The position numbers and the translations under genes are program-made. Source: an uncultured Negativicutes bacterium (lineage in GTDB: Bacteria; Bacillota; Negativicutes; JBAXTZ01). From it: a DNA stretch of 64,000 nucleotides. The notes under the pieces were generated by a model. The model was not told the origin of the DNA, searched no databases, and worked only from the letters and a program-made list of their open reading frames with translations. Positions 1 through 64,000 of the stretch are shown piece after piece (the stretch's first letter is position 1; each line of letters begins with the position of its first letter). Where the stretch lies: contig CAVRJL010000015.1 in the NCBI GenBank assembly GCA_963721525.1, forward strand, positions 32,001 through 96,000, in the 5' to 3' direction.

Positions 1-1353
1 AATTTAGCGCGTACTCTAACAACCTTTGACCTTGTATTAATGGGTATAGGTGTAATTATGGGTACAGGGATATTTGTTTTTACTGGAATAGGCGCAGCAA
101 AATATGCTGGCCCAGGTATTATTGTATCCTTCGTATTATCAGGCTTAACCTGCGCTTTTTCTGGTTTAGCGTACGCTGAGTTATCATCTATGGTTACTTT
201 AACTGGCAGCGTATATACATATGCTTACGCTACACTCGGAGAATTAGTAGCTTGGACTGTGGGTTGGGCTCTTATTGTAGAATATTCATTCGCAGCGGCA
301 ACAGTTGCTGCAGGATGGTCCCAATATATTATAGGCTTAATCAATAATACAACTTTAGGAGCAAAAATTCCTCTGTTTTTACAAAAAGTCCCCGCTGAAA
401 ATGGTCTAATTAATTTAACTGCTGTTTTTTTAGTTATTTTACTGTGCGCTATATTATACATAGGAACTAAGGCAAGCGCTCGATTTAATAAATTTTTAGT
501 TTTTTTAAAGCTTTCTACAATAATTATTTTTATAATATTTGCAGCTCCTCATGTAAATCCAAAAAATTGGAATCCATTTTTTCCTTTCGGTCTTAAAGGG
601 GTTTTATCAGGTGCATCGATTGCGTTTTTTGCCTATATAGGTTTTGACGTATTAGCAAATAGTGCGGAAGAATGTAAAGATCCTGTAAAATCTATTCCGC
701 GAGCAATATTCTTTTCTCTTCTTATTGTAACTATCTTATATATAATTGTAACAGCAATTATGACAGGTGTGGTTCCTTATTATAAATTGACTGCAGCTCC
801 TGTTAATGTAGTTTTAAGCTCTATAGGATATAATTTCGGGAAAACCCTTTTAGGCTACGCTATAATATTTGGCTTAACAACAGTTGTGCTTTTAATGTTA
901 TATAGTCAGATAAGATTATTTTTAGCTATGTCACGGGATGGATTGTTACCTCGTTTTTTAGGGAAAATACATTCCCAATTTAAAACTCCTCATATTTTAA
1001 CTTTTATTACCTGCATATTTGTTTCATTACTAGTTGGTTTTATAAAGTTAGAATTACTTGCAGAATTAGTTAACACAGGAACTCTATTTGCTTTTATTGT
1101 AGCATCAATCGGAGTAGCTTTTCTTAGAATTACAAAACCAGATATCCCCCGTCCGTTTAAATGCCCTATTCCTTATATTATAATGCCTTTATCTATAATA
1201 TTATGTCTTATATTAATGTTTACTTTATCATTACATACTTGGTTAGCATTTACCGTTTGGACATTTATAGGCTTGCTAATTTATTTACTCTATGGGTATA
1301 AAAACAGTGAATTATCTTCTCCTTGCATAAAAATTTTTAAACCTAACGAATAA
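1..1353 (+). CDS. APC-family amino acid permease (5' end lies outside the window)
   Basis: GIGVIMGTGIF and AFFAYIGFD motifs, about 12 hydrophobic segments; frame is open from base 1 (NLARTLTTFDLVL...) upstream of the ORF-track start at 40. Confidence 0.9.
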   Translation, partial: NLARTLTTFDLVLMGIGVIMGTGIFVFTGIGAAKYAGPGIIVSFVLSGLTCAFSGLAYAELSSMVTLTGSVYTYAYATLGELVAWTVGWALIVEYSFAAATVAAGWSQYIIGLINNTTLGAKIPLFLQKVPAENGLINLTAVFLVILLCAILYIGTKASARFNKFLVFLKLSTIIIFIIFAAPHVNPKNWNPFFPFGLKGVLSGASIAFFAYIGFDVLANSAEECKDPVKSIPRAIFFSLLIVTILYIIVTAIMTGVVPYYKLTAAPVNVVLSSIGYNFGKTLLGYAIIFGLTTVVLLMLYSQIRLFLAMSRDGLLPRFLGKIHSQFKTPHILTFITCIFVSLLVGFIKLELLAELVNTGTLFAFIVASIGVAFLRITKPDIPRPFKCPIPYIIMPLSIILCLILMFTLSLHTWLAFTVWTFIGLLIYLLYGYKNSELSSPCIKIFKPNE

Positions 1354-1364
1354 TTACTAAGTAA

Positions 1365-1455
1365 AAAATATGACTAATTTTTTTCGAATTCAAATAACAG
1401 AGAGCACTTATGGCTCGCGCAGCTTTAGGGTAGCTATTGCGCAGATTTATTAAAT
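1365..1455 (-). pseudogene. Possible relic of methylated-DNA-protein-cysteine methyltransferase (Ogt)
   Basis: Locally GC-richer patch translates as ...NSYPKAARAISALCYLN..., resembling the Ogt GxPKAARAVG motif; no PCHRV active site remains. Confidence 0.4.
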
Positions 1456-1472
1456 AAAGTAATTATATAATT

Positions 1473-1796
1473 TTATTTACCTACCAAGTTTTTAAGTTCT
1501 TTAACTATTTTTTTTATAAACTCCACAAGGGTTCTTTTATTTATTTTCTGTTTAACTTCATAAATAAAAGTAGTTTGTTCTTTAGTATTTTTAACAGGAA
1601 TGGCTAAATTTAATAATTCTACCCCATATGCTTCCTCGAGTTTTTTAATGGTTTTTTCGGCTGCGGGTTTTTTATTAAACCAAAGCAACTTTAGCTCATG
1701 TTCGTTTACACTACTAATTTGCGCTATTTGCCGTATATTAAGTTTAGTTAATTTTTGCGCATTTCTCATTGCATCACGTATAAAATATTTTTTCAT
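1473..1796 (-). CDS. Hypothetical protein with XRE-like helix-turn-helix N-terminus
   Basis: LNIRQIAQISSVNEHEL...KKPAAEKTIKKLEEAYGV resembles HTH_3 pattern; directly downstream of thyX. Confidence 0.55.
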   Translation of the reverse strand: MKKYFIRDAMRNAQKLTKLNIRQIAQISSVNEHELKLLWFNKKPAAEKTIKKLEEAYGVELLNLAIPVKNTKEQTTFIYEVKQKINKRTLVEFIKKIVKELKNLVGK

Positions 1797-1814
1797 AAAA
1801 TTTAATGTGTCTAC

Positions 1815-2681
1815 TTACATTATGCTCAACTTTTCCAAAAATTTTTCAAAATAAACTTGCTCTGATTTTGAAAACCACTTAAATTCTGTTAATTTTTTTT
1901 TTATCATACACTTATGATTTGTTCTTACATTATTTTTTAAACTTAAAACTATTTCCTTTAAATAATTACTCATTTGTTCGGTTAATATGACATTTTTATA
2001 CACACATTCATGCCAAGCATGCATACTAACGGGAAATAATTCTTGAAGTATTTCCTCAATGGCCTGAGCGTAGACATATATCTCATATTGCGCATGTTCT
2101 GTAAGCCGTAAAGATAAAAAATGTAATAAATTATGTAAATTCACGCTAGCTATTACCTCAGTATATAAAGCCAGTGGTAAATTTATTCTTGCTAACTCAC
2201 GAGCTAATCCGTTTTTTAAATATCCACGATAATTAGAGAATAGTTTTTCTTGTTCTTTTTTTATTGATTCACTCATACATGGTACAATATCTGTAGCATT
2301 ATTTGTACGATATTGTTTATTGTTTTGTTCTTGCGAAGTTATACAATTTTCAGGTACATAAGCTTGCTCTACCATTTCAGAATATCTACCAGAAACCTCA
2401 TTATAAGACCATGTACGATGCCTCATCCATTGACGCATAACAAATATTGGAGCCTTTATATAAAATTGTATTTGTACCATCTCAAATGGGGATGTATGCT
2501 TATTTCGTAATAAATACCTAATAAGTTGCTCATTATTTCGTATTTTATTTGTTCCTTTACTATAACTTACGCGAGCTGAATCTGCAATACTATCGTCACT
2601 ACCCATCCAATTAATTATTCTTATCTCTCCATGTTTAAAAATTTTTTTAAAATATCTACTATTATTCATTTTTATCCCCAT
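1815..2681 (-). CDS. thyX: FAD-dependent thymidylate synthase
   Basis: ARVSY, HTSPFE, RQWMRHRTWSYNEVSGRY (RHRx7S motif), ARELAR, LRLTEHAQYEI. Confidence 0.95.
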   Translation of the reverse strand: MGIKMNNSRYFKKIFKHGEIRIINWMGSDDSIADSARVSYSKGTNKIRNNEQLIRYLLRNKHTSPFEMVQIQFYIKAPIFVMRQWMRHRTWSYNEVSGRYSEMVEQAYVPENCITSQEQNNKQYRTNNATDIVPCMSESIKKEQEKLFSNYRGYLKNGLARELARINLPLALYTEVIASVNLHNLLHFLSLRLTEHAQYEIYVYAQAIEEILQELFPVSMHAWHECVYKNVILTEQMSNYLKEIVLSLKNNVRTNHKCMIKKKLTEFKWFSKSEQVYFEKFLEKLSIM

Positions 2682-2839
2682 TAAATTATTTTAATTTAAT
2701 TCTACTTTAGTAACTCCATTTCCACTCTCATTATATGAAACAAACTGTATATTTTTTATTAAAAAGTTTTTTTAAAGTGTTTTTAGTACCCCTTCATAAT
2801 ATTCCTGAAATTTATCTATTTTATCCTTATAAAGGAGGG

Positions 2840-3230
2840 AATGCCTTACTTTTATTAGATTTTGCTAATAAAAAATCAAACTCAACTAATATACTATAGG
2901 TTATTAATATATCTGGCACAACAACGGCAATTTTAAAACCTAAATTTTTAAAATTTTTTTCTACTTCTTCCTGTTCAACACAATTTAATCTTTTTATATC
3001 ATTATTAATATTAATTTAAGAAATTTTTAATTTTGTGAGCTATATTTGTGAGCTATATTTAAAGTTTTGCTTATTTTCAGGAATTCTTTTGTTTCGATAA
3101 CTGCATTTTTGCTTATTCTAATTGGTATTTCTTTAAGGTTAAAAAAAATCGGTTCGGGAATCTCATAAGATTGGGTTAATATTTCCCACATTTCTTCTGT
3201 TTTATTTTTTGTTATTAAATCAAAACTTAA
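2840..3230 (-). pseudogene. mutS2: Heavily deleted MutS2 relic
   Basis: Fragments RISKNAVIETKEFLKISKTLNIAHK(IKNF) and NDIKRLNCVEQEEVEKNFKNL...YSILVEFDFLLAKS match, in order, MutS2 GAVLEPEELLDIASTL and ELDFIFAKA segments; stops and frameshifts present. Confidence 0.65.
3033..3058. repeat. 13-bp tandem duplication (ttgtgagctatat x2) frameshifting the mutS2 relic
   Basis: Direct inspection. Confidence 0.85.
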
Positions 3231-3254
3231 TCTTAATATAGTGGTTTTTCCATA

Positions 3255-4451
3255 CTATAACCTAAAATTTAAAAAATTAGTTTTAACGACGTTAACTATA
3301 GCATAAGCTTCTATTCCTTCTTTACGTCCTACAAATCCTAATCTTTCGGTTGTTGTAGCCTTTATATTAATATTTTTTTCTAGCATGTTACATGCGTAAG
3401 CTATAGTTGTTTTCATTTGATTTATATAAGGACTCATTTTTGGTTCTTGCGCTGTGATAGTAGCATCAATGTTTATTATTGAATACTCTTTTTGAATTAA
3501 CAAATGTATTACTTGCTCAAGTAATAGAATACTTGAAATGTTTTTATAATAATTATCATTATCAGGGAAATAACGACCAATATCTCCTAATCCGGAGGCT
3601 CCAAGCAATGCGTCTATGATAGCATGTATTAAAACGTCGGCATCACTATGACCAAGCAATCCCTTTTCAAAAGGGATCGCTACTCCGCCTATTATTAATT
3701 TTCTTTTTTCAATTAATTGATGCACATCATATCCCAATCCCGTTCTCGGATATATTTCAGTCGATTCTCTTTGTTTTTTTCTTTTATTTATTATAGCACG
3801 AGCAAAAATAATATCTTCAGGCGTAGTTATTTTAATATTTTCATAACTTCCGGGAATTACTTTTACCTTTTCTTTCAAATTTTCAACTAAAGCGGCATCA
3901 TCAGTAAATAGTAAATTTTCTTTAACTGCTTTTTTATGCGCTTTCATAATAGTTGATCGCTTAAACGCTTGAGGGGTTTGTATACAATAAAACTTCTCTC
4001 TACTTAATGTATTTATTACACAATTATTGTCGTCTATTTCTTTTAGTGTATCTTTAAGCGGAACACCTACAATAACAGCTTTTTTATCTTTTATTTCATT
4101 TAAAACTGTCTCTATAGTTGTTTTTTTAACTAAAGGACGCGCTCCGTCGTGAATCATAACATATTTACATTTACTATCTAATTTTTTTAAAGCATTATAT
4201 ATAGATTGTTGTCTTTCTGGTCCTCCTTGAACAATTTTTATTTTTTCTTTATTGTTTCTAAATATAGTTTGTATAGTTCTTATATCATTTTTATTTGCGC
4301 ATATAATAATTTCATTTATTCGTGGATTACTAATAAATTTTTCTACTGTTATATATAATATTGGTACATGAAATAAAGGTATAAATAATTTATTTTGCAT
4401 GCTTCCCATTCTACTACCAATGCCTGCTGCTGCAATAATAACCGATACCAT
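3255..4451 (-). CDS. ispDF: Bifunctional IspD/IspF (MEP cytidylyltransferase / MEcPP synthase)
   Basis: [26 protein letters not shown] (IspD) followed by [24 protein letters not shown] (IspF). Confidence 0.95.
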
Positions 4452-4486
4452 TGTATTTTCTTCCTTGTTAAATAACTTATTTTATC

Positions 4487-5155
4487 TTACCAAAAAGCGT
4501 CCGACATAAATTTTGTTAATTGACGTATAGGTCGTCCAACACAATCTTTGTCCTTAATTAAATTTGCCAGCCTTTTTTCTATAGAACTACCAATATACTC
4601 TATACCTAATACATCAGCTGCTTTTTTTACTCCAGAACAACCTTTATTTACTATTTCTATAGTTGTTTCATTTCCAATATGAGTATTATTTAAAAGACAA
4701 TCCACTCGACCAAAACATTTTATATGTTCTACAATTAACTCAATTGTTTGAGTCTGCGGTCTTTTCATATTTATGACACCGATTATTTTTAAATTAGGAT
4801 GGTTTAGTGCTCCTTCAATTAAGTTAAAAATTTCTGCACCATGAACTCCGTAACCTACATCCATGATAATATGCCCTTTATTCTTTAAAACCCAACGCAT
4901 TTCTCCAGAAATTGTACTTCCTGCTTCCCCTAGTCCAAATATATTGTTATTCCCCCAAGCTATTACATTAAGACCTAAATTCTCCAATTTATTTTTTATC
5001 GGACGTAAAGTATAACAAGGTTCAACAGTATCCAAATCTGCTAAAGTTACAGGACAAACTCCATCAATTTTTAATTGTAATGCTCTATTTATAGCATTTT
5101 CGCTTTTCCCGCTTGCATATTCGCCAATATATGCTTCAATAATTAAATTTTTCAT
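4487..5155 (-). CDS. Uncharacterised P-loop-like protein
   Basis: GEYASGKSE Walker-A-like motif, ADLDTVEP, MDVGYG, NNTH; no function assignable. Confidence 0.75.
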   Translation of the reverse strand: MKNLIIEAYIGEYASGKSENAINRALQLKIDGVCPVTLADLDTVEPCYTLRPIKNKLENLGLNVIAWGNNNIFGLGEAGSTISGEMRWVLKNKGHIIMDVGYGVHGAEIFNLIEGALNHPNLKIIGVINMKRPQTQTIELIVEHIKCFGRVDCLLNNTHIGNETTIEIVNKGCSGVKKAADVLGIEYIGSSIEKRLANLIKDKDCVGRPIRQLTKFMSDAFW

Positions 5156-5174
5156 AAATTTACTAATTTCTTTT

Positions 5175-5780
5175 CTATATTATTTCTTTTCTATTTTCAA
5201 AAGCTTTTGCTAATGTTGCTTCGTCGGCAAATTCAATATCCCCACCCATAGGTAACCCGTGCGCCAACCGTGTAACTTTAATGTTTAGAGGTTTTAATAA
5301 ACGCGAAATATACATTGCCGTAGCTTCTCCCTCCACTGTTTGATTTGTCGCCATAATTATTTCGCTTACTTTTACTTCATAACTTTGCAGTCTTTCTAAA
5401 AGCTCTTTTAACTTTAAATCATTTGGAGTAATACCTGCAAGCGGTGATAATGCCCCGTGTAAAACATGATAAAGACCCTTATATTCATGAGTTTTTTCTA
5501 TATAAATTAAATCTCGAGGCTGTTCTACAACACAAATAATGTTGCGCTTACGCTGGTTACTACTACAATATCTACATAACTTTTCATCTGTAAAATTAAA
5601 ACATTGTTCGCAAAAGCGAATTTTAATTTTAGCGTCTTTCAAAGCAATTATAAACTGTTTTAAATAATTTTTTTCGCACTCTACGATATAATATGCCAAT
5701 TTAATAGCTAATTTTGGACCAATTCCTGGTAACCCTCTAAAAGCTTCGATAAGCTTTTCTAATGGAGATATATGACTCAT
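5175..5780 (-). CDS. recR: Recombination mediator RecR
   Basis: LPGIGPK HhH, C4 zinc finger, YHVLHG, TVEGEATA, Toprim domain. Confidence 0.97.
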   Translation of the reverse strand: MSHISPLEKLIEAFRGLPGIGPKLAIKLAYYIVECEKNYLKQFIIALKDAKIKIRFCEQCFNFTDEKLCRYCSSNQRKRNIICVVEQPRDLIYIEKTHEYKGLYHVLHGALSPLAGITPNDLKLKELLERLQSYEVKVSEIIMATNQTVEGEATAMYISRLLKPLNIKVTRLAHGLPMGGDIEFADEATLAKAFENRKEII

Positions 5781-5806
5781 TATTTATTATCCTATAAAAA
5801 TTATAT

Positions 5807-7225
5807 TTATTTATATTCTATATTTACGCCAAAAAATTTTTCTATATTCATTTTATCTTTAGTATCTGCTAAAATATATCTTACCCTTTTGTTACCACAA
5901 ATTTTTTTTACCACCATATCTATGTATTTATGGTAATCTTCTCTTTCTAATCTTTCCTTATGGAATTTATTTTCTACAGAAAATTCTACAACGATTTCAT
6001 TGTCACCTACGTATTGCAAGACGCCTAATTTTGCGCATTCACAAATTAGACGTTTTTTCATTTTATCTAATTCATCTATAACTAATTTCCAGATAGTTGA
6101 ATATTCTTTTTTATCTATATTTTCAATATTTGCTTTTTCTATAACATTTTTTGAACCCGCTTTGATATTTTCTGACTCGCAAAATATATTATTATTTTCA
6201 CTTAAAAACTTAATCAAAGACGATTCTATGACTATATCATAATTTGATATAAAGCGGCAATTACTTAATATTTCATTTCCTTGTACTATAATTTTACTGA
6301 TTGTTATAACGTCCTTCTGTTTATTATTTTTCATAGCTTTAAATATTTCTTCATGTAATTCTTTTAATGCATTATTTAAAAGTTGTTTATGGTCATTATA
6401 CCGTGAATTTCTAAAACTAATAAAAAATGCAATTAATTTTTGTAAATTTCCGCTTAATAGAATTTTTATGAAGTTTTCTAAAATTTCTTTATTTGCTAAT
6501 CCTAATAAAAATCTCGCTGAATCTTCATCAATGTTATCTGAGTTAAATATTGCACATTGCTCTAAAAAACCTAAAGCATCACGAACACTTCCTTCAGAAT
6601 AATCCACAATAAGCTTTAACACATTATCGTCAATATAAATATTTGTTCTTGTTGCTACCTCTTTTAAATGGCATAACAACTCATTTTTCCCTATTTTATG
6701 AAAATCAAATCGTTGACATCGAGATAAAATAGTTACTGGTATTTTCGCAAATTCCGTTGTTGCTAAAATGAAAATTACATATTTTGGAGGTTCTTCCAAT
6801 ATTTTTAAAAAAGCATTAAAGGCTTCAACAGTTAACATATGCGCTTCATCAATAATATACACTTTATACTTATTTTCTTCAAGACAAGAAAATTTGAGTT
6901 GTTCAATAATATCTCGTATTTCATCAATACCGCGATTAGATGCTGCATCCATCTCAAAAACATCCATATTAGAACAATTATTAATTGATAAGCAATTGAC
7001 GCATTTATTGCAAGGTTCATTTTCATTCAATGAAAGGCAATTTAAAGCTTTAGCAAAAATCCTTGCAATGCTTGTTTTTCCTGTTCCTCTAGTACCAACG
7101 AAAAGATAAGCATGCGATACTTTTTGTCTGGAAATAGAATTTTTTAAAGTCTGTACAACATGTCTTTGTCCTACAATCTCTAAAAATGTTTGTGGCCGCC
7201 ATATTCTATACAGAGATTGATACAT
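5807..7225 (-). CDS. dnaX: DNA polymerase III gamma/tau
   Basis: LYRIWRPQTF, GTRGTGKT, DAAS, IIDEAHML, SRCQ. Confidence 0.97.
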   Translation of the reverse strand: MYQSLYRIWRPQTFLEIVGQRHVVQTLKNSISRQKVSHAYLFVGTRGTGKTSIARIFAKALNCLSLNENEPCNKCVNCLSINNCSNMDVFEMDAASNRGIDEIRDIIEQLKFSCLEENKYKVYIIDEAHMLTVEAFNAFLKILEEPPKYVIFILATTEFAKIPVTILSRCQRFDFHKIGKNELLCHLKEVATRTNIYIDDNVLKLIVDYSEGSVRDALGFLEQCAIFNSDNIDEDSARFLLGLANKEILENFIKILLSGNLQKLIAFFISFRNSRYNDHKQLLNNALKELHEEIFKAMKNNKQKDVITISKIIVQGNEILSNCRFISNYDIVIESSLIKFLSENNNIFCESENIKAGSKNVIEKANIENIDKKEYSTIWKLVIDELDKMKKRLICECAKLGVLQYVGDNEIVVEFSVENKFHKERLEREDYHKYIDMVVKKICGNKRVRYILADTKDKMNIEKFFGVNIEYK

Positions 7226-7246
7226 ATATATCCTTATATATTTATA

Positions 7247-7389
7247 TTTTACCGCTCGAATGCGTCATTTATTAAATTAACCTATAGCACATGAACTAAA
7301 CTACTTATTGCTGCTTCCTTCCGGACCTGACAAGATTCATAACCGTTCATTGCTCAATTAAAAACAAATGACGCATTCGAGCGGTAAAA
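7247..7389 (-). ncRNA. ffs: Signal recognition particle RNA
   Basis: Domain IV core TCAGGTCCGGAAGGAAGCAGCA on minus strand, enclosed by a perfect 24-bp inverted repeat (7247-7270/7366-7389); canonical position upstream of dnaX. Confidence 0.9.
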
Positions 7390-7391
7390 CA

Positions 7392-7482
7392 TGGCGGAGA
7401 GAGCGGGATTCGAACCCGCGGTACAATCTACTTATACACACACTTTCCAGGCATGCTCCTTAAGCCACTCGGACATCTCTCC
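7392..7482 (-). tRNA. tRNA-Ser(GGA)
   Basis: GGAGAGA acceptor, CT-GGA-AA loop, long variable arm, GTTCGAATC, encoded CCA. Confidence 0.95.
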
Positions 7483-7505
7483 CTTAAATTATTTTTAACA
7501 AGTAT

Positions 7506-7534
7506 ATTATACTTACTAATTATTTAAAAGTCAA
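7506..7534 (-). promoter_or_regulatory. Sigma-A promoter for tRNA-Ser-ffs-dnaX
   Basis: TTGACT-17 nt-TATAAT. Confidence 0.8.
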
Positions 7535-7571
7535 TTTTCATATTAATTTATAGGAATAAAGAATTACTATT

Positions 7572-9380
7572 TCAAAAGATGTTCTCGTAAGAATGAGTCA
7601 TTTTTACATCACTTCCTATTTTTCTAAAAAAAATACTTTCTATAATTTTTCTTCCTATAGGTGCCGCAATGTCCGCACCAAATCCTCCTTCTTCTACAAT
7701 AACTGCTACAACCACTGAAGGTTTATCAAACGGAGCATACCCTACAAACCAAGAATGTTCTTTTTTCCCTAAAATTTCGGCTGTACCAGTTTTTCCCGCA
7801 ACATCAACACTACATTCACAAAAAGCATTCTTAGCTGTTCCTACTTTAATAACATCCCTTAATGACAATCTCATCAAATCTAAAGTGTTTTTACTTATAT
7901 TAATATTAGATATCATTTGTGGTTGTATTTCTTTTATTAAATTCCCATTAAAATCAACAATTTTTTTCATTAAATAAGGTTTAAATAATTTTCCTCCGTT
8001 AACTATTTGGCACATAAGTTGAGCCGCTTGCAAAGGAGTTACTAAGTTAAAACCTTGTCCTATAGCCGTATCAAAAGTTTCTGATAAATACCAATTTTCA
8101 TTGTAAACTTTTTTCTTATATCTACGATTTGCAACTAAGCCATCTGCTTCACCATTTAAATCAATACCCATAATTTTACCCATTCCAAATTTACGAGCAT
8201 ACATCTCCATATTATCTATTCCAAGCCTATTCCCCATTTCATAAAAATAAACATTATCAGATTTTGCAAAAGCTGTACTGAAAGAAATCCATCCTAATGC
8301 TTCTCCTTGAGCATTCCCTTTAGGTATAAGCCAATGCTTTCCAGAATCAAAAATCATTTCATTTTTTTTTACTTTTTTCAATTCTAAAGCTGCAGTTCCA
8401 GTTACTATTTTAAAAATAGATCCTGGTGGATATTCAGCGGAAATAGCTTTATTCCCTAGTACATTAAATTTGTTATTAATATAATAATTCCAATCTTTTT
8501 TTGATATACCATTAACAAATAAATTAGGATTAAAATTTGGTCGGCTTACCATTGCTAAAATTTCACCTGTTTGTGGTCTCATTACTATTACTGCCCCACT
8601 ATGAAGTAAATTTTGTTTTAGGGACTTATCTAAGATTGCTTCCGTAGCTTGTTGTATATTCTTATCCATAGTAAGAATTATATTATTCCCTGGATAACTT
8701 GTCTGTTCTCCTAAAACTTTAACAATGTTTCCTTTAACGTCTACCTCTACCTGTTCAGCTCCATTAATTCCTCTAAGAAACATATCATAATAACTTTCTA
8801 ATCCTGTTTTACCTATTATATTTCCTGCTTTATATCCATATTTTGTATATTTTTTTAATTCATAATCATTAATTTCTCCTATATAACCAAATATATGTGA
8901 AGCTAGATCATTATAAATATATTGTCTTACCGGACAACTATTTACTATTATACTTGGAAATAAATACTTATTCTCTTGAATCTTAGCTATTATTTTTATA
9001 TCTACGTCGTTTTTTAAAATAATAGGTTCAAAAGATCTTTTTTTTTCTTTCACCTTTTGTTCAATTGTTTTTACTGGCATTTTTATAATTGCGCATAACC
9101 GAGTAATTTCCTCATAAGTGGGTATTTTTAAGTAAGGAATAATAGAAATTACATAGTTTATTCTATTTGTCACTAATAATTGACCGTTTTTATCATAAAA
9201 GTTACCGCGAGGCGCTAGTGAAATAAAATTACGTAACCTATTGCCCTCGGCCATTTCTTTGTAATAACTTCCTTTATAAATTTGTAAATAAAACATTCTC
9301 GAAAATAACAGTACAATAATAATCAACGAAAATATCAATAATATATTTAAACGAGAATAGCTTCCTCTTTTAACAAACAT
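7572..9380 (-). CDS. mrdA: Penicillin-binding protein 2
   Basis: N-terminal TM, APRG, PGSIFK (SxxK), SDN, KTGT motifs; follows mreCD. Confidence 0.93.
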   Translation of the reverse strand: MFVKRGSYSRLNILLIFSLIIIVLLFSRMFYLQIYKGSYYKEMAEGNRLRNFISLAPRGNFYDKNGQLLVTNRINYVISIIPYLKIPTYEEITRLCAIIKMPVKTIEQKVKEKKRSFEPIILKNDVDIKIIAKIQENKYLFPSIIVNSCPVRQYIYNDLASHIFGYIGEINDYELKKYTKYGYKAGNIIGKTGLESYYDMFLRGINGAEQVEVDVKGNIVKVLGEQTSYPGNNIILTMDKNIQQATEAILDKSLKQNLLHSGAVIVMRPQTGEILAMVSRPNFNPNLFVNGISKKDWNYYINNKFNVLGNKAISAEYPPGSIFKIVTGTAALELKKVKKNEMIFDSGKHWLIPKGNAQGEALGWISFSTAFAKSDNVYFYEMGNRLGIDNMEMYARKFGMGKIMGIDLNGEADGLVANRRYKKKVYNENWYLSETFDTAIGQGFNLVTPLQAAQLMCQIVNGGKLFKPYLMKKIVDFNGNLIKEIQPQMISNINISKNTLDLMRLSLRDVIKVGTAKNAFCECSVDVAGKTGTAEILGKKEHSWFVGYAPFDKPSVVVAVIVEEGGFGADIAAPIGRKIIESIFFRKIGSDVKMTHSYENIF

Positions 9381-9430
9381 TTTTCACCATTATTAAAAAT
9401 AGTTAATGAATATCCTTGAGCATCAAACTT

Positions 9431-9916
9431 TTAAAAACATTGCTTAAAATTTTTTATTCTTCCAAATATAATCAAGAACAAATATACACTAACTAGGTTA
9501 AGTAAAAAATTTATAATAAATACTTTAAATAAGACCGCAAAAAATAAAAAATCATAACTATAGTAAAAATTAATAAGTATTAAAAATATCAAACGAATCA
9601 AAAAAACAGAAAAAACTATTACAATATTAATTATACTTGTTCGAAAAATATTTTTTTCGTTTACTTTACCAATAAATAAGCAACTTAAGCTCAAACTCAG
9701 CACATTCAGTCCAAAGTTTACACCTGTCAAACCGTCTAAAATAGAGCCGCTTATTAAACCTAAAATGAAAGTTGTTTTACTTCCATAAAATATACTGCAT
9801 ATAATAATTATAAGGGATGTAAGATGTATACTTCCATAAACAGAGAAATAAGGGAAGAAACTTGTATCCAAAAAACAAGCAATAATTGCTATAAAAATTA
9901 AGTAAAAGTAATTCAT
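9431..9916 (-). CDS. mreD: Rod shape-determining protein MreD
   Basis: Hydrophobic protein with GLISGSILD...FGLN; between mreC and mrdA. Confidence 0.8.
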   Translation of the reverse strand: MNYFYLIFIAIIACFLDTSFFPYFSVYGSIHLTSLIIIICSIFYGSKTTFILGLISGSILDGLTGVNFGLNVLSLSLSCLFIGKVNEKNIFRTSIINIVIVFSVFLIRLIFLILINFYYSYDFLFFAVLFKVFIINFLLNLVSVYLFLIIFGRIKNFKQCF

Positions 9917-9937
9917 AAGTACCTATTAGATATTTTG

Positions 9938-10819
9938 TTATTCGCTTTCCGAATTATAATTTAACACAACTAACACATTTTCAAGTGAAGTAATATTTAT
10001 CGCAGATTTAACATATACTTTTTGAAAGCTCGTCAAATTTCTGCTTATTTCTTCTACTTCTCCTATAGATAATCCCTTGGGATATTTCCCCCCAATACCT
10101 GCACTTACTAGTTTATCACCTTTATTTATATTAAGATTAATTGGTATATTATTTATTATAAGTTTAGAAGAATTATTTCCTATTCCTTGAGCTATAAAAA
10201 ATATTCTATTATTTTCTTTTTGAAAAACGACATCTGTAAAACTGTTAAATGATGTCAATAATTGTACCCGAGAGCTTAATCTATATACCTCGCTTATGAA
10301 CCCTACTAATCCATCTTTTGAAACGACAGGCATATTAATTTTTATTCCATCTTTATTCCCTAGATCAATTATAATTGATTCCAATCCATCGTTATTATTA
10401 ATAGCAATAACATTTGCTCCCCTAATTTTAAATAATAGAACTTTATTTTTAAAGTATAATAATTTTTTTAAGTTTCTGTTTTCTATCTCTATTTCTATTT
10501 GTTTATTTTCTTTTTCTTTAAGGATTTGTATTTCATTTTTTAGCATTCTATTTTCTATATATAAATTTTTTATATCATAAAAAAAATTCTCAATATTTTT
10601 AGTCTTTATTACGAAAAAACTGCCAATTTTTTGAAGAGGAAAGCCTATTGTAGCTACAGTGTTATTCCAAAAAGGAAAGACCCCATCGGAAAATTTTAAA
10701 ATTATAAGAAGTGCAGTAAAAATAATACTACTTATAAGATAAATAAGAATTTTTTTATATTTTTTGCGATAAAACATTTTTTTAACATCTTTTAATATTA
10801 TTTTCTTTTTATTATACAT
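9938..10819 (-). CDS. mreC: Rod shape-determining protein MreC (start possibly 10777)
   Basis: TM plus coiled coil, IIIDLGNKDGI, GLVG, GGKYPKGL. Confidence 0.92.
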   Translation of the reverse strand: MYNKKKIILKDVKKMFYRKKYKKILIYLISSIIFTALLIILKFSDGVFPFWNNTVATIGFPLQKIGSFFVIKTKNIENFFYDIKNLYIENRMLKNEIQILKEKENKQIEIEIENRNLKKLLYFKNKVLLFKIRGANVIAINNNDGLESIIIDLGNKDGIKINMPVVSKDGLVGFISEVYRLSSRVQLLTSFNSFTDVVFQKENNRIFFIAQGIGNNSSKLIINNIPINLNINKGDKLVSAGIGGKYPKGLSIGEVEEISRNLTSFQKVYVKSAINITSLENVLVVLNYNSESE

Positions 10820-11185
10820 TTAATATCATACATACTTAATTTATAAGATAAAACTGAAATAATTAAATATTTCTAATATTACCATACATTTTCTAGATTA
10901 TAAGCTTAATAAAACAGATACATTTGAACATTCCTATAAGAAGGATAAAAGGATAGCTTTGTAATAATTGAATTTCTATTTTAACAATTTAAAATATATT
11001 TTTTCTATTTAACATTATCCAATTTATTTTTTATTTCTTTTATAAATTAAAAATTTATTTTAAAGTAAATAATTGTAAAGTTATTGAATTTTTTCGTATA
11101 AATCAGATATATATTTTAATTTTTCTCATTTTCTATTAACGTAATTTTTTGAACTATTGTTTATTCTTTTTCATTTTGACTCATC

Positions 11186-12313
11186 TTATGAGCTTATCTG
11201 CGAAATTATTTTTTTTATTACTTTATCAGGGGCTTGTTTTAAATTTGATAATTTTCCTATACTTTCTATTAGTACCCACCTTATTTTATTCCCATAATTC
11301 TTTTTATCATTTAGTAATAAATTGAATAAGATCCTACTATTACAATTATTTACTTTTATAGGTAAATTAAAAGCTGTTAAACTTGCCTTTATTTTTTTCG
11401 GCATATCTTTATCTTTAACTATTCCAAGTTCATAGCTTAAAAGAGCAGCAGCATACATACCTATTGATACAGCCTCTCCATGCAGGTAACTATAATTACT
11501 TTCTATTTCTATTGCATGGGCTAAAGTATGCCCAAAATTTAAAATGTTTCTATGCCCTTTTCCCCACTCATCTTTTTGTATTATTTTAGCTTTAATTTTA
11601 CAAGTGTCAAGAATAATTTTATTAACTTTTTGCCAATTTCTTTCTTGTATAAATTTTAAATTATCGTTAATATAAGAAAATAAATTTTTATCTATTATTA
11701 TACTAGTTTTAATAATTTCAGCTATTCCAGCAAAATACTGCCTATTACATAAAGTCTCTAAGAATAAGCTATTTATTATAACTGCCTTAGGTTGATGAAA
11801 AATTCCGATTAAATTTTTACTTGTTTTATGATTTACAGCTACTTTACCACCAATACTTGAATCCACTTGTGCTAACAAAGTTGTAGGTATTTGGATAAAA
11901 TCTATTCCACGCATATAAGTAGCTGCAATAAAACCTGCTAAATCGCCTATTACTCCGCCACCAAACGCTACTATCAAAGATTTTTTATCGATATTATATT
12001 CTATAGCTTTGCCATATAAATATTCAGCATATTTCAATGATTTACTATTTTCTCCCGGTCTAACAATTATTATATTTACATAATCAGTTATTCTCTTAAA
12101 ACTTTGTAGTATTTCTTTTCCATAGAGCTTAAAAACGTTGTTGTCTGTTATAATTAATATTTTTTTATTAAAAAATCCGATATTATCAACTATTATACTT
12201 ACATCTCTAGAATAATCATTAATAAAAAAAATAGGATAAGGACTGGTCGTATTTACATTGATTATCTTATATTTTTTTTCTTTTAAATTTAACATGTTTA
12301 ATATATATTCCAA
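11186..12313 (-). CDS. aroB: 3-dehydroquinate synthase
   Basis: GENSK, GGGVIGDLAGF, PTTLLAQVDSSIGGK, LNFGHT, HGEAV. Confidence 0.96.
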   Translation of the reverse strand: MEYILNMLNLKEKKYKIINVNTTSPYPIFFINDYSRDVSIIVDNIGFFNKKILIITDNNVFKLYGKEILQSFKRITDYVNIIIVRPGENSKSLKYAEYLYGKAIEYNIDKKSLIVAFGGGVIGDLAGFIAATYMRGIDFIQIPTTLLAQVDSSIGGKVAVNHKTSKNLIGIFHQPKAVIINSLFLETLCNRQYFAGIAEIIKTSIIIDKNLFSYINDNLKFIQERNWQKVNKIILDTCKIKAKIIQKDEWGKGHRNILNFGHTLAHAIEIESNYSYLHGEAVSIGMYAAALLSYELGIVKDKDMPKKIKASLTAFNLPIKVNNCNSRILFNLLLNDKKNYGNKIRWVLIESIGKLSNLKQAPDKVIKKIISQISS

Positions 12314-12318
12314 ATAAT

Positions 12319-13512
12319 TTACATCTGTTCTATTCTGCTTTTATATGCTGATATCGATTGTTTTAAATCTATCATACAATCTTTTGAAAATTTTCTTAAA
12401 ATTTCTTTTGCTAATACAAAAGAAACCATACTCTCTACTACATAGGCACAAGAAGAAACTGCATACGCATCACTTCTTTCCGTACTAGCTTTTACCTGTT
12501 CTTTTGTTTCTATATTAACAGTTTCCAAAGGGTGCATTAAAGTTGGTATAGGCTTCATTACAGCTTTTATAATAATTCTTTCTCCATTACTCATACCGCC
12601 TTCAATTCCCCCCGCATTATTTGTTTTTCTGTAATATTTTTTTTCTTCCTGAGAATAATTTATTACGTCATGCGCCGCACTTCCCAAAGTATGCGCATAA
12701 TGGAATCCTAATCCAAACTCTACGCCTTTTATTGCTGGAACAGATACTATTTCTCGAGCAAGCAAAGCATCAAGTTTTTTATCATATTGAACAAAACTTC
12801 CTAGCCCTATTATACAATTAAAGACAGCTACAGCTACGATTCCACCTAAAGTATTTCCTTTTTGTTTAACGTTAAAAAATTTTTTTACTATTGTTTTTTC
12901 AACTTTTTTATTTAAATCTCCTAATTTAGATTTATTTTTCAAGTTGGTTAATTGTGAGAAAGATAAATCATTTAAAATCTTTTCCTCGCTTATTTTTATC
13001 CCGCCAATATTAAGAACACAAGAAAAAGTTTTCATTTCTAATTCTTCTAGAAGCTGATTAGAAATGTTCCCCATCACAACCCTAGCGGCTGTTTCTCTTG
13101 CGCTTGCTCGCTCTAAAATATCTCTACAATCGTCCCGGTTATATTTCAATATTCCAGATAAATCGGCGTGTCCGGGGCGTGGAGACACTAATTTTTCTGT
13201 TTGGATTTTTTCTAGTCTTTCTCTATCTTTAATAAAATTTAAAGACATTTTTTCTTTCCAATTAATGTTATCCTTATTTTTAATAAGCACACAAACAGGA
13301 CTACCCAAAGTTTCTCCCAAACGTACGCCTGAAATTATATGTGCTTGGTCCTTTTCTATATTCATTCTTTGTCCGCGCCCTAACCCATACTGTCTCACCT
13401 CTAAAGCTTTATTGATTTTATCAATATTAATTTTCAATCCGGCAGGTAAACCATCAATTATTACACTTAAGCTTTCTCCATGCGATTCTCCTGCAGTTAA
13501 AAATCTTAACAC
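12319..13512 (-). CDS. aroC: Chorismate synthase
   Basis: TAGESHG, RPGHAD, RASARETA, GGIEGGMSNG, MKPIPT. Confidence 0.97.
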   Translation of the reverse strand: MLRFLTAGESHGESLSVIIDGLPAGLKINIDKINKALEVRQYGLGRGQRMNIEKDQAHIISGVRLGETLGSPVCVLIKNKDNINWKEKMSLNFIKDRERLEKIQTEKLVSPRPGHADLSGILKYNRDDCRDILERASARETAARVVMGNISNQLLEELEMKTFSCVLNIGGIKISEEKILNDLSFSQLTNLKNKSKLGDLNKKVEKTIVKKFFNVKQKGNTLGGIVAVAVFNCIIGLGSFVQYDKKLDALLAREIVSVPAIKGVEFGLGFHYAHTLGSAAHDVINYSQEEKKYYRKTNNAGGIEGGMSNGERIIIKAVMKPIPTLMHPLETVNIETKEQVKASTERSDAYAVSSCAYVVESMVSFVLAKEILRKFSKDCMIDLKQSISAYKSRIEQM

Positions 13513-14045
13513 TTTTTGAGAACCTCCATAATATGATAAATTTTACAGATGACAAAAACTATTTCATTAAAAGTTAATTTTTTTGTCGTTATCTGCACAT
13601 CAGAGATTGATTTGTATATCTCCAGCCTTTTTTTAAACTTTTCTTTAAGCTTCAGTTCAAAAAAAGGATCGTTGATATTGGCTAAAGGCCTATTTTTACT
13701 ATTTTTTTTTATTCTTTTCAATATTATATCGAATTCTGTGTTCAACCATATGATGTACACATTGCTTTTTTTTAATAAGTCAATATTTTTTTGCAACTCA
13801 ATAATTCCGCCACCTGTAGAAATGAAAGCATTTTTTTCTAAAAGGGACTTTTCTAAAATCTTATGTTCCAAATTACGGAAATAATTTTCGCCAAAATTAC
13901 TAAAAATAGAATAAATAGGCATTTTATTATTTATCTCTACACATTGATCTATATCTATAAAATTTTTACACAAAATTTCAGCTGACTTTTTTCCTGCTAT
14001 TGTTTTCCCACAGGACATAAACCCTATTAATATTACATTTTTCAT
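13506..14045 (-). CDS. aroK: Shikimate kinase
   Basis: IGFMSCGKT, GENYFRNLE, STGGG, RPL. Confidence 0.93.
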   Translation of the reverse strand: MKNVILIGFMSCGKTIAGKKSAEILCKNFIDIDQCVEINNKMPIYSIFSNFGENYFRNLEHKILEKSLLEKNAFISTGGGIIELQKNIDLLKKSNVYIIWLNTEFDIILKRIKKNSKNRPLANINDPFFELKLKEKFKKRLEIYKSISDVQITTKKLTFNEIVFVICKIYHIMEVLKKC

Positions 14046-15340
14046 AATAATATTTTTTTAAAAACCTTATAAAATCCCGGGAAAGATATATTAATACATT
14101 CTTCATCAGATATATTATTATTGCCTTTCGATCCAAATCCTGCAACTGTAAATGCCATAGCAATGCGATGGTCTTTGTGTGTTTCTATAAAAGCGCCGTT
14201 ATATCCTTTATCGCAGTAATTTTTTCCATATATTATCAACCCGTCAGCTAATACCTCGACTTCTCCTCCCATTGCTTTGATTGCTTCGGCAATAACTAAT
14301 AATCTGTTACTTTCTTTGTTTATCAATTCTTCAGCGTTTCGAATTTCAGTTATTCCTTCAGCATACATAGCCAATACTGCAATAATGGGTATTTCGTCAA
14401 TTAACCTAGGTATTATGAATCCGTTTATTTTTACACAATTTAATTTACTATACTTGATTTTAATATCTGCAGTCATTTCTTGCGAAACAATTTTCGTATT
14501 TATTATTTCTAAATCAGCGCCCATCATTTTAACAACGTCCAGTATCCCAGTCCTAGTAGGATTTATTCCTACATTTTCAATAATAATTTCTGATCCATTT
14601 ATTATTAACGCACTCGCTATTAAAAAAGCTGCAGAAGAAATATCTCCCGGTACTTCAATTTTCTGTGCCAATAATTTATTTATAGGCTTGGTAATTATTT
14701 TCTTTGTTGTATTTATACATTCAATAATTTCTAAATTTGCATTAAATTGTTTTAGCATTAATTCTGTATGATTTCTTGAAATAACGTTTTCAATAACAGT
14801 TGTCTGAACCCCTGCACATAAACCAGAAAGTAAAATTGCTGATTTCACCTGAGCGCTTGGTATAGGTAAACTATAAATTAAAGGATAAAACTTAGTAGTT
14901 TTTTTTATTTTGATATACCCATTTTTGTTTTCTATTTTTGCGCCTAATAAACTTAACGGTTCAATAATACGGCTCATTGGACGCTTTTTTATAGAATTAT
15001 CACCTTCTAAAGTAACATCTATATTTTGAGAGCACAAAACACCACTTAACAATCTAATAGTTGTTCCCGAATTTCCTACATAAATCAACTTATTAGATTG
15101 TTTTATTCCTCGTAACCCTACTCCAGATACAATTATCTCATTCTCTTTTTGCTCGACATCGATACCTAGATGTCTTAAACATTTAACAGTTGATAAACAG
15201 TCAGTACCTGCTAAAAAATTGCTAATAATGGTCGTTCCGTAGGCAATAGCCCCTAAAATAAGGGCTCTATGAGTTATCGATTTATCGCCTGGAACTTTAA
15301 CTTTTCCTTTCAAAGGTTTCATATTAATAAAATTTAACAT
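14042..15340 (-). CDS. aroA: EPSP synthase
   Basis: PGDKSITHR, GNSGTTIR, SAQVKSA, KESNRL, DHRIAM. Confidence 0.97.
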   Translation of the reverse strand: MLNFINMKPLKGKVKVPGDKSITHRALILGAIAYGTTIISNFLAGTDCLSTVKCLRHLGIDVEQKENEIIVSGVGLRGIKQSNKLIYVGNSGTTIRLLSGVLCSQNIDVTLEGDNSIKKRPMSRIIEPLSLLGAKIENKNGYIKIKKTTKFYPLIYSLPIPSAQVKSAILLSGLCAGVQTTVIENVISRNHTELMLKQFNANLEIIECINTTKKIITKPINKLLAQKIEVPGDISSAAFLIASALIINGSEIIIENVGINPTRTGILDVVKMMGADLEIINTKIVSQEMTADIKIKYSKLNCVKINGFIIPRLIDEIPIIAVLAMYAEGITEIRNAEELINKESNRLLVIAEAIKAMGGEVEVLADGLIIYGKNYCDKGYNGAFIETHKDHRIAMAFTVAGFGSKGNNNISDEECINISFPGFYKVFKKILL

Positions 15341-15358
15341 TGCAATTAATCCTTAAAT

Positions 15359-16372
15359 TCACTCTAAAGTTTTTAGAAAATCAGAAAGAGCTTTTATTTG
15401 TTGCATTAATTGCAAATAATTTTCAGGGTTAAGAGATTGTTGTCCGTCACATAAAGCTTTCTTAGGTTGAGGATGCATTTCTATCATTAGTCCATCCGCT
15501 CCAGCAGCTATAGAAGCCATAGACATTGGTTTTATTAATCTCCATAGTCCTGTACCATGGCTTGGATCTACGATAATAGGAAAATGACTCAATTTTTTTA
15601 TTATACCAACTGCACTAATATCTAAAGTATTTCTTGTGTATGTCTCATAAGTCCTTATTCCGCGCTCGCAAAAAATAATCTGATCATTTCCTTCACGAAC
15701 AATGTACTCTGCTGCGTTTAGCCATTCATCAATAGTAGCTGCTATACCACGTTTTATTAAAATCGGCTTATTTATTTTTCCTACTTCTTTTAATAACCTA
15801 AAATTCTGCATGTTACGCGCGCCTATTTGTAAGATATCAGAATATGTGGTAGCTAATTGAATGCTGTCAATATCGGTAACCTCTGTCACTATTTTCAATC
15901 CAGTATATTTACCTATTTCGAATAAATATTTTAAACCTTCTTCTTCTAATCCTTGAAAAGCGTAAGGAGAAGTACGCGGTTTAAAAGCTCCTCCTCGTAA
16001 AAATTGAGCTCCTCCCTGTTTAACAATTTTTGCTGCTTTAAATAATTGTTTACGCGATTCTACAGCACAAGGTCCTGCTATAATTACCGGATTGCCTGCT
16101 CCAATTTTTATTCCTCCGACATCTATTATCGAACAAGTACTTCTAAATTCTCTACTTACCAATTTATATGGAGCTGAAATAGAAACTGTTTTCTCTACAC
16201 CATCAAGCGCTTCAAAATTTAAAGGTAATATTTTTAGCTTATCACCAATAATACTAATTATTATACGGGAATATCCTACAACCATATGCGCTTTTAATCC
16301 ATTTTCATTAATATAATTTATTGCTTTTTCTATTGTGCTTTCTTTTACATCAGTCTCCATTATCACAAGCAT
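15359..16372 (-). CDS. aroF: DAHP synthase type I-beta with N-terminal ACT-like domain
   Basis: IAGPCAVES, KPRTSPY, QIGARNMQN, CERGIR, DPSH. Confidence 0.95.
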   Translation of the reverse strand: MLVIMETDVKESTIEKAINYINENGLKAHMVVGYSRIIISIIGDKLKILPLNFEALDGVEKTVSISAPYKLVSREFRSTCSIIDVGGIKIGAGNPVIIAGPCAVESRKQLFKAAKIVKQGGAQFLRGGAFKPRTSPYAFQGLEEEGLKYLFEIGKYTGLKIVTEVTDIDSIQLATTYSDILQIGARNMQNFRLLKEVGKINKPILIKRGIAATIDEWLNAAEYIVREGNDQIIFCERGIRTYETYTRNTLDISAVGIIKKLSHFPIIVDPSHGTGLWRLIKPMSMASIAAGADGLMIEMHPQPKKALCDGQQSLNPENYLQLMQQIKALSDFLKTLE

Positions 16373-16532
16373 AATTTTTACTCCACTTTTACAATATGAA
16401 CGTTAATTCTAACATATAAACACTAGGTTGTCATTTATAATGTACATTATAAGGGTATAACAAAATACTATCGATACGTTCATATAATAATTCTTTTAAT
16501 GCTTGATTCTACTATTTTTATAATTCTTAAGT

Positions 16533-16568
16533 TTTCATATTATCATAATTTATAATTATAATATGAAA
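16533..16568 (-). terminator. Possible AT-rich hairpin after rimO
   Basis: tttcatattat...ataatatgaaa 11-bp inverted repeat. Confidence 0.35.
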
Positions 16569-16589
16569 TATGATAATACAAGGAATACT

Positions 16590-17915
16590 CTATTTAATAA
16601 TCTTTCCAATTTTATCGTATGCAAATCCATCAATTATTTGAACTTTTATTTTATCTCCAATTTTTATATTTTTATTTTTACTGTCTAAAAAGATTTTTCC
16701 ATCTACTTCTATAGCTTCATATTGGGAACGTCCATAAAATTGCCCCCTTCTTTTTCCCTCGATTAATACTTTTGTTACTTTTCCTATCCTTTTCTTATTT
16801 TGTATCTGAGATATTTTACTTTGTATAGACATAAGTTTATTATATCTTTCTTCTTTGATAATATTATTTACAGTATCTTTAAATTCAGCTGCTAATGTTC
16901 CTTCTTCAGCAGAAAACTTGAATGCTCCTACATGATCAAACTGGTTTTCTTGTATAAAATTAGTCAACTTTTTAAACTTTTCTTCTGTTTCGCCTGGGAA
17001 CCCTACAATAAAAGTAGTCCTAAGAGCAATATCAGGTATTCGATTTTTAATTTTATTTAATAAAATTTTTATTTCTTCATGGGTGTCTTTACGATTCATC
17101 TTCTTTAAAATATCATCATCTATATGTTGTAACGGAATATCAATATATTTACAAACCTTAGGTTCATTAGCAATTAACTCTATCAACTCTTCGTTAAAAT
17201 ATTTAGGATAACAATACAATAATCTTATCCAAAAATCTCCTTTTATAGCCGTTATTTCTCTAAGTAGATTAATTAACTGTGGTTTATTATATAAATCATA
17301 TCCATAACTTGTTGTGTCTTGTGCTATTAAAATTAGTTCTTTTACTCCTGATGAAACTAGTCTATTTGCTTCTATGCTAATACTAGCAATATCTCGACTT
17401 TTCATATTACCCTTAATTAAAGGGATTGCACAATATGAGCACCTATTTGAGCATCCGTCCGCAATTTTTATATAAACACTTTTTTTAGCAGTAAATATTG
17501 TCCTTGTATCTCCATTTTTTTGTAAGCTAACAGGTTCCCCTATACATATTATTCTTTCTTTTAAAAATTTTTTATCAATAACTTTAACAATTTCTCTCCA
17601 TTTACCTGTCCCAACAATAACATCTATTTCGGATATTTTTTCATATAAATCTTCAGAATAACGTTGAGCTAAACATCCTGCTATAATAAGCATTTTGCAT
17701 TTTCCCGTTTTTTTATATTCCGCCACTTCTAATATTGTATCTATAGCTTCTTGTTTAGCTGCTTCAATAAAGCCGCATGTATTTACGATTATAACGTCTG
17801 CTTCTTTTTGTTGTTTGACTAATATATAATTATTTTTTATCAACTGCCCGGCAATTAATTCTGAATCTACTAAGTTTTTTGAACATCCCAAACTTATAAT
17901 TTTTACCGTCTTCAA
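16590..17915 (-). CDS. rimO: Ribosomal protein S12 methylthiotransferase
   Basis: SLGCSKNLVDSE, NTCGFI, CSNRCSYC radical-SAM motif, TRAM domain. Confidence 0.95.
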   Translation of the reverse strand: MKTVKIISLGCSKNLVDSELIAGQLIKNNYILVKQQKEADVIIVNTCGFIEAAKQEAIDTILEVAEYKKTGKCKMLIIAGCLAQRYSEDLYEKISEIDVIVGTGKWREIVKVIDKKFLKERIICIGEPVSLQKNGDTRTIFTAKKSVYIKIADGCSNRCSYCAIPLIKGNMKSRDIASISIEANRLVSSGVKELILIAQDTTSYGYDLYNKPQLINLLREITAIKGDFWIRLLYCYPKYFNEELIELIANEPKVCKYIDIPLQHIDDDILKKMNRKDTHEEIKILLNKIKNRIPDIALRTTFIVGFPGETEEKFKKLTNFIQENQFDHVGAFKFSAEEGTLAAEFKDTVNNIIKEERYNKLMSIQSKISQIQNKKRIGKVTKVLIEGKRRGQFYGRSQYEAIEVDGKIFLDSKNKNIKIGDKIKVQIIDGFAYDKIGKIIK

Positions 17916-17935
17916 CTAATACCTACCAATACATT

Positions 17936-19742
17936 TTACTTATTTTTTATGTTTACCTCTTTTTTTATCAAACATTTTTCCTTAGATCCTATTAAATCTG
18001 TTCTATGTAAAATTTTTAAAGCTTGCACGACTAATTTATGATTTTCTTTTTTCTTATACTGCATCAGAGCTCTTTGCATTTTTCGTTCTTTTATTGATCT
18101 TGCTACATATACTTTTTCTCCAGTAAAAGGATTCATTTTTGTGTAATACATACAAGTCGCTAAACTTCCTGGAGTAGGTATAAAATCTTGTACTTGCTCA
18201 GGATGATATCTGTAGTCGCGTAAAAATTCTGCTAATTCTAATGCTTCGCGTAATCCTGATCCTGGATGGTTTGCCATAAAATAAGGTACTAAATATTGTT
18301 CTTTTTTTACTTTACATGTTGTTTTATAAAATAAGTTGGAGAATTTTAAAAATATATCTTTCCCAGGTTTTCTCATTAAATTAATTACTTTTTTAGATAT
18401 GATCGGGAGCAACTTTTAATTGTCCGCTTATATGATATTCACAGATTTGTTCAAGAAATTTATTATTTTTTTCTTCAAGTAAATAATCATATCTTATTCC
18501 AGAACGAATAAAAACTTTCTTCACTTTTGGCAATTTTCGCAGTTTATTTAATAAATCGGAGTAATCTCTATGATTTACTTCCAAATTTTCACATTTTTTT
18601 GGAAATAAGCATTGTTTATACTTGCAAGCTCCTTTTTCTAGCTGTTTTTTACAAGCTTTATTACGAAAATTAGCAGTAGGTCCGCCCACATCGTGAATGT
18701 AACCTTTAAAATTTTTATCATTTATAAATATCTTTGCTTCATTAATAACAGACTCGTGGCTACGTTTTTGTATTACTCTACCTTGATGAGAGTATAAAGC
18801 GCAAAAACTGCACCCTCCAAAACATCCTCTTGAAGAAACCAGACTGAACTTAACTTCTTCTAAAGCTGGCACTCCCCCCTTTTTATCATACTTAGAATGC
18901 CATGTCCTCATGAACGGCAAATCGTAAATTTTATCCATTTCACTTTCTGTTAAAGGCATTGAAGGAGGATTTTGTATTAAATACTTATTATTGTGCTTTT
19001 GTACTAAAACATTTCCTCTTATAGGGTCTTGTTCTTCATATTGGATTTTAAATGATTTGGCAAACAATATTTTACTTTCTTTTATTTCTTCAAATGAAGG
19101 TATAAAAAAGGCTTTTTTGACATCCTGCTCCTCTCCTATATAGCATGTACCGGGAACATCTTTTATTTGTTCTATTTTTTTACCTTTAGAAAGTTTTTTT
19201 ACAATTTCTACAATTGATTTTTCTCCCATGCCATATACTAATAGATCGGCATTCGAATCGATAAGTATTGAACGACGAATATTGTTGTCCCAATAATCAT
19301 AATGGGCAAAACGACGCAAACTTGCCTCAATACCTCCTATAATAATAGGTAACTTCTTCCAAGCCTCACGCACACGATTTGAATAAACTATTGTTGCTCT
19401 TTCGGGTCTTTGCCCTATAATTCCTCCTGCGCTGTAATTGTCTTTAGAACGAATTTTCTTTGCAGCTGTATATTGATTTAACATTGAATCCAAGTTCCCT
19501 GCAGTTATAAGAGCCGCATATTTAGGTTCTCCAAATTGCTTAAAATCCTTTATATTTCTCCAATCTGGTTGCGCTATTATGGCTACCCTAAATCCCACGC
19601 TTTCTAACACTCGTCCTATAATAGCAGCTCCAAAAGAGGGATGATCTATATAAGCATCCCCGGTAATTAATATAATATCAGGTTTTTCCCAACCTAAACT
19701 TTTCACTTCTTCAACTGTAATCGGTAAGAAATACTTTACCAT
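17936..19742 (-). CDS. YgiQ-family radical SAM protein, split by a frameshift near 18395-18400
   Basis: [28 protein letters not shown]; frame breaks at GQLKVAPDH and resumes [12 protein letters not shown]...QVQDFIPTP; consistent with loss of one TA from CATATATCT. Confidence 0.88.
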
Positions 19743-20778
19743 AATCCTCTTTAAGTTTTGCTATTAATTTTTCTATTGCATTATCAATATTGTCGCTATC
19801 GATAATACATTGATAGTGTTCTTTATTATATTTTTCATATCCATATAAAGGGTCATAATAATCATTTAATAAAATTTCTACAATTTCATCATATTTTTTA
19901 CTTTCTAAAAAATTTTTTAAAGTTTTGTATTTTTGGTTTTCTATTTTGTGAATTAATTTATATAACGCTTGAGATAATTCAACATTAACAGTAGTTTCAT
20001 CAACATCAGTATATTCATCTACTATACGCCGTATCCTCTTGCTCATAGAAGATTTTAATAACACCCTTTTCCCATTATTCATAGCTTTAAATAGTTTTTT
20101 AGGTATATAAACATTTCCAATTCTTTTACTTTCACATTCAATAAGCAAATAAGGGGAAGAAGAAAATTTTTCTAATTCGCTAAGCAATAAAGAGTCAAAT
20201 TTTTTTGCACTTTGACTTTTTCCCATACCTGCATGTCCGAATACCGAACCTCGATGATTAGCTAAGGCTTCTAAATCAATTGCCGCACCACCTAATGCTC
20301 TAAATTTTTTTATCAATTCAGTTTTCCCCGTACCCGTTGAACCGCATAAGACGATAATATCTTGTTTTATTTCATATTCCGATAATTTTCTTATTATTTC
20401 TGTGCGATACAATTTATATCCGCCAATTAATTTCTGTATGTTTAAATTTAAAGCCATATTTACCAATTGTAAGGCAATGTTTGAACGCATACCTCCGCGC
20501 CAACAATAAACAATAACCTTCTTTTTTACATCTAAATTTGCAAACTGGTTGATAAAATTCGGCAATTTTTGCGACATAATAAGCATCGCAATATATTTTG
20601 CTTCTGCTTTGCCTTTTTCCTTATATGTAGTTCCTACAACCATTCTTTCTTGATTGTTTAAAAGAGGAATATTTATAGAATTTATTATTTGTCCAGCTTC
20701 ATATTCTTTCTCTGAACGAACATCCACAAATATAGCATTTCCCAAATTCAAAGTACTATTTTCATCAACTTTTTTCAT
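19711..20778 (-). CDS. mnmH: tRNA 2-selenouridine synthase
   Basis: Rhodanese DVRSEKEY and [10 protein letters not shown]-loop [26 protein letters not shown]. Confidence 0.93.
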
Positions 20779-20967
20779 TTTTTTAATTTATTATTTTGTT
20801 TTATTTTCATTGCATTTAAATATTTTTCATGTATATGTTGCTCATTATTATTTTTTTGTGTTAGAGTAAAAAATCTATATCCAAAATTATCTGTATATTT
20901 TCCCAAATAATTTATGTTGAGTTACAGCTATTTCCTTTATTATCTATGAACGATTATTTTACTCAAC

Positions 20968-22827
20968 TTAAATATAATTTTTAACATCTTCTTTGTATTC
21001 TGTTTCACATTGTTTTTTTACATGATCTATAAGTAATTCTAATTCATTATCCGAAACAAATACACCTTGTACTCGCATAGGCTTTATAGAACTAAAAGGA
21101 CTAAATAACATATCTCCTTTTCCCAATAATTTTTCTGCTCCGCCTATGTCTAAGATAGTTCGCGAATCAACTTGTGAAGCAACAGAAAAAGCTATTCTAG
21201 AAGGAATATTATTGCGAATTGTTCCGGTTATAATATCAATTGAAGGTCTCTGTGTAGCCAATATAAGATGAATTCCTGCCGCTCTGGCCTTTTGTGCTAA
21301 TCTGCATACGGCATTCTCCACATCTACTGGAGCTACCATCATCAGGTCAGCTAACTCGTCTATAATTATTACAATAAAAGGTAATTTTTCTTGTTCATTC
21401 TTTTGATTATAACGATTAATATCTCTTACAACCGCTTTAGCAAATAAATTATAGCGTTTATTCATCTCTTTAACTGCCCAATTAAGGGCATTTGAAGCAC
21501 GCTCAGCGTTAGTCACAACAGGAACAAGTAAATGAGGGATACCGTCATAATTAGTTAATTCTACCATTTTCGGATCAATCATAATAAATTTCACTTCGTT
21601 AGGTCGAGCCTTATATAAAATACTGCTTATTATAGAATTAATGCATACGCTTTTACCCGAACCGGTCGAACCTGCGACAAGCAAATGTGGCATATTCGAT
21701 AAATCACTTGTTACTGTATTACCAGTAATATCTTTTCCCAATCCTATGGTTAAAGGTGATTTTGACATACGAAATTCATTGCTGTCAATGATATCATATA
21801 AAGACACGTTAGTAATTATTTTATTTGGAACTTCAATTCCTATGGCAGCTTTACCTGGTATTGGAGCCTCAATTCTTACTGCACCTACGGCAAAGTTTAA
21901 AGCTATATCATCAGCAAGATTTGTTATTTTGCTTACTTTTACGCCAAGCGCCGGTTCCAATTCATACCGCGTAACAGCTGGTCCCACTGCAATGTTTATT
22001 ACTTTAGCTTCTACTCCAAAACTAGCTAAAGTTTCTTCTAAAAATTTCACTAATTCATTAAAGACATCCTTATTTGTGCTTTTTATTTTTACAGGCATAT
22101 GTAATAAATTTAATGATGGTAATTTATATTTATTGTTGTCAGTATTTTTAATTTCACCTTTTAACTCGGAGATTGAAACTATATTATTTTGCTTTGTTTT
22201 AGTGTCTTCTGCTCTTTTAATTTTTTCTACATCAAAAATTTCTTGAGTTTTTTTTATTTTTTTTTCTGGCGTAAATTTTTCACGTTTTTGATGCATTTTA
22301 TCTATTGTATTCGTGTAAATTTTGTTTAAACGTTTTTTATTATCAATAACATAATCTGTTATGGACCATGTTGTAGCTGATATTATAGCTATTAAATTCA
22401 AAAAAAGCAAAACTATATTTGCTCCTATTAGTCCAAATAATTTACGCATTCCTAAAATAATAAACCCAGAAAAAATACCACCGTAATTTTTTATTGTTGC
22501 AGGATTATTAATTGGAATTAATTCTTGTTTTTCAGGAACAAATATTCCGTGGTAAAGTGACAACGAAAATAAAAAAAGACTTATTATAGCTAAAAATCTT
22601 AAAGAGTACTTTATAGGACGTCGCGTGATAATATATTTAAAGCCTATAACTATAAAAATAATAGATACAACATATCCTCCTATTCCAAATCCGTAAACTA
22701 AAAAATATTTAATAAATTCGCCTACAAATCCAATATTTTTTACTAACAAAGTAGATAATGAAAATACACCAAACCCTGTGTATATTATACCAATAATCTC
22801 ATACTTTATTTTTTGCGCATTCGCCAT
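20968..22827 (-). CDS. ftsK: FtsK/SpoIIIE DNA translocase lacking the C-terminal gamma domain
   Basis: 4 TM N-terminus, [29 protein letters not shown]; ends just after the motor domain. Confidence 0.93.
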
Positions 22828-22951
22828 ATGTCACCATAATTATTATATTTTTTATTATTATAACAAACGTAATATAATAAAGCTAGGTTTTCTATTTTTA
22901 AATTATTCTTATTTGAATACAACCTATCTTTATATCACAAAATAGAGCAGA

Positions 22952-22988
22952 AATAAAAACCAATGTTAAACTAACATTGGTTTTTATT
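22952..22988 (-). terminator. Intrinsic terminator of tRNA operon
   Basis: 17-bp inverted repeat aataaaaaccaatgtta/taacattggtttttatt including U-tract. Confidence 0.8.
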
Positions 22989-23001
22989 ATGTTAATATTT
23001 T

Positions 23002-23090
23002 TGGTGCCGAGGACCGGAATCGAACCGGTACGAGTATCACTACCCGAGGGATTTTAAGTCCCTTGCGTCTGCCAGTTCCGCCACCCCGGC
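23002..23090 (-). tRNA. tRNA-Leu(TAA)
   Basis: Cloverleaf, CT-TAA-AA loop, variable arm, CCA. Confidence 0.95.
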
Positions 23091-23098
23091 TTTTTTTG

Positions 23099-23172
23099 TG
23101 GAGGCGGCACTCAGATTTGAACTGAGGATAAAGGATTTGCAGACCTCTGCCTTACCACTTGGCTATGCCGCC
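23099..23172 (-). tRNA. tRNA-Cys(GCA)
   Basis: Cloverleaf, CT-GCA-AA loop, CCA. Confidence 0.95.
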
Positions 23173-23178
23173 AAAATC

Positions 23179-23253
23179 TGGAGCGGAAAACGAGATTCGA
23201 ACTCGCGACCCTCGCCTTGGCAAGGCGATGCTCTACCACTGAGCTATTTCCGC
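23179..23253 (-). tRNA. tRNA-Gly(GCC)
   Basis: Cloverleaf, TT-GCC-AA loop, CCA. Confidence 0.95.
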
Positions 23254-23263
23254 AAGTGCTTCA

Positions 23264-23339
<76 letters not shown>

Positions 23340-23350
23340 ATTAACATAAA

Positions 23351-23427
23351 TGGCGACCCCGAAGGGATTTGAACCCTCGATCTCCGCCGTGACAGGGCGG
23401 CATGTTAAACCACTACACCACGGGGCC
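23351..23427 (-). tRNA. tRNA-Asp(GTC)
   Basis: Cloverleaf, CT-GTC-AC loop, CCA. Confidence 0.95.
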
Positions 23428-23449
23428 ACATTTATTTAAGACAAACGTT

Positions 23450-23478
23450 ATTATATTCAATAACCGCTAAATTGTCAA
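23450..23478 (-). promoter_or_regulatory. Consensus sigma-A promoter of tRNA operon
   Basis: Perfect TTGACA-17 nt-TATAAT. Confidence 0.9.
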
Positions 23479-23527
23479 CCTTAATTAAATTAATATATTT
23501 TTCTCCTATTTTAAATCTCATTTTTTA

Positions 23528-24112
23528 TCATTTATCATTATCGATTTTTCCTATTTTTTTACCCAATATTCTATCTAAAACTATAGCAACTGCTGATCGA
23601 ACGCAAAGATGATTATAATTTGTTTCAGTTTTTATCGGTTCTAATATATAATCAAATTTTTCTATTATGTTTTTCGCTAAACCATTACCTGTACCAAACA
23701 ACAATAATAATGGATTTTTTTTATTTGTTGCCAACGTTCTTGCCTGATCATAAGTTATTGTATTAGGATATATTCGAGCATCAGTGATAACTACTACAGG
23801 TTTTTTGTTTTCTTTTTGCATAATTTTTTCTATAACTTCCTCAATGTCTGATACGATCATAGTTGATGTCAAGGCTTTATTTCTATCAGGATTGTATATA
23901 GATCCGAAACCGTTTTGCCAATAATCCAATATTTTTTGTACGATTTCTACCTGTTTACGCTGCGGATGAATAATAAAATAGTTTTTTATTCCGTAAGTTA
24001 TTGCTGTGCGCGATATATCATGTACATCAAAATTGGTTACAGCAGTTGTTATTATATCATAGTTTTTATTATACACGGGATAATGCACAAGTCCTATATA
24101 TACTTTACTCAT
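23528..24112 (-). CDS. SPOUT-class RNA methyltransferase (trmD-associated family)
   Basis: YIGLVHYPV, TNFDVHDISR, LFGTGNGL, YNHLCVRSA. Confidence 0.88.
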   Translation of the reverse strand: MSKVYIGLVHYPVYNKNYDIITTAVTNFDVHDISRTAITYGIKNYFIIHPQRKQVEIVQKILDYWQNGFGSIYNPDRNKALTSTMIVSDIEEVIEKIMQKENKKPVVVITDARIYPNTITYDQARTLATNKKNPLLLLFGTGNGLAKNIIEKFDYILEPIKTETNYNHLCVRSAVAIVLDRILGKKIGKIDNDK

Positions 24113-24806
24113 TAATTTCTTCCTTAGCATCTAATAAATCAGGACGCAATTCTTTAGTTATTTTTTTTGACTCTTGTACCCTCCATTTTTTTATCTGCTC
24201 ATGATTCCCGCTCAATAGAACTGCCGGGACTTTTTCATTTAAATATTCACGCGGACGCGTATATTGCGGATATTCTAAATAGTTGTTGTTAAATGATTCA
24301 TTATCAATGCTTTTTTTTGATCCTAATACTCCAGGAACTAAACGTGCGATAGAATCAATTATTACCATTGCAGGCAACTCTCCTCCTGTTAAAATATAAT
24401 CACCAATAGAATAAGTATTTGCGTCTAAAATTATTTTTACCCTTTCGTCAATCCCTTCATAATGTCCGCATATTAATATCAAATGTTGTACCAATGAAAA
24501 TTCTACCGCATCTTTTTGTTTAAATAATTTCCCTGCAGGACTTAATATTATTATTTTTACATTTTCCTTATTTGTTTGCTTTTTTATATATTCAACAGCT
24601 TGTACAATAGGTTCAGGCATCATAACCATTCCTGCTCCTCCGCCATAAGGATAGTTGTCAACCTTATTATGTTTATTAACTGCAAAATCGCGTAAGTTAA
24701 TCAGCTTTATAGATATTAATTTTGTTTTTATAGCACGTTTAACTATACTATATTCAAAGGGGCCGTTAAACATTTCAGGGAACAATGAAATAATGGAAAT
24801 TTTCAT
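24105..24806 (-). CDS. trmD: tRNA (guanine-N1)-methyltransferase
   Basis: LFPEMF, PYGGGAGMV, CGHYEGIDER, IGDYILTGGE, YPQYTRP. Confidence 0.97.
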   Translation of the reverse strand: MKISIISLFPEMFNGPFEYSIVKRAIKTKLISIKLINLRDFAVNKHNKVDNYPYGGGAGMVMMPEPIVQAVEYIKKQTNKENVKIIILSPAGKLFKQKDAVEFSLVQHLILICGHYEGIDERVKIILDANTYSIGDYILTGGELPAMVIIDSIARLVPGVLGSKKSIDNESFNNNYLEYPQYTRPREYLNEKVPAVLLSGNHEQIKKWRVQESKKITKELRPDLLDAKEEINE

Positions 24807-25300
24807 TAAATTTCTTTCAAAATTTTTACTTTAATTTGTTTATTTATTATATCTATATGTTTCACAACTCTTTTTATTGCAGGAATTAGAATACATTCGT
24901 TTTGTTCGCTTTCAACAATATATATATCATTACTTATAGTTCTATAAACATCAATTATTTTGCCTAACAAGCGCTTTTCTTCATATACTTTACAGCCGAT
25001 AATTTCGAATATATAATATGTTCCCTCACTCAAAGGAGTAAGCTCGTTTTGTGTTATTTCTAAATATTGATTATTGAATCGCTCTGCGCTTGTTCTATCA
25101 TTTATATTAGCTAGTTTAATAAGAAAATATTCTTTATTTTTTATTTGAGCCACTTTCTCAATATTATACTTTTTACCATTTATAACTACATCATTCATTT
25201 TTATAAAACGTTTGAGAAAATCTGTAAGTGGTTTTATTTTCATTTCTCCCTTGATACCATGAGCACAACAAATAATCCCTATTTTTATTAATTCATTCAT
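24806..25300 (-). CDS. rimM: Ribosome maturation factor RimM
   Basis: IGIICCAHGIKGE, YYIFEIIG, NDIYIV, LIPAI; start set at MNELIK. Confidence 0.92.
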   Translation of the reverse strand: MNELIKIGIICCAHGIKGEMKIKPLTDFLKRFIKMNDVVINGKKYNIEKVAQIKNKEYFLIKLANINDRTSAERFNNQYLEITQNELTPLSEGTYYIFEIIGCKVYEEKRLLGKIIDVYRTISNDIYIVESEQNECILIPAIKRVVKHIDIINKQIKVKILKEI

Positions 25301-25437
25301 AGCGATTATTGCTGTAACCTGATAACAATAATTTTTCTGTCTCCAGGTAATATATGTTAACATATAATTTCTTCAAAGTTATTACCTACTCCAACTTTCA
25401 TTTCGAATTTCAGCTCTTATTTTTATCTCATAATCCA

Positions 25438-25743
25438 TTATTTACTTGACCATTTTTCATTTACAGTAACTTTATTAACGTCTTTGTTTGAACTGTTATT
25501 TTTACTAATATTATTTTTCTTAAGTAAACTTTTTACGGTATCAGTGGGCTGAGCACCTTTATTAAGCCAATGTACAAGTTTATCAATTTTGATATTTACT
25601 TCAGCAGGATTTTTTGTAGAATCATATGTTCCTAAAATTTCAATAAAACGACCATCGCGAGGCGAACGGGAATCCGCTGCTATTATACGATAAAAAGGTT
25701 TTTTGTTTGATCCAAAACGGCTTAAACGAATTTTTACTGCCAT
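25438..25743 (-). CDS. rpsP: 30S ribosomal protein S16 with C-terminal extension
   Basis: [32 protein letters not shown]. Confidence 0.97.
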
Positions 25744-25811
25744 ATATAATTTCTCCTTAAGTTTTTATTTTTTTCTTTTTTATTTTTTATATTTAAGATA
25801 TTTAAAAAGGA

Positions 25812-27155
25812 TTAAAATCCATTAAATATCTTAGGTATTCCTTTAAAATTTTTTCCAGACACTTTTACCATTTTTTTCATCATTTTTTTTGTTGACTCAA
25901 ATTGGTTAAGTAATCTGTTTATATCTTGAACATCAGTTCCACTTCCTTTTGCTACTCTTTGTTTGCGGTGGGCATTCATTATTTCCGGTTTTCGTTTCTC
26001 CTGAAGAGTCATAGAGTGAATAATTGCTTCTATTTTTACTACTTGACTATTATCAACTGGAGAATGTTTGCACTGAGCTAATTTACTACCTATACCAGGT
26101 ATTAGTCTCATAATTTGCGATAATGAACCCATTTTTTTTATATTCTGTAATTGATCAAGTAAATCATCAAGAGTAAATTCTTGTTTACGTAATTTATTTT
26201 CTAAAACAGAATTATTTTTTTCATCAAACGCAACTTCAGCTTTTTCCACAAGAGATAATATGTCTCCCATACCAAGTATTCGAGAAGCCATTCTTTCTGG
26301 ATGAAATTGTTCTATACCATCAACTTTTTCGCTTATACCTATATATTTAATCGGCTTTCCTGTTATTGCTTTTGCGGATAATGCTGCTCCGCCACGAGCG
26401 TCCCCATCTAACTTAGTTAATATCATGCCGGTTATATCCAATTTTTTATTAAATGTTTCGGCAATATTTATTGCGTCTTGCCCTGTAATAGCATCTATGA
26501 CCAACAAAATTTCGTGTGGCTTGACACAACTTTTTATATCTAGTAACTCCTGCATTAAAATTTCATCAATATGCATCCTTCCAGCGGTATCAATAATGAT
26601 AATATCACATGCATATTGAGCTGCATATTTTAGGGCATTTACTGTAATTTCTTGCGGCTTTACTTTGTTTCCCATTTGAAAAACATGAATCTTAGTTTTT
26701 TCTCCTAGTACCTGCAATTGTTTTATTGCTGCTAATCGATAAATATCGGCAGCTACAACCAAAGGGTTTTTTCCTTGTTTTTTAAGTTCCTTTGCCAATT
26801 TAATAGATGTAATTGTTTTACCGCTTCCTTGTAAGCCAACCATCATAATTATAGTTGGAGGATTTGAAGACATTGATATTTTATTATACTTTTCTCCCAT
26901 CAAAGAAGTTAATTCTTTATAAACTATTTTTATTATGTGTTGGACAGGAGTTAAACTTTCTATTACTTGCACTCCTACTGCCTGATTTTTTACCTTTTCT
27001 ATAAATTCTTTTATAACTTTAAGGTTCACATCAGCTTCTAATAAAGCCATCCTAACATCACGAAGAGCTTCAGCAATATCCGTTTCTCTTAATTTCCCTT
27101 TACTCCGTAATTTTTTAAACGTTAGTTGTAATTTTTCTGAAAGCGCGCTAAACAT
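25812..27155 (-). CDS. ffh: Signal recognition particle protein
   Basis: ALLEADV, GLQGSGK, DTAGR, TKLDGDARGG, RILGMGD, M domain. Confidence 0.97.
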   Translation of the reverse strand: MFSALSEKLQLTFKKLRSKGKLRETDIAEALRDVRMALLEADVNLKVIKEFIEKVKNQAVGVQVIESLTPVQHIIKIVYKELTSLMGEKYNKISMSSNPPTIIMMVGLQGSGKTITSIKLAKELKKQGKNPLVVAADIYRLAAIKQLQVLGEKTKIHVFQMGNKVKPQEITVNALKYAAQYACDIIIIDTAGRMHIDEILMQELLDIKSCVKPHEILLVIDAITGQDAINIAETFNKKLDITGMILTKLDGDARGGAALSAKAITGKPIKYIGISEKVDGIEQFHPERMASRILGMGDILSLVEKAEVAFDEKNNSVLENKLRKQEFTLDDLLDQLQNIKKMGSLSQIMRLIPGIGSKLAQCKHSPVDNSQVVKIEAIIHSMTLQEKRKPEIMNAHRKQRVAKGSGTDVQDINRLLNQFESTKKMMKKMVKVSGKNFKGIPKIFNGF

Positions 27156-27199
27156 TAATAATTCCTCCGTCTATTGTAATTAATAATTAAACTTCAGTT

Positions 27200-27390
27200 C
27201 TATAAAAGCTAATTTTTAACTATTTATTCAAAATTTGTTACTTGACTAATTTAATCGCAATAACTTTTCTATTTTATTCATTATATACCTTAATAACACT
27301 TAATTTTAGAATTTCTGAGTATTTTGTTGTTAGTAATAAATAATATTTGTCAAATAATTATGTTAAATAAAGATTTTTATTTATCGTAAA
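27200..27390 (-). pseudogene. ylxM: YlxM relic
   Basis: *LFDKYYLLLTTKYSEILKL resembles YlxM LFDFYGxLLTEKQ; canonical position immediately upstream of ffh. Confidence 0.6.
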
Positions 27391-27394
27391 CACC

Positions 27395-27424
27395 ATTCTA
27401 TTATGAACAAAGTTATTCCGTCAA
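27395..27424 (-). promoter_or_regulatory. Probable sigma-A promoter for (ylxM)-ffh-rpsP operon
   Basis: TTGACG-18 nt-TAGAAT. Confidence 0.5.
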
Positions 27425-27451
27425 GTAAACTGCACTCTTTACAGGTTAAAT

Positions 27452-28705
27452 TTATTTACGTTTTTTAATTTTTACAATTATATTTTTATCAGTTAAAAAA
27501 TCCTTATAATTTAGCGCACGACTATGTTCTGTATGAACCCATTTAGAATTACGATGGTGAAAAAGTCCGATAAAAGCGATAGGTATCCAGCTAAGCATAA
27601 ATACTGGATAAAAAGGTAAATAATACCATATTTTCCCTTTTGCTCTCATTCTTATAAGAATATAAGTCATTATAATATATTGAACATAAGTAAACATTTG
27701 TTGTAAAGATAATGGCAACAAATAATGTAAAATAAAAGTATATTTTATAGTTACCTGCGAAATAATCATAAAAATTGTTGATGATATTAAAAATAAAGGT
27801 TGTAATAAAATTGTTATTATCTCCAATAGACGAATATCAAATTTTTTTATTCCAGACTTTATGATTTTCGGAATATACCTAAATGCTACATCAAATTGAC
27901 CTTGCAGCCACCTTTTTCGTTGTCGCCAACTTTGTATGAAAGTAAGTGGTTTCTCATCATATACTATAGCTTCATGAGCCCAAGTTGTTTTACATCCTAT
28001 GAGCATAGCTTTCATAGTAAATTCCATGTCTTCAACAAGACAAGTTGTTTCCCATCCAATCTTTTTTAATAAGTCATAAGATATGCACATACCTGTTCCA
28101 CCTAAACAGCAAGATAATCCCATATTATATTTAGCTAAATGCCAAACATGATTTACTACCCAAAACATCATAGAAAAATTTGCTGATATCCAGGTATCAT
28201 TAGGATTTTTACTATCAATAAATCCTTGAATAACTTTTTCTCCGCGCGATAATCGATTATTCATTACGAGCAAAAAATCCGGATGAACAAAATTGTCAGC
28301 ATCAAATACACATATTCCGTTATATTCTTTATCTATTTTAGCCATTTTTTTTAACAGCCATTCTAGCGCATATCCTTTACCTCGTTTGTTAGTATTAAAA
28401 CGCTCAAATACTTTTATTCCTGTTTCTTTAATTATCTGCGCTGTTTTATCTGTACAATTATCTGCTACCACATATATATCATATAAGTAATTAGGATAAT
28501 TTAAAGCTTGTAAATTTTTAATAAGCTGACTAATTACTTTTTCTTCGTTATGAGCTAGGATAAATAAAGCGAATCTATTTTTAGGATCAATATTTTTTTT
28601 TTCTTTTCTATGCCATAACCCAAAAAAACCTACTATAAAATAGTACCATGAAAACAATATTATAAATATTTGTAAAGGCACCATAATTATATCAAGAACA
28701 TGCAT
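27452..28705 (-). CDS. GT2-family membrane glycosyltransferase
   Basis: AHNEE, VADNCTD, GKGYAL, FDADN, LVED, QRKRW motifs with flanking TMs. Confidence 0.9.
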   Translation of the reverse strand: MHVLDIIMVPLQIFIILFSWYYFIVGFFGLWHRKEKKNIDPKNRFALFILAHNEEKVISQLIKNLQALNYPNYLYDIYVVADNCTDKTAQIIKETGIKVFERFNTNKRGKGYALEWLLKKMAKIDKEYNGICVFDADNFVHPDFLLVMNNRLSRGEKVIQGFIDSKNPNDTWISANFSMMFWVVNHVWHLAKYNMGLSCCLGGTGMCISYDLLKKIGWETTCLVEDMEFTMKAMLIGCKTTWAHEAIVYDEKPLTFIQSWRQRKRWLQGQFDVAFRYIPKIIKSGIKKFDIRLLEIITILLQPLFLISSTIFMIISQVTIKYTFILHYLLPLSLQQMFTYVQYIIMTYILIRMRAKGKIWYYLPFYPVFMLSWIPIAFIGLFHHRNSKWVHTEHSRALNYKDFLTDKNIIVKIKKRK

Positions 28706-28723
28706 TAAATAACCTTCCACTCT

Positions 28724-29386
28724 TTAATTTGCTAAAAAATTTATAAAACCAAAACATATATAACAAATCGTTATGCTAAATAAAACAAGATAGACTGAAA
28801 AAGAAAAAGAAATCAAGATTATTAAAGCCAATAATGATGAAGGTATCCAAAGCAATTTTCGAAAACAATTATTTTCCCTTTTAAAATCAGGTAATTTTAA
28901 AATACTCACCATTAAAATCCCTACTAGCAAGACATATATTACATTTATCCATATAGGTAAAGATAAATCGCTAAGTGCATAACTTACTATAGCAATACCT
29001 GCTATTGGAGTAGGTACTCCTTGAAAATAGCCCTTTATGCTATTTTCAGTAATATTAAAACGAGCTAATCTCCATATTCCGCATAAAACAAATACTGCAG
29101 CAATTACTGCCCCAAGCCAATTTAATGACTTTAAGCATTTAAAATATACTAAAATTGCTGGTGCTGCTCCAAAAGAAATAGCATCACATAATGAATCAAG
29201 TTCTTTCCCCATATCGTCTGATACATTAAAAAATCTAGCTATACGACCATCAAGCACATCTGCTACAGCAGCTAATAATATTAATAACGCTGCTAAAGTA
29301 TAAAAGCCGTTTATAGTAGCGATAATAGCTAAAACTCCGAATAAAGCATTAGACAAAGTAAATATATTAGGTATCAAGTTTTTCAT
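28724..29386 (-). CDS. pssA: CDP-diacylglycerol-serine O-phosphatidyltransferase
   Basis: DVLDGRIAR...GKELDSLCDAISFG, RLARFN, FQGVP; adjacent to psd. Confidence 0.92.
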   Translation of the reverse strand: MKNLIPNIFTLSNALFGVLAIIATINGFYTLAALLILLAAVADVLDGRIARFFNVSDDMGKELDSLCDAISFGAAPAILVYFKCLKSLNWLGAVIAAVFVLCGIWRLARFNITENSIKGYFQGVPTPIAGIAIVSYALSDLSLPIWINVIYVLLVGILMVSILKLPDFKRENNCFRKLLWIPSSLLALIILISFSFSVYLVLFSITICYICFGFINFLAN

Positions 29387-30030
29387 TACTTCACCTTAGG
29401 TAAAATACCTATAATAGTTTCACCGCAACGCACTTTATCTCCTTTTTTTACCTTTATATCAACAAATTCAGGGACAATAATTTCAGTACAAGAACCAAAT
29501 TTTATCATTCCGTACTCTATTCCTTTTTTTAATTCGCTTCCTAATTTTACCCAAGAAACAATTCGTCTAGCTAATATTCCTGCGATCTGAGTAACTAATA
29601 CTTTTATTTCCCCATTATCTATTCCTATAGAATGACGTTCGTTTTCCCAAGAAACAAAAGACTTGTAAGCTGGAAAAAACCGCCCTTGACAATATTGCCG
29701 AAATTTTATTTTTCCTTCAATAGGGCTTCTGTTTATATGCACATTAAATGGGGATAAAAAAATTGTTATTTTTATTCCTGGTGCATCTATAAAATCCCCC
29801 TCAAAAATTTTTTCAACACCCATAACCTTACCTTCTGCAGGGGAGACAATAAAAAATTTATTTATCGGAATATTTCTTTTCGGATTGCGAAAAAACCAAA
29901 ACATATACGCAGTTAAAATAAAAAATGGGCTACTTGACACTAAATTAATATATTTATAAACACCTATTGTTATTAACATAAAAACGATAATAAATAAAAA
30001 TCCTTCTTGAACAATAATTCCTTTTTTCAT
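29386..30030 (-). CDS. psd: Phosphatidylserine decarboxylase
   Basis: FFRNPKR, SPAEGKV, FLSPFNVHINRSP, QIAGILARRI, IKFGS. Confidence 0.93.
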   Translation of the reverse strand: MKKGIIVQEGFLFIIVFMLITIGVYKYINLVSSSPFFILTAYMFWFFRNPKRNIPINKFFIVSPAEGKVMGVEKIFEGDFIDAPGIKITIFLSPFNVHINRSPIEGKIKFRQYCQGRFFPAYKSFVSWENERHSIGIDNGEIKVLVTQIAGILARRIVSWVKLGSELKKGIEYGMIKFGSCTEIIVPEFVDIKVKKGDKVRCGETIIGILPKVK

Positions 30031-30063
30031 ATTTTAAAACCAAAATAATTATTCATTAAACCT

Positions 30064-30801
30064 TTAATTATCACCATTTTTTTTATTCTTTAATATTGCC
30101 AAAACAAATTTAGGTAAAGTTAATACTCTTTTGAAACGATAAGGTTCTTTTATTAATCTATAGAACCATTCCAGATGTATATTCTGCATCCACAACGGAG
30201 CTCTTTTAGCTGTTTTAGCCAAAATATCAAATGTTCCTCCTACTCCGATTGCAAGTGAAATTTTCAATTTATCAGCGTTATTTGATATCCAAAATTCTTG
30301 TTTTGGCACTCCTAAACCAACAAGTAAAATATCGGGAGTAACTTGATTGATTTTTTCTATAATTTTTTCATTATCTTTTGGAATAAAATATCCATCATTA
30401 CAGCCACATATCAATATTCCAGGGAAATTATTTTCAACATTAATTTTAGCTTTTTCTATTATCTCTTTGGTTGCTCCTAAAAAAAAAAGTCGATATTTTT
30501 CTTTAATTGCTTGGGTAAATAACTTTTTCGCTAAATCAAATCCTGTAACTCTTTCATAAATAGAATGTCCATAATATTTTGCTGCTAAAACTACACCTGC
30601 TCCATCAGGAATGGCTAAATAAGCTTTATTGATAATTTCAGCCAGTTTTTTATTTTTTTGTGCTTGCATAATCATTTCGGTATTTACAGTAACTATATGG
30701 GAAAATTGCTTACTAGAAATTATTTTTTTACAATAAGCAATTGTTTCGTTCATTGTTACAATATCTACTCGCATACCTAATAATTTTAGTGATTTCAACA
30801 T
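30064..30801 (-). CDS. WecB/TagA/CpsF glycosyltransferase
   Basis: TVNTE, PDGAGV, RVTGFDL, GLGVPKQE, GVGGTFD, LEWFYRL. Confidence 0.93.
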   Translation of the reverse strand: MLKSLKLLGMRVDIVTMNETIAYCKKIISSKQFSHIVTVNTEMIMQAQKNKKLAEIINKAYLAIPDGAGVVLAAKYYGHSIYERVTGFDLAKKLFTQAIKEKYRLFFLGATKEIIEKAKINVENNFPGILICGCNDGYFIPKDNEKIIEKINQVTPDILLVGLGVPKQEFWISNNADKLKISLAIGVGGTFDILAKTAKRAPLWMQNIHLEWFYRLIKEPYRFKRVLTLPKFVLAILKNKKNGDN

Positions 30802-30869
30802 TCATTAATCCTTTAATTTTAACTTATTAAAAATTTGAAAAATTTTTTCTTATAAAATTATTTATTATT

Positions 30870-31346
30870 GTATGGGCTAATTTTAAATATTCTTTTCTTT
30901 ATTTTCTCAATTCTACTGTTAAATCTATTTTTTTATACTTTTAAAATTATTACATTTACAATATCTCCATTATTATATTTTTGTATAATTTTAAATCAAA
31001 GCTCAGACTGCAAAGCTTTTATGTTCAAACTTATTCGCTTACTTTTAATATTTCGTTGGTACTATTAATTTTTCAATTAGCTCTAGTAAAATAAACTTCG
31101 ATTAATTATCAAGATTTTTAACATACTCTAAAGCTAATTGCGAAAAAGAAAAAACTCCTTTGCATAAATGCTTAATTGTTCGGAATAAATTTTTTTAGTA
31201 TGTATCATGCTAGTGTTTTATATTCTTTTATTTTTGGCAAAAACACCCTGACCTACAAAAACAATATTTTTTAATATACTTATAATTTCTATTCGAAAGA
31301 TATCACTTTTACGAATATTTTTACTTTCTTTGGTACGTTCTTTCAT
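30870..31346 (-). pseudogene. rpsA: Decayed ribosomal protein S1 moiety of ancestral ispH-rpsA
   Basis: MKERTKESKNIRKSDIFRIEIISILKNIVFV and KRISLNIKALQSEL*FKIIQKYNNGDIVNV match S1 repeat segments; multiple stops and deletions. Confidence 0.7.
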
Positions 31347-32188
31347 TAAATTTGTTTTTCTAAATTTTTTTCTACCCCTTTTATAATCCAATCTGGAGTC
31401 GATGCTCCAGCTGTTATTCCTACTATATTTTTATTTTTAAACCATTCGATTTTTAATTCGTCAGGTTGTTCAATATGGTAAACTATACAAGAAAATTGTT
31501 TGCATAATTGAGCTAGATGTTTTGTATTAGCACTATGCTTTCCACCTATTACTAACATTATATCACTTTGTTTTGCAACTTCCACTGCTGCTGCCTGACG
31601 TCTTATTGTTGCTAAACAAGTTGTTCTTTTTACTTTTATGTTTTTACATCTTTTTTTAAACTCAGTTATTATCGCATTAAATTGCTCACCTATAAAAGTG
31701 GTTTGCGCTACAATACCCACGCAATCTAATGTTGGTAGGTTATTTACTTCATCTACATCTCCTATTACATAATAATTCCTTCCAGACCACTCCATAATGC
31801 TTTTTACCTCCGGATGGTTTTTATCTCCGACTATTATAACATGTTTAACCTCCATAGCCGATTTATAAGCTTCATTTTGTACTTTTTTAACATCAGGGCA
31901 AGTGGCATCTACTATTTTAAAATTTTTCTTTCTTCCTATTTCATAAATTTTAGGGCCCACTCCATGAGAACTTATTACAATTGTTCCTTCATTTTTTTCT
32001 TCTAAAGAATTACATACTATTATATTATGTTCTTCCAGCCATCTAACAACTTGTTTATTATGAATTAGTTCCCCTAACGTTTCTACGGGTGTATTTTTAT
32101 TGGTAACTGCAGCGGCTTTTATTGCTAGATCAACCGCTCTTTTTACCCCGTAGCAAAACCCCATATGCTGTGCTTTGATAACCTTCAT
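31346..32188 (-). CDS. ispH: HMBPP reductase
   Basis: GFCYGVKRA, IHN, SHG, DATCP, HPEV, QTT, SANT, TAGASTP. Confidence 0.97.
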   Translation of the reverse strand: MKVIKAQHMGFCYGVKRAVDLAIKAAAVTNKNTPVETLGELIHNKQVVRWLEEHNIIVCNSLEEKNEGTIVISSHGVGPKIYEIGRKKNFKIVDATCPDVKKVQNEAYKSAMEVKHVIIVGDKNHPEVKSIMEWSGRNYYVIGDVDEVNNLPTLDCVGIVAQTTFIGEQFNAIITEFKKRCKNIKVKRTTCLATIRRQAAAVEVAKQSDIMLVIGGKHSANTKHLAQLCKQFSCIVYHIEQPDELKIEWFKNKNIVGITAGASTPDWIIKGVEKNLEKQI

Positions 32189-32785
32189 TTATTTATGCTG
32201 CTCCAATAAATTTAAAATACTATTGTAAAGTTCTTTAGTAAGATTAACTACCCCTTGTTCATCTTTAGAATATTTTTTTGAATCTATCGGTTTACCGAAG
32301 ACTACTTTTATTTTGCTTAAAAAAAATAGCTTTCTCGTACTTATTATAACTGTAGGTACAATTAAAACATTTGTTTTAATTGCAACAAGCGCCGCTCCCT
32401 TATTAAATGTTTGTATTTGATTATTACGATTATTACGTGTGCCTTCGGGGAAAATTCCCAAAGTTTTTCCTAACTTAATTATTCTTATCGCTTGTCGAAG
32501 AGCTAAAGCTGCACTACTTGTTTTACTTCTTTCTACAGGAAAAACATCGAATTTTTTTAATAAACACGAAATAAAAGGGTTTTTAAATAATTCTGCTTTT
32601 GCCATATAAGCTAAATTTACCCTAAAAGGTACTACGCAACCCACAATTAGAGGATCTAAGGCGTGAAAATGATTTGCCGCGATTATACAAGCACTGTTTG
32701 GCATATTTTTTCGTCCTATAACTTTTAATCTGAATATAATTCTAAAAATAATTTCTACGATAATTTTAGAAACAAACTTTAACAC
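32189..32785 (-). CDS. plsC: 1-acyl-sn-glycerol-3-phosphate acyltransferase
   Basis: NHxxxxD, MAKAELF, IFPEGTR. Confidence 0.92.
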   Translation of the reverse strand: MLKFVSKIIVEIIFRIIFRLKVIGRKNMPNSACIIAANHFHALDPLIVGCVVPFRVNLAYMAKAELFKNPFISCLLKKFDVFPVERSKTSSAALALRQAIRIIKLGKTLGIFPEGTRNNRNNQIQTFNKGAALVAIKTNVLIVPTVIISTRKLFFLSKIKVVFGKPIDSKKYSKDEQGVVNLTKELYNSILNLLEQHK

Positions 32786-33450
32786 AAATATTCCTTATAT
32801 AAAGTCATTATTTTATTTATTATTTCCTTAGCAGTTGTATTTGTAGTATCAATCTCCACAGCATCATAGGCTTTAACTAAAGGCGAGATTTCCCTCATAC
32901 TATCTAATAAATCACGTTCTATTATATTTTTCTTTAAACTTTCATAATCTATTGACATCCCTTTCTTTTTTAACTGATAATGTCGACGCTTTATTCTTTC
33001 ATTAATATCTGCATCAAGAAATATTTTTAATTCCGCATCAGGTAACACAACTGTTCCTATATCTCTGCCTTCAATTATTATACCACCTGCCACGCTTAAT
33101 TGTTTTTGTATTTTTAGCAAAACTTGTCTAACTACTTTTGATCTTGCTATTAATGATACATAATTGGATACTTTAGGGTTTCTTATCTCTTTAGTTATAT
33201 CTTGCTTATTTGCAAATACGAACGTTTTTGCCTTTTCATATTTTACCAATATATTATATTTATATATAAGCTTTTGTAGTTTCTCTTCTTCAGAATATTT
33301 AATGTTCTCTTTAAGGGCTATCCAGCAAATAGCGCGATACATAGCTCCAGTGTCTAAATATTCGTAATTCAACTTATTTGCTAGTAGCTTAGCTATGGTG
33401 CTTTTTCCTGCTCCAGCAGGTCCGTCTATAGCAATGCAGATTTTTTTCAT
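32779..33450 (-). CDS. cmk: Cytidylate kinase
   Basis: IAIDGPAGAGKST, DTGAMYR, EGRDIGTVV. Confidence 0.97.
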   Translation of the reverse strand: MKKICIAIDGPAGAGKSTIAKLLANKLNYEYLDTGAMYRAICWIALKENIKYSEEEKLQKLIYKYNILVKYEKAKTFVFANKQDITKEIRNPKVSNYVSLIARSKVVRQVLLKIQKQLSVAGGIIIEGRDIGTVVLPDAELKIFLDADINERIKRRHYQLKKKGMSIDYESLKKNIIERDLLDSMREISPLVKAYDAVEIDTTNTTAKEIINKIMTLYKEYLC

Positions 33451-33481
33451 AGTTTATCGTCACCTTACATAAATATATATT

Positions 33482-34726
33482 TTAATAATTATTTAACGCT
33501 GCATCTTTCCCAGCAACATATCCTGTAGTAAAGGCTATTTGTAAATTATATCCCCCTGTATTTGCGTCAACATCGATTGTTTCGCCTACAAAATATAATC
33601 CTTTTACTTTTTTGCACATTAACGTTTGTGTTTCAAGTTCTTTTACACAAATACCTCCTACAGTGACTATTGACTCGCTTATAGGCCTTTTCCCTTTCAA
33701 TTGTATAGGAAAACTTTGTAATAAATAAACGATTGTCAAACGTTCTTTTTTAGTTAATTGACTTACTTGTTTATATTCATTAATTCCGCTCAATTTTACA
33801 AAAATCGGTATAATAGCTAAAGGCAATAACTTATTTAAAGAATTTTTAAAATATTTTTTAGAAAATTTCTCAAAATCTCTTATTACTCGCGCTTCTAATT
33901 GTTGTAAATTTAATGCCGGTTTTAAATTTAAATTTATCTGCCATTTATCTTTATTAAAATCAGCATTTAGTAATTTTCTGCTTATTGTTAATATAATTGG
34001 CCCACTCAATCCAAAATCTGTAAATAATAATTCTCCAAATTTTTCATCAATTTTTTTATCATTTTTGTATAAAGAAACTTTTATATTGTTCAAATTTAAG
34101 CCTTCTAAAGTTTTTATCCAGCTGTTTAACGATACTAAAGGAACAAGCGCAGGTTTGGGTTCGACAACTTTGATATTAAGTTTGTTTGCCATTTTTATTC
34201 CATCTCCGGTAGAACCTGTACCTGGATAAGATAATCCGCCTGTTGCAATAATTATTCTATCTGAATTAATTTTTTTATCGTCAGATAAGATAATTGATTT
34301 TACTTTATTATTACTAATTTTAATTTCTTTTACTTTTGTTTTAATGTAAGTTGAAACTTTATATTGTCTCAAGATTTTTTTGAATGTTTCTACTACATCA
34401 GTTGCATTATCGCTTTCAGGGAAAACTCGTCCGCCTCGTTCTACTTTTAATTTTAAACCGTGCTGTTTAAAAAAATTCATCAGATCTTTATTGTTAAATT
34501 TAGCTAAAGCACTATATAAAAAAACTCCGTTGCCGGGAACATTTTTTATAAATTTATCTAATTCGCAAATATTAGTAATATTGCATCTACCTTTTCCTGT
34601 TATTTTAAGTTTTTTCCCTAAAATATCGTTTTTTTCCAATAACAACACTTGTGCTCCATATTTAGCTGCAGTTATCGCAGCCATTAATCCTGAAGCTCCC
34701 GCACCAACAACTACAACTTTTACCAT
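33482..34726 (-). CDS. HI0933/BaiN-family flavoprotein
   Basis: GAGASG, GKKLKITGKGRCNITN, GGLSYPGTGSTGDG, TGGYNLQ. Confidence 0.93.
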   Translation of the reverse strand: MVKVVVVGAGASGLMAAITAAKYGAQVLLLEKNDILGKKLKITGKGRCNITNICELDKFIKNVPGNGVFLYSALAKFNNKDLMNFFKQHGLKLKVERGGRVFPESDNATDVVETFKKILRQYKVSTYIKTKVKEIKISNNKVKSIILSDDKKINSDRIIIATGGLSYPGTGSTGDGIKMANKLNIKVVEPKPALVPLVSLNSWIKTLEGLNLNNIKVSLYKNDKKIDEKFGELLFTDFGLSGPIILTISRKLLNADFNKDKWQINLNLKPALNLQQLEARVIRDFEKFSKKYFKNSLNKLLPLAIIPIFVKLSGINEYKQVSQLTKKERLTIVYLLQSFPIQLKGKRPISESIVTVGGICVKELETQTLMCKKVKGLYFVGETIDVDANTGGYNLQIAFTTGYVAGKDAALNNY

Positions 34727-34742
34727 ATACGCCTTTCAATAA

Positions 34743-35495
34743 TCAACTGTTTAACGGTTCCATCAACTTTTTATTTACTAATTCAAACAATTTTTTTATC
34801 TCTTTTTTTTGCAATCTTCTATATTGTCCACGACGGATTCCTTTCAAATCTAAAAAAGCGAATTTAGTTCTTACTAAAGACCTTATCCTAAAGCCAAATT
34901 TTTCCAGCATTCTTCTTACTTGCCTATTTTTACCTTCGCAAATAGAAATTTCTAACTCGCTCATCTTTTTAACTTCATCTGTAATTAGCATATTTATTTG
35001 TTCAGGAATTATAACATAGTTGTCAAGTTCAATACCTGCTTTCAATTGTTCCATTTGTGCTCTATTTGGTATCGAATCTATTTTTACTTTATATGTTTTT
35101 TTTATTTTATATTTAGGGTGTATTAACTTATTGGCCAAATTACCGTCATTTGTAAGTAATAATAATCCTTCAGTATTATAATCAAGCCTGCCTATAGGAA
35201 AAATTCTTTCTTTAATATTAGGGAAATAATCTAGCACTGTTTTTCTTTCAAATTGATCGCTACAAGTTGTAACAATACCTTTTGACTTATGAAATAATAA
35301 ATATACTTTTTTTTGAAGTGTAAGTAATCTATCATTTACTTTTATTCTGTCTTTTTCCATATCTGCGCATACACCAAGTTTATTAACTATTTTATCGTTT
35401 ATTGTTACTTTTTCAGCTAATATTAATTTTTCGGCAGCTCTCCTTGACATTAATCCAGATAAAGCTATTAACTTTTGTAATCGTTCTTTTACCAT
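34743..35495 (-). CDS. rluB: rRNA pseudouridine synthase (RluB-like)
   Basis: S4 domain ERLQK...SRRAAE, GRLDYNTEGLLLLTNDG, EGKNRQVRRM. Confidence 0.9.
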   Translation of the reverse strand: MVKERLQKLIALSGLMSRRAAEKLILAEKVTINDKIVNKLGVCADMEKDRIKVNDRLLTLQKKVYLLFHKSKGIVTTCSDQFERKTVLDYFPNIKERIFPIGRLDYNTEGLLLLTNDGNLANKLIHPKYKIKKTYKVKIDSIPNRAQMEQLKAGIELDNYVIIPEQINMLITDEVKKMSELEISICEGKNRQVRRMLEKFGFRIRSLVRTKFAFLDLKGIRRGQYRRLQKKEIKKLFELVNKKLMEPLNS

Positions 35496-35599
35496 TATTT
35501 CCTCAATTTTACAACTTTATAATTTATTTATAAAGCTATAAATTATTTTTACCAAAAAAACAAAAAGCAATTTTCTTTTAATCGTTTTATTTGATACTA

Positions 35600-35980
35600 A
35601 TAGAATAGATTAAGTTTTCTTTTTGTAAAAACATACATCTAGTTGCTTTACTTGTTAATCATATCTTATCGGTGCATTAACTTTATTTTTCAAATTAGGT
35701 TTCAGTGTTATGCCTACAACATAAAAATTACCCTTACCTTGCATTTTTACTTTACTGAATATTGTCTTTTTATTTCACAATTTTTCACTTTTAACAGAGA
35801 AACCATAATTTAATATTTTTGCCGTATATTCCCAGTTATTATCATCACTTAAAACAACGGCTCTTAATTAAATTCTATTATTTTTCCCCTACTATTAAAC
35901 AAGACCCTGTATTTTTAATATAACCTGTTTTATCGCTATTACAATCTATATACCTCCAAAGTATTTTATTTTCTACTAAA
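35600..35980 (-). pseudogene. D-Ala-D-Ala carboxypeptidase (DacB-like) C-terminal relic
   Basis: ENKILWRY...DKTGYIKNTGSCL, LRAVVLS...WEYTAKILNYGFS, VNAPI; frameshifts and stops, N-terminus missing. Confidence 0.75.
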
Positions 35981-36049
35981 CCAAAATTAAAAAGCGCTAA
36001 CCATGCTCAAAAGAACTCCCAAATTTTAAAAGCAGTTTATTAAGAATAC

Positions 36050-36697
36050 TCATTTCCCTTTCATCTTCTTTATTATTAAATAAGGATCTTGTACGTTAAA
36101 TATCGCAGACCCAGTAACTAAAATTTGTGCCCCTGCTTCAATCGATTTTTGGGCCCAATGAATATTTATTCCGCCATCTACCTCAATTAGAGCTCTACTA
36201 TTTCTCCTTTTTAAAAGTTTTTTTAATGTTCTTATTTTATTTAATGAATTTTCTATGAAGGTTTGTCCTCCAAAACCAGGGTTAACACTCATTATTAATA
36301 TCAAATCCGTATCATTTACTATTTCTTCTATATCACTCAATGATGTTTCAGGGTTAATAGATACTCCTGCTTTACATCCTAAACCTTTTATTTGCTTTAC
36401 TAATTTTTGTAAATGTTTCACTGCTTCAACATGTACGGTTATATAGTCTGCGCCTGCAATCGCAAATTCTTTTATATAACGTTCAGGATGTTCTATCATT
36501 AAATGTACATCAAATACTTTGTTAGTTGCTTTTCTCAAATATTTAACCATTCTAGGACCAAAAGTAATATTTGGTACAAACATTCCGTCCATAATATCAA
36601 TATGTATCCAATCAGTTCCTAAATTAGACATATTTTTTACTTCAAATAATAAATTTCCTAGGTCAGCAGCAAGAATCGATGCCGCAATTTTTACCAT
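36050..36697 (-). CDS. rpe: Ribulose-phosphate 3-epimerase
   Basis: HIDIMDG.FVPN, DVHLM, MSVNPGFGGQ, EVDGG. Confidence 0.97.
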   Translation of the reverse strand: MVKIAASILAADLGNLLFEVKNMSNLGTDWIHIDIMDGMFVPNITFGPRMVKYLRKATNKVFDVHLMIEHPERYIKEFAIAGADYITVHVEAVKHLQKLVKQIKGLGCKAGVSINPETSLSDIEEIVNDTDLILIMSVNPGFGGQTFIENSLNKIRTLKKLLKRRNSRALIEVDGGINIHWAQKSIEAGAQILVTGSAIFNVQDPYLIIKKMKGK

Positions 36698-36705
36698 ACA
36701 AGCTC

Positions 36706-38631
36706 CTAAAAATCTTTTTCTTTTACTATATTTCCATTCAAAATAATTTGGTACTTACCTCTACCTACTGTATTTATAAATTTTTTTATTATATCTCCAG
36801 CTTTGTTGATATTATCATATACTATATTTTCTCCTTTATTATCAAATATTATAATTTTTATTCTTTGCTGTTTTAAACTATTTGGGACAATATAACTGAT
36901 ATTTATGCCTTCTCGAATTGTATTATTGTTTGAAATATCGATATCTATTGTACTGCCACTTAAAATTGGCTTGCCGGCAGCAGGAATTTGATTTATTATT
37001 ATACCATTTGCATTTTGATAAGATTGAATTTCGTTGATTTTTCCAAATTTAAGTTTCATTGAAGAGAGAATTCCCATAGCTTGAATTTTATTTTTACCTA
37101 TAATATTGGGAACTGTTATTTTACTAATATTTTCTTTACCTATTATTATCTGTATTTTTTGTCCTTTAACTACCCGATTACCTGCATATGGATCCTGATA
37201 AAGAATCTTTCCGCTGTCTATAGCATAAGACTCAACTTCTCCTATTTTTTCCAATCTTAATCTGAGAATATTTAAAATATTGATTGCTTCTTCTTTTTTT
37301 AATCCTTTTAAATTTGGTACAATAATATATGCATTTTCCTTTTTCTTAATATATGCATTTTCCTTTTCCTTTCCCTTACTAACAGTTAACTTTACTGTTT
37401 GTCTTTCTTTTACAATTTTACCTGGTTCAGGATTTTGAGAAATGATAGTTCCTATCGGAATACTTGCGCTATATGTTTCCACAATATTTACGCGTAAATT
37501 TTGGTCAATCAAAATATTTTCTCCAATGTCAAGTTGTTTTCCCTTAACATCAGCAACTACAACGTCTTTATTAACGAAAAACTTACTATAAGATAATAAC
37601 ACTCCTGTTGTAAATCCAATTAAGGATAGGAACAAAATAGCTATTATTATAAAGGTTTGCGATTTTTTTCTGTTGTTATTCTCAATGTTGCCTTTTTCTT
37701 TTTTTTTATCTGTCAAAGTATTATTTATTTTAGGTATTTTTACTAATTTAGTCGCAGTTTCTTTATCTTCTTTAAAATTATTGGCTTTATATTGTGTTAA
37801 ACTTGTTTTTATATCTTCTATAAATTCTTCAATGTTAATATATCGCGCAGTTATTTCTTTTTCTATTGACATATTAACAATAGCCGCTATTTTCCTCGAA
37901 ATATTGTTATTAACTTTTTTTACAGATTGAGGAATTTCCTGTATGTGTTTTAAAGCTATACTTATAGGCGTTTCTCCAGTAAATGGTACTGTACCTGTCA
38001 ACATTTCATATAATACTATTCCCAGTGAATATATATCAGATTGATGATTTACGCTTATTCCTTTAGCTTGTTCAGGCGAAATATAATGCACAGACCCGAG
38101 AATGGTGTCCGTGCAAGCAAGTGTTGCTGAAGTAATTGCGCGCGCTATTCCAAAATCGGCAACTTTTACAATTTCAGCTTCATTAATAAGAATATTGTGA
38201 GGTTTAATATCGCAATGAACTATATTATTCATATGCGCTATTTTTAATGCTTGAGCTATTTGTAGCGCAATGTTTAAAGCTTGAGTTATAGAAAATTTTT
38301 CTTCTCGTTGGAGTTTTTCTTTTAATGTTTCTCCTTTAATGTATTCCATTATTATGTAGTATACGTTATTTTCCACCCCAACATCAAATATATTTACTAT
38401 ATTAGGATGTATCAATTTAGCAGCAGATTGTGCTTCGCAGCGAAAACGCTTAATGAAATCGCTATCATTTATATATTCTTCTCTTAAAATTTTTACTGCA
38501 ACTTCTCGTTGTAATGAATTATCATAACCTCTATAAACTTCAGCCATACCGCCGCCGCCTATATACGCAATTAGTTTATAACGGCCGTTTTTTCCAAAAG
38601 TTTTACCTTCTAAATTCACAAAATCCTCCAA
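36706..38631 (-). CDS. pknB: PASTA-domain Ser/Thr kinase (PknB/PrkC)
   Basis: GGGGMAEVY, VAVK, HCDIKPHN, DFGIA, TM, three PASTA repeats. Confidence 0.95.
   Translation of the reverse strand: MEDFVNLEGKTFGKNGRYKLIAYIGGGGMAEVYRGYDNSLQREVAVKILREEYINDSDFIKRFRCEAQSAAKLIHPNIVNIFDVGVENNVYYIIMEYIKGETLKEKLQREEKFSITQALNIALQIAQALKIAHMNNIVHCDIKPHNILINEAEIVKVADFGIARAITSATLACTDTILGSVHYISPEQAKGISVNHQSDIYSLGIVLYEMLTGTVPFTGETPISIALKHIQEIPQSVKKVNNNISRKIAAIVNMSIEKEITARYINIEEFIEDIKTSLTQYKANNFKEDKETATKLVKIPKINNTLTDKKKEKGNIENNNRKKSQTFIIIAILFLSLIGFTTGVLLSYSKFFVNKDVVVADVKGKQLDIGENILIDQNLRVNIVETYSASIPIGTIISQNPEPGKIVKERQTVKLTVSKGKEKENAYIKKKENAYIIVPNLKGLKKEEAINILNILRLRLEKIGEVESYAIDSGKILYQDPYAGNRVVKGQKIQIIIGKENISKITVPNIIGKNKIQAMGILSSMKLKFGKINEIQSYQNANGIIINQIPAAGKPILSGSTIDIDISNNNTIREGINISYIVPNSLKQQRIKIIIFDNKGENIVYDNINKAGDIIKKFINTVGRGKYQIILNGNIVKEKDF
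37323..37370. repeat. In-frame 24-bp tandem duplication in pknB
   Basis: taatatatgcattttcctttt(t/c)ct x2, giving KEKENAYI-KKKENAYI. Confidence 0.85.
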
Positions 38632-38664
38632 TTTCTTTGAAAATAGAACTGTTCCAATTAAAAG

Positions 38665-39371
38665 TTAATTAATATATCTTATTAATATTACTGTTATATT
38701 ATCACTACCCCCATTAAAGTTTGCTTGCTCAATCAGTCTATTCACTTTTTTTCTATGCTAAATTCGTTTTCTAATATTTTTACAATTTTTTCATGATTAA
38801 CCATATTAGTAAGTCCGTCTGTGCATAGTAATAAAAAATCTTCTTTCTGTATATTTAAAACTCCTTTATCTATTCTAATGGTATTTCTCATTCCTAAAGA
38901 ATAAAGCAAAATGTTTCTTTTAGGATGGATTTCTGCTTCTTTTTTAGTCAATAAACCTTTTTCTACCATCATCCTGATATAAGAATGATCTACCGTAATT
39001 TGTTTTAGTTTTCCGCTGCGATATAAATACAATCTACTATCCCCTATATGAGCCCAATATGCTTTTTCTTTATTAATAGCTAATGCTGTTGCTGTAGTAC
39101 CCATACCGACACATGATTGCAATTTTGATTGTTTTATTATAATTTCATTTGCTTTTATAAAAGCTTCTTTAAGTATAATAGCAATTTTTTTTTCGTGCTT
39201 AAAATGTGCAGCTGATTTTTTTATTGTTTCTACAGCTATATTACTTGCAACTTCACCTGCTATATGTCCTCCCATACCATCAGCAACAATAAAAAAATCT
39301 TTTTCTGCAAAAAAACAATCTTCATTATTTCCCCTTATTTTCCCTATATTTGTTTTACCGACAAACTGCAT
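38665..39371 (-). CDS. stp: PP2C phosphatase Stp1/PrpC, -1 frameshift in A7 tract at 38746-38752
   Basis: RGNNED, VADGMGGH, GMGTT, HIGDSR, LCTDGL; adding one A gives ...IEKKVNRLIEQANFNGGSDNITVIL with the conserved DNIT motif. Confidence 0.9.
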
Positions 39372-39394
39372 AATAACCTCGTTAAAATAAAAAA

Positions 39395-40738
39395 TCATTC
39401 TACTTTCTGAAGTAAAGCAAAAAAAAATCCGTCTGTTCTATCCTCAAACGGAAGCATTTTAATAAAATTGCCACTTTTTTGTTTACATGGTAGTCTTTTT
39501 GAAGCATTTAGTACTTTAAAATTATTATTAACAGACAAAAATTTTTTTATAACATTTTCATTTTCGTCAACTTCCAAAGTACAAGTAGAATACAAAATTT
39601 CTCCTCCTGATTTAATTACCTTTGAAGCCTTATTTAACATATCAAACTGTAATTTTGGTAAATGCTGTATTTTATCTAAATTTTTATTCCAACGTAAGTC
39701 AGCTTTTTTACGCAATATGCCTAAACCAGAACATGGTACGTCTAAGAGAAGTTTATCAACTTGGTTTTCATATTTATTTCCTAAGTTATACGAGTTAATT
39801 AACATAGGTTTTATAATATCTATACCGCATAAAACGGTATTTTGTTTTAAAAGCTTTAATTTATGATCATAAATATCACAGCTTATAACTTTACCTTTAT
39901 TCCCCATCAAAATAGCAATATGCGTAGATTTACCACCTGGAGCGGCACAAGCGTCAATAATAAATTGTCCAGGCTTAGGCTCTAAAATATGTGCAGCAAG
40001 TTGAGAGCTTTCGTCTTGAATAACAGCTAAGCCTAATTTCAATTCCTCGAAATTCGCCATACTAATAGAATAATCTATTAATATACCTTCAGGCGTCCAC
40101 ACAGACTCATGTGCCACTTGTTTTTGTTTATTCAATTTTACAAGGAGTTTTTCTCTTGTTATCCGCAAAGTATTAGTGCGTATACTAAGAAATGAAGGGT
40201 TATTATTAAATTGGCAAAATTTTTCCGTATTTTCAAAACCAAATTCATTTAACCATTTTTCTATAAGCCATTCGGGATGAAAATATTTCAACGATAAAAA
40301 CTTACTTGTAAAATTTTTTTTATCAGGATATTTTATTTTTTTAGGGATTCTAACTGCTGATCTCAAAACCGCATTGATAAACTTACTGGCTCCTATATTA
40401 CAATATTTTTTTGCTAAATTAACTGACTCATTACAAGCAGCAGATGCTGGTATCTTATTCATTAAAAATAATTGGTAGAAACCCAACCTTAAAATATTTA
40501 ACGCTTGATTTTCAATACCGGCAAAATTTTTAACATAAAAACTAATCATCCAATCAAGCGTTTTTTGAGCTCGTGTAACGCCATAAGTTAGTTCTGTAAA
40601 CAGTTTTCTATCTAAATCTGATATTTTATATTTATTTAATATTTTTGTTAATATTATATTAGAATAAGCGCCTTTGTTTACAATTTCATTAAAAGCGATT
40701 AAAGAGGCTTCTCTTGCTGATATTTTTTGTTTATTCAA
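39395..40738 (-). CDS. rsmB: 16S rRNA m5C967 methyltransferase
   Basis: NusB-like domain, IQDESS, DACAAPGGKS, DVPCSG, YSTCT. Confidence 0.95.
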   Translation of the reverse strand: MNKQKISAREASLIAFNEIVNKGAYSNIILTKILNKYKISDLDRKLFTELTYGVTRAQKTLDWMISFYVKNFAGIENQALNILRLGFYQLFLMNKIPASAACNESVNLAKKYCNIGASKFINAVLRSAVRIPKKIKYPDKKNFTSKFLSLKYFHPEWLIEKWLNEFGFENTEKFCQFNNNPSFLSIRTNTLRITREKLLVKLNKQKQVAHESVWTPEGILIDYSISMANFEELKLGLAVIQDESSQLAAHILEPKPGQFIIDACAAPGGKSTHIAILMGNKGKVISCDIYDHKLKLLKQNTVLCGIDIIKPMLINSYNLGNKYENQVDKLLLDVPCSGLGILRKKADLRWNKNLDKIQHLPKLQFDMLNKASKVIKSGGEILYSTCTLEVDENENVIKKFLSVNNNFKVLNASKRLPCKQKSGNFIKMLPFEDRTDGFFFALLQKVE

Positions 40739-41477
40739 CTTTTAAAAACTTCCTTATTTTTCTCTTTAATTCCTCAATACTAACATCTGTATTTATGCAA
40801 GGCCCATTTAATCGTTTATTAAGTATACCTACTATCGGCAAAGGGAATATATCCATAATACCACTTATTAAATCCCTTTCGCATGCCACTGCAAGCAAAG
40901 CTTTAGGTTTAATTTCTTTAATAACTTTACGCGCCAATGTTCCTCCTGTTGCGATAAATAATCTTATGCTATATAATTTTTTTATTTCCAATATCTCTTT
41001 TATTTTACACTTTCCGCATTTTATACAATTTTCGGGATTTATAGTTATCCTTATTTTACATTGCGAATTTTGTATACAATGTGGAATTAAGAGCAATAAT
41101 TCTTTAGGTTTTATTTTTTTTTTTAAATATAAGCTATTGTTAAAAGCAATAAAAGATTGTTGTATCTTATTTTGTTCATTTTTAAAAATTTTTCCTATAA
41201 CAATAATTGTATAAAAAAATAAACAAATGTACACCCAGATATGCTCAAAAAGTTTTTGCCATATCTTATAACCTTTTACCGCAAATATTGCTGTTATTAG
41301 AATACATAACAAATAAAATTCAACCAATATAATTAAATACGTAAAAATTTGCCCTATGTTAACATTTATAAAAGTTAAACTAGCAATACTTATTTTCCAA
41401 AGTGCAATAAATATTATCATTTTTACTATTAATAGAGTACAAAAGCAACGTATAAATAAGTAAGGACTTTCAAACAA
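40731..41477 (-). CDS. DUF116 family protein
   Basis: LLIPHCIQ, CIKCGKC, ATGGTLAR, AVACERDL, GPCINT; between fmt and rsmB. Confidence 0.88.
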   Translation of the reverse strand: MFESPYLFIRCFCTLLIVKMIIFIALWKISIASLTFINVNIGQIFTYLIILVEFYLLCILITAIFAVKGYKIWQKLFEHIWVYICLFFYTIIVIGKIFKNEQNKIQQSFIAFNNSLYLKKKIKPKELLLLIPHCIQNSQCKIRITINPENCIKCGKCKIKEILEIKKLYSIRLFIATGGTLARKVIKEIKPKALLAVACERDLISGIMDIFPLPIVGILNKRLNGPCINTDVSIEELKRKIRKFLKVE

Positions 41478-42408
41478 GTTTATCTCCTACTACAATGTTT
41501 CTGCTATTGGCAAAATCCACAGCTCTAGTTTTATTTTTATTGGCAATTTGAATTTCATCCAACTTTACGCTATTTTGCCCACAACTGATAAAAATACCGG
41601 TACGATCTATTTCGGCAACTATGCCTACAGGTAAATTTTTATAGTTACGTTTTATGGGTGTTGCCGACCAAATTTTCAATATTTTTTCTTTCAATAATGA
41701 ATATGCTCCCGGGTACGGATTAAGGGAACGAATAAGATTTACTATATCTTGAGCAGGTAGTTTCCAATTTATTTTTTCTGTGGTTTTATTTATTTTGGGT
41801 GCGTATGTGGCATTTTCGTTATTTTGTTTTATAGGTTTTATTTTTTTATTAAATAAACCTTCCAAAGTCCTTTGCAACAAATACGCGCCTTTTACGCTCA
41901 TTTTATCATGTAACTGCCCCATAGTTTCTTTTTCATCAATATAAATTTTTTGAGCAAGTAAAATATCACCTGTATCCAACCCTTCGTCAATAAGAATTGT
42001 CGTATTTCCTGTTTCTTTTTCTCCGTTTATTATCACTCTTTGAATAGGAGCTGCTCCTCTATATTTAGGTAATAAGGAGGCGTGTAAATTCACGCAACCA
42101 AAAAGCGGAATATTCAAAACAGTTTTAGGCAACATTTGCCCAAAAGATATAACAACGATACTATCAGGATTTAAATTGTAAATATGCCATAGTACAGATT
42201 TAGCTGATATTTTTTCCGATTGGTATATAGGTAATCCTAAATTAAGAGCACACATTTTTACAGGTGAATATCTAATTTTATTTCCTCTACCCTGTGGTTT
42301 ATCAGGTTGAGTATAAACTGCTACTATTTCATACTTATTTTTATAAATAAGTTTTAAACTAGGTACAGCAAACCTGGAAGTTCCCATAAAAACTATTTTC
42401 TCATTCAT
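41470..42408 (-). CDS. fmt: Methionyl-tRNA formyltransferase
   Basis: FMGT, TQPDKPQGRG, NLHASLLPKYRGAAPI, DTGD. Confidence 0.97.
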   Translation of the reverse strand: MNEKIVFMGTSRFAVPSLKLIYKNKYEIVAVYTQPDKPQGRGNKIRYSPVKMCALNLGLPIYQSEKISAKSVLWHIYNLNPDSIVVISFGQMLPKTVLNIPLFGCVNLHASLLPKYRGAAPIQRVIINGEKETGNTTILIDEGLDTGDILLAQKIYIDEKETMGQLHDKMSVKGAYLLQRTLEGLFNKKIKPIKQNNENATYAPKINKTTEKINWKLPAQDIVNLIRSLNPYPGAYSLLKEKILKIWSATPIKRNYKNLPVGIVAEIDRTGIFISCGQNSVKLDEIQIANKNKTRAVDFANSRNIVVGDKLV

Positions 42409-42871
42409 TTTTATTTATGCTATTTTTATCTATTAAATTCTTAGCTTTTTCAATAAATAACTCTCCGTTTAAATGATCCAGTTCATGTTGAAATACTCTT
42501 GCTAAAAGTCCTTCGGCTTTAATTTTTACATTTCTCATATTACGGTCAATCCCAATAATTGATATTTTTTCAGCTCTTTCCACATCGCCGAAGATTTTAG
42601 GAACACTTAAGCACCCTTCCTTATCTACATAACAGCCTACTTGTTTTACAATCTCGGGGTTTATCACTTCGATTAATCCATTTCCTATATCAATAACAAT
42701 TAATTTTTTAGATATTCCTATCTGTGGTGCTGCTAAACCTATTCCTTTAGCCTCATACATAATTTGAATCATAGCGTTCAATATTTTTTTTATGTTTCTA
42801 TCAACGAACTCCACTTTTTCGGCGCACTGTTTTAAAATAGGATTTCCAATCATAGAAATTTTAAATTTCAA
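42401..42871 (-). CDS. def: Peptide deformylase
   Basis: GIGLAAPQIG, EGCLS, QHELDH. Confidence 0.97.
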   Translation of the reverse strand: MKFKISMIGNPILKQCAEKVEFVDRNIKKILNAMIQIMYEAKGIGLAAPQIGISKKLIVIDIGNGLIEVINPEIVKQVGCYVDKEGCLSVPKIFGDVERAEKISIIGIDRNMRNVKIKAEGLLARVFQHELDHLNGELFIEKAKNLIDKNSINKNE

Positions 42872-42932
42872 TTTGCGCTCCTTGATTTTTCATTAATAAA
42901 TTATTAAATATTTTAACATAAAAGCTAAATTT

Positions 42933-43240
42933 TTAATAGTAAACGCTTATTAATAAAATAATTGATTCAAAACCTGTAGCATATCTATATTCTAATACCG
43001 TTGCGCTTTTAGGAACTGTCGAGTTCGTATTTCTGCCTCTACGGATTATATCCTGTTCTTTAGAAGTTAGCTGTGACAATACTTTTCTTATCGCGAAGGA
43101 TTGCATTTTTGCAGATACGATATTACGAGCTATATTATGTATCTCTCCAATACGTTTTTTTCTTTAATAAGACGTTCTCGCACATATAAAGAAAATATCG
43201 CATCTCCTAGATAAGCTAATATTAGAGGTGAAGTTTGCAT
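42933..43240 (-). pseudogene. mrnC: Mini-ribonuclease III, frameshifted at A7 tract (43155-43161) with altered C-terminus
   Basis: MQTSPLILAYLGDAIFSLYVR / VSAKMQ...IIRRGRN...PKSATVLEYRYATGFE; start overlaps cysS stop (TAATG); not in ORF track. Confidence 0.85.
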
Positions 43241-44673
43241 TATTTCCTTTTCCAATTTACTCCTTGCGGTGTATCTTCAATTATTATATCTTTATCGTTT
43301 AATAAATTTCGAATATAGTCTGCTGTTTTCCAATCTTTTTTCAAGCGTGCATTTTCTCTTATTTCAATAATAATTTTCAGTAAAAATTTTGTCATTTCGC
43401 TATTTAAGACGTCTTCATTAATATTTTGTTCTAAAATACCAAAAATTTGTACTATATTATTGAATAACTCTTCTAATAATTCAATATCTTTTTTATTAAT
43501 AAGATAACCGCCATTAAATTTGTTAAACTGATTATTTATTTCTTTAACTATGGCAAATAAAGGAACTATTGCCAACGGCGTATTAAAATCGTCATCCATA
43601 CTGCTATAAAATTTCTGACGCCATAAAATAACTTTTTTTATAAGCTCCTTATTTGTATCTATTTCCTCTGTTTGAGCATATTTTTTTAAAAAATTAATAT
43701 TTTCTTTTGCTACAGTTATTTTTTTCAATGTTTTTTTTGCTTCATCTAATTTTGTGTTATTAAAATCAATAGCGCTACGATAATGAGCTGAAGCAATATA
43801 CCAGCGTACTACTTCTCCTGAGTAATATTGAAGAATATCTGTTATTAAAAAAGAATTTCCCAAAGATTTAGACATTTTTTCTAAGTTTATTGTTATCATT
43901 TCATTATGTAGCCAATAATTTACAAACGGTTTTTCGCTAAAAGCTTCCGATTGAGCTAATTCATTTTCATGGTGAGGAAATATTAGATCGCATCCACCAC
44001 CATGAAAATCAAAATGTTCTCCTAAATATTTTATAGACATTGCTGAACATTCGATATGCCATCCAGGTCTCCCCTTTCCCCATGGGCTATCCCAAGAAGG
44101 CTCGTTAGGTTTTGCCGGTTTCCATAGTACAAAATCCATAGGATTGCATTTACGACTATCAACTTCGATACGCGCTCTAGCTATTAAATTACTGAGATGT
44201 CTGCCACTCAACTTTCCATACTTCAAAAATTTTTTTACGCTAAAATATACATTTTTCTCTACTTCATAAGCATAACCTTGTTCCACCAGCCTTTTTACCA
44301 TTTTAATAATTTCAGATATATGCTCAGAGGCTAAAGGATAATAATCAGCGCGATGGACATTGAGTTTAGACATTATATCAAAAAATGAATTGATATAATA
44401 TTTAGTCATAACTTTCCAATTTTTTTTCTCATTGTTTGCGGCTCTTATTATTTTATCATCAATATCAGTAAAATTTGATATAAATTTTACCTTATAACCT
44501 TTGTGTTTTAGGTACCGAATAATAACATCCCATATTATAGGGGGACGGATGTTACCAATATGAGGATAATTATAAGGAGTTATGCCGCATACATATATTT
44601 TTACTTTTCCTTTATCTATTTCTCTGAACTCTTCTTTTCTCTTTTTCAAGCTATTATATACGCGTATACTCAT
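43240..44673 (-). CDS. cysS: Cysteine-tRNA ligase
   Basis: CGITPY, HIGN, GRPGWHIECS, FPHHENE, KMSKS. Confidence 0.97.
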   Translation of the reverse strand: MSIRVYNSLKKRKEEFREIDKGKVKIYVCGITPYNYPHIGNIRPPIIWDVIIRYLKHKGYKVKFISNFTDIDDKIIRAANNEKKNWKVMTKYYINSFFDIMSKLNVHRADYYPLASEHISEIIKMVKRLVEQGYAYEVEKNVYFSVKKFLKYGKLSGRHLSNLIARARIEVDSRKCNPMDFVLWKPAKPNEPSWDSPWGKGRPGWHIECSAMSIKYLGEHFDFHGGGCDLIFPHHENELAQSEAFSEKPFVNYWLHNEMITINLEKMSKSLGNSFLITDILQYYSGEVVRWYIASAHYRSAIDFNNTKLDEAKKTLKKITVAKENINFLKKYAQTEEIDTNKELIKKVILWRQKFYSSMDDDFNTPLAIVPLFAIVKEINNQFNKFNGGYLINKKDIELLEELFNNIVQIFGILEQNINEDVLNSEMTKFLLKIIIEIRENARLKKDWKTADYIRNLLNDKDIIIEDTPQGVNWKRK

Positions 44674-44740
44674 TTAGTCTCTAACTCCTTTTTGCATTTT
44701 TCAATAGTTCATATATCTTTTTCTATATGAAACCTTACTT

Positions 44741-46195
44741 TTAGATTATTGGCATAAGTTTATCTATTCCTATATGAATTCTACGCAAAGATTCTCTTTT
44801 ACCTAATAACTCAGCCAATTCAGCTGCTCCACCTGGGGAAGATGCCATACCTGACAAAGCTATTCTTACAGGACATAAGATCTGACTATTTTTAAAAGCT
44901 AATTTATTTACAATTTTATGTAGTAAATTATTGATTTCCTCATAATTCCATTTTTCAAGAGTTTCTAATACAATCAATACTTCCCGTAAAGCGATTAATG
45001 AACTATTGAAGTCTATTTTCATCTTCTTGTTTTCATATAAATCACGACTATACTCATTTAATATAGATAAATTAGATATTTTGGCAGGTATATCTTCTAA
45101 TACTTCTATTCTTGTTTGCAATAATTTACTTAATACTTTTAAATTTATATTACTACTTAATTTACTTTTTTCGTAATATGGAGTCGCTAATTTAGAAAAT
45201 TCCTCAATATCAAGATTTTTAATATATTTGCTATTCATCCAACGTAATTTTGCCTCATCGAAAATAGCAGGCGATTTGTTTAATCCTTTAATATCAAAAA
45301 TTGTTTTTAGTTCTTCAAGTGTAAAAAATTCTCTTTCATTTTTAGGATTCCAACCTAATAATACGATATAATTCACTATTGCTTCCTTTAAAAATCCACG
45401 TTTCAGTAAATCCTCGAACGATACATCTCCTTCTCTTTTACTTAATTTTTTAGAATAGGACTTTAAGATAGGCGGAAGATGAATATATTTAGGAATTTCC
45501 CACCCAAAAGATTTATAAATTAAATTATATTTTGGTGTTGAAGTTAAATATTCAGCACCGCGAATAACATGTGTTATTTTCATTAAATAATCATCTATAA
45601 CATTTGCAAAATTATAAGTAGGCATTCCATTACTTTTAAGTAGAATTCCTTCTTCTAGTTCTGAATAATCAACTGTTATTTCTCCATAAATTTGGTCAAT
45701 AAAACTTGCTTTACCTAGCGGAATTATTTGACGAATTACATAGTTTTTATTTTTTGTTAAATATTTTTTAATTTCCGACGAAGCCAAAGTTTTGCAAAAA
45801 CCATCATACTGAAATTTTTTATTGTTTTTCTCAATCTTATTTTTTAAACTTTCTAAACGTATTTTGTCACAAAAACAATAATATGCTCCATTAAGATCGA
45901 CTAATTTTTTAGCGTATTGCTTATATATTTCTTTACGTTCACTTTGAATATACGGTCCAAAGTCACCGTCTTTGTCAGGTCCTTCGTCATAAATCAGTCC
46001 AATAGAATTTAGTGTGTTATGAATAACATCGATAGCGTCTTTTACATAACGACTTTGGTCTGTATCTTCTATTCTAAGAATAAATTTACCCTTGTTTTTT
46101 TTCGCAATTAAATATTCATATATAGCGGTCCTTAAATTTCCTATATGCATATAACCTGTAGGGCTTGGAGCAAATCTTGTCCTAACTTCTTTCAT
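44741..46195 (-). CDS. gltX: Glutamate-tRNA ligase
   Basis: RFAPSPTG.MHIGN, RIEDTD, THVIRG, KLSKR. Confidence 0.96.
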   Translation of the reverse strand: MKEVRTRFAPSPTGYMHIGNLRTAIYEYLIAKKNKGKFILRIEDTDQSRYVKDAIDVIHNTLNSIGLIYDEGPDKDGDFGPYIQSERKEIYKQYAKKLVDLNGAYYCFCDKIRLESLKNKIEKNNKKFQYDGFCKTLASSEIKKYLTKNKNYVIRQIIPLGKASFIDQIYGEITVDYSELEEGILLKSNGMPTYNFANVIDDYLMKITHVIRGAEYLTSTPKYNLIYKSFGWEIPKYIHLPPILKSYSKKLSKREGDVSFEDLLKRGFLKEAIVNYIVLLGWNPKNEREFFTLEELKTIFDIKGLNKSPAIFDEAKLRWMNSKYIKNLDIEEFSKLATPYYEKSKLSSNINLKVLSKLLQTRIEVLEDIPAKISNLSILNEYSRDLYENKKMKIDFNSSLIALREVLIVLETLEKWNYEEINNLLHKIVNKLAFKNSQILCPVRIALSGMASSPGGAAELAELLGKRESLRRIHIGIDKLMPII

Positions 46196-46223
46196 TTTTT
46201 AAACCTCTATTAAAATAACAATA

Positions 46224-48647
46224 TTATTGCCTTAAGTTCGCCTCAAATTTTTTATTTAAAGCAACTAATAAATCTTTTATATTTTCATCAATTTCTTGAT
46301 CTGTTAATGTTCTTTCATTCGATCCATAAACTAAATTAAAAGTTAAACTTTTTTTATCTTCTCTCTTATTATTATATACATCAAATAAATTTGCTGTTTT
46401 AAGTAATTTACCGCTTTTTTTCTTTATAAAACTAAGAATTTGGCCTGCTACAATGCTTTTTTTGAAATATAAGGAAATATCTCTCTCTATTTGTGGAAAT
46501 CTAGGTAAATCTATATACGTTAATTTATTTTTTACTTCTGTAAATAACTTTTCTAATTCAACTTCAAATATATAGACTTTAGAATTCATATCAAAATTTT
46601 TTAAGATCTCAGGATGAACTTCACCTAACAAGCCTATTTTCTTACCATTTACAACTAAACTACAAGATACTCCCGGATGATATAAATTATTTTCTTGAAT
46701 AATAAATTTATAATCATTTACTCGCAATGAATCTAGTATTTGCTCAACAACTCCTTTCACTGAGTAGAAGTCAGCTTCCGCTTTGGTTACGTTCCAAGAA
46801 GGGGGTATAGTTAATCCACATACTGCACCACATAACATAATTTTTTCTATAGGTAAGTCCTGACCAGGAAACTTTTTTGATAAATATATTTTACCTATTT
46901 CATAAATCATTAAATCATTATTTTTACGGGACAAATTATATTTTATATTATTTAATATAGAGTCAGCGAGAGTTGTACGCATTAGCGAAAATTCAGTATT
47001 GATAGGATTAACTATAGGAACAGCCATTGTTAAACCATTTTTTGTTTGCCTTAATTTTTCTAAATTTTGAAAAGAAGAAAAACTAGACGAAATTGTTTCA
47101 TCCATACCTAAACTTGACAATATATTTCGTATTTTGTCGCAAAAGTTATTCAACGGCAATTCTTTACTTGGTATTGTTTTACTTATCGGTATTCTAAAAG
47201 GAATTTTATCAAACCCATAAGCTCTACCTATTTCTTCTGCTAAATCAGCTGTCAACATAATATCGGTACGCCAGGAGGGAATCAAGGCTTGTATTTTTTG
47301 TTTTTTTCTTTGAGTTCTTACACCAAGTTTATTCAAAATTTTTAGCATTTCATTACCAGAAATTTCAGTACCTAATTTATTATTAATTTCATTTTCTGTA
47401 AAATCAATACATTTAGATTTCACAGTATATGGATAATGTTCTATGAGTCCCTCGCATGCGTTTCCAGCTTCAATATTTTGTATCAACTGTGCAGCTCTTT
47501 CAATTGCTAAATTTATTCTAACAATATCTACTCCTTTACTAAATTTTTCTGACGACTCGGTTTTTAAGCCTAATTTTAAAGATGTTCTACGAATATAAGA
47601 GGAATTAAACGCAGCAGCTTCCAAAACAATATTTTTTGTATTTGCATTAACTTCTGTTTCACTGCTTCCCGTTATTCCTGCAATGCTTATAATTTTTTCG
47701 CTATCAGTAGTAACTATTGTATCTGTTTCAAGGATTTTCTTTATATTGTCAATTGTTACTATAAATTCGTTTTTTTCAGCTGTCCTTACAATTATTTCAT
47801 TTCCACATATCTTATCTAAATCATATGCGTGTATAGGTTGACCTAATTCAAGCGTAATATAATTTACAATATCGATAATATTATTTATAGGAATAATTCC
47901 TACTGATTGTAGCATTTTTTTTATCGATTGTGGAGATTCTTTTATTTTAACGTTTTTTATTACTTTGCCAATAAAACGTGTAACTAATTCATCATTTTTT
48001 ACCTTAACTTTTATAAATTCTTGTGTTTTTTCTTTAAGTTTATTTACACATAAATAAGATGGTTCAATAAGGTCAATATCGTACGCCATAGCGGCTTCTC
48101 TTGCTAACCCTAACACTGAAAAACAATCTGGTCTATTAGGCGCTACTTCAAAGTCAATAACACTATCATCCTCTATTTCTAAAGCCTGAGCTATAGGAAC
48201 ACCTATTTTTGTTTCATCTGGTAATACAAATATATCCTTACAGTTTTTAGGTGGTAAAAATTTATCCTCTATAGCTAATTCTTGAATAGAACATAGCATA
48301 CCAAAAGATTGTATTCCTCTAAACGTTGTTTTTTTTATTTTTCCCCTATTTGGTAATTTTGCTCCACTCAACGCAACTGGGACAATACTATTAATAGTAA
48401 TATTATCAGCGCCTGTTGTTATTTGTAATATTTTCCCCCCAATATCTATCTGGCAAATAAAAAATTTATTTGCATTTGGATGTTTATTTATTTCTACAAT
48501 TTTCCCAGTTATTATTTTTTTAAAATCTTTTGCACAATAATCTACATGAGCAACTTCAAAACCAACCATAGTCATTTTATAAACAAATTCATCAATCGAA
48601 CAACTTATTCTAGCATAATTTTTTATCCACTTAACTAAAATCTTCAC
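46224..48647 (-). CDS. pheT: Phenylalanine-tRNA ligase beta subunit
   Basis: HPNA, SFGMLCS, PNRPD, DLAEEIGR, GEVHP, RFPQIERD. Confidence 0.96.
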   Translation of the reverse strand: MKILVKWIKNYARISCSIDEFVYKMTMVGFEVAHVDYCAKDFKKIITGKIVEINKHPNANKFFICQIDIGGKILQITTGADNITINSIVPVALSGAKLPNRGKIKKTTFRGIQSFGMLCSIQELAIEDKFLPPKNCKDIFVLPDETKIGVPIAQALEIEDDSVIDFEVAPNRPDCFSVLGLAREAAMAYDIDLIEPSYLCVNKLKEKTQEFIKVKVKNDELVTRFIGKVIKNVKIKESPQSIKKMLQSVGIIPINNIIDIVNYITLELGQPIHAYDLDKICGNEIIVRTAEKNEFIVTIDNIKKILETDTIVTTDSEKIISIAGITGSSETEVNANTKNIVLEAAAFNSSYIRRTSLKLGLKTESSEKFSKGVDIVRINLAIERAAQLIQNIEAGNACEGLIEHYPYTVKSKCIDFTENEINNKLGTEISGNEMLKILNKLGVRTQRKKQKIQALIPSWRTDIMLTADLAEEIGRAYGFDKIPFRIPISKTIPSKELPLNNFCDKIRNILSSLGMDETISSSFSSFQNLEKLRQTKNGLTMAVPIVNPINTEFSLMRTTLADSILNNIKYNLSRKNNDLMIYEIGKIYLSKKFPGQDLPIEKIMLCGAVCGLTIPPSWNVTKAEADFYSVKGVVEQILDSLRVNDYKFIIQENNLYHPGVSCSLVVNGKKIGLLGEVHPEILKNFDMNSKVYIFEVELEKLFTEVKNKLTYIDLPRFPQIERDISLYFKKSIVAGQILSFIKKKSGKLLKTANLFDVYNNKREDKKSLTFNLVYGSNERTLTDQEIDENIKDLLVALNKKFEANLRQ

Positions 48648-48661
48648 AATTTACTCCTGCA

Positions 48662-49681
48662 CTAAAATTGTCGAATAAAGCGAATATCGTTATCATAAAA
48701 TAATCGCACATCGTTTATTTTATAATATAACATGGCAATACGTTCGACTCCCATACCAAAAGCAAAGCCGCTTACTTTTGCTTCACTATATCCATTTAAT
48801 TTTAATACCTGAGGATGTACCATACCTGCTCCCAAAATTTCTAACCAACCGGTACCTTTACAAATTTTACAACCTAACCCCGTGCATAGAACGCAGGATA
48901 TATCTATTTCAAGGCTTGGCTCAGTAAAGGGGAAATAACTTGGTCTAAGTCGAATATTAATATTATCATCAAAAAACTCTTTCAAAAACAGCATTAAAGT
49001 ACCTTTTAGATTAGCTAAACTTATATTTTTATCTATAAAAAGACCTTCTACTTGATGAAATACAGGCGAATGAGTAACATCATTATCACAGCGGTAAACT
49101 TTGCCATAAGTTATAATTTTTATCGGTTCGTTATTTTTGTTTGATTGCATAACTCGCGATTGTACCGGCGAAGTATGTGTCCGTAAAACTATATTATCAT
49201 TAATATAAAATGTATCCTGCATATCTCTAGCAGGATGACTTTTAGGTAGATTCATCATTTCAAAATTAAAATAGTCAAGTTCTATTTCAGGTCCATCCGC
49301 TATAGAATATCCCATTTTTATAAAAATATTTTTTATACGGTTAAGGGTTTGAGTAAGAGGATGAATTTTTCCTACGTATCTTTGTCTTCCAGGCAAAGTA
49401 ACATCGATTTTTTCTAATTTTAATTTTTTTTGTATTTCTTTTTTGTCAATTTCACTATTTAATTTCCTAATATATAGTTCTAACTCTTTCCTTAAATTAT
49501 TAAGCATCTTTCCAAACTCAGGCCTCTTATTTATATGTATTGTACCTATAGCCTGTAAAAGAGACGTTACTTGTCCTTTTTTCCCTAAATATTTAATTTT
49601 AAAAATATTAAGCTCATTTTTTGTTTCAATTTTTTTTAATTCTTCAAACGCTTGTTTCCAAATAAATTTTATTTTATCCAT
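48662..49681 (-). CDS. pheS: Phenylalanine-tRNA ligase alpha subunit
   Basis: HPARDMQDTF, LRTHTS, FHQVEG, YFPFTEPS, GFAFGMGVER. Confidence 0.97.
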   Translation of the reverse strand: MDKIKFIWKQAFEELKKIETKNELNIFKIKYLGKKGQVTSLLQAIGTIHINKRPEFGKMLNNLRKELELYIRKLNSEIDKKEIQKKLKLEKIDVTLPGRQRYVGKIHPLTQTLNRIKNIFIKMGYSIADGPEIELDYFNFEMMNLPKSHPARDMQDTFYINDNIVLRTHTSPVQSRVMQSNKNNEPIKIITYGKVYRCDNDVTHSPVFHQVEGLFIDKNISLANLKGTLMLFLKEFFDDNINIRLRPSYFPFTEPSLEIDISCVLCTGLGCKICKGTGWLEILGAGMVHPQVLKLNGYSEAKVSGFAFGMGVERIAMLYYKINDVRLFYDNDIRFIRQF

Positions 49682-49694
49682 AAATAAATCCTCT

Positions 49695-49755
49695 AAAAAT
49701 AAACGACTTTTGCCTCGAGGGGCAAAAGTCGTTCTTACACGCTGCTACCCTTTCT
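49695..49755 (-). promoter_or_regulatory. Degenerate T-box motif plus intact terminator upstream of pheS
   Basis: AAAGGGTAGCAGCGTG resembles AGGGTGGNACCGCG; followed by 13-bp perfect stem (49702-49714/49721-49733) and TATTTTT just before the AGAGGA RBS. Confidence 0.6.
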
Positions 49756-49829
49756 ATATTAATAGATTTTCCCATTTCTCTCATTTTTTCATAATAAAAC
49801 CGTTTTATTATGTTGTTAGTAAAGCATTC

Positions 49830-50100
49830 TTTCTATAAGTAAATTAAACAAAAAATTTTTTAACGTCGCTTGAATTTATCAACGGTACTGTTATTCTTAT
49901 TTGTAGTATCTTTTATTTCATTTAATTCGTTTACGATTTTTATACTAGCGTCAGCTATTTTGATTTCTTTTCATAAAAAAATATTTTTTAAACATTCACA
50001 AAAACTCTATATCCCTCAATTTTAGTTAGTGTAATTATAAGTTTTATTTTTTTTTATAGTTAAACATACTTCTTATTAAGTTCACTATTAATTGAGTCTT
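49830..50100 (-). pseudogene. Possible TrmH-family RNA methyltransferase relic
   Basis: Short fragments IEGYRV and IRITVPL resemble this family, which commonly precedes pheS; weak. Confidence 0.3.
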
Positions 50101-50141
50101 AAGTATAAATCTTTAAAACTGCCTATTAATTCTAATATATT

Positions 50142-51017
50142 TTAAATATTATTTATGTTAGCAGCAAGCTCATTTAGTCTTTTAACTCTTTCTTCAATAC
50201 TGGGGTGCGTAGAAAATAAAGAGGTAAAAATTTGTTTTGAACCTTTTAACGGATTTACAATAAACAAATGCGCTGTAGTTGCTGTAGCTTCCTGCGACAA
50301 CGTTCCAAATTGCGCTCTATTTTCAAGTTTTAACAGGGCGCTTGCTAAAGAAAGGGGTTTGCCTGATATTTTTGCTCCACTTTCGTCAGCGTCAAATTCG
50401 CGTAAACGAGATACAGCAAGTTGTACTAAAGTAGCTGCTATAGGAGCTAAAACAATCATAAATAACATTTGAATTAAACCGCCACCTTCGTTTGAATCGG
50501 AATCTCTTCTATCTCCACCAAATATCATCGTCCATTTGACCATATTTGCTATCAATAATATTACCCCGGCAATTGATGATACTATAGTATTCACCAATAT
50601 ATCTCTATTTTTTACATGAGCCAGTTCATGAGCTAACACACCTTCCAACTCGTCTCGATTTAAGATGTCCATAATGCCTGTTGTTACCGCAATAGCTGCA
50701 TTTTGCGAATTTCTGCCTGTAGCAAAAGCATTTGGAGTAGTCGTGTCTATCATGCAAATTTTAGGTACGGGCATACCCTGACTTTTTACTAACTTCCTCA
50801 CTATAGAATATAATATTGGTGCGTGCTGTTCGCTTACTGGTTTTGCTCCATACATTAACAGAACAATTCTATCACTAAACCAATAACTTATAAAATTAAA
50901 ACCTAAGGAAAAAACAAGCATCAAAAACATACCGTTGTTTCCGCCGAACTGTCGCCCCATTATCCCTAATATACCTGTCAATAAAGTTAACAGCACAGTC
51001 AACTTTAAACTTTTCAT
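50142..51017 (-). CDS. htpX: Zinc metalloprotease HtpX
   Basis: PNAFATGR, HELAH, SRLREFDAD, FSTHP. Confidence 0.95.
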   Translation of the reverse strand: MKSLKLTVLLTLLTGILGIMGRQFGGNNGMFLMLVFSLGFNFISYWFSDRIVLLMYGAKPVSEQHAPILYSIVRKLVKSQGMPVPKICMIDTTTPNAFATGRNSQNAAIAVTTGIMDILNRDELEGVLAHELAHVKNRDILVNTIVSSIAGVILLIANMVKWTMIFGGDRRDSDSNEGGGLIQMLFMIVLAPIAATLVQLAVSRLREFDADESGAKISGKPLSLASALLKLENRAQFGTLSQEATATTAHLFIVNPLKGSKQIFTSLFSTHPSIEERVKRLNELAANINNI

Positions 51018-51062
51018 AATAACCACCTCATCTTGAATTATACTACATAGTATTCCTTATTT

Positions 51063-51890
51063 CTATATATTCACTCTCTTAAAAATCATTTTTGCATTTA
51101 TTAAAGAATTCTGCGATTCTATCCAATTAATATATGGCATTTTCTTAAACCACGTGTTTTGTCTTTTTGCATATTGTCGAGTTTTTACTTTTATTTGTTC
51201 GATAACTTGACTTTTACTTATGTATCCTTGTAAATATTTTATTATTTCTTTATAACCTATCGCTTGCATTGATTGCATTTGCGGTAAAATACCTTTTTTT
51301 AAAAGATTTTTAGTTTCTTCAACCAATCCGTTATTTATCATTTTGTCTATTCTTTGAATAATTTTATTTACCAATATATCGCGCTCCATAAATAAGCCAA
51401 ATACTTGGGCATCATATTCTAACTCGATTTTTTCATCAATATTAATAGCAAACTTATCTAATTTATTTCTTAAGCCTTCAATCCCTGGGTTTTCAAAAGT
51501 ATTATTTAAATTCAAACATATTTGTTTATTTGTCTTATTTTTTTTAAATCGATAATTTTTTTCCAATAATGCTCTTATATATAAGCCTGTTCCCCCTGAA
51601 ATTATAATTATTTTCCCTGATTTCTCTAATTTATCTATAAGTTCGCGCGCTTCTTTTTGATATTTAGCAACATTATATGTTTCATATGGTTGTTTTATAT
51701 CTATAAAGTGATGAGGGATACCTTTCCTCTCTCTTAAATTAGGTTTAGCCGTTCCTACATTCATATTTTTATAAATCAACATTGAATCAGCGGATATAAT
51801 TTCGCAATTGCCAAGCAACTTAGCAAGGCAAACCGCAGTTTCAGTCTTTCCTGTAGCTGTAGCGCCGACTACTGCTATTATTTTTTTCAT
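51063..51890 (-). CDS. miaA: tRNA dimethylallyltransferase (shortened)
   Basis: GATATGKT, SADSM, GTAKP, GGTGLY, AIGYKE, TRQYAKRQ.TWF. Confidence 0.93.
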   Translation of the reverse strand: MKKIIAVVGATATGKTETAVCLAKLLGNCEIISADSMLIYKNMNVGTAKPNLRERKGIPHHFIDIKQPYETYNVAKYQKEARELIDKLEKSGKIIIISGGTGLYIRALLEKNYRFKKNKTNKQICLNLNNTFENPGIEGLRNKLDKFAINIDEKIELEYDAQVFGLFMERDILVNKIIQRIDKMINNGLVEETKNLLKKGILPQMQSMQAIGYKEIIKYLQGYISKSQVIEQIKVKTRQYAKRQNTWFKKMPYINWIESQNSLINAKMIFKRVNI

Positions 51891-52395
51891 TCGTTTATCA
51901 CTCCGTATTTTACAAGAAATCTTTTTTCTTAAACTATTTTACTAAAAATTTTTATCCCTATCGTAACTACTAATTATTAGTAGCTGATTGTAAAAAACTT
52001 TTAATATTTTATATTTTTTATTCCCTTATTTATACTTAAGCTTTTTATTTTAAATTTTTTAAAAATGAAGCGTATATTTGGTCATAATAAAGTATAATTT
52101 TATATACCTATCTATTTTTCTGGTTTTTATAAAAAAATTCTATTATACCGTCCTATCCAAGTCTGAAACTTATTCTTGGATAATTACATATGAAAACGTT
52201 ATGTACATTGATTTATTACGATAGCACTATTATGTTTTCAAAAACAATGCTCTATAAAATACTAAAAATACACGTATAAAGGCGTAATCATGTTCAATAT
52301 AATCTATACTTGACTTATTACTAATATAAATTAATTTTTATATGATCTTATTATCAACACTTCGATATAATACAATAGTAAAATTCATTTTTATA

Positions 52396-54197
52396 TTAAG
52401 TCCGTTTAAATATTTTATATAACTCATTTAAAGAATATTTTAAAACTATCGGTCTCCCATGAGGGCAAACAAAAAATTTACTTTTTGTTAACATATCATC
52501 TGTTATTTTATACATTTCTAAATTTGTTAATCTATCCCCAGCTCTTACCGAAGCATGACATGCAGCTGTTCGTAAAAATTCTCTTCTTAATTGTCCACTA
52601 TTAATTTTAACATTTGTTTGTATTAAACAAAGTAATTTTAAAAACACTTCTAAAGCAATTTTATTATTCAAATCACTCGGTATTTCCATAATGCGTAAGC
52701 TATCAGGAGAATATAACTCTATGGAATAACCTAATTCAAAAAAATGCAATGTGTTTTCAACAGCTATTTGGCACTCTAAAACAGACAAATTAATAATTTC
52801 TTCAATTAATAATTTTTGAGCTGGTATTCTTTGCTCATCTATATTTAATTTATCGAAAATCACTCTTTCTTGCGCCGCATGCTGGTCGATGATAAATAAC
52901 TCATTATTAATTTGTGCTAATATAAAGCTTTTTGCATATTGTCCTAGTATTTCTATTTCATAGTTATTTCCATTATTTTTTTCTTGTATAAGATTAATAT
53001 TTATATATTCTTTTTTTGAAATTTCTACCCACTGATTTTCTTTTTCAACCTCTAGAACTTCAGTTGTTTGCATTTGCTTAGATATTTCAGAAAGTGAAAT
53101 ATCCGTCTGATTTATATTTTTATACTGAATTGCTTCTTCTCTTACATTACTTGCTGAATTAGGATACTGAATATAGAAAAGATTATTAAATTTATTAGCG
53201 CCTGTATTTAAAGCCGCAGATATTGCTTTAAATATGGCCAAGAAAATTCGTCTTTCATCAGAAAACCTTACCTCGCTTTTTTGCGGGTGAACATTTATAT
53301 CTATCATTTGTGGATCTATATATATATTTATTACTGAAAAAACAAATCCAGTTTTAGGAAGCATAGCTTGATAAGAATTATCAAGTGCTTTATAAAGTAT
53401 ACGGTTATTTACTGATCTGCTATTTACAAAAAAATTTTGCCATTTCCTATTACTACGTACTTGCATAGGATTTCCTACATAACCGTAAATGTTTATTCTG
53501 TCTTCTGTATATTCTACGGGTAATATATTATTGACAGTCTTTTTATCATATAAAGCTGTTATAGCTACTTTTAAATCATTGTTCCCAGGTGTTACTATAA
53601 CTAATTTTTTATTGTGAATATATTTAAAAGAAATATTAGGATAAGAAAGGGCAAGCTTTGTAATAATATCACTAATATAAGAATTTTCCGTAGTGCTTAA
53701 TTTTAAGAATTTTTTTCGCGCCGGTATATTATAAAATAAATCTTTAACAATTATAGTCGTTCCCATCGCACTACCAGTTTCAGATACGTTTTCTATAGTA
53801 CCACCACAACATATACTGGACGTAGCAAACTGAACATCTTTTTGTCTTGTTACTAAAGTAAACTTGGATATTGCAGATATGCTTGATAATGCTTCTCCTC
53901 GAAACCCCATTGAAGATATTTTTGTTAAATCTTTAATATTTGTTATTTTACTTGTAGCATGTTTTTGTAAACATAATTTGGCGTCTGCATTATTCATACC
54001 TATACCATTATCAATAACGCTTATTAATGAAATTCCTCCATTTTCTGCTTCTATTTCGATAATCGTACTTTGAGCATCAATTGAATTTTCGACTAATTCT
54101 TTTACTATAGATGCCGGCCTATCAATAACTTCTCCTGCGGCAATTTTATCAATAGTTTGTTTATCAAGTAACTTTATTGTATTTTTTTTTCTGACAT
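52396..54197 (-). CDS. mutL: MutL moiety; would-be independent ATG at 54197 is out of frame by one base
   Basis: KELVENSIDA, DNGIGM, HATSKI, GFRGEAL, DINVHP, DQHAAQER, ACH, CPHGRP. Confidence 0.9.
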
Positions 54198-56778
54198 TTT
54201 CCTGCTCTTTTTTAGCCTGTTTGTGTAAATTAAATAAAATATTAAGAGCTTCCACAGGCGTAATAGATATTATGTCAAGTTCTGTTAATTGTTTTATTGT
54301 TTCGGACTCAACGAATAACTGATTCCCGTTAACATTAGAATTTATTGATTTTGTACTTTTATAAATACGTAACCCATTTTTTTCTTCAAGTTCTATCAAA
54401 TTTTTCTGAGCACTATTAATAATTTTTCGCGGTAATCCTGCTATAGACGCCACATGTACGCCATAGCTTTTATCTGTTTTTCCTTGTATTATTCGCCTTA
54501 AAAAGACTATATTTTCTCCTTGTTCTTTTACAGCTACAAAATAATTTTTTATCCCATACACAACATCTGCTAATGATGTCAATTCGTGATAATGAGTAGC
54601 AAATAACGTTTTAGCACATATTTTTTCTTTAATATATTCTAATACCGCTTTTGCTATGCTCATTCCATCATAAGTGCTTGTTCCTCTACCTATTTCGTCT
54701 AATATAATCAAACTTTTCGATGTAGAATTTTTTACAATATAGGAAACTTCGTTCATTTCCATCATAAAAGTGCTTTGTCCAGTAGATAAATCATCTCTTG
54801 CTCCAATGCGGGTAAAGATTTTATCTACCATACCTATGGATGATTCATATGCAGGTATAAAACTGCCACAATGAGCCATGAGAGTGAGAATAGCTATCTG
54901 TCTCATATAAGTTGACTTTCCTGCCATATTTGGTCCAGTAATAATAATAACTTCATTTTCATTATTATCCAAATAGCAATCATTAGGCACAAATCTTCCA
55001 TTTAAGCATACACTTTCTATAACAGGGTGTCTTCCATCTTTTATAATTATTTCTTTATCTATCGTTATTTTCGGACGAGTATAATTATATTTGAGCGCCG
55101 CTTCACTCAATGAATATAAACAATCAATTATAGCTATTTGACGGGCTGTTTCCTGTATTAAAACTAAATTTTCTTTTATGAGAGCTCGTATTTGTTCAAA
55201 GATATATAATTCAATTTCACATATTCTTTCAAATGAACTAAGTATTTTTGTCTCAAATTCTTTAAGTTGTTGAGTTATATATCTTTCCGCATTAACAAGA
55301 GTTTGCCTGCGCGTATAATGAGTAGGAACAAAAACCGAATTTGCATGAGTTACTTCTATGTAATAACCAAATATTTTATTGTAACCTATCTTAAGTGATT
55401 TTATACCTGTTATTTCTCGTTCGCTTTTTTCCATTTCTTGTAGCATTTTTTTACTATCTTGAGAAATCATTCTAAATTCATCTAATTGACTATTATAACT
55501 ACCACGAATAAAGCCACCATCTTTTATTGAAATAGGCGGTTGATCGACAATAGCTTTATTTATCAATTTGTAAAGATCCGTATGCGAATTTGCTTTTTCA
55601 GAAAAATTCGCCAATAATTTTGCTCTACTACCTTTAAAAATGTTTTTAAGTTTTGGTATTATTTTTAACGATCGTGAAAGAGCAACTAAATCACGTGCGT
55701 TAGCACTATTTATTTCGATTTTTGTTAATATTCTTTCCAAATCATAAATTTGTGTTAAACACTCATTAATAGCTCGTATTGTATAAGGATCATTTTTTAA
55801 AATTGCTATAACGTCTTGTCTTTCTTTAATCTTTATCGGATTTTGCAAGGGTTGTTCTAACCACTTTTTTAGCAATCTTCCACCCATTGCGGTACAAGTA
55901 AAATCTAAAACGGAAAATAAAGAATTTTTTTTAGTTCCGTCTTTCATATTTTTTATAATTTCTAAATTTCTAAGACTACTGGCGTCAATAGCCAATATAT
56001 TCTCGAAAAAATCTTCCTGCAAAAAATTAATATGTCTTAAATCGCTTTTTTGAGTATATTCCAAATACTTAAGTAACATCCCGCAGGCCAAAGCTGCATT
56101 TTTATCTGTAGGAATTTTATCTTTAAAATGTTTAGCCACAAGCTGAAGAGCTTCGTTATAATCTTCACAATTATATACGCTTGCCAGCGTGTCTGTCATT
56201 TTAGTTTTCATAAATTCTTTTAATTGACTCAATTTATGCATTTCCCCGTTATAAAGTAGCTCTGAAGGTTGAATTTTCAATAAATAGTCTTCTACTTCAT
56301 TTTGTTCTATATGTAATTGTATCCAAGAAAATTCTCCTGTAGAAATATCGCAAGAGCAAATATAAATTTTATTGTTTTTTTCATAAAGTAAACAAATATA
56401 ATTATTACTTTTTTCATTTAATACGCTATCTAATAAAATAGTTCCTGGTGTAACTATTTTTACCACTTGTCTAGATACTATTCCTTTTTCTTGTTTAGGA
56501 TCACTAACCTGTTCGCAAATTGCTACCTTATACCCTTTATTTATCAATTTTTTAATATAATTATCAGCCGCATGATAAGGAACACCACACATAGGCACTC
56601 GCTCATTAGAGCCTGCATCTTTACCTGTCAAAGTTATTTCAAGTTCTTTTGACGCAATATGGGCATCTTGAAAAAACATTTCGTAAAAATCTCCAAGGCG
56701 AAAAAAAACTATTTCTCCAGGATATTTTTCTTTTATTTCTAGAAATTGCCTTATCATAGGAGTAAAAGATGTGCTCAT
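52396..56778 (-). CDS. mutS: MutS-MutL in-frame fusion (MutS about aa 1-860, MutL remainder)
   Basis: MutS: TPMIRQF, GDFYE, GPNMAGKS, STFM, DEIGRGT, SYG. No stop before MutL IAAGEVIDRP. Confidence 0.9.
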   Translation of the reverse strand: MSTSFTPMIRQFLEIKEKYPGEIVFFRLGDFYEMFFQDAHIASKELEITLTGKDAGSNERVPMCGVPYHAADNYIKKLINKGYKVAICEQVSDPKQEKGIVSRQVVKIVTPGTILLDSVLNEKSNNYICLLYEKNNKIYICSCDISTGEFSWIQLHIEQNEVEDYLLKIQPSELLYNGEMHKLSQLKEFMKTKMTDTLASVYNCEDYNEALQLVAKHFKDKIPTDKNAALACGMLLKYLEYTQKSDLRHINFLQEDFFENILAIDASSLRNLEIIKNMKDGTKKNSLFSVLDFTCTAMGGRLLKKWLEQPLQNPIKIKERQDVIAILKNDPYTIRAINECLTQIYDLERILTKIEINSANARDLVALSRSLKIIPKLKNIFKGSRAKLLANFSEKANSHTDLYKLINKAIVDQPPISIKDGGFIRGSYNSQLDEFRMISQDSKKMLQEMEKSEREITGIKSLKIGYNKIFGYYIEVTHANSVFVPTHYTRRQTLVNAERYITQQLKEFETKILSSFERICEIELYIFEQIRALIKENLVLIQETARQIAIIDCLYSLSEAALKYNYTRPKITIDKEIIIKDGRHPVIESVCLNGRFVPNDCYLDNNENEVIIITGPNMAGKSTYMRQIAILTLMAHCGSFIPAYESSIGMVDKIFTRIGARDDLSTGQSTFMMEMNEVSYIVKNSTSKSLIILDEIGRGTSTYDGMSIAKAVLEYIKEKICAKTLFATHYHELTSLADVVYGIKNYFVAVKEQGENIVFLRRIIQGKTDKSYGVHVASIAGLPRKIINSAQKNLIELEEKNGLRIYKSTKSINSNVNGNQLFVESETIKQLTELDIISITPVEALNILFNLHKQAKKEQENVRKKNTIKLLDKQTIDKIAAGEVIDRPASIVKELVENSIDAQSTIIEIEAENGGISLISVIDNGIGMNNADAKLCLQKHATSKITNIKDLTKISSMGFRGEALSSISAISKFTLVTRQKDVQFATSSICCGGTIENVSETGSAMGTTIIVKDLFYNIPARKKFLKLSTTENSYISDIITKLALSYPNISFKYIHNKKLVIVTPGNNDLKVAITALYDKKTVNNILPVEYTEDRINIYGYVGNPMQVRSNRKWQNFFVNSRSVNNRILYKALDNSYQAMLPKTGFVFSVINIYIDPQMIDINVHPQKSEVRFSDERRIFLAIFKAISAALNTGANKFNNLFYIQYPNSASNVREEAIQYKNINQTDISLSEISKQMQTTEVLEVEKENQWVEISKKEYININLIQEKNNGNNYEIEILGQYAKSFILAQINNELFIIDQHAAQERVIFDKLNIDEQRIPAQKLLIEEIINLSVLECQIAVENTLHFFELGYSIELYSPDSLRIMEIPSDLNNKIALEVFLKLLCLIQTNVKINSGQLRREFLRTAACHASVRAGDRLTNLEMYKITDDMLTKSKFFVCPHGRPIVLKYSLNELYKIFKRT

Positions 56779-56846
56779 AATTATCCTTAAATATTATATG
56801 ATGATATCATAATCAAAATTATAAAGAGATTTACTTTTCTACAGCC

Positions 56847-58168
56847 TTAGTATAATATGCTGTTTAATTTACCCCGAAGCAGCCATGTTTGAGCCGAATT
56901 TATAGTAATTTGAGCTATATCTCCTTTTTTTTCGCGTCCGCTGTATTCCCAAAGGACTATTTTATTACCTTTCGTTCTGCCTATCCAAATATTTTTATTT
57001 TTTTTACTTTCTCCTTCAATTAAGACTTCAACAATTTTTCCTGTATAAGTTTTATTGATAGAAAAACTTATACTATTTTGTATACTTATAAGTTTTTTTA
57101 ACCTTCTTTTTTTCTCAAATAAAGGAACTTGCTTTTTCATATTACTTGCAAGTGTTCCACACCTAGGTGAATACATAAATCCATATACTATATCATATTT
57201 TACTGTCCGCAAAATATCTAAAGTATCGTTAAACATTTCGGCAGTTTCACCGGGAAAACCTACTATAATATCTGTACTAATACTATAATCAGGTATTTGA
57301 GCTTTAATTCTTTTTATTAACTCAAGGTAATCTTTACACGTATAACCTCTGTTCATTGACCTAAGTATTTCGTCATTTCCAGCTTGCAATGGTAAATGAA
57401 AATTAGGCATTATCTTATTACTTGTTTTAACCGCTTCTATAATCTCATTATTCATATCTCGCGGGTGAGAAGTTATATACCTGATTCTTTTTAACCCCTC
57501 TATTTTATCAATTTCTTTAAGAAGCTGAACAAATGTGAAGTCTTGATCTAGAGCTTTGCCGTAAGAATTCACATTTTGACCTAAAAGCATAACTTCTCTG
57601 TATCCTGATAGTACTACTTCTTTTACTTCTTCAATTATATCTTGCGCTTTTCTACTTGTTTCGCGACCTCGTACATAAGGTATATACAATATGAACAATA
57701 ATTATCGCATCCATGCATTATAGGTATATAGGCTGTAGTTCCTAATCCCCTAAATATACGCCTATTTGTACTAAACCGCTTAATAGTGTTATTTGTCGCG
57801 TTTACTTTTATCTTGCTATTTCTGAATTTTTTAATATTTTCGGCTAAATACTCAATATTTTGCGTTCCTAAAACAATATCTATATGTGAATATTTTTTAT
57901 AAATTTCATCCGCATTTTTTTGTGCCATACAACCGGCAACTATTATAATTAAATTAGGATTTTTGTTTTTATAATTTTTTAATTCACCTATTTTCCCGAA
58001 TATTTTTTTTTCAGTGCTTTCTCTTATACAACAGGTATTTACCACGAAACAATCAGCTTTATCTATATCCTTCACTTGTCTATATCCTAAATCGTATAAT
58101 TGTCCAGCTATTATTTCAGAATCATTTATATTCATTTGACAACCGTATGTTTGAATATAATATTTCAT
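56847..58168 (-). CDS. miaB: tRNA methylthiotransferase MiaB, -1 frameshift near 57682-57686
   Basis: TYGCQMN, NTCCIRE, GCDNYCSYC then shifted PYVRGRETSR, GQNVNSY, TDIIVGFPGE, TRAM. Confidence 0.92.
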
Positions 58169-59832
58169 TAAATCTCCATAATAATAGGTAATATTACCGG
58201 TTTACGTCTAACTTTTTCATACAAAAATCGACTTAAATTTTCTCTTAAAGAGTTTTTTAAAGTAGCCCAATCAATTACTTTTTTAGATAATTGCTTTTCT
58301 AGGATACATATACAACGTTTTTTAGACTCTCTCATTAATGTATCCGATTCGCGCACATAAACAAACCCACGCGAAATAATATCAGGACCTGATATTATTT
58401 CATAAGATGAAGAATCTATTGTAGCTACTACCATTAAAATACCATCTTGAGATAATTGTTTACGATCGCGCAATACTATATTCCCTACATCACCCACTCC
58501 AAGTCCATCAATTAACATTTTACCTGCCTGAACTTTTCCTTTTGTATTTATTCTATTTTTTTTTAAATCTATAACTGTTCCGTTTTGAGCTATTACGATA
58601 TTTTCTTTAGGTATACCTACCTCATGAGCTAGTTTAGCATGTTTTTTTAAATGTCGTACTTCTCCATGAATAGGAATGAAAAATTTAGGACGAACAAGAT
58701 TTAACATTAACTTGAGTTCTTCTTGGCTTGCATGTCCTGAAACGTGTATCCCTAAATCACTTTCATATATAACCTCTGCACCTTGACTTATTAAAGAATC
58801 AATAGTCTTAGCTACTGATTTTTCGTTTCCGGGTATAGGCGTAGCTGAGACCAAAACAGTATCTGTAGGAAGAATTTCTACTTGCTTATGTCCATTGCTT
58901 GCCATGCGTGAAAGTGCAGACATCGGTTCTCCTTGGCTCCCTGTAGTAATTATAGCAAGTTTAGAACCTACATAATTTTTTATCTCATCCAAATCAATTA
59001 ATATAGTTGGGACAAAGGTTAAATACCCTAATTCAGAAGCAATATTAACCAAATTTACCATACTTCTTCCGCATATTGCTACTTTTCTACCATATTTTAC
59101 TGCACTATCAATTGCTTGCTGTATTCTATGGGTATTGGAAGAAAATGTAGCTATTATGATTCTATCTGTTGCAGAAGCAAACACACGCTCAAAAGTTATT
59201 CCTGTCTACTGCTTTTTTCACTTGGTGTAAATCCTGGCTTTTCAGCTCCCGTACTATCTGAAAGCAAAGCTAAAACGCCTTTCTCCCCAAGAGAGGCCAG
59301 TCGATAAAAATCCGTTACCCGTCCGTCTACAGGCGTTTGGTCTATTTTAAAATCTCCCGTATAAACTATTGCTCCATAAGGAGTATGTATCACAATTGAC
59401 ATGGCATCCGGAATACTATGATTCATATGAATAAATTCTAACCTAAAATTCCCTACATTTATTTTTTGTCTTGCTTCAATATTAACTAAAATATTATTTT
59501 TTATACCAGCTTCTTTTAGTTTATTATTTATTATACCACAAGCCAGTTTGCTGCCAAATATAGGTACATCAGGTATTTCTTTTAATACATATGGTATAGC
59601 ACCAATATGATCTTCATGTGGATGAGTAATCGCAATCCCTTTAACTTTATCTTTGTTTTCAATTAGATATGACATATCAGGGATCACAAAATCTATTCCT
59701 AACATATCATCTTCCGGAAATCTTAACCCAGCATCAACAATAAGCATTTCATACTCTGAAATGAACTATTGTCATATTTTTACCTATTTCTCCTAATCCC
59801 CCTAACGGGATTATTTGTAATTTATCTGTCAA
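58168..59832 (-). CDS. rnj: Ribonuclease J with two frameshifts (about 59750 and 59200-59215)
   Basis: GGAGG RBS, TTG start, IIPLGGLGEIGKNM; THPHEDHIG, HSIPD, GDFK, SDST; GSQGEP, HVSGHA, PIHGE. Confidence 0.92.
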
Positions 59833-59959
59833 AGTACCTCCTTTTATTTGAGTAAAACAAAACTAAGTATCAATTTAATTGATACCTTCCTAAAAAATTT
59901 AACGCTTTAACCAGCCTAACAAAACAACACCTAGACCCCGCACAAAACACTTCCTGTTT

Positions 59960-59988
59960 ATTATAGATTATTTTTAAAAATTATTCAA
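59960..59988 (-). promoter_or_regulatory. Probable sigma-A promoter for rnj-miaB-mutSL
   Basis: TTGAAT-17 nt-TATAAT. Confidence 0.6.
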
Positions 59989-60187
59989 TACTTTTCATTT
60001 GTTTATAAATTTAAGAAGTTTATAACATTTAATGCATAAATTTAGTAAAAACCTTTCTCTCAATTTTTAACTATGTTTTTAAAAAATAAAGTTAATTGAA
60101 AATTACTTGCCCCTAAAATAAAGATATCCTTACTGTAAAATGTAGACGGAAACATTTTTATATAATCGAATATCTTGTATTAACTTC

Positions 60188-61684
60188 TTAATTATTAGAT
60201 TGTTGTATCATAAAATTAATTAAAATACGCGTACCAAATCCTGTTGCTCCAGCATCTATCCAAGATTTCGGCGTTTCTATATTATTAGTACCAGCAATAT
60301 CAATATGCGCCCAGCTAGTATTTCCAACAAAATTTTCTAGAAACTTGGCAGCAGTAATTGTACCTGCACCTAAATCCATAGATATATTTTTTATGTCTGC
60401 TACATGACTTTTTAATGTTTCATTGTAATCTTCATACATAGGAAGTTTCCATAGCCGTTCATTGCATTCATTTCCTACGGCAAATAGTTTATTTGATAGA
60501 TCTTCGTTATTAGACATCAAACCAGCAACATTTTTCCCCAGCGCCGTAATTACCGCTCCAGTTAAAGATGCAATATCAATAATAACGTTTGCTCCTAAAT
60601 CTTTAGCGTAACATAAACCATCTGCAAGTATGATTCTACCTTCCGCATCAGTATTTACTACTTCTATTGTTTTTCCGTTCATTGCAGTTAGTATATCCCC
60701 GACTTTATAGGAATACCCGCCAGGCATATTTTCAACCAACGGCATTATTGCAACAACATTAATATTTAATTTCATTTTTGCTACAGCATTGATTGCTGCA
60801 AGGCAGATTGCTGCTCCTACCATATCCATATGCATTTGTCTCATAAAGTGAGAACCTTTTATACATAATCCACCAGAATCAAATATGACGCCTTTACCCA
60901 CTAATGCAAGTAAATCTGTTTTATTTTTAGGATCTCCTTTATAAATTGCAACAACCATACAAGGATCATGTTTACTTCCTTTTCCTACTGCAAGTATTCC
61001 GCCGGCATTCATTTTTTCTAATCCTTTATTATCAAAAACATCTATATCTAAACCATTTTTTATAGACTCTTTTTGAGCTATTTCAACAAACCTTTGAATA
61101 TCTAAATAATTTGCTGGCATATTAGTAAGATTTCGTGCAAATGATAAAGCTTTTGCCTCGATGCAATATTTTTGGATTATATTATCGATACTCTTATTAT
61201 TTTTGTCACTATCTAAAATAATAAGCAACTTTTGAACCTTATTTTCTTTTTCAGTTTTAAATTGTTGATAAAAATATTGTCCGATATAAGCTCCGCTTAT
61301 TATTGCTTGTAAAAAAAACTCTATAGAATAGTTTTTTTGGCATTCTTTATTTATTAAAATTGCAACTGTTTTTGCTCTATTTTTAACTGCATAACGCAAT
61401 GCAGTTGACGTGGCTTTTTGTAATTTATAATTAGTAAATTCGTTGAATTTGCCAAGCCCAACAAATAAAATTTTTACAGCTTTTATCTTATCAAAAGTAA
61501 ATATTTCCGTTGTTTTACCTAATTCGCCAATTTGTGTATTTTTATAAATAAAAATTTTTATATTGTTCCAAAAATCATCCGTTAGTCTATCAATTTCATT
61601 CAAATATTTATCACTAAATAAATTTACGATTAATATATCGCACTTAATATTAAAAATTTCTTCTTTTGTTAACTCTAATTTCAT
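60188..61684 (-). CDS. pepA: M17 leucyl aminopeptidase
   Basis: VGKGVIFDSGG, NTDAEGR, LTGA, WAHIDIAG. Confidence 0.95.
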   Translation of the reverse strand: MKLELTKEEIFNIKCDILIVNLFSDKYLNEIDRLTDDFWNNIKIFIYKNTQIGELGKTTEIFTFDKIKAVKILFVGLGKFNEFTNYKLQKATSTALRYAVKNRAKTVAILINKECQKNYSIEFFLQAIISGAYIGQYFYQQFKTEKENKVQKLLIILDSDKNNKSIDNIIQKYCIEAKALSFARNLTNMPANYLDIQRFVEIAQKESIKNGLDIDVFDNKGLEKMNAGGILAVGKGSKHDPCMVVAIYKGDPKNKTDLLALVGKGVIFDSGGLCIKGSHFMRQMHMDMVGAAICLAAINAVAKMKLNINVVAIMPLVENMPGGYSYKVGDILTAMNGKTIEVVNTDAEGRIILADGLCYAKDLGANVIIDIASLTGAVITALGKNVAGLMSNNEDLSNKLFAVGNECNERLWKLPMYEDYNETLKSHVADIKNISMDLGAGTITAAKFLENFVGNTSWAHIDIAGTNNIETPKSWIDAGATGFGTRILINFMIQQSNN

Positions 61685-62106
61685 AAATTATCCTTTTTAT
61701 AATTCGAAAAAATAACAGTAGCTTTTCCATCAATAGCTTTTATGTTTCCTTCTATAAATACTGACGTGTTTATAACTAGTCTTTTTTTTTCTGAAATTAT
61801 TTCTTCGATTGTTAACCTGAATAAAGCTTCTGCCCCTACTTTAACAGGTTTTAAAAATTTAACTTCTTGCCTTAAATAAATTGTACCTTTTCCTGGGAAT
61901 TTCGTTCCTAATATTCCAGAAAATTGGCTAACAACAAGCATTCCATGGCAAATTGTTTCCTTAAATAAAGTATTTTTAGCAAATTCATCATCAAAATGAA
62001 TAGGATTATAATCTTTTGTTACGGCGCCAAAACCTGAAACAAGGTTTTTACTCATAACACGCTTTTCTTCATAAGTATCGCCAATTTGATACACTTTTTC
62101 CTCCAT
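61681..62106 (-). CDS. MaoC-family (R)-specific enoyl-CoA hydratase
   Basis: DYNPIH, HGML, FPGKGTIYL.Q..KFLKPV. Confidence 0.9.
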   Translation of the reverse strand: MEEKVYQIGDTYEEKRVMSKNLVSGFGAVTKDYNPIHFDDEFAKNTLFKETICHGMLVVSQFSGILGTKFPGKGTIYLRQEVKFLKPVKVGAEALFRLTIEEIISEKKRLVINTSVFIEGNIKAIDGKATVIFSNYKKDNL

Positions 62107-62232
62107 ATATAATAAAAATTTATTAGTAAACATACTTTTCATAAAAATAATCATTGAAATATATTTTAATTTGTCGAGAACAAATTTAAAAAAAATTTAA
62201 ACGTAAACTTTATTAATTAATCGCACTTTGAT

Positions 62233-63588
62233 TTAGACTAAATCTAAAATTCTTTGGATATGATCTATCTCTATTAATTCACATTTTATTTTTCTTTTTA
62301 ATTTTCTTATACTTATTTTAGGTAAAATTATTGTTTTAAATCCTAACATTTCGGCTTCAGTTATTCGTTCAGCAACATTAATTACTCCTCTAACTTCACC
62401 TGTAAGTCCAATTTCTCCAAAAGCTACAACATCGTTTCCTATTATAAAATCTTTGTAACTTGATAATATAGCAAGTGTTACCGCTAAATCTGCCGCTGGC
62501 TCATTAACTTTTATTCCCCCAACAGAGTTTATAAATATGTCTGTCTGTCCAAAATTAATTCCGATCCTTTTTTCCAAAATCGCGAGTAAAATTATCAACC
62601 TGTTATAGTCAAATCCTGCTACTAAACGGCGAGGCATTCCATAGTAGCTTTGAGTGGCCAAAGCCTGAATCTCTACAAGAAGTGGACGGTTCCCTTCTAT
62701 AAAAGGCGTAACAATTGCACCTGCATGAGCATTTATTCTTTCCGATAAAAGTATTGCCGACGGATTTAGTATTTCTTTTAATCCACTTTCTTCCATTGAA
62801 AAAATGCCGCACTCATTGATACTGCCAAAACGATTTTTTATAACTCGTAATAATCTTAAATTATAATTAAACTCCCCTTCAAAATATAATACAACATCTA
62901 CCATATGTTCGAGTAATTTTGGACCTGCTATTTGTCCATCTTTCGTGATATGCCCTATAATAAGAATCGCTATATTTAACTCTTTTGAGATCCTCACTAA
63001 TTTAGCAGTGCATTCTCTGATTTGAGATACGCTTCCAGGTGAACTTGTTATATCAGGATCAAATATGGTTTGAATAGAGTCTATAATCATAAACTGCGGG
63101 CTTAACTGCTGTACTTCTAATAATATTTCCGCAATATTTATAGTTGTATACAAAAACAAACCAGTACCATATTTACCAAACCTATTCACCCGCATTTTAA
63201 TTTGCGAAGCTGATTCCTCTCCTGATACATATAATATTTTCCTTTCATTCAAAGATAAACTCATAGCTACCTGCATAAGCAGAGTAGATTTTCCTACGCC
63301 TGGATCTCCACCTAATAATATTACAGAACCAGGCATAATGCCTCCGCCAAGGACTTTGTCAAATTCTTTATTACCTGTATCTAACCTCTCACTGCTATTA
63401 AAAAAAACGCTCCTTAATAGTACAGGTTTATTGTGAGTAGTAGTACTAAATTTATATTTAGTACTTTCGTTATTAATTATTTCTTCTGTAAAACAGTTCC
63501 ACCCATTGCACACTGGACACCTTCCCAACCATTTACCAGCTTGATATCCACATGAATTACAAAAAAACTGAGTTTTTTGTTTAACCAT
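62233..63588 (-). CDS. radA: DNA repair protein RadA/Sms
   Basis: C4 zinc finger, GDPGVGKS, DSIQT, KNRFG, Lon-like C-terminus. Confidence 0.97.
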   Translation of the reverse strand: MVKQKTQFFCNSCGYQAGKWLGRCPVCNGWNCFTEEIINNESTKYKFSTTTHNKPVLLRSVFFNSSERLDTGNKEFDKVLGGGIMPGSVILLGGDPGVGKSTLLMQVAMSLSLNERKILYVSGEESASQIKMRVNRFGKYGTGLFLYTTINIAEILLEVQQLSPQFMIIDSIQTIFDPDITSSPGSVSQIRECTAKLVRISKELNIAILIIGHITKDGQIAGPKLLEHMVDVVLYFEGEFNYNLRLLRVIKNRFGSINECGIFSMEESGLKEILNPSAILLSERINAHAGAIVTPFIEGNRPLLVEIQALATQSYYGMPRRLVAGFDYNRLIILLAILEKRIGINFGQTDIFINSVGGIKVNEPAADLAVTLAILSSYKDFIIGNDVVAFGEIGLTGEVRGVINVAERITEAEMLGFKTIILPKISIRKLKRKIKCELIEIDHIQRILDLV

Positions 63589-63659
63589 TAAAATGAACCT
63601 TCTTAAAATAGTTTATATTTTAAATAAATTTTATTCGCATAAACATAAATTAATTTTAG

Positions 63660-64000
63660 CTATTGCTTCTTTTTTAATAATGCTTTTTGTCAGTAGTTCT
63701 TCAATCTTTCTTGATTTTGAAATATTAATGTAACCTTTATTTGACACGAATTAATTGATCCCTACACTCGTTTCCACTTGTACTTTTATAAATTGATGAA
63801 ACTGTGCCAATTTTCTAACCGTTGTCAATCTGATAATGCTACTTTAGATCTCAGCAATATGTTTTACAAACTCTTTTATTTCCTGAATTTTAAAAATCAT
63901 AGTTGATATAGTTGATGTTGACACAGTTAGTTTCCGTATTATCTACAACTCGTAGATCTTTATCTATTTTTATATCATCGCTAAAACTATAATTTTTATA
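63660..64000 (-). pseudogene. Decayed coding relic, possibly NadC (quinolinate phosphoribosyltransferase)
   Basis: Fragments LRVVDNTET, KHIAE, VRKLAQFHQFIKVQVET are colinear with NadC RIVDTRKT, DNHIA, KIEVEVE; weak. Confidence 0.3.

Follow-up and report, generated by a model that had tools for sequence, protein, structure and literature searches.

The closest described counterpart of the locus analysed here is the mutS–mutL operon of Firmicutes, for which we take the Bacillus subtilis type as the model. The two are alike in domains, motifs and gene order (TIGR01070/NF003810 for MutS and TIGR00585 for MutL), whereas the pair as assembled here has no intervening stop. The same halves can be compared with the structures of MutS–MutL complexes (PDB 5AKB, 7AIB and 7AIC), whose MutS chains and MutL chains they match respectively, but in these structures the chains are separate, and not one of the 49 sequences matched extends over the two halves. 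Our literature search returned no description of a natural full-length MutS–MutL fusion.

Other described systems resemble the locus in part. Slip-prone repeats within repair genes are reported for Salmonella, where a tandem repeat in mutL sets whether MutL is made (PMC2955026), and for the coding homopolymers of MSH6 and MSH3 in cancer (PMC11250277); there the switches were seen as mixtures of alleles, whereas here there is a single consensus and the run is unconserved in relatives. The poly-A frameshifts of Blochmannia and Buchnera likewise belong to AT-rich reduced genomes, with A9 to A13 runs at some breaks, and a similar share of the long tracts is broken (here 3 of 56 runs of at least nine bases in aligned genes); for Blochmannia vafer, eight genes with tract frameshifts and 153 polyA tracts of at least 9 bp are given. 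The breaks described there (PMC3017870) fall in polyA or polyT and split genes, while here 16 of 20 fall at short runs and the one at the junction would join two genes. Indels in metagenome-assembled genomes from low-coverage long reads (PMC9262707, PMC8021871) offer a match of pattern only, comprising frameshifts in essential genes, clustering, mixed +1 and -1 changes at short runs, and long runs written one base short.

The window analysed here is a stretch of 64,000 nucleotides from an uncultured Negativicutes bacterium whose genome is strongly reduced (769 kb, ~30% GC). The original prediction had described a complete MutS running through into a complete MutL in one 1460-codon ORF on the minus strand at 52396..56778, and for the sequence as assembled we confirmed this: internal stops number 0, and the domains, NCBIfam models and motifs of both proteins are all found in a single frame. 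Pfam places MutS_I to MutS_V at aa 6-798, HATPase at 886-984, DNA_mis_repair at 1073-1190 and MutL_C at 1278-1417, and the ORF belongs both to MutS1 (TIGR01070, 964.6 bits against a cut-off of 641.7) and to MutL (TIGR00585, 479.8 against 180). The MutS1 portion (54199..56778, minus strand; aa 1 to ~860) is intact, 58-59% identical to the MutS of the comparison genomes G001 and G002, and carries domains I to V, the FxE mismatch motif and Walker A/B, with GDFYE at aa 29, GPNMAGKS at 615, LIILDEIGRG at 690, QLF at 820 and TPVEALN at 840. The last of these (54241..54261, minus strand) lies in the C-terminal helical domain, and the QLF motif (aa 820-822; 54313..54321, minus strand) is presumably, and putatively, clamp-binding. 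The MutL portion (52396..54183, minus strand; aa 866-1460), 46-47% identical to its counterparts in G001 and G002, has the GHKL ATPase, the transducer and a MutL_C domain of the endonuclease type with DQHA(X)2E, ACR-like and CPHGRP motifs (KELVEN at aa 893, GFRGEAL at 958, DQHAAQER at 1298, AACH at 1405, CPHGRP at 1438); the final acidic residue of its metal motif is D, likewise in G001 and G002. The gene order rnj-miaB-mutS-mutL-miaA is common to those two genomes. On the minus strand of the window it is represented by an RNase J gene (58168..59826) frameshifted near 59220 and 59755, in open zones without a long run, a miaB-like gene (56847..58168) with one frameshift near 57683, again without a long run, and a miaA-like gene (51063..51890).

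At the junction the two halves meet without an inserted linker, and there, as had been noted, the minus strand reads A9 (T9 at 54182..54190). An ATG (54195..54197, minus strand) lies out of frame at the position homologous to the mutL start, in the same phase as in G002, and it encodes only MSEKKIQ*, again as first described. Upstream of it is a weak Shine-Dalgarno-like stretch (54200..54207, minus strand; -4.4 kcal/mol when paired with the 16S tail of this genome), which is equalled or exceeded at 73% of 186 homology-defined starts versus 15% of 2580 internal out-of-frame ATGs. When the run is written as A10 in silico, the outcome foreseen in the original prediction is reproduced: the stop that the assembled pair lacks appears, the MutS frame has 871 aa, ending at the TGA at 54164..54166 (minus strand), the ATG frame has 600 aa, and the two overlap by 35 nt. 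An old fusion, selected in this lineage and leaving the ATG and the A-run as coincidences, fits poorly with these features and is in our view highly improbable; it would have no added linker, and the chance of an out-of-frame ATG with a Shine-Dalgarno stretch at the homologous start is estimated at ~1-2% before the A-run is counted. In its favour, the lineage is without a congeneric genome, hence without a visible sister, but protein-collection searches yielded no full-length fusion family.

In relatives, the stop codon comes 19-23 codons past the start of TPVEALN, where the assembled frame is still open. Compared with the relatives' operon, the A10 reading gives a MutS longer by 9-13 residues, together with the 35-nt overlap. 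Overlaps of at least 32 nt occur at 3 of 186 starts, and C-terminal run-ons of at least 8 aa in 24 of 224 genes, ~8 of which are artefacts or the MutS–MutL ORF itself. That a restored MutS must already be without the family stop, and overlap mutL by 35 nt, is an observation that counts against an undercalled run. The missing stop would be accounted for without a rare long overlap by a real and recent one-base deletion, fixed in a drift-prone reduced genome such as this one and giving a constitutive MutS–MutL polypeptide. By one route, the deletion first shifted mutL out of frame, and MutL was then regained, now fused to MutS, when the mutS stop was lost. This route would explain the missing stop, as the ATG has the phase seen in G002, where a stop sits 1 base upstream of it; its product would be a single chain with MutS and MutL tethered 1:1 and two dimer interfaces. 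In its favour, each half is complete and retains every motif, and a yidC-yidD fusion is reported from two Blochmannia genomes (PMC3017870). We nevertheless judge a deletion of this kind unlikely, given the distribution of the fused form and the indel load of the assembly.

As to distribution, mutS and mutL are separate in all 19 relative loci read, both same-family genomes included, with a 4-nt ATGA/TTGA overlap at 14 of them and a gap of 0-6 nt at the others. The original prediction had pointed to sister genomes, in which an A10 run between separate genes would speak against a fusion; the separate genes are there, but a long A-run at the junction is present in 0 of the 19. None of the 150 class-wide mutL matches listed is fused (no open frame exceeds 781 aa). 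In the protein collection the MutS–MutL protein is a singleton with no second copy, and the matches include no full-length fusion family, in a search over 50% protein clusters, which can hide fusions and among which the query itself is unlisted. Four other MutS-to-MutL read-throughs were found, all truncated and three with an out-of-frame-looking junction, while P0302 has a junction as clean as the present one, which speaks for a real deletion, although it is a 520-aa fragment. P0121 and P0375 were set aside as fusions and left uncounted, because MutL precedes MutS in them and they look chimeric. A search of metagenome contigs with the exact junction pattern and a variable run gave 0 matches, and a protein-based scan gave 16 loci, all distant, with best segments of 30-53% identity. 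One read run, X1 (share 0.05), and no RNA source was listed. For positions 50000-60000 of the window, 8 of its 10 pieces were listed; two of them, 139 and 189 bp long, match exactly, and none of the 8 lies over the junction. For C16:103000-122776 the listed pieces include two exact matches, 151 and 165 bp long, and no listed piece lies over a break.

The reliability of the assembly was gauged by a census of frameshifts, in which tblastn of G001 and G002 proteins gave 238 non-overlapping matches, including some antisense shadows, over 221 kb. This partial census contains 20 sites in 16 genes, or ~1 per 11 kb of the tested part, 10 of them +1 and 10 of them -1. Eleven sites lie in eight single-copy genes, namely rplB, rplX, rplE (2), rpoC, fusA (3), prfB, rplU and rpmA, for which no intact second copy was found; the pieces of L2, L5, beta-prime, EF-G and L21 were also recognised by NCBIfam models. 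The rplB break is at C16:69430, those in rplE are at C16:73011 and 73243, and the one in rpoC is at C16:115260. Frameshifts in indispensable single-copy genes are a mark of consensus indels, and we rejected the reading of the core-gene breaks as real pseudogenes. A further copy of tuf at the end of C16, which differs from the intact C6 copy by single-base gaps, was excluded as not single-copy; a reference-free frame-switch scan gave 459 candidates, mostly false, and was discarded, its run-centred version serving for rates only. The sites are clustered: 12 of 19 lie within 1.6 kb of another, versus 3.4 in shuffles. They are also enriched rather than depleted in core genes, with 8 of 20 in 28 kb of r-protein, RNA polymerase and elongation factor genes (p = 0.002, for a span picked post hoc). 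Among 118 adjacent gene pairs tested, the mutS–mutL junction is the sole real fused one, a point against a real deletion, and the other five are reference-split or overlap artefacts; at a uniform error rate, ignoring the higher rate in long runs, ~0.15 accidental fusions are expected genome-wide, which counts against an undercall.

Run length separates the breaks into two kinds. At 16 of the 20 sites no run longer than 6 bases occurs in the zone open in both frames; the remaining 4, at runs of at least 8, are each a base short, like the mutS–mutL junction, and this shared direction, with the high indel load, also weighs against a real deletion. Breaks affect 4 of 176 runs of at least 8, versus at most 3 of 2668 runs of 5-7 (p = 0.0004). 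The original statement that other -1 A-tract indels occur in the window needs qualification, since the other verified breaks there (miaB ~57683, rnj ~59220 and ~59755, and a radical-SAM gene at ~18398) have a longest open-zone run of 2-4 bases.

These lengths bear on a slippage reading, in which the DNA is A9 or an A9/A10 mixture and slippage in transcription or replication gives fused and separate proteins. Computed outcomes are compatible with it (A9 fused; A7 and A10 separate; A8 and A11 MutL-null), so that A8 and A11, giving MutS without MutL, would make the tract a three-state mutator switch. Repeat-based switching of mutL is known in Salmonella, as cited above, transcriptional insertions predominate in A/T runs of E. 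coli and Buchnera (PMC5574713), and the break in prfB falls at an A10 run, where slippage could restore the frame. The junction does lie in an A/T run of about nine or more, as rescue by slippage demands, but the other breaks are mostly elsewhere: for E. coli RNA polymerase no rescue was found below 7 T or 8 A (PMC6260861), whereas 16 breaks, among them the ones in rplB, rplE, rpoC and fusA, have runs of no more than six bases, too short for it, and slippage as the cause of this genome's breaks was rejected. Moreover, an A-rich start is nothing unusual in this genome (within the first 30 nt, 13 of 186 starts have a run of at least 7 A, and 3 of 186 one of at least 9), and 0 of the 19 relative loci has a long A-run at this junction; we regard slippage as quite improbable.

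The genome contains 113 A9/T9 runs, and of the 61 coding-strand A9 runs that were scored, 60 are in frame, which led us to reject a systematic miscall or shift of such runs. That A9 runs are mostly correct, with only 3 of 56 runs of at least nine broken, counts against an undercall at any one of them, as do the real tract frameshifts of Blochmannia vafer, whose rate is similar (PMC3017870).

Taken together, we consider that the read-through stems from an undercalled consensus, with A9 in place of A10, and that mutS and mutL are an ordinary pair of overlapping genes (probability roughly 0.78). Of the three options originally offered, the one-base assembly error is the best supported, because core genes are broken mostly at short runs proof against slippage and the genes are separate in relatives, and neither the tethered machine nor the slippage switch gained positive support. 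The frameshifts in core genes and the break at the junction run are probably errors, presumably of a low-coverage long-read consensus; with Nanopore R10.4, runs of at least 10 bases and bins below 40-fold coverage are still error-prone (PMC9262707). The undercall is inferred, since neither a read nor a second assembly spans the junction. Under this undercall, mutS would end at the TGA at 54166-54164, and mutL would start at the ATG at 54197, inside a cluster, rnj-miaB-mutS-mutL-miaA, that is conserved. Mismatch repair in this organism would then be of the standard Bacillus type, independent of MutH: a MutS dimer would detect the mismatch, and the DNA would be nicked by MutL, a dimer apart from MutS that itself carries an endonuclease motif. 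That a real recent deletion produced a tethered repair protein is possible but doubtful, and we hold to the same degree the more elaborate proposal of a natural single-chain MutS–MutL with every catalytic motif intact, born of a slip in the A-run at the mutL start and rescued by mutS read-through, with the run as a three-state switch between fused, separate and MutL-null.

If the junction is an error, split or fused genes in this assembly are untrustworthy unless backed by reads, and in public data a single indel readily fuses mutS and mutL where they overlap. If the junction is real, it would be a natural full-length MutS–MutL fusion, undescribed in the literature searched, and a natural test of whether MutS and MutL tethered 1:1 can repair mismatches. 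Such a protein would bear on the question of whether MutL must load in several copies that move independently of MutS, and on self-tuning mutation rates in reduced genomes.

On the minus strand at 52396-56778, a single ORF of 1460 residues without internal stop holds a complete MutS and a complete MutL, with five MutS and three MutL domains in Pfam. It passes the NCBIfam cut-offs of both TIGR01070 (MutS) and TIGR00585 (MutL), and the motifs named in the original prediction are present, as is the run of nine A at the junction (54190-54182). As assembled, the ATG at 54197 encodes only MSEKKIQ*; when A10 is computed in place of A9, an 871-aa MutS and a 600-aa MutL result, as had been anticipated. 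A7 likewise yields two genes, while with A8 or A11 MutS is kept and MutL lost. The ATG at 54197 occupies the homologous mutL start position, and its phase matches that in G002, one of two same-family reference genomes. Its SD pairing is weak, yet within the range of true starts (pairing at least this strong occurs at 73% of 186 true starts versus 15% of 2580 internal out-of-frame ATGs), and MutS and MutL are joined without added linker. These features argue against an old fusion, to which we give next to no credence, and fit alike, without discriminating between them, a recent real deletion and an error in which A10 was written as A9 in the consensus of ordinary overlapping separate genes.

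A one-base assembly error, an option already raised in the original prediction, is in our judgement the most likely reading (probability about 0.78; all weights are judged from the counts and are not computed posteriors), based on the relatives, the frameshift load and the breaks at long runs: (i) When sister genomes were inspected, as had been proposed, a stop followed mutS in 19/19 relative loci, 19-23 codons past the TPxEA motif. The genes overlap by 4 nt (ATGA/TTGA) in 14 loci and are 0-6 nt apart in three, the gap being 5 nt in G001, the other reference, and 1 nt in G002; both share the order rnj-miaB-mutS-mutL-miaA with the source assembly (G000). mutL was matched in 193 of the 201 genomes of the class; among the matches listed (150 of 194) no fusion was seen, the longest open frame being 781 aa. 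The fused protein forms a single-member cluster in the protein collection, from one contig. Parts of both proteins occur in six others among 386 fetched from sequence searches: two have the order MutL-MutS and look chimeric, and four (P0302, P0122, P0244 and P0246) have the order MutS-MutL, every one truncated. In three of these four the sequence looks out of frame where the C-terminal motif of MutS is lost; in P0302, truncated as well, the end of MutS is intact and passes cleanly into MutL. Since the query itself was absent from the list of the 50% representatives search, fusions can hide in clusters there. No chain among solved structures spans both halves, and no description of a natural MutS-MutL fusion was found in the literature searched, of which coverage was partial.

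(ii) Proteins from about 1.1 Mb of G001 and G002 served as census references, giving 238 non-overlapping matches over 221 kb of G000, antisense shadows among them. These revealed 20 frameshifts, ten +1 and ten -1, distributed over 16 genes. Eleven lie in eight genes, rplB, rplX, rplE (2), rpoC, fusA (3), prfB, rplU and rpmA (C16:69000-73400 and 114400-121500; C3:46250; C7:12140-12790), for which no intact second copy was found in the assembly; gene names outside the profile scans are putative, assigned from the sequences. In NCBIfam, L2 and L5 each match their profile in successive parts, and for beta-prime, EF-G and L21 the first piece is identified; L2, L5, beta-prime and EF-G are indispensable. 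At 16 of the 20 sites the longest run in the zone with both frames open is at most 6 bases. For E. coli RNA polymerase, PMC6260861 gives rescue as undetectable below seven T or eight A; such short runs lying below that limit, these breaks are likely consensus errors. Sites are clustered: of the first 19, 12 have another site within 1.6 kb, versus a mean of 3.4 in shuffles (p = 0.001). They are also denser in core genes (8/20 in 28 kb, p = 0.002, for a span picked post hoc), an excess that is the reverse of the gene-decay pattern. Three frameshifts, in miaB and rnj, lie 3.5-5.6 kb from the junction.

Further details were observed in passing. At 18398 of the window (C15:50398) the break in a presumably radical-SAM-like gene coincides with a short dinucleotide repeat rather than an A-tract. 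The two tuf copies are 96% identical, that at C6:3304-4485 intact and that at C16:121586-122753 at a contig end with several single-base gaps. prfB has an additional break near its end, at an A10 run, and its start region (C3:45348-45450) retains what we take to be the usual programmed frameshift context, CTT TGA. Read support is required before any claim on split genes in this assembly.

(iii) The four breaks at long A runs (8, 9, 10 and 13) are each one base short, as at the junction, a direction bias not significant by itself (p = 0.09); the break rate is 4/176 for runs of at least 8 versus at most 3/2668 for runs of 5-7 (p = 0.0004). Judged by pattern, these breaks would fit long-read undercalling, and PMC9262707 describes runs of at least 10 and bins below 40-fold coverage as still problematic.

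Several counts nevertheless run against an error. A9 runs are mostly correct in G000 (60/61 in frame), with errors spread uniformly only about 0.15 chance fusions would be expected genome-wide, and two genes would require a 35-nt overlap, when overlaps of at least 32 nt occur at 3/186 starts, although C-terminal run-ons of at least 8 residues are found in 24/224 genes, about 8 of them artefacts. No reads across the junction were found, including among the listed pieces of X1, a sequencing run, and in the metagenome contigs searched. A recent real deletion giving a constitutive fusion has a route, in which a slip disables mutL and loss of the mutS stop then rescues it as a fusion; we hold it to be unlikely. 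In Blochmannia vafer, tract frameshifts in eight genes and 153 long polyA tracts are given in PMC3017870, a rate close to the 3/56 runs of at least 9 broken in aligned genes of G000; a slippage mixture or switch at the A run seems to us more doubtful still. The fusion is real in the assembly and likely not in the organism: with the confidence given to the error, we hold that it exists only in the sequence file and that MutS and MutL are separate proteins in the cell, where they would act as in other Firmicutes.

G000 comprises 769,348 bases in 16 contigs, with a GC content of about 30% and a completeness rating of 81%. Its family has three species, the other two with genomes of 2.4 and 3.4 Mb and in another genus, and its best named protein matches are to Negativicutes, Pelosinus and Sporomusa among them. 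G+C skew of the + strand is negative in all 4-kb bins of window 1-64000 and the long ORFs of 46000-64000 are mainly on the minus strand, consistent with a window on one replichore. In the soil-labelled X1, a few pieces of 139-189 bp match G000 exactly, with a depth of 2-4; their share is too small to indicate habitat. Genes at C6:13885-16060, C6:89074-89982 and C16:46992-49025, which from reference N-termini we take to be hydrogenase-maturation-, iron-hydrogenase-subunit- and membrane-pyrophosphatase-like, suggest by their sequences an anaerobic lifestyle. The literature searched yielded no description of such a reduced lineage. Its size against the family genomes, together with the Negativicutes matches, indicates that G000 likely represents a strongly reduced Negativicutes lineage, probably host-associated and with mutS and mutL kept, and this lineage may itself outweigh the fusion in interest.
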